This document shows positions 1-64,000 of a stretch of 64,000 nt of DNA, piece after piece (position 1 is the stretch's first letter; every line of letters starts with the position of its first letter). The notes below the pieces were generated by a model, which saw only the letters and a program-made list of their open reading frames with translations, made no database searches and was not told the DNA's origin. Source of the stretch: Schmidtea polychroa (taxonomy: Eukaryota); NCBI GenBank assembly GCA_044892525.1, contig CM097886.1, forward strand, positions 21,204,001 through 21,268,000. Direction: 5' to 3'. The translations under genes were made by a program, and so were the position numbers.

Positions 1-229
1 CATTGAAAAATATTTCATTAAAATTTCTATTAAAAATTACTTAAAAAAATATTTCATAAAAATTTTCATTAAAAAATTTCAATTCTCAAACACCTATTAT
101 TTCAACTTTTTGTTAATAAATTTAAAAATCTTACTTTAATTAACTTTAATTTACTTATTTAAAAATTATTACTATAATTTACTTATTTAAAATTTTTTAC
201 TTTGATTACTTAATTTTAAAATTTGGACT

Positions 230-845
230 ATTATTTACTTTAATTTAATTTTTAAGGACCATAATTTACTGTAATTTAATTTTTTAGGACCATTGATTAC
301 TTTAATTCAAAAATCTGGACCATAATTACTTTAATTCAAAAATCTGACCCCATGATTTACTGTAATTCAATTTTTAGACCATTATTTACTGTAATTTAAT
401 TTTTTAGAACCATAATTTACTGTAATTTAATTTTTTAGAACCATAATTTACTGTAATTGAAAAATTTGGACCATAATTTACTGTAATTGAAAAATTTGGA
501 CCATAATTTACTGTAATTTAATTTTTTAGGACCATAATTTACTGTAATTCAATTTTTAGACCATAATTTACTGTAATTCAAAAATCTTAGCCCATAATTT
601 ACTTTAATTTCATTTTTTTAGAACCATAATTTACTGTAATTTAATTTTTTAGGACCATAATTTACTGTAATTTAATTTTTTAGGACCATAATTTACTGTA
701 ATTTAATTTTTTAGGACCATTATTTACTGTAATTTAATTTTTTAGGACCATAATTTACTGTAATTTAATTTTTTAGGACCATAATTTACTGTAATTTAAA
801 AATCTTAGCCTATAATTTACTGTAATTCAATTTTTAGACCCAAAA
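230..845 (+). repeat. 30-31 bp minisatellite (ACCATAATTTACTGTAATTTAATTTTTTAGG) within the element TIR
   Basis: Units start at e.g. 623, 654, 685, 716. The same array occurs at ~42340-42930 and inverted at ~28880-29040. Confidence 0.95.
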
Positions 846-879
846 TTTGCTTTATTTTAAAAATTTACCACGCTTTTTT

Positions 880-1225
880 AGTGTAGACCGCCTTTTTGTA
901 TTGAAAATCCCAGGACCATCAAGACCCCCTCACTATAGTCTGAAAAATCCATGCTTTTTTATTGAAGACCGCCTTTTTCTATTGAAAAAAATTTTTTGTA
1001 TTGAAAATCCCAGGACCATCGAGACCCCCTCACTATAGTCTGAATAATTATTGGCTTTTTTATTGAAGACCGCCTTTTTCTATTGAAAAAAATTTTTTGT
1101 ATTGAAAATCCCAGGACCATCGAGACCCCTTCACTATAGTCTGAAAAATCCATGCTTTTTTATTGAGACCACCTTTTTCTATTGAAATTCTCAGGACCAA
1201 GGAGACCCACTCACTATAGTCTGAT
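880..1225 (+). repeat. ~101-bp subterminal repeats (GTATTGAAAATCCCAGGACCATCGAGACCCCCTCACTATAGTCTG)
   Basis: Four units with the CACTATAG core at ~931, 1032, 1133, 1213. The ORFs called at 847-1281 are by-products of the repeat. Confidence 0.9.
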
Positions 1226-2789
1226 AAAAAAAAAATTTGGACCAAAAATCCCTGAACGCAAAAAAAAATTACGGGAACCAAAAAATTACGGGAACAGGGG
1301 GGTGGGTTAATTGTTCCCGGGAGCTCCTAACTACCTACTAGCCTTATCTCTCACAGATATCAAGATATTTTTCCATTTTCCTTTTTTATTAAGCCGCCTT
1401 CTCCCGACAATTTTGCTATCTTTGACAGCTTTTTTTCCTATTTAGTTTTCCTGGAATTTGAAATTCCACCTTAATTTTCTTGTTTGTTTTTTTTATTTGA
1501 TTTATCTTTCTCATTTCTAATTTCTTTTTACTTCCGTTTTCTTTTCTGAGTTCCCATAAATCGTCCCCTTTGTCATGGCGATCTTCCGCCCAGGTAATTT
1601 ATTTATTTATTATGTTATTTATCATTTAGGTATCTTCAACAGATTTAATTCTTTTCCACTTTTTATGTATCCCCAGGTTCTATATTTTCTTTTTCTCTAA
1701 ACTTCCTAATTTGTCTTTTCCCATTCCTTATATACTCTTCGAAATCGGGATGACAAATGGTTATTGCTGAGCCAATCTTTCTCCTGACATTCGTGTCCAC
1801 ATATCTGCTTCGGCTATCACTCAGAATGGTTCGATGATAATTAATAACCCGCCGGGCCTTTCTACACGTACTATATTTTTCTTGGTCTTCTCCAATTAAT
1901 CATTGTGACAAGATAATGGTCCTAAATTTTCCTGTTTACTTTTCTCTTTGTTTACCCAACTCGGGATTTCTTTCTACTAGCTAATTAATTAATTAATTTA
2001 TTTCATTTTAATTAATTTTTTTCTTTCAACTTCCTCATAAAAGTAATTTTGAAAAAAATATTAATTTAAGAAATCTGGAAGGTAATGAGTTAATTCACAT
2101 GTTGAATTTATTAATATAATAAATTTTCATAGAAAGATTTTTTAGAAAACACAGTTATGACGTATAGAATCTGGGTCAGATGCTAGAATAAGTTAACATC
2201 ATAATGAAAAGAAAGAAAAAAGTGTAGGTTAAAAAAAAGAAATTTAACCAAAGATGAGGTAGTTTGAGTTATCGAAAAAAATTCCAAAAAAGGAAGCTGA
2301 CTTCAAAATTTATCGAAACATCCTGGAGATGATGGGCGAGTCATGGTAATAGCAAGAAATCAAGGCAGGGAGAATGAAATTTATTCAAAAATATATTGAC
2401 ATAAAAAATTAAAAAGTGTTGTATATATAACCACCATGAAATATTTGAAAATTGAAATATAATAAATTAATTGTAAAATTTAATTGCGTTTCTATCATCT
2501 TATCCAGAAATGCGAAGAAGCATTATACAGAAATTATACAAAATAGAGGCAGTGATCAGTATTCAAAATGCCAAGAAAAAGAAAGAAGAGAAAAAACACA
2601 TCCATCAATGTTATATTTAATAACTATTTGCTAGCATTAATTATAATGTATTTTCAATTCACTACAATGAATTAATAAAATAAAAATATAAAAAAATTCA
2701 TTTAATTATTTAGAAATATTTTTAATTCCAAATTGAAAATTATTCCTCAAAATATAAAATATTGAATTTTTGCACGATCACATGACTTT

Positions 2790-2877
2790 CTCACCAAGGC
2801 GAGAAAGAAAAATTTTGCAAATAGGGACCCCAAATCTGCATCTGCTTAGGGCACCCAAAAGTGTAAATCCGGCCCTG
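2790..2877. mobile_element. Solo hAT-type terminal sequence
   Basis: GC-rich end ...GTAAATCCGGCCCTG (reverse complement CAGGGCCGGATTTAC) resembles a hAT TIR. No partner end found. Confidence 0.4.
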
Positions 2878-3528
2878 GGTTTATTATAAATTAATTCATT
2901 TATTTTAATTAAAATAAAGGCAAATATAACAAGTTACGATTTGGCAAACTGTTGCAAGGCTTCACAAAATCGAAAAAGACGCTCTGTTTAATTAAAAAGA
3001 TATTTCAAATTGTTCAACGATCTTTGCAATGTAATTAATCATAAAAATGAACGAAATTAAATGTAATCGCTGTTTCCGCTGATTTCATTCGGGTTGATAG
3101 GCAGTGCCTATTAGGCACGTAAATTGTCAATTGAGTGGAAAGGTCAAAGTTCCAAACAAGTTCCTTGTTGGATATGAATTAGAATTCAAAGATCATTTTC
3201 GAGATTTGAAGAATTATAATTAAATTTGAAGAATTATATTAGAGTACTTCTATGCTGTTAATTTAGAAAATTCATCCAAACAAAATCACCTATCCCACCT
3301 TAGGAGAGAAGTTTTCAAAATCAAAGATAAATAAATTTCTTTATAAATTTATTAATATTATTAACATTTATTTTTAATTTTTATCTTGTTTTTGAATGAG
3401 AAAATTTGAATAAAAATAGAATATTAAAAACTGTTTATAAAAAACTGTTCACTAAAATTTTCATTTCTTTTACCAGATAATTTAAGTATTCCGAGTTCCT
3501 TGGGCAAACAATTGCACCGGCCTCATTA

Positions 3529-5440
3529 TTAATCAACCACATATTCACTTACTTCATTCAAAAATTTGAAATTCTCAAATACCAAGTCCAATTGAAATTC
3601 TGAATTAATGGATATGATGCTTCCTTTTCGGCTTCTGCCCATGGCAATCAGTGGCACAATAAGACTATCGGGTGATGAGGTTGAACTGTTTTTTTTCATA
3701 AATCTTCTAGCCGGGTACAAAGATGAATAGATCGGACAATCAGTAAAATGTCGAGATTCGGCATCGAATTTCTCAATTTCTCGTTCATCAACTTTACCAT
3801 TATGTAATTTGCTCAAAAGATACTTTATCATTGTTTCTTTCTTCCGCTCCTCACACTTGCAAACTTCATCGACAAACTGCAAAACAATTTAATGAAATTG
3901 ATATTTTCAAAATTAAAGAAAAATACACAAACCATTACAACATTTTATTGGGGTCATTAAAGGGATCGAAAACTCCGAGAACTAACATTAATCCCAAAGA
4001 AAGTTCAATAAAAAAAAATTAAGCCAAAGGACACTTAAAAGAATTTGAAAGAAAGCTAATAAAATGATTTGTGTGGAAACTGAAGATGAATAGGGTCTAC
4101 CAATGAAATTATAGTTGTTTTGTGTTTGCGAATTTGGAAGCTCGTTTGGAGAATACTCGGACTTGTTATTTTATTGAAGAACAAGAGGGTTATAAAATAT
4201 GTATTAAACGATTTCTTCATAAACACTAATATTTTAAAGCCATGCCTTTTTTTATATAAGACCTAATAGATAATAATGAGTGATTGAACCGTTTGGTTCA
4301 ACATGCGCCTTGAATAGATTTTATAGATAATTGAAAAAACGAATTTAAAAAGTAATGGGGTTTTTAGATATAATATTAGTCGGCTAGTTTATGACTCCTG
4401 TTTTCTTTAATCAATAACTAACAAAACTCCCAATGTATATTGGCAATTAATTATTACAAGTTATGAACAAAATTTGATTGACTTCATTGCTCAATATTGC
4501 CACTTTACATAGTTTACAATAAAAATCACATCCTTAACCCATCCCACTCACATAAATTTTCCGATGTTTGTTTCTGCCACTCGAATTTAATTTACAAAAA
4601 TTTAGTGGAATTTCAAGAATCTATGTTGGAATTGGTAATGATTTGTCCACCTATCTCAGAAACCACAAATCGAAAAGAAGTGATGTTGGTGTCGTTTCCG
4701 ATTATGTGGGGTCAAGGAATGCGAAAAAGTAATGAGTGTTAAGCCAAAAAAAATTGACAAGAATTTTTACCAAGATGAGTGGAAAGGGTTAAAATAACTT
4801 CACGACTATCCTTCGTTTGAATTCTATTCTAATTATAAAATCTCTCCTGATTTCTTTTCTCGTTTCCTTGTTTTATCAGATTTTGCTTTGCTTTTTATAC
4901 TTGAATTATTCTTTTATTTTAATGGTTTAGAACTGAAATAATCTTCAACAATTTTCTAACCAACCCTTCGACTGTCATCTAAAAATAACCGTTATGAAAG
5001 AGACATTAAGGATTTTTGACATCGATTCCCCAACTATCATTGAACATATTGTCATAATAATGACCCTTGAATGACCATAAAATGATTCATTTCGTGGTCA
5101 GCGATGAGGGAATTATAATGGGTATTGAAAAAAGCTATATCAATACATAGACTTATGTAGACGAGAGAAGAAATAACTTAAAAACGCCAACATAAATGCA
5201 ATTATTAAATACATAACTTACCATATTAACAGGTTTTGATCTTTGGGGATATGGAAAATTGAAACTTCGGAATGATTCTGACAAGGAAATCTGAAATATT
5301 CCAATAATATATTATTCAATTAACTGACACGTTCACTTACACCTTTATCGGGATTTTCGTCAACGTTCAATTGATTTTCCTCCTCATCTTCATCAATAAA
5401 CAACATTCCATCCTTGATTATTTCAAACGCTTTTGTCTAA
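3529..5440 (-). CDS. Multi-exon gene of unknown function, family A (paralog at 54307-55000); exon structure only partly resolved
   Basis: 3' exon KCEERKKETMIKYLLSKL...EKFDAESRHFTDCPIY (ORF 3529-3882) and upstream exon KAFEIIKDGMLFIDEDEEE (~5350-5420) both match the 54-55 kb gene. Short GT-AG introns are visible. Confidence 0.55.
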
Positions 5441-6029
5441 ATATGGGAAATTATATAATAAGATTGTATTGTTTAAATAGACTAAATTAAAAAATTATAC
5501 TAATTATGTTAATTATGCTGTGGTCAATTACCACATTACATTATTATAATCAGTGCCGGGTTAACCACGTTGAACGCGTTTCAATTGAAACGGACCTACT
5601 TTAAAGTTGACAAAACAAAAAACAAATACTGGTACTTATTAATATTTCTATAGGCTCGATCATTATGATTTGTTTATGAGCATTGAAATATTCTCTGACG
5701 ACCGGTCGGACCCCGTTTACATTATCACATTCCTACTGTTTCAAATTATACTGGCAGAGTTCTATACTGCTGAGTCATGGTCATGTATCCTGTACAGATT
5801 TTTATAAAAGAATGGGCATACATAGTCACATAGTCTCAGTCTCAGTACCGAAAGTCGACCTCTACACCAAACACCACTGAGATACGTTCTCTATAGTGGT
5901 GGTTTGCGTGTAAAGCAATTCCACTCACCAATTTACTGTTTTTACAAATTAATCATCTTCATCAATTTACATTTATCATTTACTGAATAGATTACAATAA
6001 TGAATGTTTTTTGAAAATTTGTTTTAGCC

Positions 6030-6680
6030 ATTTTAGAAATGGCTTTCAGGTAAGATATTTAATTTTAAGTAAATTTTAATTCTTGAATTTTGATCAATAT
6101 AGATATGAGATCATTATTCAAGTTCTTAAATTTTACTTTTAGTCAACATTATAATTATAAATCATTTTTAATTAATTTTCAGGAATTTTTGATACTTTAT
6201 GACATTTATTTTGGAATTTTTTTTAAAAAATGTGAGTCCAGATATGTTTTTAATTATAATTAAACCAAAAATATGTATTTTTCTAAAAAATTTTGGGAAA
6301 AATCCGTGAATAATAAAAATAAAATAATTTTTGTAATTTTTTTTCTGAGCTCAAAATGAGGAGCTTCTTTCAGGAAAGCAAATCTGGATTGAAAAGACAT
6401 TGAACTAAATTCATCTGCTCTTGAAAATTTCATTAAAAATATGTTTTTAAAAATTTTCAGCGATCTTCTTTTATCTAAAAATTGTCTAAAATAGAATTAT
6501 TATAGAAACGTATCTCAGCAGTGCATTTCGATAAATCAAAAGTTTGTATGTGTTTTTTAGTATGTGTTGTGTTTGTGTGCAGTTTTTAATTTTTCTTCCA
6601 CTTTTCAGATTTCTATAGTATAAGATGTATCTGACTGCACTCTAAATGAGAACATCAACGCGAAATCAAAGTAAGTATGT
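6030..6680 (+). other. Exon/intron-like segment inside the hAT element
   Basis: Several canonical donors (CAG|GTAAGA, AT|GTGAGT, AA|GTAAGT) and pyrimidine-rich acceptors (TTTTCAG) spaced 50-130 nt apart. No clean spliced ORF could be assembled. Confidence 0.3.
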
Positions 6681-7126
6681 ATGTTTCTATAATGTAAGAT
6701 TATTGATTATTTTGTTATATTATAAGAAACGGTTCTCAGTGGCGTTTGGTGTAGTAAAGTTGCTGACTGTATCAAGTTCCGATATAGATAACGCAATAGC
6801 TGCGTAAATAATCCAAATCGAAAATTTCTCACGTCGATAAGCAAGCACACGTTCGATCCCGCAACAAATAACAAATAGTTCATTTAGCTGTTGGGTGCCT
6901 GCATCTGTAGTAGTATTTGTAGAAGTATGACATAGTACATATAATACTGCATACGGTACATAACATCGCGCAGTAGTATAAATTGAGTCAATTAAAGTTC
7001 GGGTTGTAGGATTAATGTAAAATTAAAACTAAAGTTAAAAAGTATTAAAGTTTTACGAAATTTAAAAATAGAATTGCAGCATTGCAGCACATAAAGCAAT
7101 TGATGATAGTTGTTATTTCTTGTAGG

Positions 7127-7602
7127 CCCATGAAGAACGCAACACTGCAGCAATGGAATCTTTAAAATTGTTTGTGGAATTCTACTCTGATGAAGTTACT
7201 GGTGGCGTCTATGATGAGTAGATTCAGTGACGAACATTTCTAATAGAAATCCGATCATTGGCGACAAAGAAAACACCGATGCAAATGTTGAAATTGATGA
7301 ATGAATTGAATCTGAAGACCGGGTTTCCAAATGTGTATGTTGCTCTGCGCATTTATCTTACTTTGGCTGTTTCAAACTGCACCGGTGAACGATCCTTTAG
7401 TCATCTCAAAAGTATTATAAATGCTGTTAGATCAACAATGGACCAGGAAAGACTAAGCAGCTTAACACTGATGGACATTGAATCTGAAATAGTTCAAAAA
7501 AAATTCACTTTCATGATATTATCGACTCTTTTTCAACTATTAAGTCGCGCAGGAGAGATTTTTGGCATTATACTGCGCGTATCGGTATGTTACCAGTTAT
7601 GA
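7127..7602 (+). pseudogene. hAT transposase C-terminal (dimerisation domain) remnant
   Basis: FPNVYVALRIYLTLAVSNCTGERSFSHLK...RSTMDQERLSSLTLM; stops upstream. Confidence 0.85.
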
Positions 7603-8599
7603 TTAAAAATACATCCATATTATTTCATATTTTTACGATATAGTATCTTTTGTGTAAGGCAGCAATTTATTTGTGAAACGGGCCTACAAAAACTTAATCC
7701 GGCCAAGATTATAATAAGTTATTATAAAGAACCAATTTGAATGAAGTTTAATAACCTTTGCGTTTGTGGATATTCGAGCCATTATATTTGTNNNNNNNNN
7801 NNNNNNNNNNNNNNNNNNNNNNNNNNNNNNNNNNNNNNNNNNNNNNNNNNNNNNNNNNNNNNNNNNNNNNNNNNNNNNNNNNNNNNNNNNNNNNNNNNNN
7901 NNNNNNNNNNNNNNNNNNNNNNNNNNNNNNNNNNNNNNNNNNNNNNNNNNNNNCGTTTGGTTTAATAAATTTGAAACTAAATCATTTCCTACAATCTGCC
8001 AAAATGAAAACTAGAATATTGAGTTAAAAAAAATTATTTGTTATGATAAATACACATTGATAAAAGTAAAATTTACAATAGTATACAGGTTTTATCTTTT
8101 TTTCAAGTTGAATTTGGTCACAAATTCACGGGTGTTTCATTTTTTTGAAGCTTAAAACATGTATATTGAAAGCATTGTGGTGGGTTACAAGTAATCCACA
8201 TCTTACCCAAGGTCGCTATACCACTTAATGCCCGTTGAGCAGTCAATGTTGATAATGTATCGAATGAGTGAGGACTTGGGAAAGGGAGCTTACCTTTACA
8301 CACTATAATAGGCAAGAGCTGAAACGGGTTCGCTGATTGTCGTTAGAAGGCCTGTGTCCGTTATATATCCAGGTCCCTACATTAGCAATTACCATCTAAC
8401 TGTAGCAGGTCTCGTCTAACAACTCAACTTTACTAGAACCCGCTATCTATTGACTTAATTATATCTAAATCCGAAGACTAGAAGCTACACCATTTATTCA
8501 ATTCACTACAATAATTGTATATTCGCATCCTGTGATGCACGCTTCCTTACGAGCACGTCGCCAGGCACCCTCCAATTTCCTAGTTTGACAGTCAGATTT

Positions 8600-8771
8600 T
8601 GTGCACATAAATATTTTTAGGACCATAAAATACCTTGGCTTTTTAGTGACAATCGGATTTTGTATACAAAAATCCTGGGTCCTTAAATTACCATGGAGCA
8701 CTAAAAATATTTTTCTAGGGTTGGGGGTGGACACCGGATAATCTGATCCAGAGGGCCACTAACTACCTACT
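8600..8771. mobile_element. Terminus of a related Polinton-like family; other end not seen (possibly in the N gap at ~7792-7953)
   Basis: Ends in the same 13-mer CTAACTACCTACT (~8759-8771), preceded by a G-rich tract and motifs shared with the big element's TIR (TTTTTAGGACCATAA, CTTGGCTTTTTAGTG, GGATTTTGTAT). Confidence 0.65.
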
Positions 8772-8811
8772 GACGATATATATTGATTATATGAAAACTT
8801 TCAAAATATTA

Positions 8812-9640
8812 TTAAAACAGACCACTTACCATTTCCGCCTCTTCTGTTGAGATATATCTCTTCATTTCAACAATAGATTTCTTCCTATTTTGAGTGATAT
8901 TTATAGGATTAATCGGTTTAGGTACGAGAATAGAAGATTTATTCATCCAATCTTTCAGTCTTTTCTTGATACTTTTTTTTGGTATCTTAATTGGTTCTAG
9001 ATTTTCAGGATTGTTGATGTTTTTAACGTTATTTTCAACCGTCTTCTTTACTGTATTAGTTTTACGTTTGCTAAAGGAAAACGACTTTTTAATTTTAGAC
9101 TTCCGGTTACTGTCAACAATATTTGGTGGATTAACCGTCTCGTCAATGGTTTTAGAAGGACTGTTCGGATGCGAGCAATTTTTTCTATCACAGTCTGGGG
9201 ATTTTGAAAGACACGTATGTAAATTGTTTGCAGATTTTTGTTCACATTTCAATATCTCTCTGGTGAACGATCTTTGGGTTTGATCTCGCTTTCCTGGGAA
9301 AATACTTAAATTAGTATATACATTACATTCTAATACCATTTTTGGTTCTATGAATTAAGGTTTTGAAAACACTCTCACAATTGTAATGAGGTTTGGTCAC
9401 AACTGTCTCAATTGATATAATCTGACCATCGTAATACTGATGGGTTGGGGACATTCTCGTTTGATGAGTAACTGTTTGTGATTTGATATAAAAATGATTT
9501 TCTTCTGTATCCTTAAAATAAAAGTAATCAGGATTATATTTATTTCAATTATTATTCCTAAAACGACAAAATGATGATAAATTTTTAATAAATAAATGAA
9601 AAACCATTTATTCCAAACTTTGCAAAGAAACAACATTTTT
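8812..9640 (-). CDS. Multi-exon gene of unknown function, family B (paralog at 61796-62530): conserved N-terminal domain plus Lys/Ser-rich tail
   Basis: Spliced reading NHFYIKSQTVTH...IISIETVVTKPHYNCESVFKTLIHRTKNG|KRDQTQRSFTREI with a 43-nt phase-1 intron; terminal exon ends at 8812. The 5' exons are uncertain. Confidence 0.65.
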
Positions 9641-9899
9641 AAGAATTTAAAATTTGGCTAAGTTTTGATAGTTTTTGGGAGTAATATGCAAGGCATTATT
9701 TGTTAGATCACAATCCCATTTAATAAACTAGTTTAACCTTTTGCCGAACTTACCCGTGCCTGACACAGGGGGCCTATTTTGATTGCATTTTTGTTCTTTA
9801 TAACTAGAGATAAAAATTAATTTTCTTATGTAACATACATTTTTGGCACTGCCTTTAATAAATAATATTAGATAAAAGCATTACCGAAAAATTGTTACA

Positions 9900-11578
9900 T
9901 AAGAAAACGAATTTTTGATCTATGCTATAGATTAAATTTTGTTGAAGACATAAAGAGCGGTAAATTACTTCATTTTAAAAATCTGAAGCAATATCACGAT
10001 GAGACCACGGCAATTATTGACACTAATTACTTCAGCATAGTTTTAAAAAACACGAAGGATGGATTCGCTAAGATATTCGAGCAATTCAAAACAAGCAAAA
10101 GTACTCTCGCGTTCATAGCAAATGATTAATTGTCGATTCTCGCGTCTGTGTGCGCTTTGTACTGGTTTTTGGAGGCTTTTGTGTGCGCACACAGACGCGG
10201 ACAATTGTGAATATGATTATTTTTATGATGATCGATTTTTTTGGGTTAAAAATGTTGAATTTTTTTGGACAGTTTTTGTTTTTTAAAAAGATTTTGAGCA
10301 GTGTTGTCGAGAAATTGATTGTTGGATTGGAATTCCGGTATTTTTGAAAATATATGGTTTTACATCGAATTTTGGGATTTTCTTCAAGGAATTCAATTAA
10401 TAAATCGAATTACTATGCTCTTCGATGCAACTGGGACGTTCACATATCTCAGGATGGTAAATGTGTGACGTGCAAGGATGGATTTATTGAAAGACTTGAA
10501 TCTGATAACTCAATGGAAAATAATGATGATGCCTTGAATGTTTCTCATATTATTCGTCATATTCCTGTTGGAAATACTACAAACGAAACTGATGGTTCTT
10601 TTTTAATAACTCCAAGAGATCCTGATAACTTAAATAATGTTTTTGGCCAACTAATATCAAATTTATTTGGTGGATTGCTGCCGCAGGATTTTAGATCCGA
10701 TTCTTCAGATTACATATTTTCAGATCAAAGTTTCGACAATTGTGTAACGAGTATTATGAATCAATTTGAACAGAGCGGTCCTCCACCAGCAAATGAGGCA
10801 GATATTGAGAAATTGCAAGTCAAGAAAATTACCTAAGCTAATGATACAGGTTCTTTTTGTCTTTTAGATTATGAGGTGGCCGATGAAGTGTATGAGTTGC
10901 TCCATCCAGAAACGCGGATGATTATAATAAGGACCAAGCTTCAAAGTACGATTAAACAGTAAATCCTCTCAGCACAAATACAAATGAGATCAACATAGAG
11001 CCATTTGGAATTGATGCTGAATCGCTTCAAATGCAAATTCTGGATTTGAAAACCAAAGACTTGTGGAAGAGTTAGAGGTCCAGAAATGCATGCACTTCGC
11101 GCAGCACAAGTGGATAGGTCTTAAAGAAATTCCTCGAGTTGAGGCCCTCATATTCGGCGCATGAAATATTCTTCCAGAATGCTACAGTGAGGTAAAGAAA
11201 CTGGCATATGGAGTGCTGACTATCTTCGGGTCGACATATTCGTGCGAGCAAGCGTTCTATTGCATGAATATAATAAAAAGTAAAGTTAAAGTCAACTAAC
11301 AAATAACAACTACAAGTCGTGCTTGAAACCTAAAACAACAAGTCATAAATCAGATTAAATCAAACTATCAAAAGGCACGCAAAGTCAATGCCCCCATTGA
11401 TGTAACTATCAATTATTTGTAATTTATATGAATAAATATTTTTCGGTATTTGAAGCCGTTTATTTTAAATTAAATATATATAATATTGAAAAGAAAAACT
11501 TTAGTGGTTCTTTAAAAATAAGAAATTTTGTTAATTATAACTTTTGGCGCTTCCGTTGCAATAGGTTGCTGACCCCTG
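9900..11578 (+). mobile_element. Buster/SPIN-type hAT remnant (3' half) interrupted by a host-gene insert
   Basis: Transposase pieces FVEDIKSGKLLHFKNLK...FEQFKTSKSTLAFI (to 10118) and VNPLSTNTNEINIEPFGID...LTIFGSTYSCEQAF (from 10960). Right TIR AGGTTGCTGACCCCTG ends at 11578, followed by ATCTATAG. Confidence 0.8.
10354..10905 (+). pseudogene. RNF126/RNF115-like E3 ubiquitin ligase fragment, intronless, with stop and broken RING
   Basis: N-terminal zinc-ribbon-like ...CVTCKDGFIERL and DY...SFDNCVTSIMNQFEQSGPPPANEADIEKL are typical of the family. TAA at 10834-10836 precedes a degenerate RING start (FCLLDYEVADEVYEL). Confidence 0.75.
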
Positions 11579-13285
11579 ATCTATAGTCATCATGAAAGTA
11601 AAGGAAATATGTAAAGATGACAGATTATTTAAGTAATACGGACAATTTAATCAGTAAATTATAATATAAAGATTTTTAATTTAAAAAATGAAGCACAATT
11701 TTCTGTCATTGTTTTTCTTTCTTGGACATAAACATGACAGGAGAAAGGAAAAATAAAATAATCTGACATTTTTTCACAAAAATCTTTTAAAATATGACAA
11801 GTGGTTAATGAATGTATAATTACATAATATTATTACATCATTCGACTTTAACCAAATCAAATAAATGGATTTTGATAGCTGACTAAAGATGAGGACAAAA
11901 TACCTTGAAATATATTTCGTTTTGGAAAAAATAGGTCTCCATTTTATTATATTGTTATTTTCTTCAATTTTAGTGACAAACAATTTTTTTTGATTTTTTA
12001 CTTTTTCCTTTCCTCATTTTTTGGTAGTCAGAACTAGGAAATTTATGAAGAATAAAATTCCTGCTCATATAAATCGTTCTACAATTACCTATCTCCTGGC
12101 AAGAGAGACTTCATCCTTATCAAAGACCAAAGACATACTTCTACTGACAAATTTTCTAACCTATTTCTTGCATATTTCTTACAATAGTATTAAAATAAAA
12201 GCCCAGATTTAAAACATTTACAACATTTAAAACATTATAATAATTTTTAGTAAAACCTTGTTTTTAATCAAAGAGTGAGCCACGATCATTCATTCACATC
12301 ATCTGCCACAGAAGCAACACCAATAATTGCATTCATTATCACGGTTTATGCACACTTTTATGTACACTTGAACAAATTATAGATGATATAGATTATATTA
12401 TTATATTTCTGCAAAGTTATAACAATTGTTGGCACGGCTCACTCCTTATATAATAACACGGCATCAGCTACAAAATAGAGTCGAATATGTTAGAGAAAAT
12501 ATTACTACATGGCTTGTGGGTATATTTTGCTGCGGCCTTATGCATAATGCTCTAAGAATCGGGAATCGAGAAAGTCTCAATCCCGAAATCCAGTTACTCA
12601 ATTTTTTTAAATATTCGAGACTTTTGGATTAATTTATTAAAAATAAAGATTTTTTTCATTTTATGGCCTGTTTGGCACATTGTCCCCCTGGAACAGATCC
12701 CCACAGACACAGACCCCGCTTGATGAGGAACATTTTTTAGCTTAATATTTTTAAGGTCACGGAATTTTTAAGTTTTACGGAACTTTAATGTTTTTCATGT
12801 ATTTTTTATGTTTTTCACGTCAAAATTAGTCAAATTTTAAGTAGGTCATGTCATTTTTAAAACATAGTTCCCATTGGCACAGTATATAAAATTATATAGA
12901 ATGTATGTGTGATCTAATGTATACGGTGTTAGCAGGACTATGTTTGTAATTGTTTAATATTTATTTATTATCCTTCCTTACATTACTTATTTACAATATG
13001 CTGCTACAAAAATTTACTATTCAAATAAAATTAATAATAAACTATAATAATTGAAACAATCTTGTGGCATTGCACTAAAGTGCTGATAAACCACGAGCAC
13101 AATTATTAGTTCTATGCTGATTGGTCAGTTGACAAATTTTAATTAATAATAAGCTCAATTGATTGTAAACTCAAAATTTGATAAGAATTGTTATTAGGTG
13201 GGCAAATTCCAATTTATATCAATTGAATTCATCATTTAGATTTTATATTAGCAAATATTATAACAATGATATTAAATTATTGATA

Positions 13286-13555
13286 TCAATTTACTTTCTC
13301 TTTTGGAATTTGATTCAGTTTTGTATGAATTGTAACAGGATTCTTGTCCTCATTTGCCGTATCTTGTCTACTGAGATGTACAGATAGACAAACCTGCAAT
13401 GTTATTCCACTTAATATCCAATTTAAATAAACTTTTTCTACTTTCAATTCACATTTTTTCTGATCTTCAATAAGTCGCTTTTCTTCTTCACTTTCACGTT
13501 CAACATAATATTTCAACAGTGATTCGATATCACCTTTTAATTTGCTCATTCTCTA
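13286..13555 (-). CDS. Exons of a gene of unknown function, family C (paralog at 63466-63775)
   Basis: LKGDIESLLKYYVERESEEEKRLIEDQKKCELK|VCLSVHLS...IHTKLNQ with a 48-nt in-frame GT-AG intron at the same position as in the paralog. Confidence 0.6.
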
Positions 13556-14259
13556 GACAGGCTGCAATCAATTACACAGAATTATCACAACCCATTAATT
13601 ATGTCAAAATTACGCCATAAAGTTTTGTTAAAAATATCCAGAAATTGTGAAAAAAATTCATAAGATTTTCAATTGAAATTTATATTGAGTGATATATTTA
13701 AACAAATTCAGTGCAAAATATGATAATTATAATCAAATTTATATTTGCTTTTTAAATTTGATTATATTTTTTTTCCTACTTCATTTTTCATTATCATAAA
13801 ATGAATAGTTTTAACAAAGAATAAAAATAATAAAATGAAATTACCAATAAAATAATTTAAGTAAAACATTCATCGCACAAGTTACGGGACCCCTCTAAAT
13901 CAGGCCAATCAGATCATGCTAAATCTTACATATCAGAACAGCCTAATACAGGCGTATTAGATCTTGTCAAGTCATGCCTATAGGATATGTTAATCTTATG
14001 CCTATCGGATCCCAACACCTACATATTGAAGCATATTCAAATTTGCCGTCATCACGGAATTCACAATCCTTTTCATCAAAAACTGCTTTATAACATGAAA
14101 CTCAAATTAAAGATTTTTGACCCATAACGTGCCTCCCATTACTACTGACACTTCGGAGAGACTGGTATTTCGCTTGTGTATTTAAATATATATATTTTAT
14201 AATTAATATAACTAAATTTATCCATTATAACCTATTTATTTATTTACAATTTTATCTAA

Positions 14260-15890
14260 ATAGAGTCACTCACGATTATTACGAACTAGGTTACTATAAG
14301 CTCTTGCTAATAGCGAACAAAAAAATCTTGGTTTGGTTCTAGCTATTTTTACATAGGATTTTCGTGCTTACTTACAGCGAACCAAAACTGGTTACAACGA
14401 ACACATTTTTTTATTTAAAAAAAATATTCTAAATAAAGATTTTTTTAATTTTCGATTTAAAAGTTCAAATTAAAATATCATTATTAATTGATATCAACTT
14501 TATTGTTAAACACAAAAAATATATTTTTTATTCAATCTCAATAATTTAATTCAAGGATTAACTTAAAATTTCAAAGAATTGTGCCATTTTATTATATTCT
14601 CAAATCAACTTCTTTGAACATGGGTACAAACAATAGAAAAATCTTCTCAATTCAAGAAAAGTAGAAATTATTCATGAATTGGAAAGCGGAGCGTTGTCCG
14701 TCAACTCGCCAGAAAAAATAAAATATTTAAAATAAAATTTTTATTTAAAATTCTAAAAAAAAGGTGTTGAATGTACGTATACCCTTGTGACCTTTACCCT
14801 TAGACGCTGTACCCCTAAGGGTACAAAACATCCTGTCGGATAGTCTACTACTATATAAGGTAAGACTATTGTATCTTTATAACATCCAATGTACATTCTT
14901 TCAAAGTAATTTCTAAATTCTGCGATTTCTGGTATGTTTTCATTAGAGCAATATTCAAGAATTAAAAAATAATACTGTTCTACTTTACTAAGGGGAACAA
15001 ATGTAAGCGCAATAAAAAGTCCTGGTTGCATCCTGGTTGTATAAAAACCCATCTAATACAAGTATTGACTTTCCTCTTTGGCTTTTGATAAATTGCATTA
15101 GGGTTAATTATAAAAACCAGATATTATAATTAAATTATTGATTTTATTTTAAAAATATTTAATTCATTGGCGAGTTTCCGTCAACTCGCCTACAGCCAGC
15201 CCCCATGTTCAATTATTCATGAATTGGAAAGCGGAGATAAAAATTCACAGGTTTGTAAAAAATACAATCTTTCAAAATCAACAGTTTCAATATTTTGGAG
15301 AAATAAAGACACAGAATATTATCAGCATTAGAAACTAACGCTCCCAATTGCAAAAAAATTAAAACTTGTGAAAAAAATGATGTTGATCGTGCATTAAATT
15401 TATGGTTTCAAGTGCAGATAGAAGGTGGATACCCAATTAATGACTCAATTTTAAAGATTCAGGCAGAAAATTTTGCCGAACAATTGGGCCATGAACATTT
15501 TACTTGCTGCAATATTGCAGCAAAACAGAAACAATATTGTTTATACAAAAATCAGCGGAGAACTTTGTCAGCGAATACAGATGCTGCAATCGAGTGGACA
15601 AAATCAGTTTAGTCAGAGTTAAAAAAGGGTTTTAAAAAAGAAAATATCTACAATGCAGATAAAACAGGATTGTTTTATAACTTAACACCTGAAATGACTT
15701 TCATATTAAGGAATGAGAAACGTGTTGGTGGAAAAAAATTAAAAATCGTCTAACTGTTTTGGGTTGTGCGAACTTGACTGAAACAGACAAAAAGCAGCTT
15801 CTTGTCATTTGGAAATCTCTAAAACCACGCTGCTTTAAAAATGTCAAAAAACTTTCTGTTGAATATACAGCAAAATACAACAATCCTCGT
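14260..15890 (+). mobile_element. pogo/Tigger element remnant with interrupted transposase
   Basis: TIR-like CACGATTATTACGAACTAGGTTAC at ~14267. HTH-psq KVEIIHELESGDKNSQVCKKYNLSKSTVS, CENP-B HTH (ALNLWFQVQIEGGYPINDSILKIQAENFAEQLG) and IYNADKTGLFY motif; frameshifted and 3'-truncated. Confidence 0.8.
14762..15110 (-). mobile_element. MULE transposase C-terminal fragment plus TIR-like end, inside a 519-bp insert (14692-15210)
   Basis: FIALTFVPLSKVEQYY...EFRNYFERMYIG resembles a MULE C-terminus. It is followed by an AAGGGTA-repeat terminal module ending ...CATTCAACACC at 14762. Confidence 0.6.
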
Positions 15891-16560
15891 CATCTAGTTG
15901 TAAGTACATGGTACCAGATTGTAGCTATCTGATTGTAAGTACTTAGTATCTAGTTATTGGTATTGTGTTAGTATTTGGTAATTAATTAATTGTGTTTTAA
16001 TCTTTGAATTATTACCAAAACCAAAAATTCTAAAAAGAATGATGAGCAACAAGCCGATATCTTTCAAGTAGTATTATTGAAGTTGGAAGAATTATTCCCT
16101 AATATGAAGAACAGACTTATTATTATGGTCCAAAACTGTTGGCTTATAGAATAAAGTAGTTGACAGGAATTAGGATCGAGGAAATTATTCGTATGCAATA
16201 CGAATCTGTACAAGAATCGAGATTGAAATGTCAAGACGATTGTGCGGTCTGTACAGATCCTGTAAAGTTAACTTGTCCTTTAGATGTAGATATTGTCAAG
16301 AAGAAAGAAATAGTACATATTTTTCTTGTCGAATTAAGAAGAGCTTATTTTAAGCAAATATGTGATGATGAATAAACTTTATTTTGTCCTTTCATTATTT
16401 TTTATGTGTTGTAAGTACTTAGTCGCTGGATGTAAATATCTCGTTGTAGGTATCTGGTTGTAATTACTTAGTACTTGGAAGTTGGTATCGTTGTAAGTAC
16501 ATGGTATCCGGTTGTAAGAACTTGGTAGCTGGTTGTTGGTACTTATCTGTTAGTAGCTAG
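15890..16560. repeat. GTAAGTACTTGGTATCTAGTTG-type low-complexity tract (continues at 18612-18640); relic related to the interior of the Polinton-like element
   Basis: Same C-poor motif vocabulary as 39480-40000 and 41170-42060; split by the MULE insertion. Confidence 0.6.
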
Positions 16561-16568
16561 TTTTTAGC

Positions 16569-18602
16569 GTAGCACGTCAATTGCGCGGGTCCAACTGCAC
16601 GGTAGGCAATTGCGCGGGTAGTCAATTGCGCGGGTAGTCAATTGCGCGGCCGTCAATTATTAAATGGGCTTAATTATTATTAAATCAATTAATTATTAGT
16701 AAATAAATTATTAAATGGGCTTACAGTTGCTATGAGGCCTCAATTTAGGCCGTCAGGCCTGCCTAGCCATCGAGCTGCTACTGTCAAGGCGGGTATATAA
16801 TGCGAGTGTTTTTTCGCAATTGACGAAATTGTAGTCATGTCTTTAGAGTTTGGTAAAAGCGAGAGGGGCAACAAAACTTTAATTTATAAGAATTTCGAAT
16901 ACGTTAAGGAATGCGAAAATGTGTGTGGTACTACCGCATGGCGTTGCAGGTTCAACAAGAAGTTCAAATGTAAGGCTCGAGTTGTAACCGATGACAGTAA
17001 AGTTGTTTGTGAGAAACAACCGGAACACACGCACAGTGGTAACGTCGCAACAGCAAAAGCACGAAAGGCGGTAGGAGAGATGAAAGAAATGATTGGCGCG
17101 TTGATGGCTACACCTAGTTCCTCACAGGCGTCCGTTTCGGCGGCACTAGATGATCACGTGCTGATGGCTTTGCCTAAACGATCGTTGCTGACTAGGACAT
17201 TGCAGCGAAAGCGTCAGAAGATTACGAAAGAAACCAACAACGGTCAAGAGCTACCGGCTATTCCAGGCGATCTTCGTTTTGATATACCTGACCGATTCAG
17301 GCATATAATTCTGTACGACTCAGGACCAGGTGATGATCGAATAATCCTGATGGGCTGTTTAGAGCTTCTAGATGGATTGGCTCGTGCTGATGTATGGATT
17401 GCCGACGGGACATTCAAAGTCGTCCCGAGCGTTTTTTTTCAACTGTACAGCTTCCATTTCAACTTCTCTTCCGGTATCAACCCTGCTGGTCTATACTGCC
17501 TCATGACGAATAAGACGGCTGAAACCTACGGACGCGTTTTCACCGAAATTCGCAACCTCGTTCCTTTGGCTTCTCCAACGACAATTTTGATAGACTTCGA
17601 GAAAGCGGTGATGAACACAATGAGTCTATCGTACCCGTACGCAAGAGTCACAGGTTGCTATTTTCACCTCTGTCAAAGTGTTATTCGTAAGGTCAACGAG
17701 ATAGGACTAAAGATTACCTACGAGAGTAACGATGAGGTCCGTGGGTACGTTCGATGTCTTTCTGCACTGGCGTTTGTTCCCCCCGATGATGTGGTGGAAG
17801 CTTTCGAGTTGTTGGTTGAAACAATGCCTGCCGATATCGATCATCTAGAAGAGCTCACGTCTTTCTTTAAGTTAACGTATGTCCGCGGACGTCGACGTCG
17901 AGGACGGGCCGAAGTGTATGCTGCAGCGATGTTCCCATTATCTATCTGGAATCAGCACGCCGGTGCATGCGAGGGAATTGCAATAACAACCAACTCAGTT
18001 GAAGGATGGCATCACGGCCTTCAGACACTGTTCCAGTGTAGCCATCCGACTGTCTGGACGTTCATGGCAGGATTAGAACGGGACATGAATCTACAAAAGT
18101 CAAAGTACTTGCAAGGGGCAACCGGTTTGGTGCAGCCGTCTCGTAAGACGTATCGTCAACTCAACGATCGCGTTGTAGCAGCTGTAGCAGCTTATGGTCG
18201 TACGGACATTCTGACATATTTACGTGCCATTTCACATCTGTCGCACTGTTAATTAACATTGATATTCATACTTACTAGTATTATTTAAATTGGACTTTTA
18301 TATTGATATTGATATTTGTTTGATTAATTTTGTGATAGTTTATTTAGGTAATATATAACTCACTTGATTTTGCAAAAGTGTGATTTTTGGTTATTTGTGA
18401 CGAAAAATAATGAAATAAATACCATATAATTATAAATAACAAAATTTGGAAACAAGGGAAAAATGTAATTAACCACCTCATCAGTTTACTATCCGCGTAG
18501 TTGGACCCGCGCAATTGACGCACCCGTAATTGACTACCCGCGCAATTGACGTCCGCGCAGTTGGACCCGCGCAATTGACGTCCGCGCAGATGACATGGTT
18601 TC
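16569..18602 (+). mobile_element. Apparently intact Mutator-like (FLYWCH-MULE) DNA transposon, 2034 bp, 9-bp TSD GTTTTTAGC
   Basis: TSD at 16560-16568 and 18603-18611. TIRs built from tandem GTCAATTGCGCGGG units, inverted at the two ends. One uninterrupted transposase ORF. Confidence 0.92.
16837..18252 (+). CDS. MULE transposase with N-terminal FLYWCH zinc finger (471 aa)
   Basis: F-x-Y...WRC...C...H-x-H FLYWCH motif; DGTFK, IDFE, GCYFHLCQS, TTNSVEGWH motifs; ATG to TAA intact. Confidence 0.95.
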   Translation: MSLEFGKSERGNKTLIYKNFEYVKECENVCGTTAWRCRFNKKFKCKARVVTDDSKVVCEKQPEHTHSGNVATAKARKAVGEMKEMIGALMATPSSSQASVSAALDDHVLMALPKRSLLTRTLQRKRQKITKETNNGQELPAIPGDLRFDIPDRFRHIILYDSGPGDDRIILMGCLELLDGLARADVWIADGTFKVVPSVFFQLYSFHFNFSSGINPAGLYCLMTNKTAETYGRVFTEIRNLVPLASPTTILIDFEKAVMNTMSLSYPYARVTGCYFHLCQSVIRKVNEIGLKITYESNDEVRGYVRCLSALAFVPPDDVVEAFELLVETMPADIDHLEELTSFFKLTYVRGRRRRGRAEVYAAAMFPLSIWNQHAGACEGIAITTNSVEGWHHGLQTLFQCSHPTVWTFMAGLERDMNLQKSKYLQGATGLVQPSRKTYRQLNDRVVAAVAAYGRTDILTYLRAISHLSHC

Positions 18603-18932
18603 GTTTTTAGCTAGTTGTTAGTAAACAATTCAAAGAAGGTGATCTCGAGTATCAAATTCAAGACTTACAAATTCAATATCTTAGTATCGTGATTGAATAT
18701 TTAGTTAAGTGGTTATTGTGAATAAAAATTAGAATTCTTAATTGTATGTCTTTCGTTGTAATTTGATATATTTAAATTATTTTACTTAATTTTCATTTCA
18801 ACGTGGTGTTGTATTATTTTAAAATGGTTGAGTTGACAGTTATTCTAATTTACCATTCATTCTTTGACGAAAGTTATCATTTTTGTTAAATTTAGACTTT
18901 ACATTTTACTAAATCAGAAAAAGTTTTCTTAA

Positions 18933-19148
18933 CCCTGCAGAGCGCGCGCTAAAAAAATAGTAAAAATAGTAAAGACTGTTGTCTAAAATTATAATGATTT
19001 AATAATGTATTAATGATTTTGGTCGAAATTAAAGTAAAGCTGAAATGAATCAGCTACAGAATGTTCTGAATTGATGCTACGCCACAAAAAATTTTTACGC
19101 AAAAAAAGATCGTCTAGGTCTGTGAGACCCAACGCGCCCTCTGGAGGG
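18933..19148. mobile_element. piggyBac-type MITE (216 bp)
   Basis: TTAA on both sides; TIRs CCCTGCAGAGCGCGCG / CGCGCCCTCTGGAGGG. Confidence 0.8.
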
Positions 19149-19180
19149 TTAACTATAAAAATTAATTTATATTAAAATCA

Positions 19181-20046
19181 ATGAATATTGTAGTAAAATC
19201 CACCTATTATTTTCGCAAAAATGGTATGAGCTATCGAACATTTCGGAATTTCTTAAATGAAATTGACGTAGAATATGAAGATATTATTTACTTTTCTGAA
19301 GTAAGATGGCTGAGTCGCGGGGAAGTTTTAAAAAGATTTTTCGAGTTGAGAGACGAGATTGAAATGTTTTTGACAGAAAAAGGAAATATTATACCAGAGT
19401 TATCTAATTTTAAATGGATAAGCGAGTTAGCGTTTCTTGTGGACATTACAACTTACCTCAATAAATTAAATTTAACGCTACAAGGCAAAAGAAAGTTAAT
19501 TAACGAGCTATTTACAGAAGTCAAAAGTTTCCAGCTTAAAATAAAATTGTTTATTGACAAATTGTTTATTATTCATTTTCCTACTTTGAAAACGTTTTTA
19601 AACATAAAAGACAAATAATGTCTTTCGAATATTTTTATTGAGTCACTAAAAGTACTGGAGGAGAATTTTCGTCGTCGGTTTCAAGATTTTTATGCAAAAG
19701 AAATGGACATATTAATATTTGAAAATCCTCTTAAATTCGATATTGTAAAAGAACCAGACAATTTACAACTAAACTTAATTAATTTGCAATCTAACAATAT
19801 ATATAAAAATAATTTTGATGAAAATAATTTAATTGCATTTTATTCAAATATACCAGATTCTTTTTTATTAAACGTATTTAGTTAATGTTCTATAATAATT
19901 TCTTTTTAATAAATTTAATTTTATAAAAATATTAATAATTATATATCAGGTTTTACAAACAAAATAGTAATTTTTTAGTAAAATGGTCCGTAAACTAAGC
20001 GTAAAAAAATTAGGGGTCCCTTGTTTAAAAAGTTTGAAAAGCCCTG
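19181..20046 (+). mobile_element. Buster-type hAT remnant (3' part)
   Basis: FSEVRWLSRGEVLKRFFELRDEIEMFL...LAFLVDIT motif; right TIR GTTTGAAAAGCCCTG ends at 20046. Confidence 0.8.
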
Positions 20047-20250
20047 TACCAGAAAACGATAATTAATGAAAACAAAAATTCGGGTAAAAATGAATCTAGC
20101 TGAGATTTATCAGTTGTAGATAATATTCAAGTGTAAAATTTGTGAAATTTTGGTTTTTTCGTGAATTTTTTTTAATCAAGGTTTCAAGTGCCTTATTATC
20201 AACAATATAATTTTGAGTTACTGAATGCCTCAACACTCAAGGTTACGATA

Positions 20251-20307
<57 letters not shown>
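20251..20307. repeat. (ATT)n microsatellite
   Basis: Perfect trinucleotide run. Confidence 0.98.
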
Positions 20308-20308
<1 letters not shown>

Positions 20309-20399
20309 TCTTTCCTGTTTCACTTTTCATTCTTTTTCCTGTTTTATAACATGATCAACTATTGGACCTCAAGTCCTTGTTCTCCTTTAACACTAAAAG

Positions 20400-21440
20400 A
20401 CACAATCTGTTGCAAAAATCTTTCGAAAGAACTCAGCTTTCATAAACTTAAAAAATTAAACATGCATATTCTAAAAACATCCAAAAACACCAATCATTTA
20501 GAAACAACTTGACCTTTTATAAACAAATCCGACCACATCTTCACCAAAGCACAAGAAAATCTTAGTAAAAGACCAGCTTTTAATCCACCACAAAACCAAA
20601 AAGATCTTAGCAAAGCTGAAATTATAACTAATGCTACTTTTGAAAGTCTAAGAAGAGAAATAGGACTACATCTAAAAACAAAATTAAAACCAAAATCTCA
20701 TCCAGAATCTTCTAACATTGCTGAAAAATGCGATCATCTTCTCAACCCGAATCGTAGAACATACGTCAACGTGCCGAACCTTCCAAATGACATCAACGAG
20801 AATATTAACAGTTTGGAAAATGACCATAAAAACATTATCAAGAAACAGACTAATCTCATGAAAAGGCATCTCTCGACACAAAAGTCTCTCACTCTAAATA
20901 TAAAAACACTTAAAAATCTTAATGATTTCACAATCCTGCCTTCAGATAAAACAAACAGACTTGTCGCGCTTAACACGGATCATTATAAATCACTCTTCAA
21001 CGAACATCTTGCCAACTATACTTCAATAAACAAAATGATCTTACCATCTTCCCATCAGATCGCATTTAATAAGAAACTTTCTGTCATTGCTAACAAACAA
21101 ACTAACCTCGAAATAAAAGATTTACTTGCAAAATGAAATTGTAGTAAACCTTTACCTTGTACCATGACCATGTTGCCCAAAGATCCTTTAAAAGGTAAAC
21201 CTCTTGTATCTGCTGTTAATAACTCTTTCAAAAATTCTTGCTGAAATCCTCAAAAATCTTCTAAATCTTATTCCCTGTCATCTTAAAAACAATTTTTTGG
21301 TGAAATTACAAACCTATCTCTTTCCACGTCATTAGAGCATCAATACTTTTGGGGATCTCTTGACATCTATAATCTTTATGGATCCATTCCTCTCACTGGA
21401 GAAAACATCCTCCTACAACATTTATAGCGACTCCCCATGG
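20400..21440 (+). pseudogene. Penelope-like retroelement reverse transcriptase remnant
   Basis: ILPSDKTNRLVALN (PADKG-like), KPLVS, and SLDIYNLYGSIP (SLDV-x-SLY-x-SIP-like) in order, with stops and frameshifts. Confidence 0.65.
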
Positions 21441-24400
21441 TTGCATAATGTCTATAGTAAATTCATGAATATTCGATTGATGATTTAAAGATATTTCAAA
21501 AAAATATTTCATTAATTATTTTAACTTTTCGATTTCACTTGAGAACAATTTCAACTACTATAGATACATGTGCTCGTCTAACTACTTTGCAGGTTTTTTT
21601 CACTGTTCGAGTTTCCAGTACGCATATTTCAAAGCTATATTCGGTCACGGTTGGCGTCAGATTAAATTGTGTTAGTCGTACCCCGCTATACGAAACTAAC
21701 ATAACCTTGATCCATATAATTACAAATATTCATTCTGTTTTGATAGTATGTCTTCATTATAATCTATATATAAGCTATAGTATACACAGCATAAAATGTG
21801 CAGTATCAATATGAATGCCCAACGGCTACTCAATGAATGTCACAATCAATGAATTGACCAATCAAATCAATGCAAATATTCATTTGTAACATTAATCAAT
21901 AAAATATCACTAAATTTATTAAAAAATAGTATCGATTAAAAATTTTTCTTTAAAAATAGAATAATTTAAAAATTATCAGCTTTTAGAAAAATATTTAAAA
22001 ATCTCTAATAGCTATCGAATAAAATATCTCGAAATATCTGAGCACAATCATTGAAAAGTGGAATAGCGTTCGTCTGTCTTCATTGAATATTTTGTACACT
22101 GGGGCCGATGCTCTATTACTTGTTAATCCAGACTATCAATTCCCATAATGAATTTTTCCTGAGATAAAAATAAAACCATTAAAAAAGAAATATAAAATAT
22201 TGAGATTGTAAATTGTCACAAGGACAACATTTTGAATTTCAAAATAATAAAGTGTATCAGTGTTCCACAATTTGTCGTCATACCAGTAGCAAGTAGCATT
22301 CTGTGACTACTCCTTACTGTTTAACGGCAATTGTGGCGTTGAATATTTGTTATATGCAATATTGCGTTTGTTACTTTTATATCTTAATCTGACTTTTATA
22401 TCTCCACTGGCTTCTATAGGTATCTACTAAAAGAACTAAAAGAGAAATTCTTTCAAGCATTAAAAATATGGAATGTCCTAAATAAGTGATAATGTTCATT
22501 ATCTACAAAATAGTCAACACAAATTTAGGGACATTTTTTTGGAAATACTACTTTTCAAATAACAGCACAAAGTTCACAATTATTAGCATCATAGTGAAAA
22601 TTAATACTTTATGAGAATAGAAAGGAAATCTTTTCAATTTCAGACATAATTGTAAACATTCTATAGTTTATACAAAATTCCTGGATTATGAAGTTTTACT
22701 TTATATTTCAAATACATCTAAAGATTCCAAACTAATAAAGTACAAAGATTTTCCTCGGGCCCAAAAAAACTAAATGTTATTTGTAATTATTTAGGCTATT
22801 GAAATAGTCTAAGTACAGTTGAGGTTTAATAGGACATAAATAGAAGAAATGAGTGTTTGTGAAATGTAAAAGAATTGAAGGAAAAATAGATGAAAGATCT
22901 AAAGTGATACCATTTTGAATATGTTGATTAACAGACCGATGGCTAATATCATAGGAAAGTTCAGATATTTTTATGACGGGGACATTTGGATAGTAGGTTA
23001 ATAGGATGTTGAAGAATACCGAAGGAAATATTAATTTGAAAAGTAAGTCTGAATATAGAAATAAATATAAGTTTCCAGATCTTCGTGGAACAGACCAGCA
23101 AGCATAAAATTAGAATGTAAATAGATCTAAATTTACAAAGGATTGTAAAGTTCCTAAGTAAGAGTCTATATTATTTTGGCTATATTATTGAAAGTGGATA
23201 AATTGTATTTAGTAGGTAATCAGATCATGGGTCATCTGAAAAGATTTTAGAAATATCTTGAACTCACTGCTCATTTAAAAGGTCATTCCAGGTTGACGAA
23301 AAAGTTTATGATGCTGTTATGACTTTTGGAATCGTCAAATTGTCCGTGACAAAACTTAAAAAGTCCAATAAAATTAAAAACAATTAATAAATGCAGAAAA
23401 ATTCAATTAGTTTTTAAAAATCCAACGATTGTCTTTTTTTAATGTTTTCAGATTATAAACAAATATTTTTATTTATCTAACGAATTTAAGCAGACTTTTT
23501 CAAATATTTTTTCAAAATAAAAATACAGGAAACTGAAAATAAACAAAGGAACAATGAAAGATTTTAATTCCTTTCTTACAATTTAATGTCAAAATTCTTA
23601 TCGTAAAAGGCAATAAAATAGAAATAGCAATAAAACACATTCAACAACAAGAAATAAAAGTATTGAAAACATCAAAAAAGAAAATAATTTGCAGAACTAA
23701 TTCAATAATCAATATTGCATTGTTCTGTATTACACATTTCATGCACCAACAAGCTGCTTCGCTCTTATCATCAATACTGAATCAATTATCGGCACATTTG
23801 GCACGTCATGGAGCACTGAATCATTTTTATTTATATTCCCTGGTGACATCAACATTTTATGTGTATCGCAATAAGATTATTCGACGGAACAAAATATTAT
23901 TTTGATTATTTTAATAACTTAGCCTGGCTAATGGTACAACTTGCCGTACGCAACACATGCAATCTATACACTATTTTCAAATATAATCTGTGTAAGCAGT
24001 AATAAATATACACTGTTCGATTAATGTACACATGCTTATTAATAGTAAGTTATGGGAAATTGAGTTTATAAGTTTTAATATTTATTTAATTATTTAATAA
24101 ATTTAAAAATAAAAAAATAAAGCAATGATTTTGCGATTAAAATCTTAAATAATTTAAAATGTGAAATTTCCAAAATTTCTTATAAAATCATGACAATGAT
24201 CTGTCGGCAGTTATAACACATTTTTCTTTGTTTGCAGACCCTGCCAACACGCAAAAAAATTTTAATCAAATGCAATGAGGTGTATATTCGGTTTTTTTTT
24301 AAAAGAGAAAACTTTCAGTAATTTTTTATTTTATATACAATTTTTTTTATTTTAAATTTTAAATCAAATTAAAAGAAATGAAAAGCAAAAAATGAATATA

Positions 24401-24518
24401 AATAAAATACAGATAAAGCAGATAAACATTAAAACAGAAAAATTCATCAGGTAAGATATAAAAACTATAGAAATTATAGATTTTTGAATAATTTTTACTG
24501 AATTTTCAAATAGTTCTT

Positions 24519-24524
<6 letters not shown>

Positions 24525-24588
<64 letters not shown>
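24525..24588. repeat. (TA)n microsatellite flanking the outer hAT
   Basis: Perfect TA run; another TA run follows 45328. Confidence 0.98.
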
Positions 24589-24591
<3 letters not shown>

Positions 24592-24886
24592 GCGTACGCA
24601 GGATGAATCCATAGGGGGGGGCGGGTTCAGAAAACATATTTTGTATATGTATTTTTATTTTTTCATGTAATAGCTAACACTATTTACCAAATTATATTCA
24701 AATTATATTTCACTTTATTTCAATATAAAAACAATTACCTATAGGTATATTTTTCTCTCAACTTTTTTATGGAAAATTGTAATGAAAACTAAATAACATT
24801 TTATTAAGAAATATGAATAATAGTTATACATTATAAGAAAAATTAATATAAAAGTTTTATTAGAAAAAAAGTAATATACTATATAC

Positions 24887-26977
24887 CAACGGTGGGCAAA
24901 TGCGGCTCTTCGTTGAGTAAACTGCGGCTCATTGATAATTGAATTTTTGATAATTGAATTTGAAAATTGAATTCGATTTTTTTATTTTGAAATTTTTTCA
25001 ACTGAATTTTTAAAAAAAAATTTTTTTGTTGCAATTGTATTTTCATAAATGTTAAAAATTAACGAAACATTGTTTTTCACATTTTACTGCTTTTTAAAAT
25101 TATTTTGTAGTAGGCGGCGCTTTGTTATAACAACGAGAGAGAAGCAATGAAAATAAATTTAGTGAAATTTAGTGAATTTTGATTAGTTAGTATTTTTGTT
25201 TGTACAATATTGCGGTCGTTTGTATATTTTAGTATAGTTTTCTATTCGTGTTTTTTGAAAAATTTGGTAAGAAGATTTTTTATGAAGCATTTTAAAATTT
25301 TAAATTAATTAAAATTAAATTTATGTCTTTTTATTATTTTGTTTAAATTTTAGTAATATAAGTTATTCAAATTTATTATTACAATGACCTCAGAAAACAT
25401 CAAAAAACGAAAATACAAACAAGAAAATAGAACTTTTCAAGAAGAATGGACAGAGAATTGTACATTCAGTTTAGCTCTCGACGAGTCTACTGACATTCAG
25501 GATGTTCCACAATTAGCCGTTTTTGTCCGCTTTGTATCTTCTGACGTAAAAGTTAAGGAAGAAATTTTAGACCTAGTAGCTCTTAAAGAAACAACTCGTG
25601 GTATCGATGTCAAAACTGCGCTTGATGTAGTGATGGACAAGTTTGAATTGGCGTGTGATAAACTTGTAAGTGTTGCGACAGACGGAGCGCCTGCAATGAT
25701 GGGAAAAATCAAGGTCTCATTGGTCTTTTAAACAGAGATCCAAATATTCCTCATTTCTTATCTCTTCAATGCATAATTCATCGCGAGCATCTCATAGCGA
25801 AGTACTTTAAATACGAAAATGTGTGGAAGATTGTTTTGAAGATTGTGAATTTAATTAGAACAAATGCCAAAACACATCGTCAATTTAAAAACCTTTTAGA
25901 AGAATTAAGATTAAATGATGAAACAGATGAATTGCCCAATGATGTCTCCTTATGGTGTATTGTTAGATGGCTGTCAACTTACAATGTTTTGGACCGTTTT
26001 GTGGAACTCCTAAATCCTATCATAATATTTACCAAAGAAAAAGGAATAGCATACCCAGAATTAGAAAATGAAACTTGGCTTTCTGACTTAATGTTCCTTA
26101 CAGACATTATGGAACATTTGCAAATATTAAATTTGGCTTTACAAGGAAAAGAAAAGATAATTATTGATTTGTCACAAACGTTATTTAGTTTTGAAGCTAA
26201 ACTTCGGCTTTTTGTGAACGATCTTAGGTCGAAAATATTTAATCATTTTCCACGAATAAAAGCTAATAAAATTGATATCACAGAAAAAAAAGTAAACGAA
26301 TACAGTGAAAAATTGCAAGAATTGCAAGCGGATTTCAAATGTAGGTTTGAAGATTTGAAAAGTTTTAAATCTACATTTGCATTTTTTGTGAACCCATTTA
26401 TTTGTGATATTATTGAAGATGGATTTCCAATTTCTGAAGTAATACTTGTTAAAAAAGCGGTTGGGGAATTGGAGTTATTAGATATGAAAGAGGACCAGGC
26501 TTTGCAAATGCACCATAAAGTTACTTCTATAATTGAATTTTGGAAACTCGTACCAGAGGCAAAATATCCACACTTAAAACAAGCTGCTTGCCGTCTAATT
26601 TCAATTTTTGGTACAACATATTGTTGTGAATCTTTGTACTCCACAATGAAGTTCGTGAAGTCGAAATATCGTTCAGAGTTGACCAATCAGCATCTTACAG
26701 AATTGCTGCGAACAGCTTTAACAAAGTATACACCAAATTTGAAAGATTTGACCAAAAGTCTTCGTTAATTCAAGAAATTTTATTACTTTTTATTAATGGA
26801 TTTTTATTATATTTTATGTTTGTTACTTAAATTTTGAAATAATTGTTTTTAATAGCGTTTAAGTCTTTTTTAATCAAATTAATGAAATAAAAAAAATATG
26901 TAGTTCACTATGGTGGCTCTTTAAAAAATAAATTTTCGGAAAATGTCTCTCATTGAACTCATGCGTGCCCACCCTTG
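24887..26977 (+). mobile_element. Internally deleted Buster-type hAT, 2091 bp, 8-bp TSD CTATATAC
   Basis: TIRs CAACGGTGGGCA / TGCCCACCCTTG; TSD at 24879-24886 and 26978-26985. Confidence 0.92.
25384..26768 (+). pseudogene. Buster/GTF2IRD2-like hAT transposase with N-terminal deletion and frameshift
   Basis: RTFQEEW joined directly to SLALDESTD; VATDGAPAM, CIVRWLS, IFGTTYCCESLYSTMK motifs; split into ORFs 25384-25731 and 25821-26768. Confidence 0.9.
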
Positions 26978-27236
26978 CTATATACATATTAAAAATTATA
27001 TAAGAAAAATTATTAAAAAATTAATAAAAAATTAAGCTAGAAAAATTAATAGAAAATTATTCATATGATGAATATCTTTGTATAAGAAAACTCAATACAT
27101 ATATTAAAAATTATGTATTGTTTTCTTATAAAATAGAATAAAAATTGCATATTCAGCAAAAGGACTATTTTCTGAAAAAAATAAAAAGCGATATAAATTA
27201 AGACTGAAGTTCAAAGATTTTTCTATCCATAATTAC

Positions 27237-28434
27237 CTAATCCAAGCGAATTTCTAATTTACGTGAACTTTTTGCTAGTTCATCTAGAACTGCATCTGTA
27301 GAAATCGCGACATTACGATGAATATTAAGTAACGATAATCCATTTAACCTATCTTCACTCATTGTGTTGCGTAAATACGTTTTAAGTCGTCTCAATGTTG
27401 AAAAAGATCGTTCACTGCTTGATGTTGTAACTGGTAGTGTAGCAAAAATTTTAAGTAATTTTCGAACAGTTGGGAAAATTGAATCGTCGCATGCTAAAAA
27501 TGCATTATGAGCATTTTTTGGTGTATTCGAAGAATTTAAAACATGGCACCACCATAGCTTCAGCTCACCAATGCCCTCAACTATGCTACAGTTTGTAATA
27601 CTATTATATTTTTCTAAAAGGATTTTTGCAGAATTTTCATGCTCTGATGAAAAGTTTTGTTCATTTGGCAAAAGACACATAAAACTTTGCAATATATTTT
27701 TATGTTTCAGAAACCGATCGTGAATTTGCATCTTTGTAGAATCCACAAAAGGAATGAAGATGGCAATATGATAATACTCTTCAGGATTTTCAACTACAAT
27801 GTTGCAGCGATGAACTTGTCATCCGGTTAGACGAGGAATTCGTATTTCTACATTAAGTTCGTCACATATTTTCTTGACGTCACTGAAAATGGTATTAAAT
27901 TGCTTTTCTATTTCGCGCCGTGTTTCATCTAGCACCTCTTCAACATTTTCTGCCAGTCCCATTGCAGCGGCCAGATCAAGATTTATTGTTTGTAGTAATC
28001 GACTTAGCGGTAGGGTTATAGCAAAAACCTTGGCAAGAACATGAAGCGATACTTGAAATTCTGTACTCCTAATAACAGATAGAAGCTGAATTGCAGAAGA
28101 AGAAGTTGTTTTGTCATCCCATTCAGAAATAATTTCCATTGCAGAAATTGCAGCTTTTTGAAGCTCCATAAAAACTAGGACGGACTCGTGGCGTTGAATC
28201 CATCGTGTGGGACATATTTGTTTTAGTCGCGTTGCTGTTGATTCAGATTCCATTTGGTCTATACAATTTTTTAGCACGGCTTGGCGCTTTGGGGTGTTAA
28301 AAAAATTGTACACACTTCCGAGTGATCCTATACAATTTCGTATAAATGAAATTTCACAAGCATCAGAAATAGCGAGGTTTAAACTATGAGATGCAGTGTA
28401 CATATAAAGCTAGCTTATTTTCATCACTAACATA
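27237..28434 (-). pseudogene. hAT transposase, C-terminal half (downstream of the 15.4-kb insertion)
   Basis: H-(C)-ASHSLNLA, CPTRWIQRH, TLPVTTSSSERSFSTLRRLKTYLRNTMSEDRLNGLSLLNIH. Confidence 0.92.
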
Positions 28435-29389
28435 AGTAGGTAGTTAGGAACCTACGGCAGCAATGACCCCCCCCCTGCTGCCGTAATTTTTTTTTGCGTT
28501 CAGGGATTTTTGGTCCAAATTTTTTTTTCAGACTATAGTGAGGGGGTCTCGATGGTCCTGGGATTTTCAATACAAAAAGGCGGTCTCAATAAAAAAGCCA
28601 AGGATTTTTCAGAAAAAATTTTTTTCAATACAAAAAGGCGGTCTTCAATAAAAAAGCATGGTAATTTAAGGTCTCAGGATATTTTCAATAGAAAAAGGCG
28701 GTCTTCAATAAAAAACAGTGGTAATTTAAGGTCTCAGGATATTTTCAATACAAAAATCCGATTATCATTAAAAAAGCATGGATTTTTCTAGGTCAATTCA
28801 GGTGGGTCTTCTTGGTCCTGAGAATTTCAATAGAAAAAGGCGGTTTACACTAAAAAACGTGGTAAATTTTTTAAAATAAAGCAAATTATGGTCCTAAAAA
28901 ATTAAATTATGGTCTAAAAATTGAATTACAGTAAATTATCGGCTCAGATTTTTCAATTAAAGTAAATTATGGTCCAGATTTTAAAATTAAAGTAAATTTA
29001 GGTTCTAAAAAATTAAATTAAAGTTAATTAAGGTCCAAATTTTAAAATTAAGTAATCAAAGTAAAAAATTTTAAATAAGTAAATTATAGTAATAATTTTT
29101 AAATAAGTAATGTAATAAGTAAATTAAAGTAAGATTTTTAAATTTATATTACAAAAAGTTGAAATAATAGAAGGTGTTTGAGAATTGAAATTTTTTAATG
29201 AAAATTTTTATGAAATATTTTTCAATGATAATTTTTAATGGAAATTTTTATGGATTAATTTTTTAAGTAATTTTTAATGGAAATTTTTATGAAATAATTT
29301 TTTTAAGTAACTTTTAATAGAAATTTTAATGAAATATTTTTCAATTGTTATTTTTATGAAATATTTTTCAAAGACAAATTTTAATAATA

Positions 29390-29950
29390 ATTCAACAACA
29401 AACCAACAACTTAGTACCAACAACCAGTAACTTACGAACATGTATTTACAACGGGATACCTACAACCAGCTAAAACAAGTTACCTGATACCAACTACTTA
29501 CAACCCACAACAACCAGGTACTAAGCATTATTAACCAACTACTAAGTACCTACAACCAACTAGCTACCAACTACCAACTACTTACAACCCACAACAACCA
29601 GGTACTAAGCATTATTAACCAACTACTAAGTACCTACAACCAACTAGGTAATAGATACCAAGTACTTACAACCGACAACAACCAGGTACTAAGCATTAAT
29701 TACCAACTACTAACAACCCACAACAACCAACTACTAAGTACCTACAACCAACTACCAAGTACTATCAACCAGCTAACAACTAGATACCAAGTACTAACAA
29801 CCCACAACAACCAACTAACTACCACCTACCAAGTACATACAACCAACATCAACCAGGTACTAAGCATTAATTACCAACTACTAAGTACCTACCAAGTACA
29901 AGGTACCTAGTACTAAGCACTGTTAACTAGATACCAAGTACTTACAACCA
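29390..29950 (+). repeat. G-poor CAACCAACTACTAAGTACC-type low-complexity tract (mirror ~41170-42060; second pair ~31190-31690 and ~39480-40000)
   Basis: Strongly strand-skewed degenerate repeats, inverted in the opposite arm. Confidence 0.85.
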
Positions 29951-32900
29951 CATAAATTATTGGTTAAATAGGTAAATTAATGTTTAATTTTTAAATTAAC
30001 TAATCAATGATCTAAAATATTAAAGTTTAGGATGAAAGTTTTCAATGTTAATTTTATATGCAAATCTTCGTCAATTAATCAATGACCACATGAAATTATT
30101 AGTTAAATATGAAAATAAGGGTTATAATTAGTTGTTTAGTAAATTATGGTGTAAAATTAAGTAATAAAGGATAAATAGGTAAATTAAGGATAAGTAAATT
30201 AAAGTTAAAAATTTGAAATAAATAAATTAAGGTTCAAAATTTTAAATTAAAGAAAACAATGGTTTAAATTTTATATTAAAGCTAAATGAGAAAATAAAAG
30301 TAATAATTTTTAAATAAGTAATGTAATAAGTAAATTAAAGTAAGATTTTAAATTTATTATCAAAAGATTGAAAAAACCACCAACTTTTTTGAGAAATGTA
30401 ATTTTTAATGAAAATTTAAATGGAATTTTTTTTTAAGTTAATTTTAAATGTAAAATTTTTTAAGTTAATTTTAATGAAATAGTTTTCAAAGTNNNNNNNN
30501 NNNNNNNNNNNNNNNNNNNNNNNNNNNNNNNNNNNNNNNNNNNNNNNNNNNNNNNNNNNNNNNNNNNNNNNNNNNNNNNNNNNNNNNNNNNNNNNNNNNN
30601 NNNNNNNNNNNNNNNNNNNNNNNNNNNNNNNNNNNNNNNNNNGTTACTAAATATTTTTAACTAGGTGCTAACAAATACTTTCAACATGATACCACGTACT
30701 AACTAACTCTCAAACATCCAAGTAAAAACAACTAACTACTTACAATCAACTAAATATTCTTTATTGTATTTTATGAAATGCTTTTTAAATTAATTTTTTA
30801 TACAGCTTCTATAATAATTTTATTTACAATCAGTATAAAAAACTTTTCAAAATGTCTAAATTTAACAAAAATGTTGATTTTAGCCCAAAAAATAAATAAT
30901 TGTCAACTCATCACCACGTGGAATTCAAAATAATTTAAATTACAATGAAAGACTAATGAATTATAATTTACAAAACATTCTTCTTTTAAATGATAACTAC
31001 TGACTTATTATTGCAAAGTAAAAATCTCATTCAATAAATACTTATTGTTGATCAGTTTTATTATATATACTCTGAGTTTATCCGACAGGATGTTTTGACC
31101 CCCTAAGGGTACAGGTCGTAAGGGTACTGGTCGTAAGGGTATTAGTCGTAAAGGTACTAGTCGTAAGGGTATTGGTAACACTCAACCCCCCACATACCCA
31201 TTAACTAGCTACTAAGTACTAACAACCAGCTAACAACTAGATACAATGTACTATCAACCAACATCAACCAGGTACTAAGCATTATCAACCTACAACTATA
31301 TAACAACAATCAGTAAACAACACTGTACCAACTACCAAATATAAGATACCAACAACATAGTATCATCAACCAGTAACTTACGAACATGTACTAACAACCA
31401 ACAATCAAGTACTAACAAATTGATCTTTAAAAGAAAATCCTCTTCACTTGCAATATTGATCACACTCAATACCACCTACTCATTAATTAACAACCATGTA
31501 CTAACAACTAGGTTTCAAACAACTAAATACTAAACACTTACAACCAGATACCTACAACTAGTTACTAACAACCACCATCAAAACCCATCGAGAAATTAAC
31601 ATATATCAACTATAGAACAACAATCAGTAAACAACTTAGTACCAACTACCAAATACAACAAACCAACAACTTAGTACCAACAATCAACTAACCACTCATA
31701 AAAATAATAACAATTAAATACAAAATATTCTTCATCAAATACAATATCTTCTTATCAAAATCTAAAAAGTCAACCAACTACTTACAACCAACAACTATGT
31801 ATTAACAAATTGATCTTTAAAAGAAAATACTCATCACTTGAAAAATTGGATGGAAAATTAATTGAACTCAAGGCATCAATAACTTGGTAAAAATTGATTA
31901 AATAATTGTAAAAATTTAAATTATTCAAAATAAATATCATAAAAATTTAATTAATGGACAAAAAAGAACATTAAATTTGAATCATTAATCATCCAGTAAA
32001 TAAAAAAATACTGATCATTCAAGTTAATATGAATCAACTAAGATAATAAATTAATGAGATAAGATTTAGTAAATAATTGATTTAGATTGAATAAATTAAT
32101 TGAAATAAAATTAATTTTAATTATTTTTTTGTAAAAGTAATACATGTACTCAAAATGATTGACTGATTGCTCAATATATTCAAAAAATCAGTATAAATTC
32201 ATTACAATTATCAAAGTCATCAATCTACAATAAAAATAATTATCATTAAATTCCAAAAGAGACTAGATAACTAATGATAACATCTAATAAACCAGTAAAT
32301 TCATTTAAATGACAATAATTGGTATAGCCAAGTGAATTCTCCAATAAAATCATCTAAAAAGAATCATTTTCCCTGAAATATCTCCGTCTTTTAAGATTAG
32401 TATCTTATCGATAAGTACTTGTTAAAGATCATATATTCACCTCAAACTAAAAAGATTCCTTAAAATCCCTTAAATGACTATATTTCAACCCTTAATTCGT
32501 ATTATTACAAATATCATCTAAAAAGCATCAAATTTCATTGAAATAACTCTATCCTTAAAGATTGATATTTTAATGATAAGTACCCGTAAAAGATCATATA
32601 TTCCCCTCAGACTAATAAGATTGCTTAAAATCCCCTGAAATGACTATAATTCTAACTTTAATTCCTATTATCATACATATTTCACTATTGATAAAACCAG
32701 TTATAATTAAATTTTTGTTAATCACTGTAAATTTTTGTAAATCACTGTACTCGAAATTTAAAATAAATATAACTGACTAGGTCACATTGAAAGATTAAAT
32801 TTATCCATTCAATAAAATATATTTCTTCAAATGGTCAACTTTTGTCGTTGTCCGCCTAAATAAAGATAAAAATAATTTAAAGTTGATATCAATCCCAATT

Positions 32901-33069
32901 ATCTGTAAAGTTTTCATTGTCAAAACCAAGTAAATCGATCATTATCCCTACTTAATAAAACATTGTTCTAAATTAATTTATTGTGCATTAATCACAACCT
33001 AATAAAACGATATAATTATTATTGATTCATAACTGACTAATTGCAATTTCCCTTAAAACATTGATATTT

Positions 33070-33340
33070 TACCAACATACTTAAAAAATCATATTTTTCC
33101 CATCTTAACCCATCTCTCATTAAATTAAATCGACTATATCTCCCTTACAATGATATATTCCCATCTTAACCCATCTCTCATTAAATTTAACCGACTATAT
33201 CCCCTTAAAAAGATCATATTTTCCCACCTTATCCGATCCCTCATTAAATCTAAACCGACAAAATCCCATTTTATCCGATCTCTCACCAAATATTTCTACC
33301 CTTTTAAACATCTATCCGATTATATCCCTTATTTTCCCTA
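33070..33340 (+). repeat. ~57-bp degenerate tandem repeat (CCCATCTTAACCCATCTCTCATTAAAT...), mirror ~37770-37960
   Basis: Units at ~33098, 33160, 33223. The 63-aa ORF 33150-33341 is repeat-derived. Confidence 0.75.
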
Positions 33341-34089
33341 AAGATTCCACCCACTTGAGCCTTTTAATATAAATCAATCCTCTTAAAATCCTCAGAGAAC
33401 TTCAAAAATATGACTTTTAATTAATTGTTATAGGAACCAGACATATAATAAGAGCCCACTAAAAGATCAAAATTCACTAAAGTTTTCTACAAATATTTAC
33501 CATCAAATACTGGAGATGATATATATTGTTTGATCATAATTCTTCAGCTATTCAACCAATCATTTTCAAGCACTATCAGCAAACTAAATTTCAGTTTCCT
33601 ACAATAATTATCAAGTAAATTTAAAGTCCTTGATAAAGTTAACTGGTTTCTTAGCTTATGTTTTTTAAAGATCATCAATGTGTAAATATTCTTAGAAAAT
33701 TATTGAAAACATTATTTAGTCAAATACATTACAAAGTTATCATCAAAAATCACTTAATTATTAACCCAATTGTCAATGAAATTAATTTTTATTTAAAAAC
33801 TATTCAATAAAATACCACTAATTATCAAGAAATTAATTAAATTTATCAATTAAATTTATCAATTAAATTTATCACCATTAAAACTTTTAATCAGTCAACA
33901 TGAAATTCTTAGAAAATTATTCAATATCCTCATCAAAATTTATCCTATCACTTGATTATTGTACAAACTTTAATTATTAACCTCATTGAAAATAATTTTT
34001 ATTTAAAATTAAAAAACAAGTCAATAAAAATACATCCAATTATCAAGAAATTAATTAAATTTATTTTAGAATTAACATTAAATTATTAA

Positions 34090-34310
34090 AAATTCACGAA
34101 AATGATAGAAATCCACAAAAATTACAAATATTCACAAAAAATTATGGAAATTCATGAAAATGATGGAAATTCACAAAAAACGATAAAAATTCACAAAAGT
34201 GATAGAAATCTGCAAAAATCAAAGAAATTCACAAAAATGATAAAAATCCACAAAAAACGATAAAAATTCACAAAAATGATAGAAATTCACAAAAATGATA
34301 GAAATTTACT
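34090..34310 (+). repeat. GAAATTCACAAAAATGATA-type minisatellite (shorter mirror ~36915-37025)
   Basis: Repeated ~20-bp units; copy number differs between arms. Confidence 0.8.
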
Positions 34311-35119
34311 TGAATATTTACTAAAACCATCAACTTTAAAAATTATCAATGCCTTAAACAACAAATTTGCCTAAATAATCATTCACATAAAAGCATTAAA
34401 TACCTTAAAGACTAATACCCTTACGACATGTTGAATGTGAGTAGACCCTTGTGAGCAATACCCATAGGGGGACAGAATATTTTGTCGGATAAACTCAGAG
34501 TATATATTAATTACCTCATTCAAATTTTTCATTGAATTAGTAAAATTATCATAAATTTCGATAAAAATTCTAAAGTGGTAAGCAATTGTAGGATAAAAAG
34601 ACAATTATTCTTTAAACTATGATAAAATTAACAATGAAGGTGGTAAGAATCTTCATTCAAGTGAGGAAATTATTCATTACTCGATGATAAATTCAAATGG
34701 GTGAAAATAATTGGTAGAATAATTCATTAATGGAGGTAAATACTGAGAATGGGCATAGATAAGAAGAAGGTTGATAAGAATGGAAATATATTAATTGAAT
34801 TTATTTAAAATTCTTTCATAAAATTCATAAATTTAATAAAAAAAAAACTTTTAAAACAAATATTTGTGGGGATATTTTTAGTAAATAATTAATAAAAATC
34901 GGCGGAATATTAGTGAATAAATATCAAGGGTGGGGGTTATAGGCGAATAATTAATTGAAAATCGGGAGGTTATAAGTGATTAATTAGTGGAAAATCGAGG
35001 GGATACAAATGATTAAATAGTGGAAAATTGGGGAATATAAGTGAGGAGGATATATAATTTAAACTATTTTATTACATAACAGGCCGTAACTATTTTATTA
35101 CATAACAAGCTGTGAATGG

Positions 35120-36235
35120 TATTTGAATAAGAAATATGGAGTAGGTCTTTTTTTTTAAAATTTTTGACTAAATTAAATTCTAAAATAATAACTAATTATT
35201 ACTAAAATGTTTTAATTTACATTATGTATTTTAAAAACAATTATCATAAAAGAAAATAATATATATATTACCCTTTTCATTCAAAATAAGTTGAATATTC
35301 AAATATAAGTCTTAGAAAATATTTAATATAAGGTATTTTATTGAGAATTATTGATTAGGTCTTTTTTTTTTAATTTTTGAATAAGTACTTTAATACCTTA
35401 ATAATTTAAATGTTTTGATTTACACTAAATAATTTCTAAATCAATTACCCTTTTCAATCAAAATAAGTTAATATTCAAATATAAGTCTTAGAAAATATAA
35501 ATTTTATAAGTTTTTCAAATTTTCAAATAATGTAAATAAGAAATTAATCTATTACCAGTTATATACTTTAAAACTTATTGATGGAATAAGAAAAAAGTTT
35601 TGTTGTATAAGTCCTTTAATATTGTAATAATTATTTATTAATAAATTTATAATTTTACGTTAAATATTTCATAAACAATTATCATATTATTAATTATATT
35701 ACCCTTTTTAATCAAATAGATGACTTTTATAAAATACAATTAAAATTAAATACTTTAAACTAAATTTAAAAATATAAATTTTATAAGTAAATGTAAATAA
35801 GAAATTAGTGTATTAGCAGTTATAGACTTTTTAAACTTATTTATTAGGCAATAGATAATAAAAGTTACTTTTTTTTTCAAAAAGTCCTCTAATATTGTAT
35901 TCTATTTATTATTAAATTTACAATTTATACTAAAAAAATTCAATTTAGAAAACAATCATCATAATATTAAATATGAAACTTCAATCAAAATAAGCTAATA
36001 CTCAAATATGTGTCTTATAAAATACAATCAAAATTAAATACTTCACAAAATTTAAGTAAAGTTTTTAAATTCTCAAATAAATGTTAACAAGATATTAATT
36101 TATTAATCATTATAGACTTTTTAAACTTATTATTGGAATAAAGCAATAGAATGATATTCAAAATATATACAATTTTAAAATATAATTAAAATTAAATTAC
36201 ATACTTTAAATATTTGGTAAAATGTTGATAAAATA
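35120..36235. repeat. Central spacer of the palindrome, made of degenerate direct repeats (~270-bp period)
   Basis: TAAATGTAAATAAGAAATTA...TTATAGACTTTTTAAACTTAT recurs at ~35530, 35790, 36080; ATAAGTCTTAGAAAATAT at ~35305 and 35480. Confidence 0.65.
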
Positions 36236-39200
36236 CCTTTCACAGCTTGTTATGTAATAAAATAGTTTAAATTATATATCCTCCCCCAATTTTCCACTAT
36301 TTAATCATTTGTATCCCCTCGATTTTCCACTAATAAATCACTTATAAACCTCACCCCGATATTTAATCAATTATATTCCGCCGATTTTGATTAATAATTC
36401 ACTTAAAACATTCCCCACAAATATTTGTTTTAAGATTTTTTTTATTAAAGTGATAATTTTTAGAAAATAGTTGCAATACATCCATTCTTATCAACCTTCA
36501 TCTTATCTATGCCGCTTCTCAGTATTTACCTCCATTAATGAATTATTCTACCAATTATTTTCACCCATTTGAATTTATCATCGAGTAATGAATAATTTCC
36601 TCACTTGAATGAAGATTCTTACCACCTTCATTGTTAATTTTATCATAGTTTAAAGAATAATTGTCTTTTTATCCTACAATTGCTTACCACTTTAGAATTT
36701 TTATCGAAATTTATGATAATTTTAATAATTCAATGAAAAATTTGAATGAGGTAATTAATATATACTCTGAGTTTATCCGACAAAATATTTTGTCCCCCTA
36801 TGGGTATTGCTCACAAGGGTACTACTCACATTCAACATGTCGCAAGGGTACTGATCATTTAATGCTTTTATTTGAATGATTATTTAGGCAAATTTGTTTA
36901 AGGCATTCATTGATAATTTTTGTGAATTTTTATCGTTTTTTGTGAATTTCCATCATTTTCATGAATTTCCATAATTTTTTGTGAATATTTGTAATTTTTG
37001 TGGATTTCTATCATTTTCGTGAATTTTTAATAATTTAATGCTAGTTCTAAGATAAATTTAATTAATTTCTTGATAATTGGATGTATTTTTATTGACTTGA
37101 TTTTTAATTTTAAATAAAAATTATTTTTAATGAGGTTAATAATTAGAGTTTGTACAATAATCAAGTGGTAGGATAAATTTTGATGAGGATATTGAATAAT
37201 TTTCTAAGAATTTCATGTTGACTGATTAAAAGTTTTAATGGTGATAAATTTAATTGATAAATTTAATTAATTTCTTGATAATTAGTTGTATTTTATTGAA
37301 TAGTTTTTAAATAAAAATTAATTTCATTGACAATTAGGTTAATAATTAAGTGATAGAATAAATTTTTGATGACTTTGTAATATATTTGACTAGATAATTT
37401 TTTTCAATAATTTTCTAAGAATATTTACACATTGATGATCTTTAAAAAAACATAAGCTAAGAAACCAATTAACTTTATCAAGGACTTTAAATTTACTTGA
37501 TAATTATTGTTGGATATACAGAAATTTAGTTTGTTGATAGTGCTTGAAAATGATTGGTTGAATAGCTGAAGAATTATGATCAAACAATAGATATCATCTC
37601 CAGTATTTGATGGTAAATATTTGTAGAAAATTTGAGTAAATTTTGATCTTTTAGTGGGCTCTTATTATTTGTCTGGTTCCTATAACAATTAATTAAAAGT
37701 CATATTTTTGAAGTTCTCTGAGGATTTTAAGAGGATTGATATATATTAAAGGGCTCAAGTGGGTGAAATCTTTAGGGAAATTAAGGGATATAGTCGGTTA
37801 GATGTTTAAAGAGGTAGAAATATTTGGTGAGAGATCGGTAAAGATGGGATATTGTCGGTTAAATTTAATGAGGGATGGGTTAAGATGGAAATATATCATT
37901 GGAAAGGAGATATAGTCGATTGATTTTAATGAAGGATGATGTTGGTCAAATATCAATGTTTTAAGGGAAATTGCAATTAGTCAGTTATGAATCAATAATA
38001 ATTATATTGTTTTATTAGGTTGTGATTAATTCATTGTATATTAATTTAGATTTATGTTTTAGAACAATGTTTTATAAAGTAGGGATAATGATCGATTTAC
38101 TTGGTTTTGACAATGAAATCTTTACAGATAATTGGGATTGACTTCAACTTTAATTTATTTTTATCTTTATTTAGGCGGAGAATGACAAAAGTTTAGAAAT
38201 ATGGACTTAAAACATCGACTAATGAAAATTGATCTTTAATCGAAGAAATTTATCGGGTGATTTTAATTAGTAATTAAATCGGTTGAATATTGGTAAAAAT
38301 GATCATTTGAAGAAATATATTTTATTGAATGGATAAATTTTATCTTTCAATGGGACATAGTCAGTTATATTGTACAGTAATAATTATTTTAAATTTCAAA
38401 TACAGTGATTTACAAAAATTTAATTAAAACCAGTTTTATCATTCGATTTTATAAATTATTTAGGGTTAATGACCAATTTATTTTACATGTTTTAAAAGGA
38501 AATATTCCTGATAATATGAATTAAAGTTAGAATTATAGTCATTTAAAGGGGATTTTAAGCAATCTTATTAGTCTGAGGTAAATATATAACCTTTTAAGGA
38601 TATTTATCGATAAGATACTAATCTTAAAAGATAGAGATATTTCAGGGAAATTTGATGCTTTTTAGATGATATTTGTAATAATATGAATTAAGGGTTGAAA
38701 TATAGTCATTTAAGAGATTTTAAGGAATCCTGTTAGTTTGAGGTGAATATATGATCTTTAACAAGTACTTATCGATAAGATACTAATCTTAAAAGATAGA
38801 GATATTTCAGAGAAAATGATTCTTTTTAGATTATTTTATTGGAGAATTCACTTGGATATACCAATTATTGTCATTTAAATGAATTTACTGGTTTATTAGA
38901 TGTTATCATTAGTTATCTAGTCTCTTTTGGAATTTAATGATAATTATTTTTATTGTAGATTGATGACTTTGATAATTGTAATGAATTTATACTGATTTTT
39001 GAATATATTGAGCAATCAGTCAATCAATTTGAGTACATGTATTACTTTTACAAAAATAATTAAAATTAATTTTATTTCAATTAATTTATTCAATCTATAT
39101 CAATTATATACTAGATCTTATTTATTAACTTAGTTGATTCACATTAACTTGAATGATCAATATTTTTTTATTTACTGGATGATTAATGATTAGAATTCTT

Positions 39201-40555
39201 TCTTGTCTATTAATTACATTTTTATGATAATTATTTGGTATATTTTGAATAATTTAAATTTTTACATATTTTTTTAATCAATTTTTACCTAGTTATTGAT
39301 GCCTTGAGTTCAATTAATTTTCCATCCAATTTTTCAAGTGATGAGTATTTGCTTTTAAAGATCAATTTGTTAGTACATAGTTGTTGGTTGTAAGTAGTTG
39401 GTTGACTTTTTAGATTTTGATAAGAAAATAGTCTATGTGATGAAGAATATTTTGTATTTAATTGCTATTATTTTTATATGTGGTTAGTTGATTGTTGGTA
39501 TTTGGTTTCTAATTGTAAGTACTTGCTAGCAGGTAACTGGTTGTTAGTAACTAGTTGTAGGTTGATATTTGTTAATTTCTTGACGGGTTTTGATGGTGGT
39601 TGTTAGTATGTGGTTGTAAGTGTTTAGTATTTAGTTGTTTGAGAGTTAGTTAGTACTTGGTAAATAGTTAATTGGTAGGTGGTGGTTGAGTGTTACCAAT
39701 ATTGCAAGTGATGAGTATTTGCTTTTAAAGATCAATTTGTTAGTACTTGATTGTAAAGACATGTTCGTAAGTTACTGGTTGATGATACTATGTTTTTGGT
39801 ATATTGTACTTGGTAGTTGATACAGTGTTGTTTACTGATTGTTGTTATATAGTTGTTGGTTGATAATGCTTAGTATCTGGTTGATGTTGTTTGTAAGTAC
39901 TTGGTATCTAGTTGATAGCTGGTTGTAAGTACTTGGTATCTAGTTGTTAGCTGGTTGTTTTTGGTTGTTAGTACATAGTTGGTTGTAGGTGGAGGGGTTG
40001 AGAGTTAGCAATACCCTTACGACTAGTACTCTTACGACTAATACCCTTACGACCTGTACCCTTAGGGGGTCAAAACATCCTGTCGGATAGACTAAGAGTA
40101 TATATAATAAAATGAATCAACAATAAGTATTTATTTAATGTCATTTTTACATTGCAATAATAAGTCATTAGTAATCAATTAAAAAAAGATTGTTTTGTAA
40201 ATTATAATTCTATAGTCTTCCATTGAAATTTAAATTATTTTGAATTCCACGTGGTGATGAGTTGTCAATTATTTATTTTTTGGGCTAAAATCAACATTTT
40301 TGTTAAATTTAGACATTTTGAAAAGGTTTTTCTACTGATTGTAATTAAACATATTTTTGAAGACAGATAAAAAATTAATTTAAAAAGCATTTCATAAAAT
40401 ACAATGAAGAATATTTAGTTGATTGTAAGTAGTTAGTTGTAAGTATGTGGTTGTTTGAGAGTTAGTTAGTACGTGGTATGATGTTGAAAGTATTTGGTAC
40501 TTATTTGTTAGCACCTAGTTAAAAATATTTAGTAACCGATTGTTGGTAACTGTTG

Positions 40556-40556
40556 A

Positions 40557-40621
<65 letters not shown>

Positions 40622-40636
40622 CATTATTATTATTAT
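40556..40636. repeat. (ATT)n microsatellite in the right arm
   Basis: Its mirror position in the left arm coincides with the N gap 30493-30642. Confidence 0.95.
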
Positions 40637-42959
40637 TCCATTTAAATTTTCATTTGACTTTGAAAACTATTTCATTAAAATTAACTTAAAAAATTTTACA
40701 TTTAAAATTAACCTAAAAAAACTTCCATTTAAATTTTCATTAAAAATTACATTTCTCAAAAAAGTTGGTGGTTATTCAATCTTTTGATAATAAATTTAAA
40801 AATCTTACTTTAATTTACTTATTTAGCTTTAATTTAAAATTTGAACCATTGGATACTTAATTTTAAATTTTGAACCTTAATTTACTTATTTAAAATTTTA
40901 AACTTTAATTTACCTAATTATTCTTTATTTCTTAATTTTACACCATAATTTACTAAACAACTAATTATAACCCTTATTTTCATATTTAACTAATAATTTC
41001 ATGTGGTTATTGATTAATTGACGAAGATTTGCATCTAAAATTAACATTGAAAATCCCTGAAAATTTTCATCTTAAATTGACTTTAACTTTAATATTTTAG
41101 ACCATTGATTACTTAATTTTAAAATTTGGACCTTAATTTACTTATTTTACCAATAATTTCATGTGGTCATCTGGTTATAAGTACTTGGTATCTAGTTGAC
41201 AATTCTTAGTACTAGGTATCTTGTACTTGGTATCTTGTACTTGGTTGTTAGTTGTTGGTTTGTTGTTGGTACTTGGTATCTAGTTGACAGGGCTTAGTAC
41301 TTGGTATCTGGTAGCTAGTTGTTAGCTGGTTGTTGGTTGTTAGTACTTGGTAGGTGATTGTAGGTACTTAGTAGTTGGTAATTAATGCTTAGTACCTGGT
41401 TGTTGTTGGTTGTAAGTAGTTGGTAGGTGGTAGCTAGTCGGTTGTTGGTTGTAGCTTGTTAATGGGTAGGTGGTTGTATGTACTTGGTATCTAGTTGTTA
41501 GTATCTAGTTGTAGGTATCTGGTTGATGTTGGTTGTAAGTAGTTGTAGGTATCTGGTTGTAAATACATGTTCCTAAGTTACTGGTTGTTGTCGGTTGTTA
41601 GTACTTGTATCTGGTACCTAGTTGGTTGCTTGTTTTTGGTTGTTAGTACTTGGTAGGTGGTTGTTAGCTGGTTGTTGGTACTTGGTATCTAGTTGACAGG
41701 GCTTAGTACTTGGTATCTGGTAGCTAGTTGTTAGCTGGTTGTTGGTTGTTAGTACTTGGTAGGTGATTGTAGGTACTTAGTAGTTGGTAATTAATGCTTA
41801 GTACCTGGTTGTTGTTGGTTGTAAGTAGTTGGTAGGTGGTAGCTAGTTGGTTGTAGGTTGTAGCTTGTTAATGGGTAGGTGGTTGTAGGTACTTAGTAGT
41901 TTGTAACTGGTTGTTAGTAACTAGTTGTAGGTACTTGGTATCAGGTAAGTGGTTGTTAGTAACTATTGGAAGTACTTGGTATCAGGTAACTGGTTGTTAG
42001 TAACTAGTTGTTAATACATGTTCGTAAGTTACTGGTTGTTGGTACTAAGTTGTTGCTTTGTTGTTGAATTATTATTAAAATTTGTCTTTGAAAAATATTT
42101 CATTAAAATTTCTATTAAAAATTACTTAAAAAATTAACTTAAAAAATTATTCCATAAAAATTTCCATTAAAAATTACCATTGAAAAATATTTCATAAAAA
42201 TTTTCATTAAAAAATTTCAATTCTCAAACACCTTCAACTTTTTGTTAATAAATTTTAAAATATTACTTTAATTTACTTTAATTTACTTATTTAAAAATTA
42301 TTACTTTAATTTACTTATTTAACTTTAATTTAAAATTTTTGACCATTGATTACTTAATTATAAAATTTGGACCATTATTTACTTTAATTTAATTTTTTAG
42401 AACCATAATTTACTGTAATTGAAATATTTGGACCATAATTTACTTTAATTGCAAAATCCGAGTCCATTAATTACTGTAATTCAAAAATTTGAACCTTAAT
42501 TAACTTTAATTGAAAAATTTGGACCATAATTTACTTTAATTGAAAAATCTTAGCCCATAATTTACTGTAATTCAATTTTTAGACCCATAATTTACTTTAA
42601 TTCAGAAATCTTAGCCCATAATTTACTGTAATTTAATTTTTTAGAACCATAATTTACTGATATTGAAAAATTTGGACCATAATTTACTTTAATTTTAAAT
42701 TTTGAACCTTAATTAACTTTAATTCAAAAATTTGGACCTTAATTAACTTATTTGAGCCCATTGATAACTTTAATTCAAAAATATGAGCCCATAGTTTACT
42801 TAAATTTAATTTTTAGAACCATAATTTACTGATATTGAAAAATTTGGACCATAATTTACTGTAATTCAAAAATTTGGACCATAATTTACTTTAATTTAAT
42901 TTTTTAGGACCACAATTTATTTTAATTGAAAAATTTACCACGCTTTTTTATTGAAGACC

Positions 42960-43730
42960 GCCTTTTTGTATTGAAAATCCCAGGACCATCGAGACCCCCT
43001 CACTATAGTCTGAAAATTCCATGCTTTTTTATTGAAGACCAGCTTTTTGTATTGAAAAAATTTTTTTTGTATTGAAAATCCCTGGATCAATCGAGACCCC
43101 CTCACTATAGTGTGAAAATTCCATGCTTTTTTATTGGTAGTCGGATTTTTGTATTGAAAAAAATTTTTTTGTATTGAAAATCCCAGGATCATCAAGATTC
43201 CCTCACTATAGTCTGAAAAATCCTTGGCTTTTTTAGTGTAGACCAGCTTTTTGTATTGAAAAAAAAATTTGTATTGAAAATCCCAGGACCATCGAGACCC
43301 CCTCACTAAAGTCTGAAAATTCCATGCTTTTTTATTGAAGACCAGCTTTTTGTATTGAAAAAATTTTTTTTGTATTGAAAATCCCTGGATCAATCGAGAC
43401 CCCCTCACTATAGTGTGAAAATTCCATGCTTTTTTATTGGTAGTCGGATTTTTGTATTGAAAAAAATTTTTTTATATTGAAAATCCCAGGATCATCAAGA
43501 TTCCCTCACTATAGTCTGAAAAATCCTTGGCTTTTTTAGTGTAGACCAGCTTTTTGTATTGAAAAAAAAATTTTGTATTGAAAATCCCAAGACCATCGAG
43601 ACCCCCTCGCTATAGTCTGAAAATTCTATGCTTTTTTAGTGGTAGTCGGATTTTTGTATTGAAAAAAAAAATTTGTATTGAAAATCCCAGGACCATCAAG
43701 ACCCCATCACTATAGTCTGATAAAAAAAAA
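42960..43730 (+). repeat. Eight ~101-bp subterminal units with a ~303-bp higher-order period
   Basis: CACTATAG-like cores at ~43001, 43103, 43204, 43304, 43406, 43507, 43608, 43708; units 2-4 resemble units 5-7. ORF 42935-43408 is spurious. Confidence 0.9.
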
Positions 43731-43834
43731 TTTGGACTAAAAATCCCTGAAAGCAAAAAAAAAATTACGGGAACAAAAAAAATACGGGAACAGGGGGGGG
43801 GGTAATTGTTCCTGTGGGCTACTAACTACCTACT

Positions 43835-44940
43835 AACATATTTTTGTGCCCATGAAATCGTCCACTCATTGCTGAAACTCCATCATAACCCTGTCCAATC
43901 ATGAATCACGCATAGTCTGCATTAAAACATTTGCAAGACCCTTACCAGTCACATCAGTAACAGGTACAAACTGTAAAAAATCTTCTCTGATGTTATTCGA
44001 ATCAGAATCTACATAACGAAAGCATAATGAAAATTGTTCAATACCAGCTATATCACTAGTTTCGTTTTATTTTAGCAACAATTGAACGAACAACTATTAT
44101 GTTGCATGCACTTATAATTTCGTTTTGAATTCTTGGACTCAAATAAGTTGCATTTTTTCCTGGGACCTCTAGATGATTTTTAAGTATTTCATCTCCACAA
44201 TGGACGTAAAAGTACTCGAAAATTTCCATCATTTTCCTCTGGATTATTGTTGGATTAGTGTTAAAGTGCCAGAGTCTCTATGTCCTCTTAAAGGCAAACC
44301 TTGACGACCGCAAAAAAGTATAGTCTCTATTATTGGAGTTAATCTACTCCGATTTTCTATTATTTGTTTTTTAGACCGGAGTCCAATGCCAACACTACAG
44401 GTTCCATTCTATGCTCGGAAATTGCTTTACGATTTTGTGCGTGAAGAACGGCTGTTTTATGGTACTCAGTTTCTTGATGTTTGTTGAAATTTTCTATAGC
44501 ATCTTTCCAGTTTGAGAAAGCAGTTTCGCAGAAAATAATACACAATACTTACAGAAAGCACCATCCAAAGGTTTTGAGTATACTAACCATTTCCACCTAC
44601 TAAACCAGCTGTATTGAAACTTTAAATTACGTTTTCCACTAACTGGGAATACAAATTTGTCGTCAGGATACCAAACGTTTTTCAACAAAAATAATCTTTT
44701 TTCATCGTCGTATTGGTTTTTTCCAATAAAATTACTAATATCATTAATAATTACATTTGAATCTGATCCTGATGGAGACTCAAATTCACATCCCCTTAAT
44801 GAAGCTGCAGCACTATCATTTTCACTAGGAACAGGAACAACCTGATCAGCTGTTCTTTCTAAATCACTTGTTTTAGATTTTTTAAAATAATTTGTTAAAA
44901 TAGAATTTTTTAATTTTCTTTTCTCGTTATTCATTTTCAT
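43835..44940 (-). pseudogene. hAT transposase, N-terminal half with TTF-type zinc finger
   Basis: FQYSWFSRWKWLVYSKPLDGAFCKYC, FSNWKDAIENFNKHQETEYH, CGRQGLPLRG, DETSDIAGIEQFSLCFRYV, GQGYDGVSAMSG; frameshifts present. Confidence 0.92.
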
Positions 44941-45325
44941 AAAATATTATTTAGAATTAACAAATTTTAAAATTAACATTAAACAGAAATTAGACTTTCT
45001 CAACAGAAAACAAATTTTAAAATGAATAGTAAGAACAAAAATTAGAGTTTCAAGTTCAAGCGAAAACAAAAAACAAAGTAAATTGAACAAAGCAACACTA
45101 CTCGTGTGAATTTTTTTTAAAAAATTNNNNNNNNNNNNNNNNNNNNNNNNNNNNNNNNNNNNNNNNNNNNNNNNNNNNNNNNNNNNNNNNNNNNNNNNNN
45201 NNNNNNNNNNNNNNNNNNNNNNNNNNNNNNNNNNNNNNNNNNNNNNNNNNNNNNNNNNNNNNNNNNNNNNNNNNNNNNNNNNNTAAGGTAACCCTCAGTA
45301 ACCCACCCCCCCCCTGCGTACGCGC

Positions 45326-45362
<37 letters not shown>

Positions 45363-45399
45363 AAGAACTAATAAAATTTTAAGAACAGACATATCCATT

Positions 45400-46600
45400 T
45401 TTCACCTTACAGCACTCACTGTGCTCACTAATATTGATCAATATCTTCAGTCTATAATGTTTTCGAACTAGAATACAAAGATGAAGGGAAGTCTCTCCAA
45501 TGTAGGTGGCATTACACCAATTACATGTAAATTGATAAACGAGATCAGAATCCAACCCGAATTTTAGGCTAATTATTAAACATATTGCGTACTTTACATG
45601 AATTTGACACAATCTTATAGTTTAATTTTACCAACTGCTTACCTATCTTTTTTTATAATCTGTACAACTTTCCGAGTACGGCAACATAAATATATGCTCA
45701 TCATCCTTGAACTCGTTATGTAACTCATCAAAGTCACCCACATCAACAGAATCACACCGAAATTTTCTCAAACATAGATCCTTAGGATTTTTAATAAATT
45801 TATCAACAATCTCGTTTACCAAAACGAATTAAAGGATTTTGAAAAACCATTCTTCATTAACTATACAACCAATTTATCAACACTTTTTACTGAATTTACA
45901 AAAGTAAAAGACCATGAACGATAAATCAATTCCTTCATCATATTTCTTTTATACTTGAATTCATAAAAACTTTAGGACGAAGTATAGAGACTAGTATCAA
46001 TTGGTTTTCAATAAAGCTCTGTCTCATAATGTTTTTCTTTGCGTTGTATTAACAAATCCAAGAAAGTAAGTGATGAATTTTTCTCCGTTTCATATGTAAA
46101 TACAATGTTTTTATGTAGACTATTCATATTATGCAAAAAGGCTCAACATTTCTGATTTTCAAAAATAAGAAAAATATCTTCTACATATCGTTTATAAATG
46201 GTAGGTTTCATAAATTGGAAAAATGAAATAGAAAATATGAGGTTCAGAGATGTTTTAATTCTATAACAAGCAACATAAATCAATAGTTGTAACCAATGGT
46301 ATATTAGTAAACAAGCTACAAGCATCAAATGAAACCATAATTTCATCCACACTTTGTCTATCATATTGTGCAATGCAGGAAACAAATTTAAAGCTATTTT
46401 TACACTCAAACTCTTATCTTATTAATGATTTTAATAATCAATCCTAAAATTTGGTTATTGGATAATTTTGGTTATGGATAAAACAGGTCTCTTAGACACA
46501 ATATTTATGGATTTTTGGAAGACCACACATCTTTGAGGGTTTAGACCCCATTGAGTAAATAAATTTAAACACATTTAATCATTTTAAAAAAAATCTATAA
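45400..46600 (-). pseudogene. Penelope-like retroelement remnant (RT plus GIY-YIG endonuclease)
   Basis: YKRYV(E/D)DIFLIF RT motif upstream of LVYQFTCNWCNATYIGETS GIY-YIG motif. Confidence 0.8.
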
Positions 46601-47559
46601 TTTCTATAGTTATTATATCCTACCTGATCATGACAGGAAAACTGTCGGAATATATCGTAAAACAAATGCTTGAGTAGCGCTTTCTAATAATTAAATCATT
46701 GNNNNNNNNNNNNNNNNNNNNNNNNNNNNNNNNNNNNNNNNNNNNNNNNNNNNNNNNNNNNNNNNNNNNNNNNNNNNNNNNNNNNNNNNNNNNNNNNNNN
46801 NNNNNNNNNNNNNNNNNNNNNNNNNNNNNNNNNNNNNNNNNNNNNNNNNNNNNNNNNNNNNNCTCTTGTTTAATGATTGCATCCACGTAGTATTTGAAAA
46901 GAAACGTCTCTGAATATTCAATAATCCTTTTGATGTCCTCATTATCGTTATATTTTGGATCATCTATATATCTTACAATCTTGCGTATCACATAAAAAAA
47001 TAAACACATATTCTCTATGGATATATTTTGATCGAAAACTTTAAATATTCCTTTTTCGAAACTATCAAAATCTTTACATTTGATGAAGTATTCAATTGTT
47101 TCGATCGGACATTCGATCTTAAATATCAGAAATAAAAGTTATGAGATAAAAGTTAGAAAAAACATTCATTAAAAAGTGATAATATTACTTGTATTCGTAT
47201 TTCTTGTCAAAGTGATTGTATTTATTTCCCCGACCAATATAAACAACTAAAATATATGCGATTGGATAAAATTATTCCAAATTCATCATAAGTAATATGT
47301 TAAGAAGGAAGTAGTTACAAATTTCGGGTTATGAAAAAGATTTTTTAATTTCCTCGGATAGTTTCATGTTTTCTTATCGAATTTTCAGGTTTTACAATTA
47401 TATGATTACAAACGCAACCCAAAGCAATATTTTCCAATAAATGCTATTTTGTATAAAATAACAGTAAACATGGAAAGCAGAATATAAAAATTTAATATGA
47501 AAAAAAGAAAGAAAAGCAAAAATATTTTTAAATGATCATTTCACAGTTTTGACACCTTT

Positions 47560-47612
47560 CGACTCGGCGCCCGGGCGGTCGCCCCATTCGCCACCCTCTA
47601 GCTACGGCCCCG
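47560..47612. mobile_element. Solo GC-rich hAT-type terminus
   Basis: ...GGCGCCCGGGCGGTCGCCCC...CTAGCTACGGCCCCG resembles the reverse complement of CAGGGCCGTAGCTAG-type ends; no partner found. Confidence 0.4.
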
Positions 47613-49044
47613 AAGTTTGGTGAATTAAATTGTTTAATCGGATTGGGTTAATATGGACATATAGATAAAATTCATTTTCATAATCATCGTCGCAAGACTA
47701 ATTGTTGAGATAGGCTACTATGAAATACAAAATATCAGGAAAAATCAGTCTAAATTTTAAAATGTAATGAAAGTACACTAATTTGAAGGAATAAAAACTT
47801 CTATTATATTAAAAAATATCAATAGAGTTATATTATCGAAACACACAAACTTATCTATGCGTAAAAATTTAATAATGCATGGAAAAGAAATTTTATATAG
47901 AAATTTAAAAGTAGTAGAAAAAATAGAACACACAAACACAACACATAGTAAAAATCCATGTTAACTTTCAATCCGTAGAAATAGGTCATGAAATAATAAA
48001 CTTTTAAAAATCATATTATTTGTGGAAAAAGTAACAAATTAAAATTAAGAATTCAATACCGAAGACAGTGCTGAATACAATTTAAAAACATGAGTTTCGA
48101 GAGAATAAAGAAACACAGCAATTGATGAATACGAATTACATTATAATCCTTTAACTTCGGCATTTAAAAATATTTTTTAATTCCTCAAACGCAAAAAAAT
48201 AACAGACTAAAAAATTGTAAACATAATAAAAAAATCATACTAAGAACCATACTCATACTTATCAACTACATGATTTTCTAGTTATGTGAGTGTATATGTT
48301 TGATCATAACGCAATTATATTTGCAATAGGTAGATGTGAGCTCTCGACGCCACCATTAGCTATCGCGTACTGATTAGCAACAGAGGGCCCTCCAACTTCA
48401 AGGTCAAATTTTATCTCGCTCATAGTGCGGGGTTTTGAGATTTTCAAAAAATTACTTGGGCAAAAACATAGAGGATGACGTCATATATATCTTTGCTGCT
48501 CACAACTTTTTCATATCTCTTCAAGATTTTTCTGACTAAAATTTTTAATTGTTGAAAGAAAAAACTTTGATTAGAAAAAGAATTTTTGAGATCTTTGCAA
48601 ATTTTCTTTTTTTCAAAATATGGAGAGTTACAAAAGCCCTACAACTTTATTGTTCACGACTTGTTCAAAATGTCATTGAAAGATTGTCAAAAATAACAAA
48701 AAACAATGGCACCCGGCTCCGGAACCTTATCATGCAAAAGTCTCAAAATATTTTTTGTAAAATGTTAAAGCTTTGCAAAAAGTAGATTTTTGTTGAAAGA
48801 AATCTTTTCGTAACCTGGATTTTCGTAATGTGGATTGATAAAATATGATATCTAAACAAAAGCCCGTTATTTTTAGCCAGTAATTTTAATATTAAAATAA
48901 AAACCACGAAACCTTATATACCAGAAATAATTTAAAAAAAAGAGGAAAATCTAAATAAAGTTACACAAATTTTATTAAATATATTCATTGGATATCGAAA
49001 TAAATTCATCTTTTTATTTATAGCTGAAATTGCAAAAGGTTTAA

Positions 49045-49286
49045 CCCTTTGAGGGTGACGGGCTCAAATTATTTTATTCCCCCCAAGGTGCAATTTTGCC
49101 ATAAAAAATGAATTTTTCCTAAATTGACTTATAATTAGAAATATGGCTATTTTGACAATTATTACAAGCTGTAGAATATATTGGTACAAACTAGAAGTTT
49201 TAGGCATTTAGTGGACTAGAGTCGAATTTCGCCCTCAAGACAAAAATAAAGTTGTGCGATTGTATCCGCACGGCGCCCTCAAAGGA
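49045..49286. mobile_element. piggyBac-type MITE (242 bp)
   Basis: TTAA both sides; TIRs CCCTTTGAGGGTG / CGCCCTCAAAGGA. Confidence 0.75.
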
Positions 49287-49302
49287 TTAAAAGAAATTAT
49301 GG

Positions 49303-49644
49303 TTAACATACCTCATACCCATTCTTTAAATATTGAATCATGTCATTAACACTTTTGATTGAATGCACTGAACTGCAACTGTCATTTTTAAATCTTTTTC
49401 TCGTTGATTCTGGAGTATCTTCATTGCCGTAAGCAGGAGGATTAACTTGAGGAAATGAATCAAACACTGGAGAGCCATCATTGAATGGTGATGGTGTAAA
49501 GGATAAGGGTGATGTGACACTGGTAGGTGAATTTCTTGGACAGCTCGTGGAATGTTTTCTTGCCAGACCGAATTCATTAGCACCACCATTCATTAGACAC
49601 TTCTTGAAAAATATGTGACTAATGAAATTGGAGAGAATTTGCAT
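49303..49644 (-). CDS. Probable host exon, Ser/Pro-rich, unknown product
   Basis: GC-elevated 113-codon ORF with protein-like composition; no family motif recognised. Confidence 0.4.
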   Translation of the reverse strand: MQILSNFISHIFFKKCLMNGGANEFGLARKHSTSCPRNSPTSVTSPLSFTPSPFNDGSPVFDSFPQVNPPAYGNEDTPESTRKRFKNDSCSSVHSIKSVNDMIQYLKNGYEVC

Positions 49645-50560
49645 CCGACGCTTGTAACAGTTACAGGATATCGTCTAAGATTTGTATTATAATTATAAAA
49701 TATCAGAATTATCATTTTCTTGTTTATGATATGAACGATTTCATTTATATTTTATTAAGAAATATTTTTATAACTTAACATGTTTCACAAAACTACTAAA
49801 AATGCAGAGACCGGTTTGACGCGAAACGAAGGGACATACAAACAACTGCTAACACTAACCGAGTTTTGTGTTAAAAGGATATTATAAAATAATAATACAT
49901 TGACAATTAAGTTTAAAAAAGACAATTTTTTTCTTTTGTTGTATATTTATTATTATTCCAGATTCAATGTATTTCCCTGGTGTATTAAGTGCTGAATGAC
50001 TTACAGTACCATTTTCGAGAGATTCAGGATAATATCTCACATTTTTAATCATTTCAAGTGTCTCTCAATTAATTCGTTAATTATATTTAATAAATATTAA
50101 TTATATCTATTAAAATTGGAGATAAGTGGGCAAAAAAATAGTAAATCTTGAAACCATATTATATAATTTTCAGAAAATATAATCCATACATGTTTATATA
50201 TATATAAACACGTAATCTAGTTTGCGTTATCCTATTTTTTACGATAGCCAAATTTACGTTAAATGAAAAGATACTCTATTTTTTGACTGATATTGTACTA
50301 GAAACCAAAAAATATGAGAATAATTCATCGATTTACCTCTATTTTTTCATCAAAATTATTATTTGTTGCAATTGTTGAATGATTGACGGCAGGAGGAATC
50401 TCATTATTTATACAGTTCATGAAATGATTTGTGACCTTGTTAAATGAACCTCTGAATTCGTCATTAATTTTTATAGAAGTCACGGTCGAATAAATAATGG
50501 ATTTTATCTTCTCTTTCTTTTTTCTTTCACATAAACACATTTCGTTCTAACAAAAGAATT

Positions 50561-50564
<4 letters not shown>

Positions 50565-50653
<89 letters not shown>

Positions 50654-50672
50654 GAAGTAATAATAATAATTG
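50565..50672. repeat. (AAT)n microsatellite next to an N gap
   Basis: Near-perfect run; the poly-Tyr ORF 50504-50938 is an artefact. Confidence 0.97.
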
Positions 50673-50831
50673 TNNNNNNNNNNNNNNNNNNNNNNNNNNN
50701 NNNNNNNNNNNNNNNNNNNNNNNNNNNNNNNNNNNNNNNNNNNNNNNNNNNNNNNNNNNNNNNNNNNNNNNNNNNNNNNNNNNNNNNNNNNNNNNNNNNN
50801 NNNNNNNNNNNNNNNNNNNNNNNNNNNNNNN

Positions 50832-51077
50832 GGGGTTTTTAACCTTTTCAAACTTATGGACCCCATAAATATATAATTGGTACCGACAGACCCCTTAAAT
50901 GTTAAAAAATTAATAAATTGATAGTAAAACACATGCATTTTTAAAAAATTATTTATAAATCTGTTTATTCAGCTTCAAACAAAAATAATAAAAGTTTTTT
51001 GTAAATAGTGCCGCGGACCACCTGGAACTTGTTCGCGGACCCCTGGGGGTCCATGGACCCCAGGTTAAGAACCAATG
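50832..51077. mobile_element. hAT (Buster-type) MITE
   Basis: Left end GGGGTTTTTAACCT at the gap edge, right end GGACCCCAGGTTAAGAACCAATG; GGACCCC subterminal motifs. Confidence 0.65.
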
Positions 51078-52814
51078 TTTTACACGGTAGATACGTTCGA
51101 ACGAAAATCGTGTAAAAAAAGACATGTTAACCATAGTAAAATTGAGGATGTGTTCTACAATTATAGAAAACCGTGTAAAATAGAAAAAGGAACCATTAGT
51201 TGTTCTAAAAAACCGTGCAAAAAAAAAGTAAATCTTGAAACCATATTATATAAGTTTCAGAAAATATAATCCATACATGTTTTTATTAAAAATAAATAAT
51301 AATAGTAATTTTAGTCCATAAGTAAAAAAAAATTAAATTTTAGTTCATAAATACATATAAATTTAATTCTAATTGGAAATATAAGTCTTATTTAACAACT
51401 AATATTTATTATCACTACTTTATAATAAGCGTGCATGTTTATTATAGACTGGCTTAAATTGCTTTACTCACTTAGGTCTACCAAAAGAAGTGATGTTAGG
51501 AGGCAAAAATACCAACTCAATATTTGGATGGTATAGTACAGGATGGCTGGGTGCATTATCGACGAGTAAGAGTACTTTGAATTGAAGACCCTTTTGTTCC
51601 ATATATTTTTGAACTTCAGGAACGAAGCATTCTTGGAACCATTTTGTAAAGAATTTTCCTGTCATCCACGCCTTTCTATTAGCCATCCAATGGACTGGCA
51701 GCTGTTTAATATTCTTGCTTTTCAAAGCTCGAGGCATTAATGACCTGTTGATTAACAGTGGCTTTAAAATCTTATCTCCAGATACGTTACTACACAATAA
51801 AAACGTTACTCGATCCTTAGCGACTTTGAAACCACCACCAGATTTTTCTGATTTAGCAATGTAGGTCCTGGAGGGCATTTTTTTCCAGAATAATCCCATC
51901 TCATCGGCATTAAATACCTGGTCTGGCGTATAACCACCGTTTTCAATTATTTTTATGAATTTTTCTGGAAAACTCTTTGCAGCATTTTCATCTGCTGATG
52001 CTACTTCTCCTTTTATTTTTACATTATGAAATGCTTGCCTTTTTAGGAATCCTGTCAGCCATCCTTCACTTGCATTAAATGTCATTGTCTTCATTGCATT
52101 GACACTTGTTGGTGGCTCCAATTCCCGAAGTCGTTTGTATATTCTAAGGGCCTTTTTCTTTATAATTTTTCCATCTATAGGTATTTTTTTCTGCAGCAAA
52201 TCCTCTATCCAAACCACTAAACTTTTTTCCATCTTCTTCGAGATAATATTTCGGCTATATGACGATGCTTTGGAACTGATGTTCGATCCAGAAATTACTG
52301 ATCGTCGAATGGAATCCTCACTTTTTTTATGGTTCTGATAGTCGCTTCACTTAAACTAAAATCTTTGCCAACAGATGTGGGACCTACGCCTCTCTCAAGA
52401 CTGTCTAAGATTTTTATTTTAGTTTCCAAAGAAATCGCTTGTCGCTTCCGATTATTTTTCGTTGGTTTAGGTATCTTATTATTCGGCTATAATAAAAGTT
52501 AAAATAAAAACACTTAATAAAAAATTTTTAAATCTAAAAAAATAACATTACCAGTTTATTAAAATTTCCTTTAGTAAAATAAAATAATAACAAAAAAATT
52601 TTAAATTTTAAAAAAATAACATTACCAGTTTATTAAAACTTTCTTACGTAAGTAAAATTTTCTAAAAAATATTTGTCAAAATAACAATAAAAACAAAATT
52701 AAAACATAAAATTTTTTTGGAAATAGTGTTAAACCGAATATTTCGTGCAAAAAAAGAAGATTTGTTCCTTTTTTGTGGACCGTGTTATTTCAAAATCGTG
52801 TAAAAAAAGAGTTG

Positions 52815-52816
<2 letters not shown>
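51078..52816 (-). mobile_element. pogo/Tigger element with frameshifted, 3'-truncated transposase (~51468-52480)
   Basis: ISLETKIKIL HTH, MEKSLVVWIED, FNASEGWL..F, QVFNADEMGLFWKKMP, LLLVDNAPSH; TTTTACACG / CGTGTAAAA terminal motifs; right end abuts (TA)n at 52817-52876. Confidence 0.88.
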
Positions 52817-52879
<63 letters not shown>

Positions 52880-53305
52880 AATACAAAAAGTTTTTATTTT
52901 TGTTTAAATAATGAGAAAGGCAGAAGATCGAAATAACAAATCCTGCAGCAACAGGCAAAAAGCCGATTCAATGAAAACAGAATACAAACCAGCTCATGTA
53001 TGCAATAGCAAAAAACTATTCAAATTTTATGATCGAAGGTTCTAGATGGAATAAAATTTTATACTATGTTACACATATAATTCATCTATCTCTCCGATTA
53101 TTAGCTTGCTTTGCGGGTAGCCCCCACGACAACGGTGCAGATGTGACAGTACTCAGCCTATGACTACATAATCAGGCTATGCCTGCCTACTCAGTCTATG
53201 CCATTATACTCAAAACATACCTGCCTACTCTTTATTTCCACCCACATATGCTCCGCGTACTTTTTCTCTCATAATTACTATCAAATTATAAACTGAAATA
53301 ATTAA

Positions 53306-53714
53306 TTCACATGAAAAAGACAGTGCCAAAAATTCGTGAATATCAAAAACATCGATATATTTACTGATCTATAGTATTCAAGATCTTTGGGTTGAAAAGA
53401 AATTCATGACTAAATCCTTTGATTCAAAGTCTTTAAATTTTTCGGTAATCATGCTGATAAGAAATGACAATATTCTTCATTCAAGGCAATCCAAGGTTTC
53501 AATAATTTTACTTCAGCATTACATCACAAAGAAAACGTGCTTTAAAAATTCCGCATTTCATAAATCACAAATTTGATTATAAAACTTTTTTTCCAATTTC
53601 ACTATTGATTTTTTTTCATTGTATTTATTAAAAAGAGCTTGAAGTCTATAGATCAGTAAATATATCAATGTTTTTGATATTCACGAATTTTCGGCACTGC
53701 CTTTTTCAAGTGAA
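53306..53714. mobile_element. MITE with ~70-bp TIRs, superfamily unassigned
   Basis: TTCACATGAAAAAGACAGTGCCAAAAATTCGTGAATATCAAAAACATCGATATATTTACTGATCTATAG is matched by its reverse complement at ~53647-53714. Confidence 0.8.
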
Positions 53715-54306
53715 TTTTAATTATTAAAACATAATAATGATTTTGACATACATTTATAATTTAAATAAACTTTTTTGATCGATGAATTCATCTACTACCA
53801 AATGTTTTAATCACTTTTAATTAACTTGTTTTTTTTTACTTTTGAAACATATATTTAGATAAATTGAACAATAATTGAACATAAGAAAAAAATTAAATTA
53901 AATTGCATATAATATATTGCATTTTATTGTATTTTTTACTATTAATTATTAATTATTATTATTTGACGATGCGTATTTATTATATGTTTTATTATAATAT
54001 AAAACCACTGGGATTTTTTCCGTCCCAGATAAGATCGAGTTTCTTGCTTGGTACCGATGAAAACCAAATAAGCTCGAAATTAGTCTGCCATTAGAAATCA
54101 TATTAGAAACTTTAAAAACCTAATTTTATTCAGTTAATCATCCCAATACTAAAATCATTTGAAATACAAAATAACTAATATTTCACCTTTAATCTTGTTT
54201 TTAATTCAATAATTTGTATATTAATGTTTGTAAGATATAGATCAAAACTATATATAAAGTACCTTTTATTCTAACAAAAATTAATATGAAAATTATTGAA
54301 TATTTC

Positions 54307-55000
54307 TTATAACAAATAAAAAATTTCATTATGTGGAAAATGGTTGAAACTTACTCTTTCCTTCTTTTCTATTTCTTTCAAAAATGGAACGAAAATGGTA
54401 CAAAAATTTTCCTTAAAATGTTCATCAATATCATGACAAATTTGGCACAAATCTTGATTATCTTGGTTAGACTGACGTCGTTTCCTTTGATAAATCGTAT
54501 TCTTTTTATTGCAGATCCAAACAGCACAGTCGAAAAAATGTTGCTTTACCTTATCAAATTTTTCGAAATCTGACCGAATTTTATTATTTAACTCTTTGTT
54601 TTTCTTTGCCATATTCAACAATATATCTGAAATCATAGTATATTTTTTCTCGCTGCAATCACATTTCATTCTCTGAAAGTCAAATTAAAAGAATTAAGAA
54701 AATATAAGTATTAAATAATTCCTTATTCCTAAGGAGAGATAATTCTCACCTGTATAATTCCGTTTATCGTGTGATGGATTTCAGACGAAACTGTGAAATC
54801 AAAGTGCAACAACGATCCACAATCGGAATTCTTAAAGATAAGTTTCAATTTAATTTGGTTTCAAATTTATTAATTTACTGATTTTGAATTGCTAATACAT
54901 TCCTCCTCTTCACTCTCTTCATCTTCGAATTCATCAAAAAATGGAATATTGTCGTCAATAATTTCAAATATCTTTTTCTTGAAATTTTAACATAATTAAT
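54307..55000 (-). CDS. Multi-exon gene of unknown function, family A paralog
   Basis: Exons KIFEIIDDNIPFFDEFEDEESEEE, DCGSLLHFDFTVSSEIHHTINGIIQ| and RMKCDCSEKKYTMISDILL...EKFDKVKQHFFDCAVW; canonical CAG|GTGAGA...TTTCAG intron. Confidence 0.6.
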
Positions 55001-55507
55001 AACAATAATAATAATAATTATTATTATTATTATTATTAGTAAATAATACGACAAGCATTTGCTGCAAGTTTCAAGTTTGCTAAAAACAAAAAATGAGAAT
55101 TTGCGATAATGAAATAGAAGAAAGTTATTATTATTTTCAATTGAAGTTATTAAAAAGTGTCACTCAAACATCCGTTTTGCAAGGTGTTCAAACAGTCTTG
55201 TTGTTACCATCAGGTAGGATAAAAAACTGCTGATATAATTGATATATTAAACAAATTATAAAATTAAACATCATGCAGCTAAAAAATTTTGTTCAAATAT
55301 GGAGAAGCTGGTGAAAAATATTCCAAAAAATGAATTTGATGAAAAAGAATTTAAGGAATGTTTAATGTTTAATTCGCTTCAGGATAACGGGTGACAACTA
55401 AAAGCTGGACTATCAATATAAAGTCAAACATACTATTCCAAGTTTAAAGGTACAACTAAATAAACACAATATGAAAAATAGGTGCTTAGACCTAGTGCAC
55501 TTGATTT

Positions 55508-56269
55508 TTAACTCCAATACCTCTGGATCGACGAATTTTTGTCTTTACTGAAAGCATCGTTTTCTGTACAACCATTTGGACAAATTGTGGAATTCATGTT
55601 TTTGGGGATCACTTCATTAATGAGCTCATCAAAAAGACCCATGGTTGATCGAGCATAATGACATGAGACCAGATCTGGCCAGAAGAGATAATTATTGCCC
55701 TGATGACGAGAATGGATAAATGGAGGAAAGCGTTGTCCAATACACCTGCGTTTATAGATTTGTGCATTCACTACTTTATGTGAAGGACATAAATTTGACT
55801 TTGAAATCACGCAAACATTGACTGTATTACAGCACATCACTTTGTTTTTGAACTTTGAGTGTCAATGAAACTTGAGACTATTTTCCGTTAAACCACATGC
55901 TGTTAAACAATAATGATAATTTTGAAGCATGCTGGTCCCAGAAAAATGTAAAATTTGGCTCGTTGAAAATAATAATTTCTTGACAAAATGTGGCTATAAA
56001 GACGGTCGATTCGGAGCTTTTGGAAAGTGAGGTGCTTTTCTGAAACTTTAGGAACTCTTTGTTTTTTGTAGAAGCAAAGGTAGTTTGAGTGAAAGATTTT
56101 TGATAGAAATTGTTGGGATATACCATATTTTTTGGTCACAACAAGTTGGGTAAATGACGGCGATGATATCACGGAATTCACTAGGACACGAGTGGGAGAC
56201 ATTTTTATAGGTAATCTTCCTGACCAAACACTTTTTTTCAGTCGTTTCACGCTTTGCATACTTCTGCAA
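55508..56269 (-). pseudogene. Tc1/mariner-superfamily (ITmD37E-like) transposase remnant
   Basis: LFWPDLVSCHYA and IPKNMN motifs, a Y-x-x-x-CI segment, and fragments across several frames. Confidence 0.65.
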
Positions 56270-57163
56270 AACAGAATATATTGTGGATTTGGAAATTCTA
56301 AGTGCCTTTAAATATTTTGAAACGGCATAGTTGGTGAAAGAGGTATGATTATTCGTGTATTGTACAATCAGGTCATGTCATTGTTATTTTGTTAAGCTCC
56401 AACTGTAAGGAATAAAGCAATACGCAAGGGAGTAAGGATTGTATTATTGTGAATGATTGTAATAGTTTGAATGAGAATAATTGTGACAGTGTGTTTGACT
56501 GTACAAATTATAATATTATGGATAAACTGTACAAAAAATCTTTAAATTTAATTATTTCAATGGAACAAATCTTTTTAATCGTTATATTCAAAATCATGTA
56601 ATATTATATGACGTGATATAAATGTCGTGATAAATGAAGGAAACCACCGTTCAGCTGGGGGAGACGTTCTGGACATGATCGCGTAAAGCGAAATTTCGCG
56701 ACCAGTGAGGAATTTTTGAAGAAAAAACCTTGTAAAACTTGAAAAACACTTTGTTTATCAACTAAACATTAATTATAACAAAAGGCCATAAATTAAATAT
56801 TTATTCATTTATTCATTTTGTTCCATGTTGCAAAAAGAAAATGTAAAATAAAAAAGAAAATGTAATAATAATAATAATAAAGGTCTTGTAAAACAATTCC
56901 CAGTTTTTTCTCCAAGTACATTTTCATTTTGGGAAAATGTAGAAAAATATTTGTGATTTTTTATTGATCATTATAAATAATCTTTGCTAAATTATTGTTA
57001 AAAAATCATTTTCTTCATATTCAAACATTTTTTACAAACTTTTTGATAAAAGAAATTATGACCTTAATATATTTTTAAATCTTGATTATATTTATTAATT
57101 AAAATTAAAAATAATTTACATGTTTTTGAAAAAAATTCCTTTTATATCCACATAAAAAATATT

Positions 57164-58526
57164 TTGATCTGGTGTCTAAGATTTTTCAACTGATTTATAG
57201 CAATTTGGCAAAGCTGAATCCAAGAATGACACCCATTTTCCTGTATGATATCATGTTTTTCTTCTAACTCGATTTTAAAGAAATCATTAGAAAGTCGGAA
57301 ATCAGACATGTGATTTCAACAAGAACTTTGTAATTCTTAACATATTATATCAAAAGGTTACAGAAACTGATGTTTTTCAGCATCATTCTTACAAATGCAT
57401 GGCTTGAACTTGAGTTTCTTGGAACTCCTTGAAAAATTAGCAGCAGGGACGTCTATTTTCAAGGTCCAGCAGTAATCTGCCATCATTACTGCATCCCAAC
57501 GCCTCTGATACCACACAGGCACAGAGGGAAAACTGATTGCCATTATGCAAGAGAACACATTTCAGTGATCGCTTACTGCTGTCAATAAACAGTCTCCACT
57601 CTTAGGTTTTGTACTGTGTTACCCCTAGTTTATGCAAGAGCTATGCAATATCAGTGCAGTACACAAGGTCATCTTTAGTGAAAAACAGGAGGTACTCTTC
57701 ATGCATGCTTAGGTAGAATGTGATGCGAGCACTATAAGAGAAAAGGCTTTTGTCCTTCACTCTCGATGACAACAGCTCAGCATTCAATTTTGACAAGCTG
57801 AGATCGTAAACAGGGTCATAAAGCTCATGTTGAGAGAATGGATGTTGAGCTTGATCGTCAGGAACAAATACTTCTCCTTCATCTTCTTCAAAACTCGAAG
57901 AGGAGAATTCTTTGTCGCTCATGTCGGGAAGATCATGAAATACAGGTACTGGAATCTCATTACAGTGGGCCATATAACGAAGTGCTGATTCCAGATCAGG
58001 ATATTTGAGACAGCTCCGGCTTTTCTTGTTTAGTCCAGTTATGTCAATGGTACAGAAGTAACAGCGTGGTTGGAAGGTTCCCTCCAAACCACAGGGATTC
58101 CAAATTTCAAAAAAAATCCTTGATTTTTTGGTCCACTGTCGAAGATGCCCAAAGTTTATCTTGATCACCCAGTTTCATAACGAAACATGAATTATAAATA
58201 CGCTTTAAAAAGTTGGTGACTGGGTTCCTGTTGGCAATAAGTGTGTATTCACCACAGATGTAGCAAAATACATCAGGTTTATTTTTACAAGATCTTCTAC
58301 CTGAAGCCATCTTTTCACTGCAACAGTTGAAAAGAGTTAAAAACGCATAGATATTTTCACTTACTATTATATAGATGGCAAGCAATAACTCGTAAAACTT
58401 CATGTGGGTTTATATAGAAAAATTTACCTCACTAAACCAAACCAATGTGATTTTTCGATTCAGCCTACGAAAATTGTCCTAAATCAGCTGAAAAAACTTA
58501 GACACCAAATTTGCTGTAGATCAGTG
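57164..58526 (-). mobile_element. Chapaev3-like (CMC) element, internally deleted
   Basis: CKNKPDVFCYICGEYT...KLGDQDK.WA, CYFC, and C-terminal YQRRWDAVMMADYCWTLK; ~70-bp imperfect TIRs, right end ...GATCAGTG (CACTG start). Confidence 0.7.
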
Positions 58527-58799
58527 TTATCAGAAAATAATTTAAAAAGTGAATTTTTCGAAAACTAACTCTGGAGAATAATTTGTTAGCAGTGATTACT
58601 GATTTTTTAATGTAACTACTGCCAGAACACTCCAGAAATGCGGTGAAGCATTACCGACGCTTTATCAATAAATAAATGTGAAACTTGTATTTAGTGTCAA
58701 ATCATTCATGAAAATAATTAAAATTAATGACTGAAAATATGAAAAATAAATGACAAAAGAATTCCGGTGAAATTAAAAGACTAAAAGAGATTATCAATA

Positions 58800-59200
58800 G
58801 TGTCCAAATAAAACATTTTTTAAATGAATAAATCAAATCGTAACGACATAATAAAATATTGATTCCAGATGAAAATAGATTTAAATTCGTTATAAAATAT
58901 TATAAAAAACTGTGTCATGCTGGTGCTATATTTTTGTTATTATAGATCATAGTAAATATATGCTCCTGCATGCAATTAAAACACAAGATGAAAAGTTAGT
59001 GGTTCAAATACTTAAAGAAGAGTAGATAATGAAATTGGGAGAGCGGAGGATAATTAATTGTGAAAGAGGTAAGTCATTCGAATTCAAGTTAGTAAAAGAT
59101 TTTGCTGAAGAACACAATATTGAAACAAATTATTCAAGCCATATTCAGCAAAAGATTGAGATACAATTTTGAACTATTTCAGACGAAATACAGATAAAAT
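58800..59200 (+). pseudogene. Gypsy-type LTR retrotransposon integrase remnant
   Basis: IPDENRFKFVIKY.KKLCHAG zinc-finger-like part, then LHAIKTQDEKLVVQILKEE...GKSFEFKLVKDFAEEHNIE; many stops. Confidence 0.6.
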
Positions 59201-61795
59201 GCAAAGTTCATGGGTTGGTTCAAATTGAATTTTAATTTGAAACCTACCAAATCTGGACTGAAATTTCGTAAATTTATTTTTTTAAATTCATATTTGAGCT
59301 GTATTTTCAAGATTGTAGGATAAATTCAATTAAATAAAAGAATAATTAAATAATTAAGATAACCACTGAAATACAATTAAATAAAATTACTCCATTTTTC
59401 AGGCTGATTTTTGCTAATATATTTGTTGGTTTTTCTTTCTCCTATAAAAATTAATTAAGTTTAAATCAAAAATTATTGAAATAATCTGTTACTGAAAAGT
59501 NNNNNNNNNNNNNNNNNNNNNNNNNNNNNNNNNNNNNNNNNNNNNNNNNNNNNNNNNNNNNNNNNNNNNNNNNNNNNNNNNNNNNNNNNNNNNNNNNNNN
59601 NNNNNNNNNNNNNNNNNNNNNNNNNNNNNNNNNNNNNNNNNNNNNNNNNNNNNNNNNNNNNNNNNNNNNNNNNNNNNNNNNNNNNNNNNNNNNNNNNNNN
59701 NNNNNNNNNNNNNNNNNNNNNNNNNGTGCAATTGGGTACCGAATAACATATTCTATTCATAAAATAAAATTTAGAAAGAGTTTCCTTTAGGTTTTACACT
59801 TTTATACTCCTAAAATTTTAGTAAACATCACATTACTCATTTTAAATAAAATTACATAAAAGATATTTAGTATGTACTAAAGTGTTCGAATTCAGACTGT
59901 GAAAACATTAAAGAAATTAAATTTGATGAAATCCTGGTCAAGATATTTGGAATACAGTAACAAATGTATAATGACAGATAACTTAGTGAAATGCGCAAAG
60001 GAAAAATATTTAATCGCCATTAATTAGTTCATCTATAATGATATTAACTCAATAAATGCCGATTTTCTTGGTCCTTTTATTAAAAATAGCATGGATTTAA
60101 AAATATGAACAAGATGAAGATGAAATGAATAGGAAATCCCATGTATTTGCTGGTTGGAAAAACAATATATAAATTAATGTACGCAATGATAAAGCTTTTG
60201 TAAAGGAAATTTAATCCGATTTGGAAAAGATTCAAAAACACGTGGCTTTAAATTTTAGAAAAAAAGATGTCTAATCCTGATAGAATTTCTATCTATGCAA
60301 ACAGTCAAAGTGATAGTGTATTATCATATTTTGTTAGTAAACAATACAAATTAGAATGGTTAAAACTATAGGTCGATTCGCTCTTTCTATTTTTTAACGT
60401 GTAGGAAATTTTGGTATGAAAGCCGCTAAAAATGTATTAATGTAATTACTATCCTTAAAATCCAATGCTGATTCTGAATTCAAAGATGCTTTGCCAGATG
60501 TAATTTCTTCGTTACCAAACGTAAAGGGATTAAATGATGCATCCGAATCTACAACCTAGGAAATATCGAATGTATATAAACAAACGAATGACAGGACGTG
60601 GAACTATATTCGAAAATTGAATTGGGGAAAAACTGGATTATATATTTATTATTGACCGAGCATTAATAGAATATGCATTATTTGCAGATGTATTCTCTTT
60701 TAGTTCAATTGTTTTTTTAATTCAACGTGAGATTTTTATTTGAATTTAATTTGAAAATTGACTTTCCTTAATCGAATGATGCATAATTTGTCCAATTTTG
60801 ACTATTAATTCTTTCATAACTTTTATCTACTATATAATAATACCAAAATATTGTCATTAAAGAGTTATTGAATTAAAATAAATATGAATAAAATCACATA
60901 TTGCCATTTTTAACATACAAATCTATGAAGAATTATGTATTTGGATTGATAACATGATTCCGTAATTTTTGAAGGGTTATAGCTAGTAATTAAATAGTTA
61001 CCTAACAAAAAGTAATTTAATACATAGTAAAAGATAAATAAATTAAACACACACATTATTAAACTAAAACAATCAGGGTGGAAATAAATTTACGTAAAAC
61101 ACTGAGCAAATGNNNNNNNNNNNNNNNNNNNNNNNNNNNNNNNNNNNNNNNNNNNNNNNNNNNNNNNNNNNNNNNNNNNNNNNNNNNNNNNNNNNNNNNN
61201 NNNNNNNNNNNNNNNNNNNNNNNNNNNNNNNNNNNNNNNNNNNNNNCCCAATGTAATTGCTTTTTCTCTGCTGTGGGCTGTTACATTGTATCACATTGTA
61301 TGAAGTTTCAATACTTATAAACATTGCTTTTGTGTTAAAAATTATTTAAAATTTACAAAATTATAAAATAGTGTTTGTAACTTATTATTAGAAATTCTGA
61401 AAGTTATACTTACTTATCATATTTTATTCATATTTACCCTATTGACCACTATCAGTTATCGTGCACAGAATGAATTATAAATTCTCATGGTAGCTCCCCT
61501 ACCTCAGCCCTAGCCAGGGTCATTCGGGATTATTGACTTTTAAATTTTTTAATTTAAAATAGATTTAAAAATGCAAATATTGATTTTAAAATGTAATTTT
61601 ACTTTTTGTTGTTTTATCGCTCTAGATTGCAGGTGTTTCAGATTTTCAAAAAATTATGTTTTCACACCTTTTTCCAAAATAACGAAAACGTTTCCTTCGC
61701 CAAAAATATACCCGTTTCCTCCGAAAAATATTAATTTGTAAGATATTTAACTATTTTAATTAATTTTTACAACTGAACTATAAATAACTATCAAA

Positions 61796-62530
61796 TCAAT
61801 GGTATACCATTTCATTTGAGTCAGTCGAGAACGTTGTTACTTCTGGCATCAAAGGTTCACTAGGGTTTCCTACACTTCGAACAGTAGAAGAAATTGGAGA
61901 CGTTTTGTCTTCGATAGAAACGGTACGGGATTTAAGAAAAAAATTCCTCAAATTTTTTAAGAAATTAGATTTATGTTTTTTAATGGGTTGCAAAACTTTA
62001 AGTTCCTCTCCAGAATGTGTTCCACTCTTGTGATCAGGAAGACCTTGCTTGTCATTAGATTTGGATTTCTTGGGAAATGTGAAACGCTTTTTCTTAATTT
62101 TTATTTTGGTTGGAGGATGGGGCACGCTGGGTTCCTCGTTGTCCCGTTCATCACCAGAGAATACGACTGTAAATCGATTTCCTATAATACAAAATTTTAT
62201 TTCGATTCCAGGCTTATAATTTTTTAGTCTTACGCAGTTTGGACTTGGGATCAAGATAATGGGAGATTTCTCTAGTAAACGAACGCTGGGTTTTTATTTT
62301 CTTGTCTAAATAATATTTAGATAAATTTTGAAGAATATTTGGATGATTATAACCATCATGTGCTTTCGTGACAAATGTCTTGAATACGGTTTCACAATTG
62401 TAATTATTTTTTGTGACAATTGTTTCAATCGACATAATTTTGTTAGCGCCACGGACGTCGGTTGTTAACAGTCCGGTACAATGAGAGACTATCTGCGATT
62501 TGATATAGAACTGATTAGGTATCTGATCAA
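61796..62530 (-). CDS. Multi-exon gene of unknown function, family B paralog (5' part runs into an N gap)
   Basis: NQFYIKSQIVSH...IMSIETIVTKNNYNCETVFKTFVTKAHD|DKKIKTQRSFTREI with a 48-nt phase-1 intron at the same position as in the 9.3-kb copy; Lys-rich tail. Confidence 0.65.
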
Positions 62531-63465
62531 NNNNNNNNNNNNNNNNNNNNNNNNNNNNNNNNNNNNNNNNNNNNNNNNNNNNNNNNNNNNNNNNNNNNNN
62601 NNNNNNNNNNNNNNNNNNNNNNNNNNNNNNNNNNNNNNNNNNNNNNNNNNNNNNNNNNNNNNNNNNNNNNNNNNNNNNNNNNNNTGGTAGCAGATTTATT
62701 AATAATGATAATTTAATTTAAGCCTTTTGCTGCGAATAATGTATTTATTGAAAAAATTTTCATTTATAAGATAGTCCTTGTCAATCTCCTGGAATTTAGC
62801 AATCTCCTTCCCGAAAATACATTTCTATATTTCTTTTATTTCCTTTTGCTTATTTCCCATTGGTTATAAATATAATTTTTTAAAAAATTTTATTTAAAAT
62901 TAAAATTAAAATAAATACCATTTAAAAGTAAAAAAGAACAAAAACTAAAATTTAAAAATTTTTTTAAGTTTCTATAATTAGCTTCTAGAAGCCTAATAAA
63001 ATATTTCAAAATATTTTAAAATAAAGCCTCCAATAACTATTTATATACACTATTTAAATATTTCAATAAATGCATGTGTAATAATAATAATAATATAATT
63101 ATAAATAAAAATGTCTGTAAATCTCTGTAAACGCGTACACACATGCTTATGAGTTCAGAAAAGTTGTGGTGCGCCAGTGAACTCTTGTGTGTATCGAACT
63201 ATGTTCTTGCATGATGACAACTTTCTAAAATAAATTTTTCTAATACGCACAAGTTAAAAGTTGAACAGGATCTAAATATCATTTGACTACCCAGGTGCAA
63301 TTGAAAATCATAAAAAATTAATTGCAAAATTGGTAACACTTGCATGCGATTTTCGAGTATCAACTTTTAACTTAATTGAATAATATATGTGACTCTATTT
63401 TCCAATATAATTGCATATATGAAGAATGAATTGCCTCTTTCATAGCCACGCAATGATTTGCTGAT

Positions 63466-63775
63466 TTATTTAGTATCATTATCAATATTTATTACTTGCT
63501 CAATCAACTCATTCGATTGGTTCAATCTTGTATGTATCATCAGCAAATCTGCTCCACGATTATTCCATCCGCAATTGCTATGACTTACTGATAAACAGAG
63601 CTTCAAACAATTAATTACCCATATTACATATGTAAATATCAATACTTTTAATTCACAATTTTCCTGGTCTTCAATAAATCTTTGCTCTTCTTCAGATTCC
63701 TGTTTTATGTAGATAAACAACAACGACGCAAGATCGGTTTTAATGTCAACCATCACTAAATTATTTAATATCTGT
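63466..63775 (-). CDS. Exons of a gene of unknown function, family C paralog
   Basis: IKTDLASLLFIYIKQESEEEQRFIEDQENCELK|LCLSVSHS...IHTRLNQ with a 45-nt in-frame intron at the homologous position. Confidence 0.6.
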
Positions 63776-64000
63776 TTACAGATGATTAGAAAAAATATAT
63801 TATCATTATGTATTTTCAGCTATTATCAATTATAATATTGTAATATTGTAATGGTAATTTAAAATGAAATATAAGAAAAAGAGTAAAAATTAAATTATTA
63901 AAACAAAGTCAAAATTTATAAATAAGTTGTAAATAAATTTTATAAATTTTATAAATAATTTTTCTTCATATTCATTATTTTTTTTATTTCTTAACTACTA

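What the first reader, a model, noticed from the sequence alone, without database searches (positions are those of the whole stretch)
28435..43834. 15.4-kb gene-less giant palindrome that integrated with a Polinton/Maverick signature
Seen: 13-bp termini AGTAGGTAGTTAG/CTAACTACCTACT and an exact 6-bp duplication AACATA. Removing the element rejoins a hAT transposase (GQGYDGVSAMSGRFHG...YV|SDENKLALY...ASHSLNLA), which fixes both boundaries. Inside, ~6.7 and ~7.6 kb arms mirror each other around a ~1.1 kb spacer, and I found no ORF with pPolB, integrase, ATPase, protease or capsid motifs. Known: 6-bp TSDs with 5'-AG...CT-3' ends mark Polintons, whose TIRs are usually hundreds of bp to about a kb around a gene block. 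Inference: this is a non-autonomous, fold-back Polinton derivative in which inverted repeats have replaced the whole gene block, mobilised in trans. Its length falls in the usual Polinton range (15-20 kb), so it may be a satellite or defective-interfering passenger held at capsid packaging size.
Basis: partly seen in the sequence, partly recalled or inferred. Interest (0 to 1): 0.88.

Follow-up and report, generated by a model that had tools for sequence, protein, structure and literature searches.

The report
Gene-less mirror-image satellite of a Polinton
This 15.4-kb stretch with no genes and two mirror-image halves is one of many such copies that share their ends with a virus-like Polinton transposon in the same animal genome; they likely borrow Polinton enzymes to move, and their length close to that Polinton's hints, untested, that they travel in its particles.

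Summary
Confirmed. Window 28435-43834 is a gene-less palindrome: 6.7- and 7.6-kb arms, a 1.1-kb loop, 13-bp ends and an AACATA duplication. It sits in a young hAT copy whose sisters show the empty site. It belongs to a large family: 3,163 matches to its 13-mer end and 2,325 to a variant; 33 of 41 end pairs fetched have an exact 6-bp duplication. A ~17-kb Polinton (pPolB, integrase, ATPase, protease, double-jelly-roll capsid) shares the end modules but not the inner arms; its integrase is split in every copy examined. Sisters often have identical arms while differing ~5% from each other. This copy's arms already differed when it inserted, so it did not fold back here. Gene-less palindromes and polymerase-only inverted dimers mostly fall at 75-105% of helper length (14 of 16; 6 of 8), and one end variant gives 18 of 19 pairs at 15.5-17.9 kb. 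Another end variant scatters from 8 to 18 kb, so packaging-size selection is about even odds. I found no published description in seven searches. This scan noted the same family before, in this genome and in other genomes.

The parts
28429..28434 (+). left copy of the 6-bp target-site duplication AACATA
   Evidence: empty site in sister hAT copies
28435..28447 (+). left 13-bp terminus, Polinton-type 5'-AGT end
28435..35098 (+). left arm: terminal 60-, 30- and 13/40-bp repeat modules shared with the helper TIR, 14/21-bp repeat block, then non-coding inner arm
29488..29892 (+). 21/45/84-bp repeat block, absent from the helper copies compared but also found beside a Polinton ORF relic at window 15880-16570
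30643..35098 (+). inner arm, 4.4 kb, non-coding, shared by the gene-less family; ~510 bp of it recurs as filler in polymerase-only elements
35099..36227 (.). central loop, 1,129 bp; its ~890-bp core forms the loop of most sister palindromes
36228..43834 (-). right arm, inverted copy of the left arm with longer terminal arrays
42317..43720 (-). 30/61-bp and 101-bp tandem arrays; the 101-bp array region is 71-88% identical to the helper's terminal arrays
43822..43834 (-). right 13-bp terminus
43835..43840 (+). right copy of the target-site duplication AACATA
27237..28428 (-). 3' half of the interrupted hAT transposon copy (Dimer_Tnp_hAT, E 9e-13)
43841..45100 (-). 5' half of the interrupted hAT transposon copy, frameshifted

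Best explanation
This is a gene-less, palindromic member of a many-copy family that shares its end modules and 6-bp target duplication with a ~17-kb Polinton of the same genome, and it is likely copied and inserted in trans by Polinton polymerase and integrase. Shown: the structure, the family, the shared ends, the 6-bp duplications, the helper gene set, and arms that are often identical within a copy though copies differ by ~5%. Inferred: after excision the element is replicated from its ends by protein-primed pPolB; the displaced strand folds into an almost complete hairpin, which renews the duplex origin and evens out the arms; recombination between free copies makes mosaic arms such as this copy's; a Polinton integrase inserts it. 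Inferred at about 45%: passage through the helper capsid keeps it, and polymerase-only inverted dimers, near helper length.
For: 3,163 and 2,325 end matches against controls of 27 and 9. Exact 6-bp duplication, never longer, in 33 of 41 fetched end pairs, chance expectation 0.03; 6 of 6 loop-picked sisters that had both ends, of 8 fetched; 15 of 20 further pairs. Gene-bearing copies of 17,077, 17,120 and 16,575 bp with the same 6-bp duplication and an end one base different. They carry a pPolB match (PF03175, E 1.4e-30), rve, A32 ATPase, C5 protease and TBP matches, and a capsid protein that folds as a double jelly roll (pLDDT 92.6; iridovirus/PBCV-1/mavirus capsids, E to 4e-16). The own arm is the nearest match (ties included) in 14 of 24, 11 of 21, 10 of 17 and 13 of 17 copies over four segments. 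Length: 14 of 16 gene-less palindromes and 6 of 8 polymerase dimers in the census lie at 75-105% of helper length and none above; outer and inner lengths compensate in one end variant (rho -0.46 to -0.64 over four anchors, permutation p 0.002-0.047).
Against: The integrase of the same-ends lineage is split by in-frame stops in all 7 copies read, and none of the 150 best genome matches has an open frame over 212 aa (the query favours split copies). The only long uninterrupted integrase frame seen belongs to a second family at 72-75% identity with different ends, so the donor is not identified. The inner arm has no source in the helper. In 35-75% of copies per segment at most, not all, arms are evened out; this copy's are not. 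Length compensation is absent in the census (rho 0.02-0.30) and in all 39 copies pooled (rho -0.11), was found in 1 of 4 subsets tried, and the copies are related. A second end variant gives 30 pairs, of which 8 are under 12.7 kb and 5 over 24 kb (counted by hand; mostly unclassified). Monomers of 5.8-8.2 kb also insert with duplications. About a dozen census pairs spaced over 21 kb were not fetched. No particle, free DNA or expression data.
Confidence: 0.82

Rival explanations
1. Same satellite, but it spreads inside the nucleus without particles; its length is inherited from a founder of about 16 kb and trimmed by deletion, and inverted dimers arise simply because the polymerase turns back at internal hairpins. 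This rivals the size step only.
For: Left-skewed lengths in the census (10.9-17.7 kb), wide scatter in one end variant, monomers that insert, no compensation in the census. Four of five dimers examined have a 270-310-bp element with both termini at the axis, a ready turn-back point.
Against: Three different contents (non-coding, polymerase-only, a 15.2-kb chimera) converge on the helper's size. Arrays that vary by kilobases still leave totals at or under ~18.0 kb in fetched un-nested copies, and one copy offsets short outer arrays with a duplicated inner block.
Confidence: 0.4
2. A Foldback-type cut-and-paste transposon (Galileo, FB, Tetris kind) with long repeat-built TIRs, moved by an ordinary DDE transposase.
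For: Modular, internally repeated arms look like Foldback elements (resemblance recalled, and search listings).
Against: The same ends and 101/30/13-bp modules flank Polinton gene blocks; duplications are strictly 6 bp; no transposase ORF was seen inside the fetched copies, though only Polinton proteins were used as queries and no DDE search was made.
Confidence: 0.05
3. A one-off inverted duplication made at this locus after a Polinton remnant inserted.
For: Arm identity is highest near the centre (97-99%). Five sisters do sit in local inverted duplications of flank.
Against: The host hAT differs from sisters by 1.6-2.3% whereas the arms differ by 3-9% in unique segments and end in different terminal variants. 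The loop and layout recur in sisters with their own duplications.
Confidence: 0.02
4. Assembly artefact from fold-back reads.
For: Five of about 60 sisters have flanks mirrored at 99.8-99.9% for 1.3-8.5 kb, which may be artefact. No long read spanning this copy was available.
Against: Arms differ by many substitutions and indels, and the two flanks are distinct, collinear halves of one hAT copy with the expected duplication.
Confidence: 0.01

Closest known systems
Polinton/Maverick elements (PMC8097293, passages and section 7 read)
   Same: 5'-AGT...ACT-3' ends, 6-bp duplication, total length near the reported 16,862 +/- 1,678 bp, end modules shared with a resident gene-bearing copy.
   Different: No genes; inverted repeats of 6.7-7.6 kb against 46-1,447 bp reported for vertebrate Mavericks; the end is AGTAGG, not (AGT)2.
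Non-autonomous Polintons of Repbase (recalled; the name Polinton-1N1 appears in one search listing)
   Same: Polinton ends without the replication genes, moved in trans.
   Different: I could not read their structure (Kapitonov and Jurka 2006 not held; Repbase not searchable). A whole-length palindrome of helper size was not found described.
Helper-dependent (gutless) adenovirus genomes (PMC4189039, passages)
   Same: Only cis ends plus non-coding DNA; genomes under 75% or over 105% of wild-type length rearrange, and 15-kb vectors are packaged as direct and inverted dimers.
   Different: Engineered, not integrated, no natural family; packaging is shown there and only inferred here.
AAV snap-back defective genomes (PMC8235507, abstract)
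   Same: Palindromic sub-genomes that keep one end region; the polymerase-only dimers here resemble them.
   Different: ssDNA parvovirus with hairpin priming; transient, not an amplified germ-line family with its own non-coding core.
Butterfly polintons with ~2-kb gene-bearing TIRs (10.1101/2025.02.07.637071, passages)
   Same: Polinton inverted repeats enlarged well beyond the usual size.
   Different: Those TIRs duplicate hexon and adenain genes around a gene block; here arms are 3-4 times longer and non-coding.
Foldback transposons (Galileo, FB, Tetris; search listing only; details recalled)
   Same: Long TIRs built of tandem repeats, frequent gene-less copies.
   Different: DDE cut-and-paste partners and other duplication lengths (recalled); ends here belong to a Polinton.

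Membership tests
Polinton/Maverick, autonomous | 6-bp target-site duplication | tested here: met
   AACATA; empty site in sister hAT copies
Polinton/Maverick, autonomous | 5'-AG...CT-3' termini with TIRs | tested here: met
   13-bp perfect ends; AGTAGG rather than (AGT)2
Polinton/Maverick, autonomous | encodes pPolB and rve integrase | tested here: not met
   no ORF over 85 aa, no Pfam match; it is not an autonomous member
Polinton/Maverick, autonomous | encodes ATPase, protease and jelly-roll capsid proteins | tested here: not met
   absent from the element; present in the same-ends relative
Non-autonomous Polinton derivative | shares termini and TIR modules with a resident gene-bearing Polinton | tested here: met
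   end 13-mer differs by one base; terminal arrays 71-88% identical
Non-autonomous Polinton derivative | many dispersed copies, each with its own 6-bp duplication | tested here: met
   33 of 41, 6 of 6 with both ends, 15 of 20
Non-autonomous Polinton derivative | a working integrase donor with the same ends | tested here: inconclusive
   integrase split in the same-ends lineage; uninterrupted in a second family
Defective-interfering or satellite genome | length within the helper's packaging window | tested here: inconclusive
   14 of 16, 6 of 8, 14 of 15 within 75-105%; another variant scatters
Defective-interfering or satellite genome | packaged in helper capsids | not testable with these tools
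   needs particle DNA
Defective-interfering or satellite genome | interferes with helper replication | not testable with these tools
   only the 16:2 ratio of duplication-confirmed gene-less to full-gene copies in the census
Foldback DDE transposon | DDE transposase partner with the same ends | tested here: inconclusive
   partners seen between these ends are Polinton genes; no dedicated transposase search was made

The most novel reading that the evidence does not exclude
A natural gutless satellite of an animal Polinton virus: gene-free palindromes, polymerase-only inverted dimers and capsid-only halves form a population of defective genomes that pass through Polinton particles before entering the germ line, so capsid size holds them at helper length. 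Their lengths would be a genomic record that animal Polintons move as virions.
Probability: 0.42. Interest if true: 0.86.

Novelty: new variant of a known kind. Interest (0 to 1): 0.66.

Why it matters
Whether animal Polintons move as particles, and how they copy their DNA, is largely inferred (PMC8097293 abstract states particles had not been observed; search listing). A gene-free family that needs only the ends, keeps its arms alike and stays near helper length gives two direct handles: arm-matching patterns test the hairpin replication model, and a length ceiling tests packaging. If the first 19 Mb of C1 are typical, several hundred copies make up 1-2% of this genome (rough scaling), and gene-based Polinton surveys would miss them.

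Tried and rejected
Coding relics in the arms: none by tblastn, Pfam or Rfam. Inner arm as helper internal DNA: only ~60% AT-rich noise. A sister with the same AACATA duplication (C1:7233971) has an unrelated flank, so it is a coincidence. Sequence search of the capsid protein against PDB found nothing; the fold search did. hmmscan of the full pPolB ORF listed only Endonuclease_7; the pPolB call rests. Length compensation failed in the census and pooled sets. Two long pairs (26.8, 24.1 kb) held nested insertions of ~13 and ~10 kb; the 20.9- and 27.3-kb pairs were not dissected. No RNA holder listed; run X7 laid nothing; contigs did not bridge the hAT-element junction. The C. elegans PALTA/PALTTTAAA lead (recalled) gave no link to Polintons in the one paper read. 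Literature searches without a description of such elements; subscription journals, Repbase reports and supplements were not seen and may hold one.

Full report
Observation. The element spans window 28435-43834 (15,400 bp, 25% GC). Its ends match for exactly 13 bp and AACATA flanks both sides. Self-alignment gives arms 28435-35098 and 36228-43834 at 69-87% gapped identity around a 1,129-bp loop. The outer arms are built of tandem arrays of 101/60, 30, 13/40 and 14/21 bp. The longest ATG ORF is 85 aa; read-through frames of the inner arms and loop match no Pfam family (0 of 12 frames) and Rfam gives nothing. 150 bases read N.

Boundaries. The flanks are two halves of a frameshifted hAT copy. That hAT family is young: 43 matches at 95-100%. 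Four of five sisters print the empty site with AACATA once; the fifth aligns contiguously across it. The duplication is therefore real.

Family. The 13-mer occurs 1,582 + 1,581 times in the 781-Mb genome (control 13 + 14) and a variant 1,158 + 1,167 times (control 5 + 4). I fetched 41 regions with adjacent inward-facing ends from the first 19.2 Mb of contig C1, leaving out about a dozen pairs spaced over 21 kb. 33 of 41 have an exact 6-bp duplication and none a longer one (chance 0.03). Of the 8 others, 3 match at 5 of 6 bases, 1 has the duplication displaced by three terminal bases and 1 has mirrored flanks. The 33 comprise 16 gene-less palindromes (10.9-17.7 kb), 8 inverted dimers of the polymerase end (9.4-16.3 kb), 2 full-gene copies, 4 gene-less copies with the inner arm once (5.8, 7.1, 7.9, 12.6 kb), one 8.15-kb copy with capsid and integrase genes but no polymerase, one 15.2-kb chimera and one 26.8-kb nest. 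The loop search found 1,724 candidates and scored 40 at 86-100%. Most sister palindromes carry the same ~890-bp core as their loop. Rough scaling gives several hundred gene-less copies.

Helper. Copies of 17,077, 17,120 and 16,575 bp have 6-bp duplications and ends one base from the finding's. They hold pPolB, rve integrase, A32 ATPase, C5 protease and a TBP-like gene, two probable penton genes (assigned by position and recall, no database match) and a 407-aa protein whose model (pLDDT 92.6) matches double-jelly-roll capsids. The finding shares with them only the terminal 1.5-2 kb; the 4.4-kb inner arm has no source there, although ~510 bp of it recurs in polymerase-only elements. One caveat matters: the integrase of this lineage is split by in-frame stops in all 7 copies read, none of the 150 best matches has an open frame over 212 aa (a query biased to split copies), and the one long uninterrupted frame seen belongs to a second family. 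The integrase donor is unknown.

Arms. Over four inner segments, a copy's own other arm is its nearest match in 14 of 24, 11 of 21, 10 of 17 and 13 of 17 copies, often at 100%, while copies differ by about 5%. Other segments are as far apart as unrelated copies, a mosaic. This fits replication through a folded single strand plus recombination among free copies (inference; adenovirus panhandle conversion recalled, not found). In the finding the arms differ by 3-9% in unique segments (median 6% over 20 windows), against 1.6-2.3% between its host hAT and sisters. The arms were already different at insertion, so this copy did not fold back in place.

Length. With a helper mean of 16,948 bp (four copies, one lacking an exact duplication), 14 of 16 census palindromes and 6 of 8 polymerase dimers lie at 75-105% and none above. 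For one 30-bp end variant all 58 matches were listed: 18 of 19 pairs measure 15.5-17.9 kb; all 18 are gene-less palindromes, 14 with exact duplications; the 36.6-kb pair was not fetched. In 15 of these, outer and inner lengths compensate. Against this: no compensation in the census or pooled set, a result from 1 of 4 subsets of related copies, and a second variant (100 of 152 matches listed) with 30 pairs of which 8 are under 12.7 kb and 5 over 24 kb. Adenovirus genomes outside 75-105% rearrange, and half-size gutless vectors are packaged as inverted dimers (PMC4189039, passages); vertebrate Mavericks vary ~10% around 17 kb (PMC8097293, passages). Packaging selection is thus plausible, about 45%.

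Comparison. It fails membership of autonomous Polintons (no genes) and meets the tested features of a non-autonomous derivative. It works like a gutless adenovirus or snap-back genome in layout; packaging and interference are untested. Papers seen: PMC8097293 (passages, section 7), PMC4189039, PMC6431247, PMC11296320, PMC5499653, PMC6873666, 10.1101/2025.02.07.637071 and 10.1101/2024.01.15.575659 (passages), PMC8235507 (abstract). Seven searches found no description of helper-sized gene-less palindromic Polintons; Repbase and the 2006 paper could not be read. Earlier notes of this scan describe the same family in this genome and similar ones in other genomes; they are not independent evidence.

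Verdict. Real, and a new variant of a known kind. Interest 0.66: the family is striking and makes the virion question testable from genome data, but the boldest step is not shown.

Noticed in passing
window 1-1339 and G000:C2:21194001-21204000: Right end of a second gene-less family member; no matching left end was found in the 20 kb fetched.
   Followed up: partly
G000:C2:183352234, C3:75427408, C3:113518233, C3:125702797, C1:9121571: Palindromic copies without a duplication whose flank is mirrored on both sides for 1.3-8.5 kb at 99.8-99.9%: element-linked inverted duplication or assembly error.
   Followed up: partly
G000:C1:11868922, 14263195, 14588190, 226591771 (centres); C2:21188637: A 250-310-bp mini element with both Polinton ends sits at the axis of inverted dimers, so each half plus the mini is itself an ~8-kb element with two ends.
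   Followed up: partly
L044:5639-6787 and 150 genome matches: The abundant, 99-100% identical helper lineage has its integrase split into two ORFs yet inserts with perfect duplications.
   Followed up: partly
G000:C1:68848-95655: A second Polinton family also forms a ~13-kb polymerase palindrome (arms 99%), nested in a gene-less copy.
   Followed up: partly
G000:C1:8291964-8300115: 8.15-kb element with ATPase, integrase, capsid and protease genes but no polymerase, complementary to the polymerase-only halves.
   Followed up: partly
L044:3891-4367: The helper encodes a TBP-like protein (PF00352, E 3e-16); noted before by this scan.
   Followed up: no
window 15880-16570: Relic of a Polinton 125-aa ORF (48%) between the same 14/21-bp repeats found in the element's arms, a hint to the origin of that block.
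   Followed up: partly
window 60267-60661: Relic of Polinton genes next to the capsid gene.
   Followed up: no
window 16801-18252, 25662-26768, 51468-52346: MULE/FLYWCH, hAT and Tc5/pogo-type transposase ORFs.
   Followed up: no
G000:C1:1827339-1856000: A full-gene Polinton inserted inside a gene-less palindrome.
   Followed up: partly

Follow-up and report, generated by a model that had tools for sequence, protein, structure and literature searches.

The ends in the window and the element they bound

The window analysed here is a stretch of 64,000 nucleotides from Schmidtea polychroa (contig CM097886.1). It contains four ends, at 28435, 1339, 43834 and 8771, which have one exact 13-mer in common. 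In the 64-kb window this 13-mer has 4 exact matches, and 18 matches with at most two mismatches compared with 0.83 expected. Those at 28435 and 43834 bound a single element, which is flanked by the target duplication AACATA and differs in core type between left and right (Table 1). A tblastn search with the family proteins inside 28435..43834 gave no match and no gene remnant, pPolB included.

Table 1 Features of the element and of the other family ends in the window. End positions are counted inwards from the terminal nucleotide.
Feature	Position	Strand	Remarks
Non-autonomous Maverick derivative, 15.4 kb, gene-less, largely palindromic	28435..43834		Nested inverted repeats 75-98% alike
Left 6-bp target site duplication AACATA	28429..28434	+	
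Right 6-bp target site duplication AACATA	43835..43840	+	
Invariant terminal 13-mer, left end	28435..28447	+	
Hypervariable 7-nt spacer, end positions 14-20	28448..28454	+	
Core site GCAGCA, end positions 23-28	28457..28462	+	Predicted partner: SSYA polymerase loop
Inverted copy of end positions 19-28 (3' arm of the annotated hairpin)	28476..28485	-	
Right-end core site GGAACA	43807..43812	-	Predicted partner: IKQY/VRQY loop
Two inverted copies of the right-end core	43770..43792	+	43787-43792 and 43770-43775
Terminal 13-mer, right end	43822..43834	-	
Right end of another family member	1272..1339	-	13-mer 1327-1339, core GGAACA 1312-1317
Inverted copies of the 1339 end	1289-1296 and 1272-1278		The second is degenerate
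Divergent end with core GGATCA	8744..8771	-	Core at 8744-8749; without significant stem

ORFs or fragments resembling DNA-transposase genes, putatively MULE-, hAT- and pogo-like, are found at 16801-18252 (+), 25357-26768, 27237-28409 and 51468-52346, and the element at 28435 is inserted beside one of them. A fragment at 60267-60523 is 56% identical to the 132-aa ORF of the family, and is a remnant of a sister Maverick.

The initial annotation described each end as a 13-mer followed by a hairpin, with two stem positions that change on both strands together; these are end positions 24 and 26. Three of the hairpins are present. The stem at the 28435 end is perfect over 10 bp, longer than was annotated, and that at the 1339 end over 8 bp, while the 43834 end has a 6-bp core with an A.C mismatch (T.G on the plus strand), followed by a second inverted copy. 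The shorter stem that had been annotated at 8771 is at chance level, both in its fold and in having no perfect inverted match of at least 6 bp, and was rejected. When compared with shuffled sequences, the 28435 end is the only one that folds clearly better (z -3.15), the other three giving z of -0.92, -1.40 and -0.33. An Rfam search of the window found no match.

Family identity

The exact 13-mer occurs 3,163 times genome-wide, compared with 27 for a control, and a one-base variant occurs 2,322 times, compared with 6 for its control, making approximately 5,500 terminal 13-mers of both forms in the genome. According to the accessible text of PMC8097293, Maverick/Polinton elements are recognised by their end motif, their target duplication and their gene set. 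Here, the terminal inverted repeats (TIRs) have the AG...CT end motif, 38 end pairs share a 6-mer as target duplication (one of these being probably a false pair), and matches to PF03175 place pPolB inside copies with these ends. The gene-bearing copies are 16.6-17.1 kb long, with genes for pPolB, an rve integrase (E 1.2e-08; the ORF has only 167 aa), an A32-type ATPase (Pox_A32, E 7.9e-07) and a TBP-like protein. Three ORFs, of 407, 341 and 338 aa, are without a match in Pfam; their size makes them candidates for the double jelly-roll major and minor capsid genes. The ends thus belong to a Maverick/Polinton family, and the link to Polintons made in the initial annotation was correct: the same ends bound copies that carry pPolB, integrase and ATPase and are flanked by 6-bp duplications.

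The AG...CT ends, 6-bp duplication, long TIRs and length of about 16-17 kb are the same as in the Mavericks/Polintons covered by the accessible text of PMC8097293, as are pPolB, the rve integrase and the packaging ATPase. Unlike those, most copies here are gene-less or pPolB-only palindromes, and that text describes no allelic code between end site and polymerase of the kind presented below. A search of viral contigs for relatives of the pPolB region found none. An assembly artefact was considered and rejected, since spacer and core are as a rule alike at the two ends of an element. Among 33 elements that have a main core at each end, 3 carry two different ones on a count made by eye, the element in the window being one of them.

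Some further observations concern the family. The TBP-like protein has 158 residues (L109:2515-2991, minus strand, and other gene-bearing copies; Pfam TBP E 3.4e-16), and its gene is nearly identical across core types. End-like sequences are found near sister Maverick families, whose polymerase is about 58-66% alike, at L105 (position 24195 of L103-L105) and at L234:2660. Their 13-mers are related to those of the family and the spacing is unchanged, the core or loop forms are others, and an inverted copy is not clearly present. Inward-facing end pairs occur as little as about 270 bp (L174:1211-1482) and 73 bp (G000:C1:52463626-52463698) apart, which suggests that they are miniature derivatives or the central junctions of foldback copies.

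Covariation of the arm and its inverted copies

A sample of 171 distinct ends was compared. It covers the window and the initial 21 Mb of contig C1, and is not random, having been taken from the places listed first and from a small number of polymerase regions. The core at end positions 23-28 is of one of four types in 142 of the 171 ends. The first inverted copy matches the core in 98 of these 142, and 9 have no copy. In the main class the match is found in 80 of 86 ends, compared with a mean of 24.4 and a maximum of 42 in 10,000 shuffles, and the changes on both strands seen at the window ends therefore hold for the main class genome-wide. The covariation is position-specific: among 68 unique haplotypes, the normalised mutual information (nMI) of the cognate arm pairs is 0.90, 0.80, 0.74 and 0.60, and the neighbouring spacer is nearly unlinked to the core.

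The downstream units are tandem repeats of 16-17 nt that vary in number. The second to fourth copies covary with the core as well (90 of 101 match), only one copy being able to pair with the arm at a time, and the last copy, which shares about 10 nt with the arm, still matches. The invariant C21 is opposite an A in 68 of the 86 ends, and 67 of the 86 have position 22 base-paired with its partner. Of 99 main-class ends, 69 have a CnGn centre, by which the stem becomes a long palindrome (median -20.8 kcal/mol, z -4.0) that is near-perfect and has unstable run lengths. C-only ends, the type found in the window, and G-only ends fold weakly, with z of about -1. Wobble pairs are on opposite strands in different classes.

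The G-run subfamily behaves differently from the main class. Its first inverted copy matches the arm in 3 of 32 ends, the downstream partner being almost always GCAACA whatever the 5' arm, so that the match is lost exactly in the subfamily that has no C-run. A GGAACA arm with a G-run is found at 173 ends genome-wide, and all 11 of those sampled have a G.G mismatch. In 17 of 32 G-run ends, the arm could form a stem with a distal copy if one G.T is allowed; in 11 of 32, the distal copy too is mismatched, by a G.G. The proximal stem is dispensable in this subfamily, and with 3 matches in 32 ends, hairpin pairing is not kept in all amplifying lineages. The inverted arms of two G-run copies are 99.3-99.6% alike, and the subfamily is, on this likeness, young and recently amplified. 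Some G-run copies have pPolB as their only long ORF (G000:C3:32532200-32547700; L119-L120; L098), and two of these carry it as 99% identical inverted duplicates, being polymerase-only foldback satellites.

Coupling of the core to a loop of the polymerase

The residues of pPolB are numbered here as in the copy in L110. The loop consists of residues 386-389, and its coding patch is 4-5 kb from the end. In a discovery set, the loop tracks the core in 17 of 17 copies; with 23 copies added later, the agreement is 40 of 40 copies that have both patch and end, all from one genome and many of them close kin. The core GCAGCA is found with the loop SSYA (17 copies); GCAACA with ISQY (3), ITQY (2), VTQY (1) and ITKY (1); and GGAACA with IKQY (12), VRQY (3) and VREY (1). 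The rare loops VREY and ITKY are with the core expected from their one-step neighbours. None of 20,000 permutations reached 40/40, whether free or within subfamily, the best giving 27-28, and cluster representatives are concordant in 22 of 22 cases (0 of 100,000 permutations). A cross-check by coordinates started from 29 listed patch places, of which 23 have a fetched end; all 23 are concordant. Some of these places are duplicates or the two arms of a single element, and two of the ends are at a distance of 8.3 kb.

The association is narrow. The nMI with the core is 1.0 at four columns in a patch of 12 nt, and outside the patch, among 240 polymorphic columns, it reaches 0.53 at most, with a median of 0.20. 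The 3 kb that separate patch and end give a FastTree tree requiring 8 core changes and 8 loop-class changes, compared with 17.8 when shuffled; because of recombination, this tree serves as a guide only. Tests on independent pairs gave 3/3 and 5/5 in the same direction (p 0.25 and 0.0625), which are too few for significance. Copies that are 99.6% identical over the intervening 3 kb differ in both traits, and copies that are 94% identical share both. This is strict co-segregation of loop and core amid shuffled sequence, maintained despite recombination, as expected of an initiator-origin specificity pair.

A fourth loop was predicted beforehand, and is SRQN in both of the GCCGCA copies that have their own polymerase, in one of which the end is 26 kb off, beyond a nested element. 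There are 296 GCCGCA ends genome-wide. Among eight GCCGCA-ended elements, two have their own patch (SRQN), one has a nested sister polymerase alone, and five have none.

The set of 40 leaves out L253, which pairs VRQF with an unlisted core, GACGCA; L234, a sister-family copy with SRND near a GCAGCA end; L238-L240, which have only an internal look-alike of a terminus; and L213, L216, L217, L222, L230, L231, L235, L237, L251, L252, L259 and L271, which have no end in the fetched stretch. L238, L239 and L240 are tandem arrays of units of about 1-2.3 kb with the vOTU region of pPolB and the loop VRQN, with no end in reach. The patch is found at 1,265 places in the genome. At G000:C1:365000-1366000 it is matched 31 times at short intervals, almost always in a single codon haplotype, which suggests a local repeat with a captured pPolB fragment.

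The G-run subfamily separates the loop from the stem. Its polymerase loop follows the 5' arm in 17 of 17 copies, the downstream copy being GCAACA in all of them, and in 15 of these the stem is broken. Because the 5' arm follows the polymerase loop in all 40 copies, whether the stem is paired or not, what is conserved is the sequence of the arm relative to a protein partner, and not pairing per se; the annotation had proposed the opposite, that pairing rather than sequence is conserved.

The other genes were considered as the specificity partner and rejected. Between copies of different core type, the ATPase, the integrase region, the ORFs of capsid size and the TBP-like gene have 96-100% identity, in a comparison of which some rows are partial or come from a nested element, and all of these genes are absent from the pPolB-only copies. 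The pPolB-only copies keep the coupling of loop and core.

Unpaired positions of the spacer, and position 22 next to it, are also linked to the polymerase, those of the spacer to residues close to the zinc finger, and the links are looser than those of the core. In the 40 copies, position 15 goes with residues 499 and 511 (A with Q499 in 14 of 17, G with R499 in 20 of 22), position 18 with residue 489 (C with H in 22 of 23), position 20 with residue 484 (G with K in 7 of 8) and position 22 with residue 359 (G with Y in 24 of 30). The max-statistic permutation P, which ignores kinship, is <0.004 for positions 15 and 18 and 0.017 for positions 20 and 22; positions 14 and 19 have no significant association with the polymerase in these copies. 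Applied out of sample, the four rules hold in 11/12, 8/11, 9/12 and 11/11 copies, in a set of low diversity.

The polymerase domain that carries the loop

A model of the domain was made from an alignment of 85 sequences, 84 of them chosen among 150 listed homologues. It has a pLDDT of 90.2; a fold from the single sequence has a pLDDT of 43.5 and is unusable. The top structural matches of the model are all OTU domains, with VIA-align Z of 7.5, 7.2 and 7.2 to Otu2, a viral OTU and OTUD3 respectively, and a best rmsd of 3.5 over 96 residues. Foldseek also ranked OTU domains, but weakly, at E of at least 0.19, and has no match for the model at E up to 0.001. The ESM Atlas matches are solely to unnamed eukaryotic clusters, and a homologue search with the whole protein gave 3 hits. 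The catalytic C371 is present in 83 of the 85 homologues and H475 is nearly invariant. The loop patch comes after the helix of the catalytic Cys; it is hypervariable among the 85 homologues, and directly after it comes an Arg that 71 of the 85 share. Downstream of the domain is a C2H2 finger, at residues 503-523.

OTU domains are known, as far as we are aware, as proteases and not as DNA readers. On the model, with its OTU fold and its catalytic Cys and His, the polymerase domain is the vOTU domain of pPolB as described in the accessible text of bioRxiv 10.1101/2024.03.18.585575. It resembles the TP-vOTU-EXO-PALM pPolB of that work in having an OTU fold and catalytic Cys/His behind a terminal-protein-like domain, and differs in that here the vOTU loop covaries with the end sequence. 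There, vOTU is proposed to be a protease that cleaves off the terminal protein, and the accessible main text has no mention of DNA binding, zinc or an origin of replication.

Discussion

On the basis of these observations, we propose that the 5' arm is an end site in lock-step with the OTU-domain loop of the element's own polymerase, and that this domain and the finger next to it likely bind the site to start copying. We put the probability of this reading at roughly 0.7. The polymerase domain would bind end positions 15-26, which would place the fused terminal protein and polymerase at the end, with the loop reading the core by direct protein-DNA contact. Recombinants with a loop unable to read their own end would fail to amplify and so be selected against. 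Because the terminal protein is fused to the polymerase, the action would be mainly in cis. The inverted copies would be accessory sites on the other strand, or would be corrected within the strong CnGn palindrome, and gene-less elements, including the one in the window, would borrow a helper polymerase of the matching type. Cognate binding would thus give rise to allelic specificity groups.

The alternative put forward in the initial annotation is a functional single-stranded DNA hairpin, acting in protein-primed replication or in integrase processing, in which selection keeps the pairing and not the sequence. Its replication part fares well: the end feature very probably belongs to protein-primed replication. 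Pairing as the conserved unit is unlikely. It would account for the specific covariation of cognate positions, the long CnGn palindromes, and the G-run arms that pair with a distal copy through one G.T, and it has in its favour position 22, which follows the protein only weakly yet pairs in 67 of 86 ends, and which the protein model alone does not explain. However, the first copy seldom matches in the G-run ends, a third of which are mismatched with the distal copy too and are of a type found 173 times in the genome; the later copies covary equally; C21 is invariant and mostly unpaired; the wobbles are on opposite strands between classes; and C-only and G-only ends fold no better than shuffles. 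Nor can pairing explain why the arm tracks a polymerase loop 4-5 kb off. A role for the hairpin in addition to that of a protein site is possible. The match of arm and copy could also be neutral, coming from template switching or repair in a GC-rich palindrome together with slippage among the tandem units. Correction of quasi-palindromes by template switching has been described (PMC3820800, accessible text), and the near-perfect palindrome, its unstable runs, the variable number of 16-17-nt units and the loss of the match exactly where the C-run is missing all fit. The last downstream copy speaks against it, sharing only some 10 nt with the arm and yet matching. A neutral origin also leaves the tie to the polymerase loop unaccounted for, so that it does not suffice by itself and is improbable as the sole cause. 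It can coexist with readout by the polymerase, and may account for the covariation that was annotated, so that the arm covariation is probably a by-product, either of extra sites or of palindrome correction.

Two further explanations concern the coupling itself. A few lineages might have fixed both loop and core once, leaving a link by shared ancestry alone. Core type does cluster on the tree beyond chance, and lineage structure alone gives associations of up to 0.57 (at end position 10). However, the association peaks at 1.0 within 12 nt and is down to 0.2-0.5 within 20-60 nt, the intervening 3 kb is shuffled, and the same core is found with different codon haplotypes (IKQY and VRQY; ISQY, ITQY and VTQY) in both subfamilies, which leaves shared ancestry strongly disfavoured and very improbable. 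The coupling might otherwise be functional and indirect, acting through processing of the terminal protein, a host factor or the integrase. The retention of the catalytic Cys and His, and the proposal noted above that the domain cleaves off the terminal protein, are consistent with this. Against it, the integrase, ATPase, capsid-size and TBP-like genes are alike across core types and the pPolB-only copies are still coupled. The residue changes resemble readout of bases, in which Gln goes with A, and Lys or Arg with G. We regard an indirect coupling as very unlikely. Direct reading of the end site by the polymerase is the explanation that we prefer.

The system can be compared with others. In adenovirus, the origin in the ITR is read by the complex of pTP and polymerase, and auxiliary sites are read by host factors. 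The elements described here are similar, in that an invariant terminal stretch is followed by a sub-terminal recognition region in protein-primed initiation; we know of no co-segregating allelic code within one population of adenovirus. In plasmid Rep-iteron systems, the initiator and the repeats of its origin have diversified together, giving specificity types. Initiator and origin sites co-diversify here as well; unlike in Rep-iteron groups, the reader is a polymerase domain, the replicon is linear and protein-primed, and the alleles recombine within one genome. Palindromes within TIRs are also found in casposons (PMC4046053) and at the tips of Halocafeteria virophages and PLVs, mainly in elements without pPolB, where they are proposed as primers (bioRxiv 10.64898/2026.07.28.741278). 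As far as the accessible text of both goes, these too are self-replicating elements with a proposed role of the palindrome in replication. Unlike the Halocafeteria tip palindromes, the palindrome here starts 20 nt inside the end, is dispensable in one subfamily, and has an arm that follows a protein.

The element is thus of a known kind, and it is the allelic coupling of polymerase loop and end site that appears to be new. The accessible text of bioRxiv 10.64898/2026.10.13.758929 suggests that pPolB and integrase share end specificity. A code between polymerase loop and end site was not found in the full-text literature searched, most subscription papers, including the original descriptions of Polintons, being outside its scope, and recognition by a Maverick/Polinton of its own ends is not shown in that literature either.

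The natural variation provides a residue-level map between polymerase and end sequence, with four natural allele pairs. It also illustrates that covariation between inverted repeats can stem from shared protein sites and not from base pairing. A wider reading, which we consider evenly poised between right and wrong, is that the OTU 'protease' domain and the next finger are a modular reader of positions 15-26, that one family is divided into recombining specificity groups, which diversify through an arms race against replication-stealing satellites, both gene-less and polymerase-only, and that the hypervariable Polinton loop is a general origin-recognition code that can be read from genomes. 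If the proposed recognition is true, the OTU-fold domain would gain a role in reading DNA, and the odd combinatorial variety of Maverick ends would be explained. It would also predict the helper on which each gene-less satellite depends, and the specificity groups would resemble the incompatibility types of plasmids.
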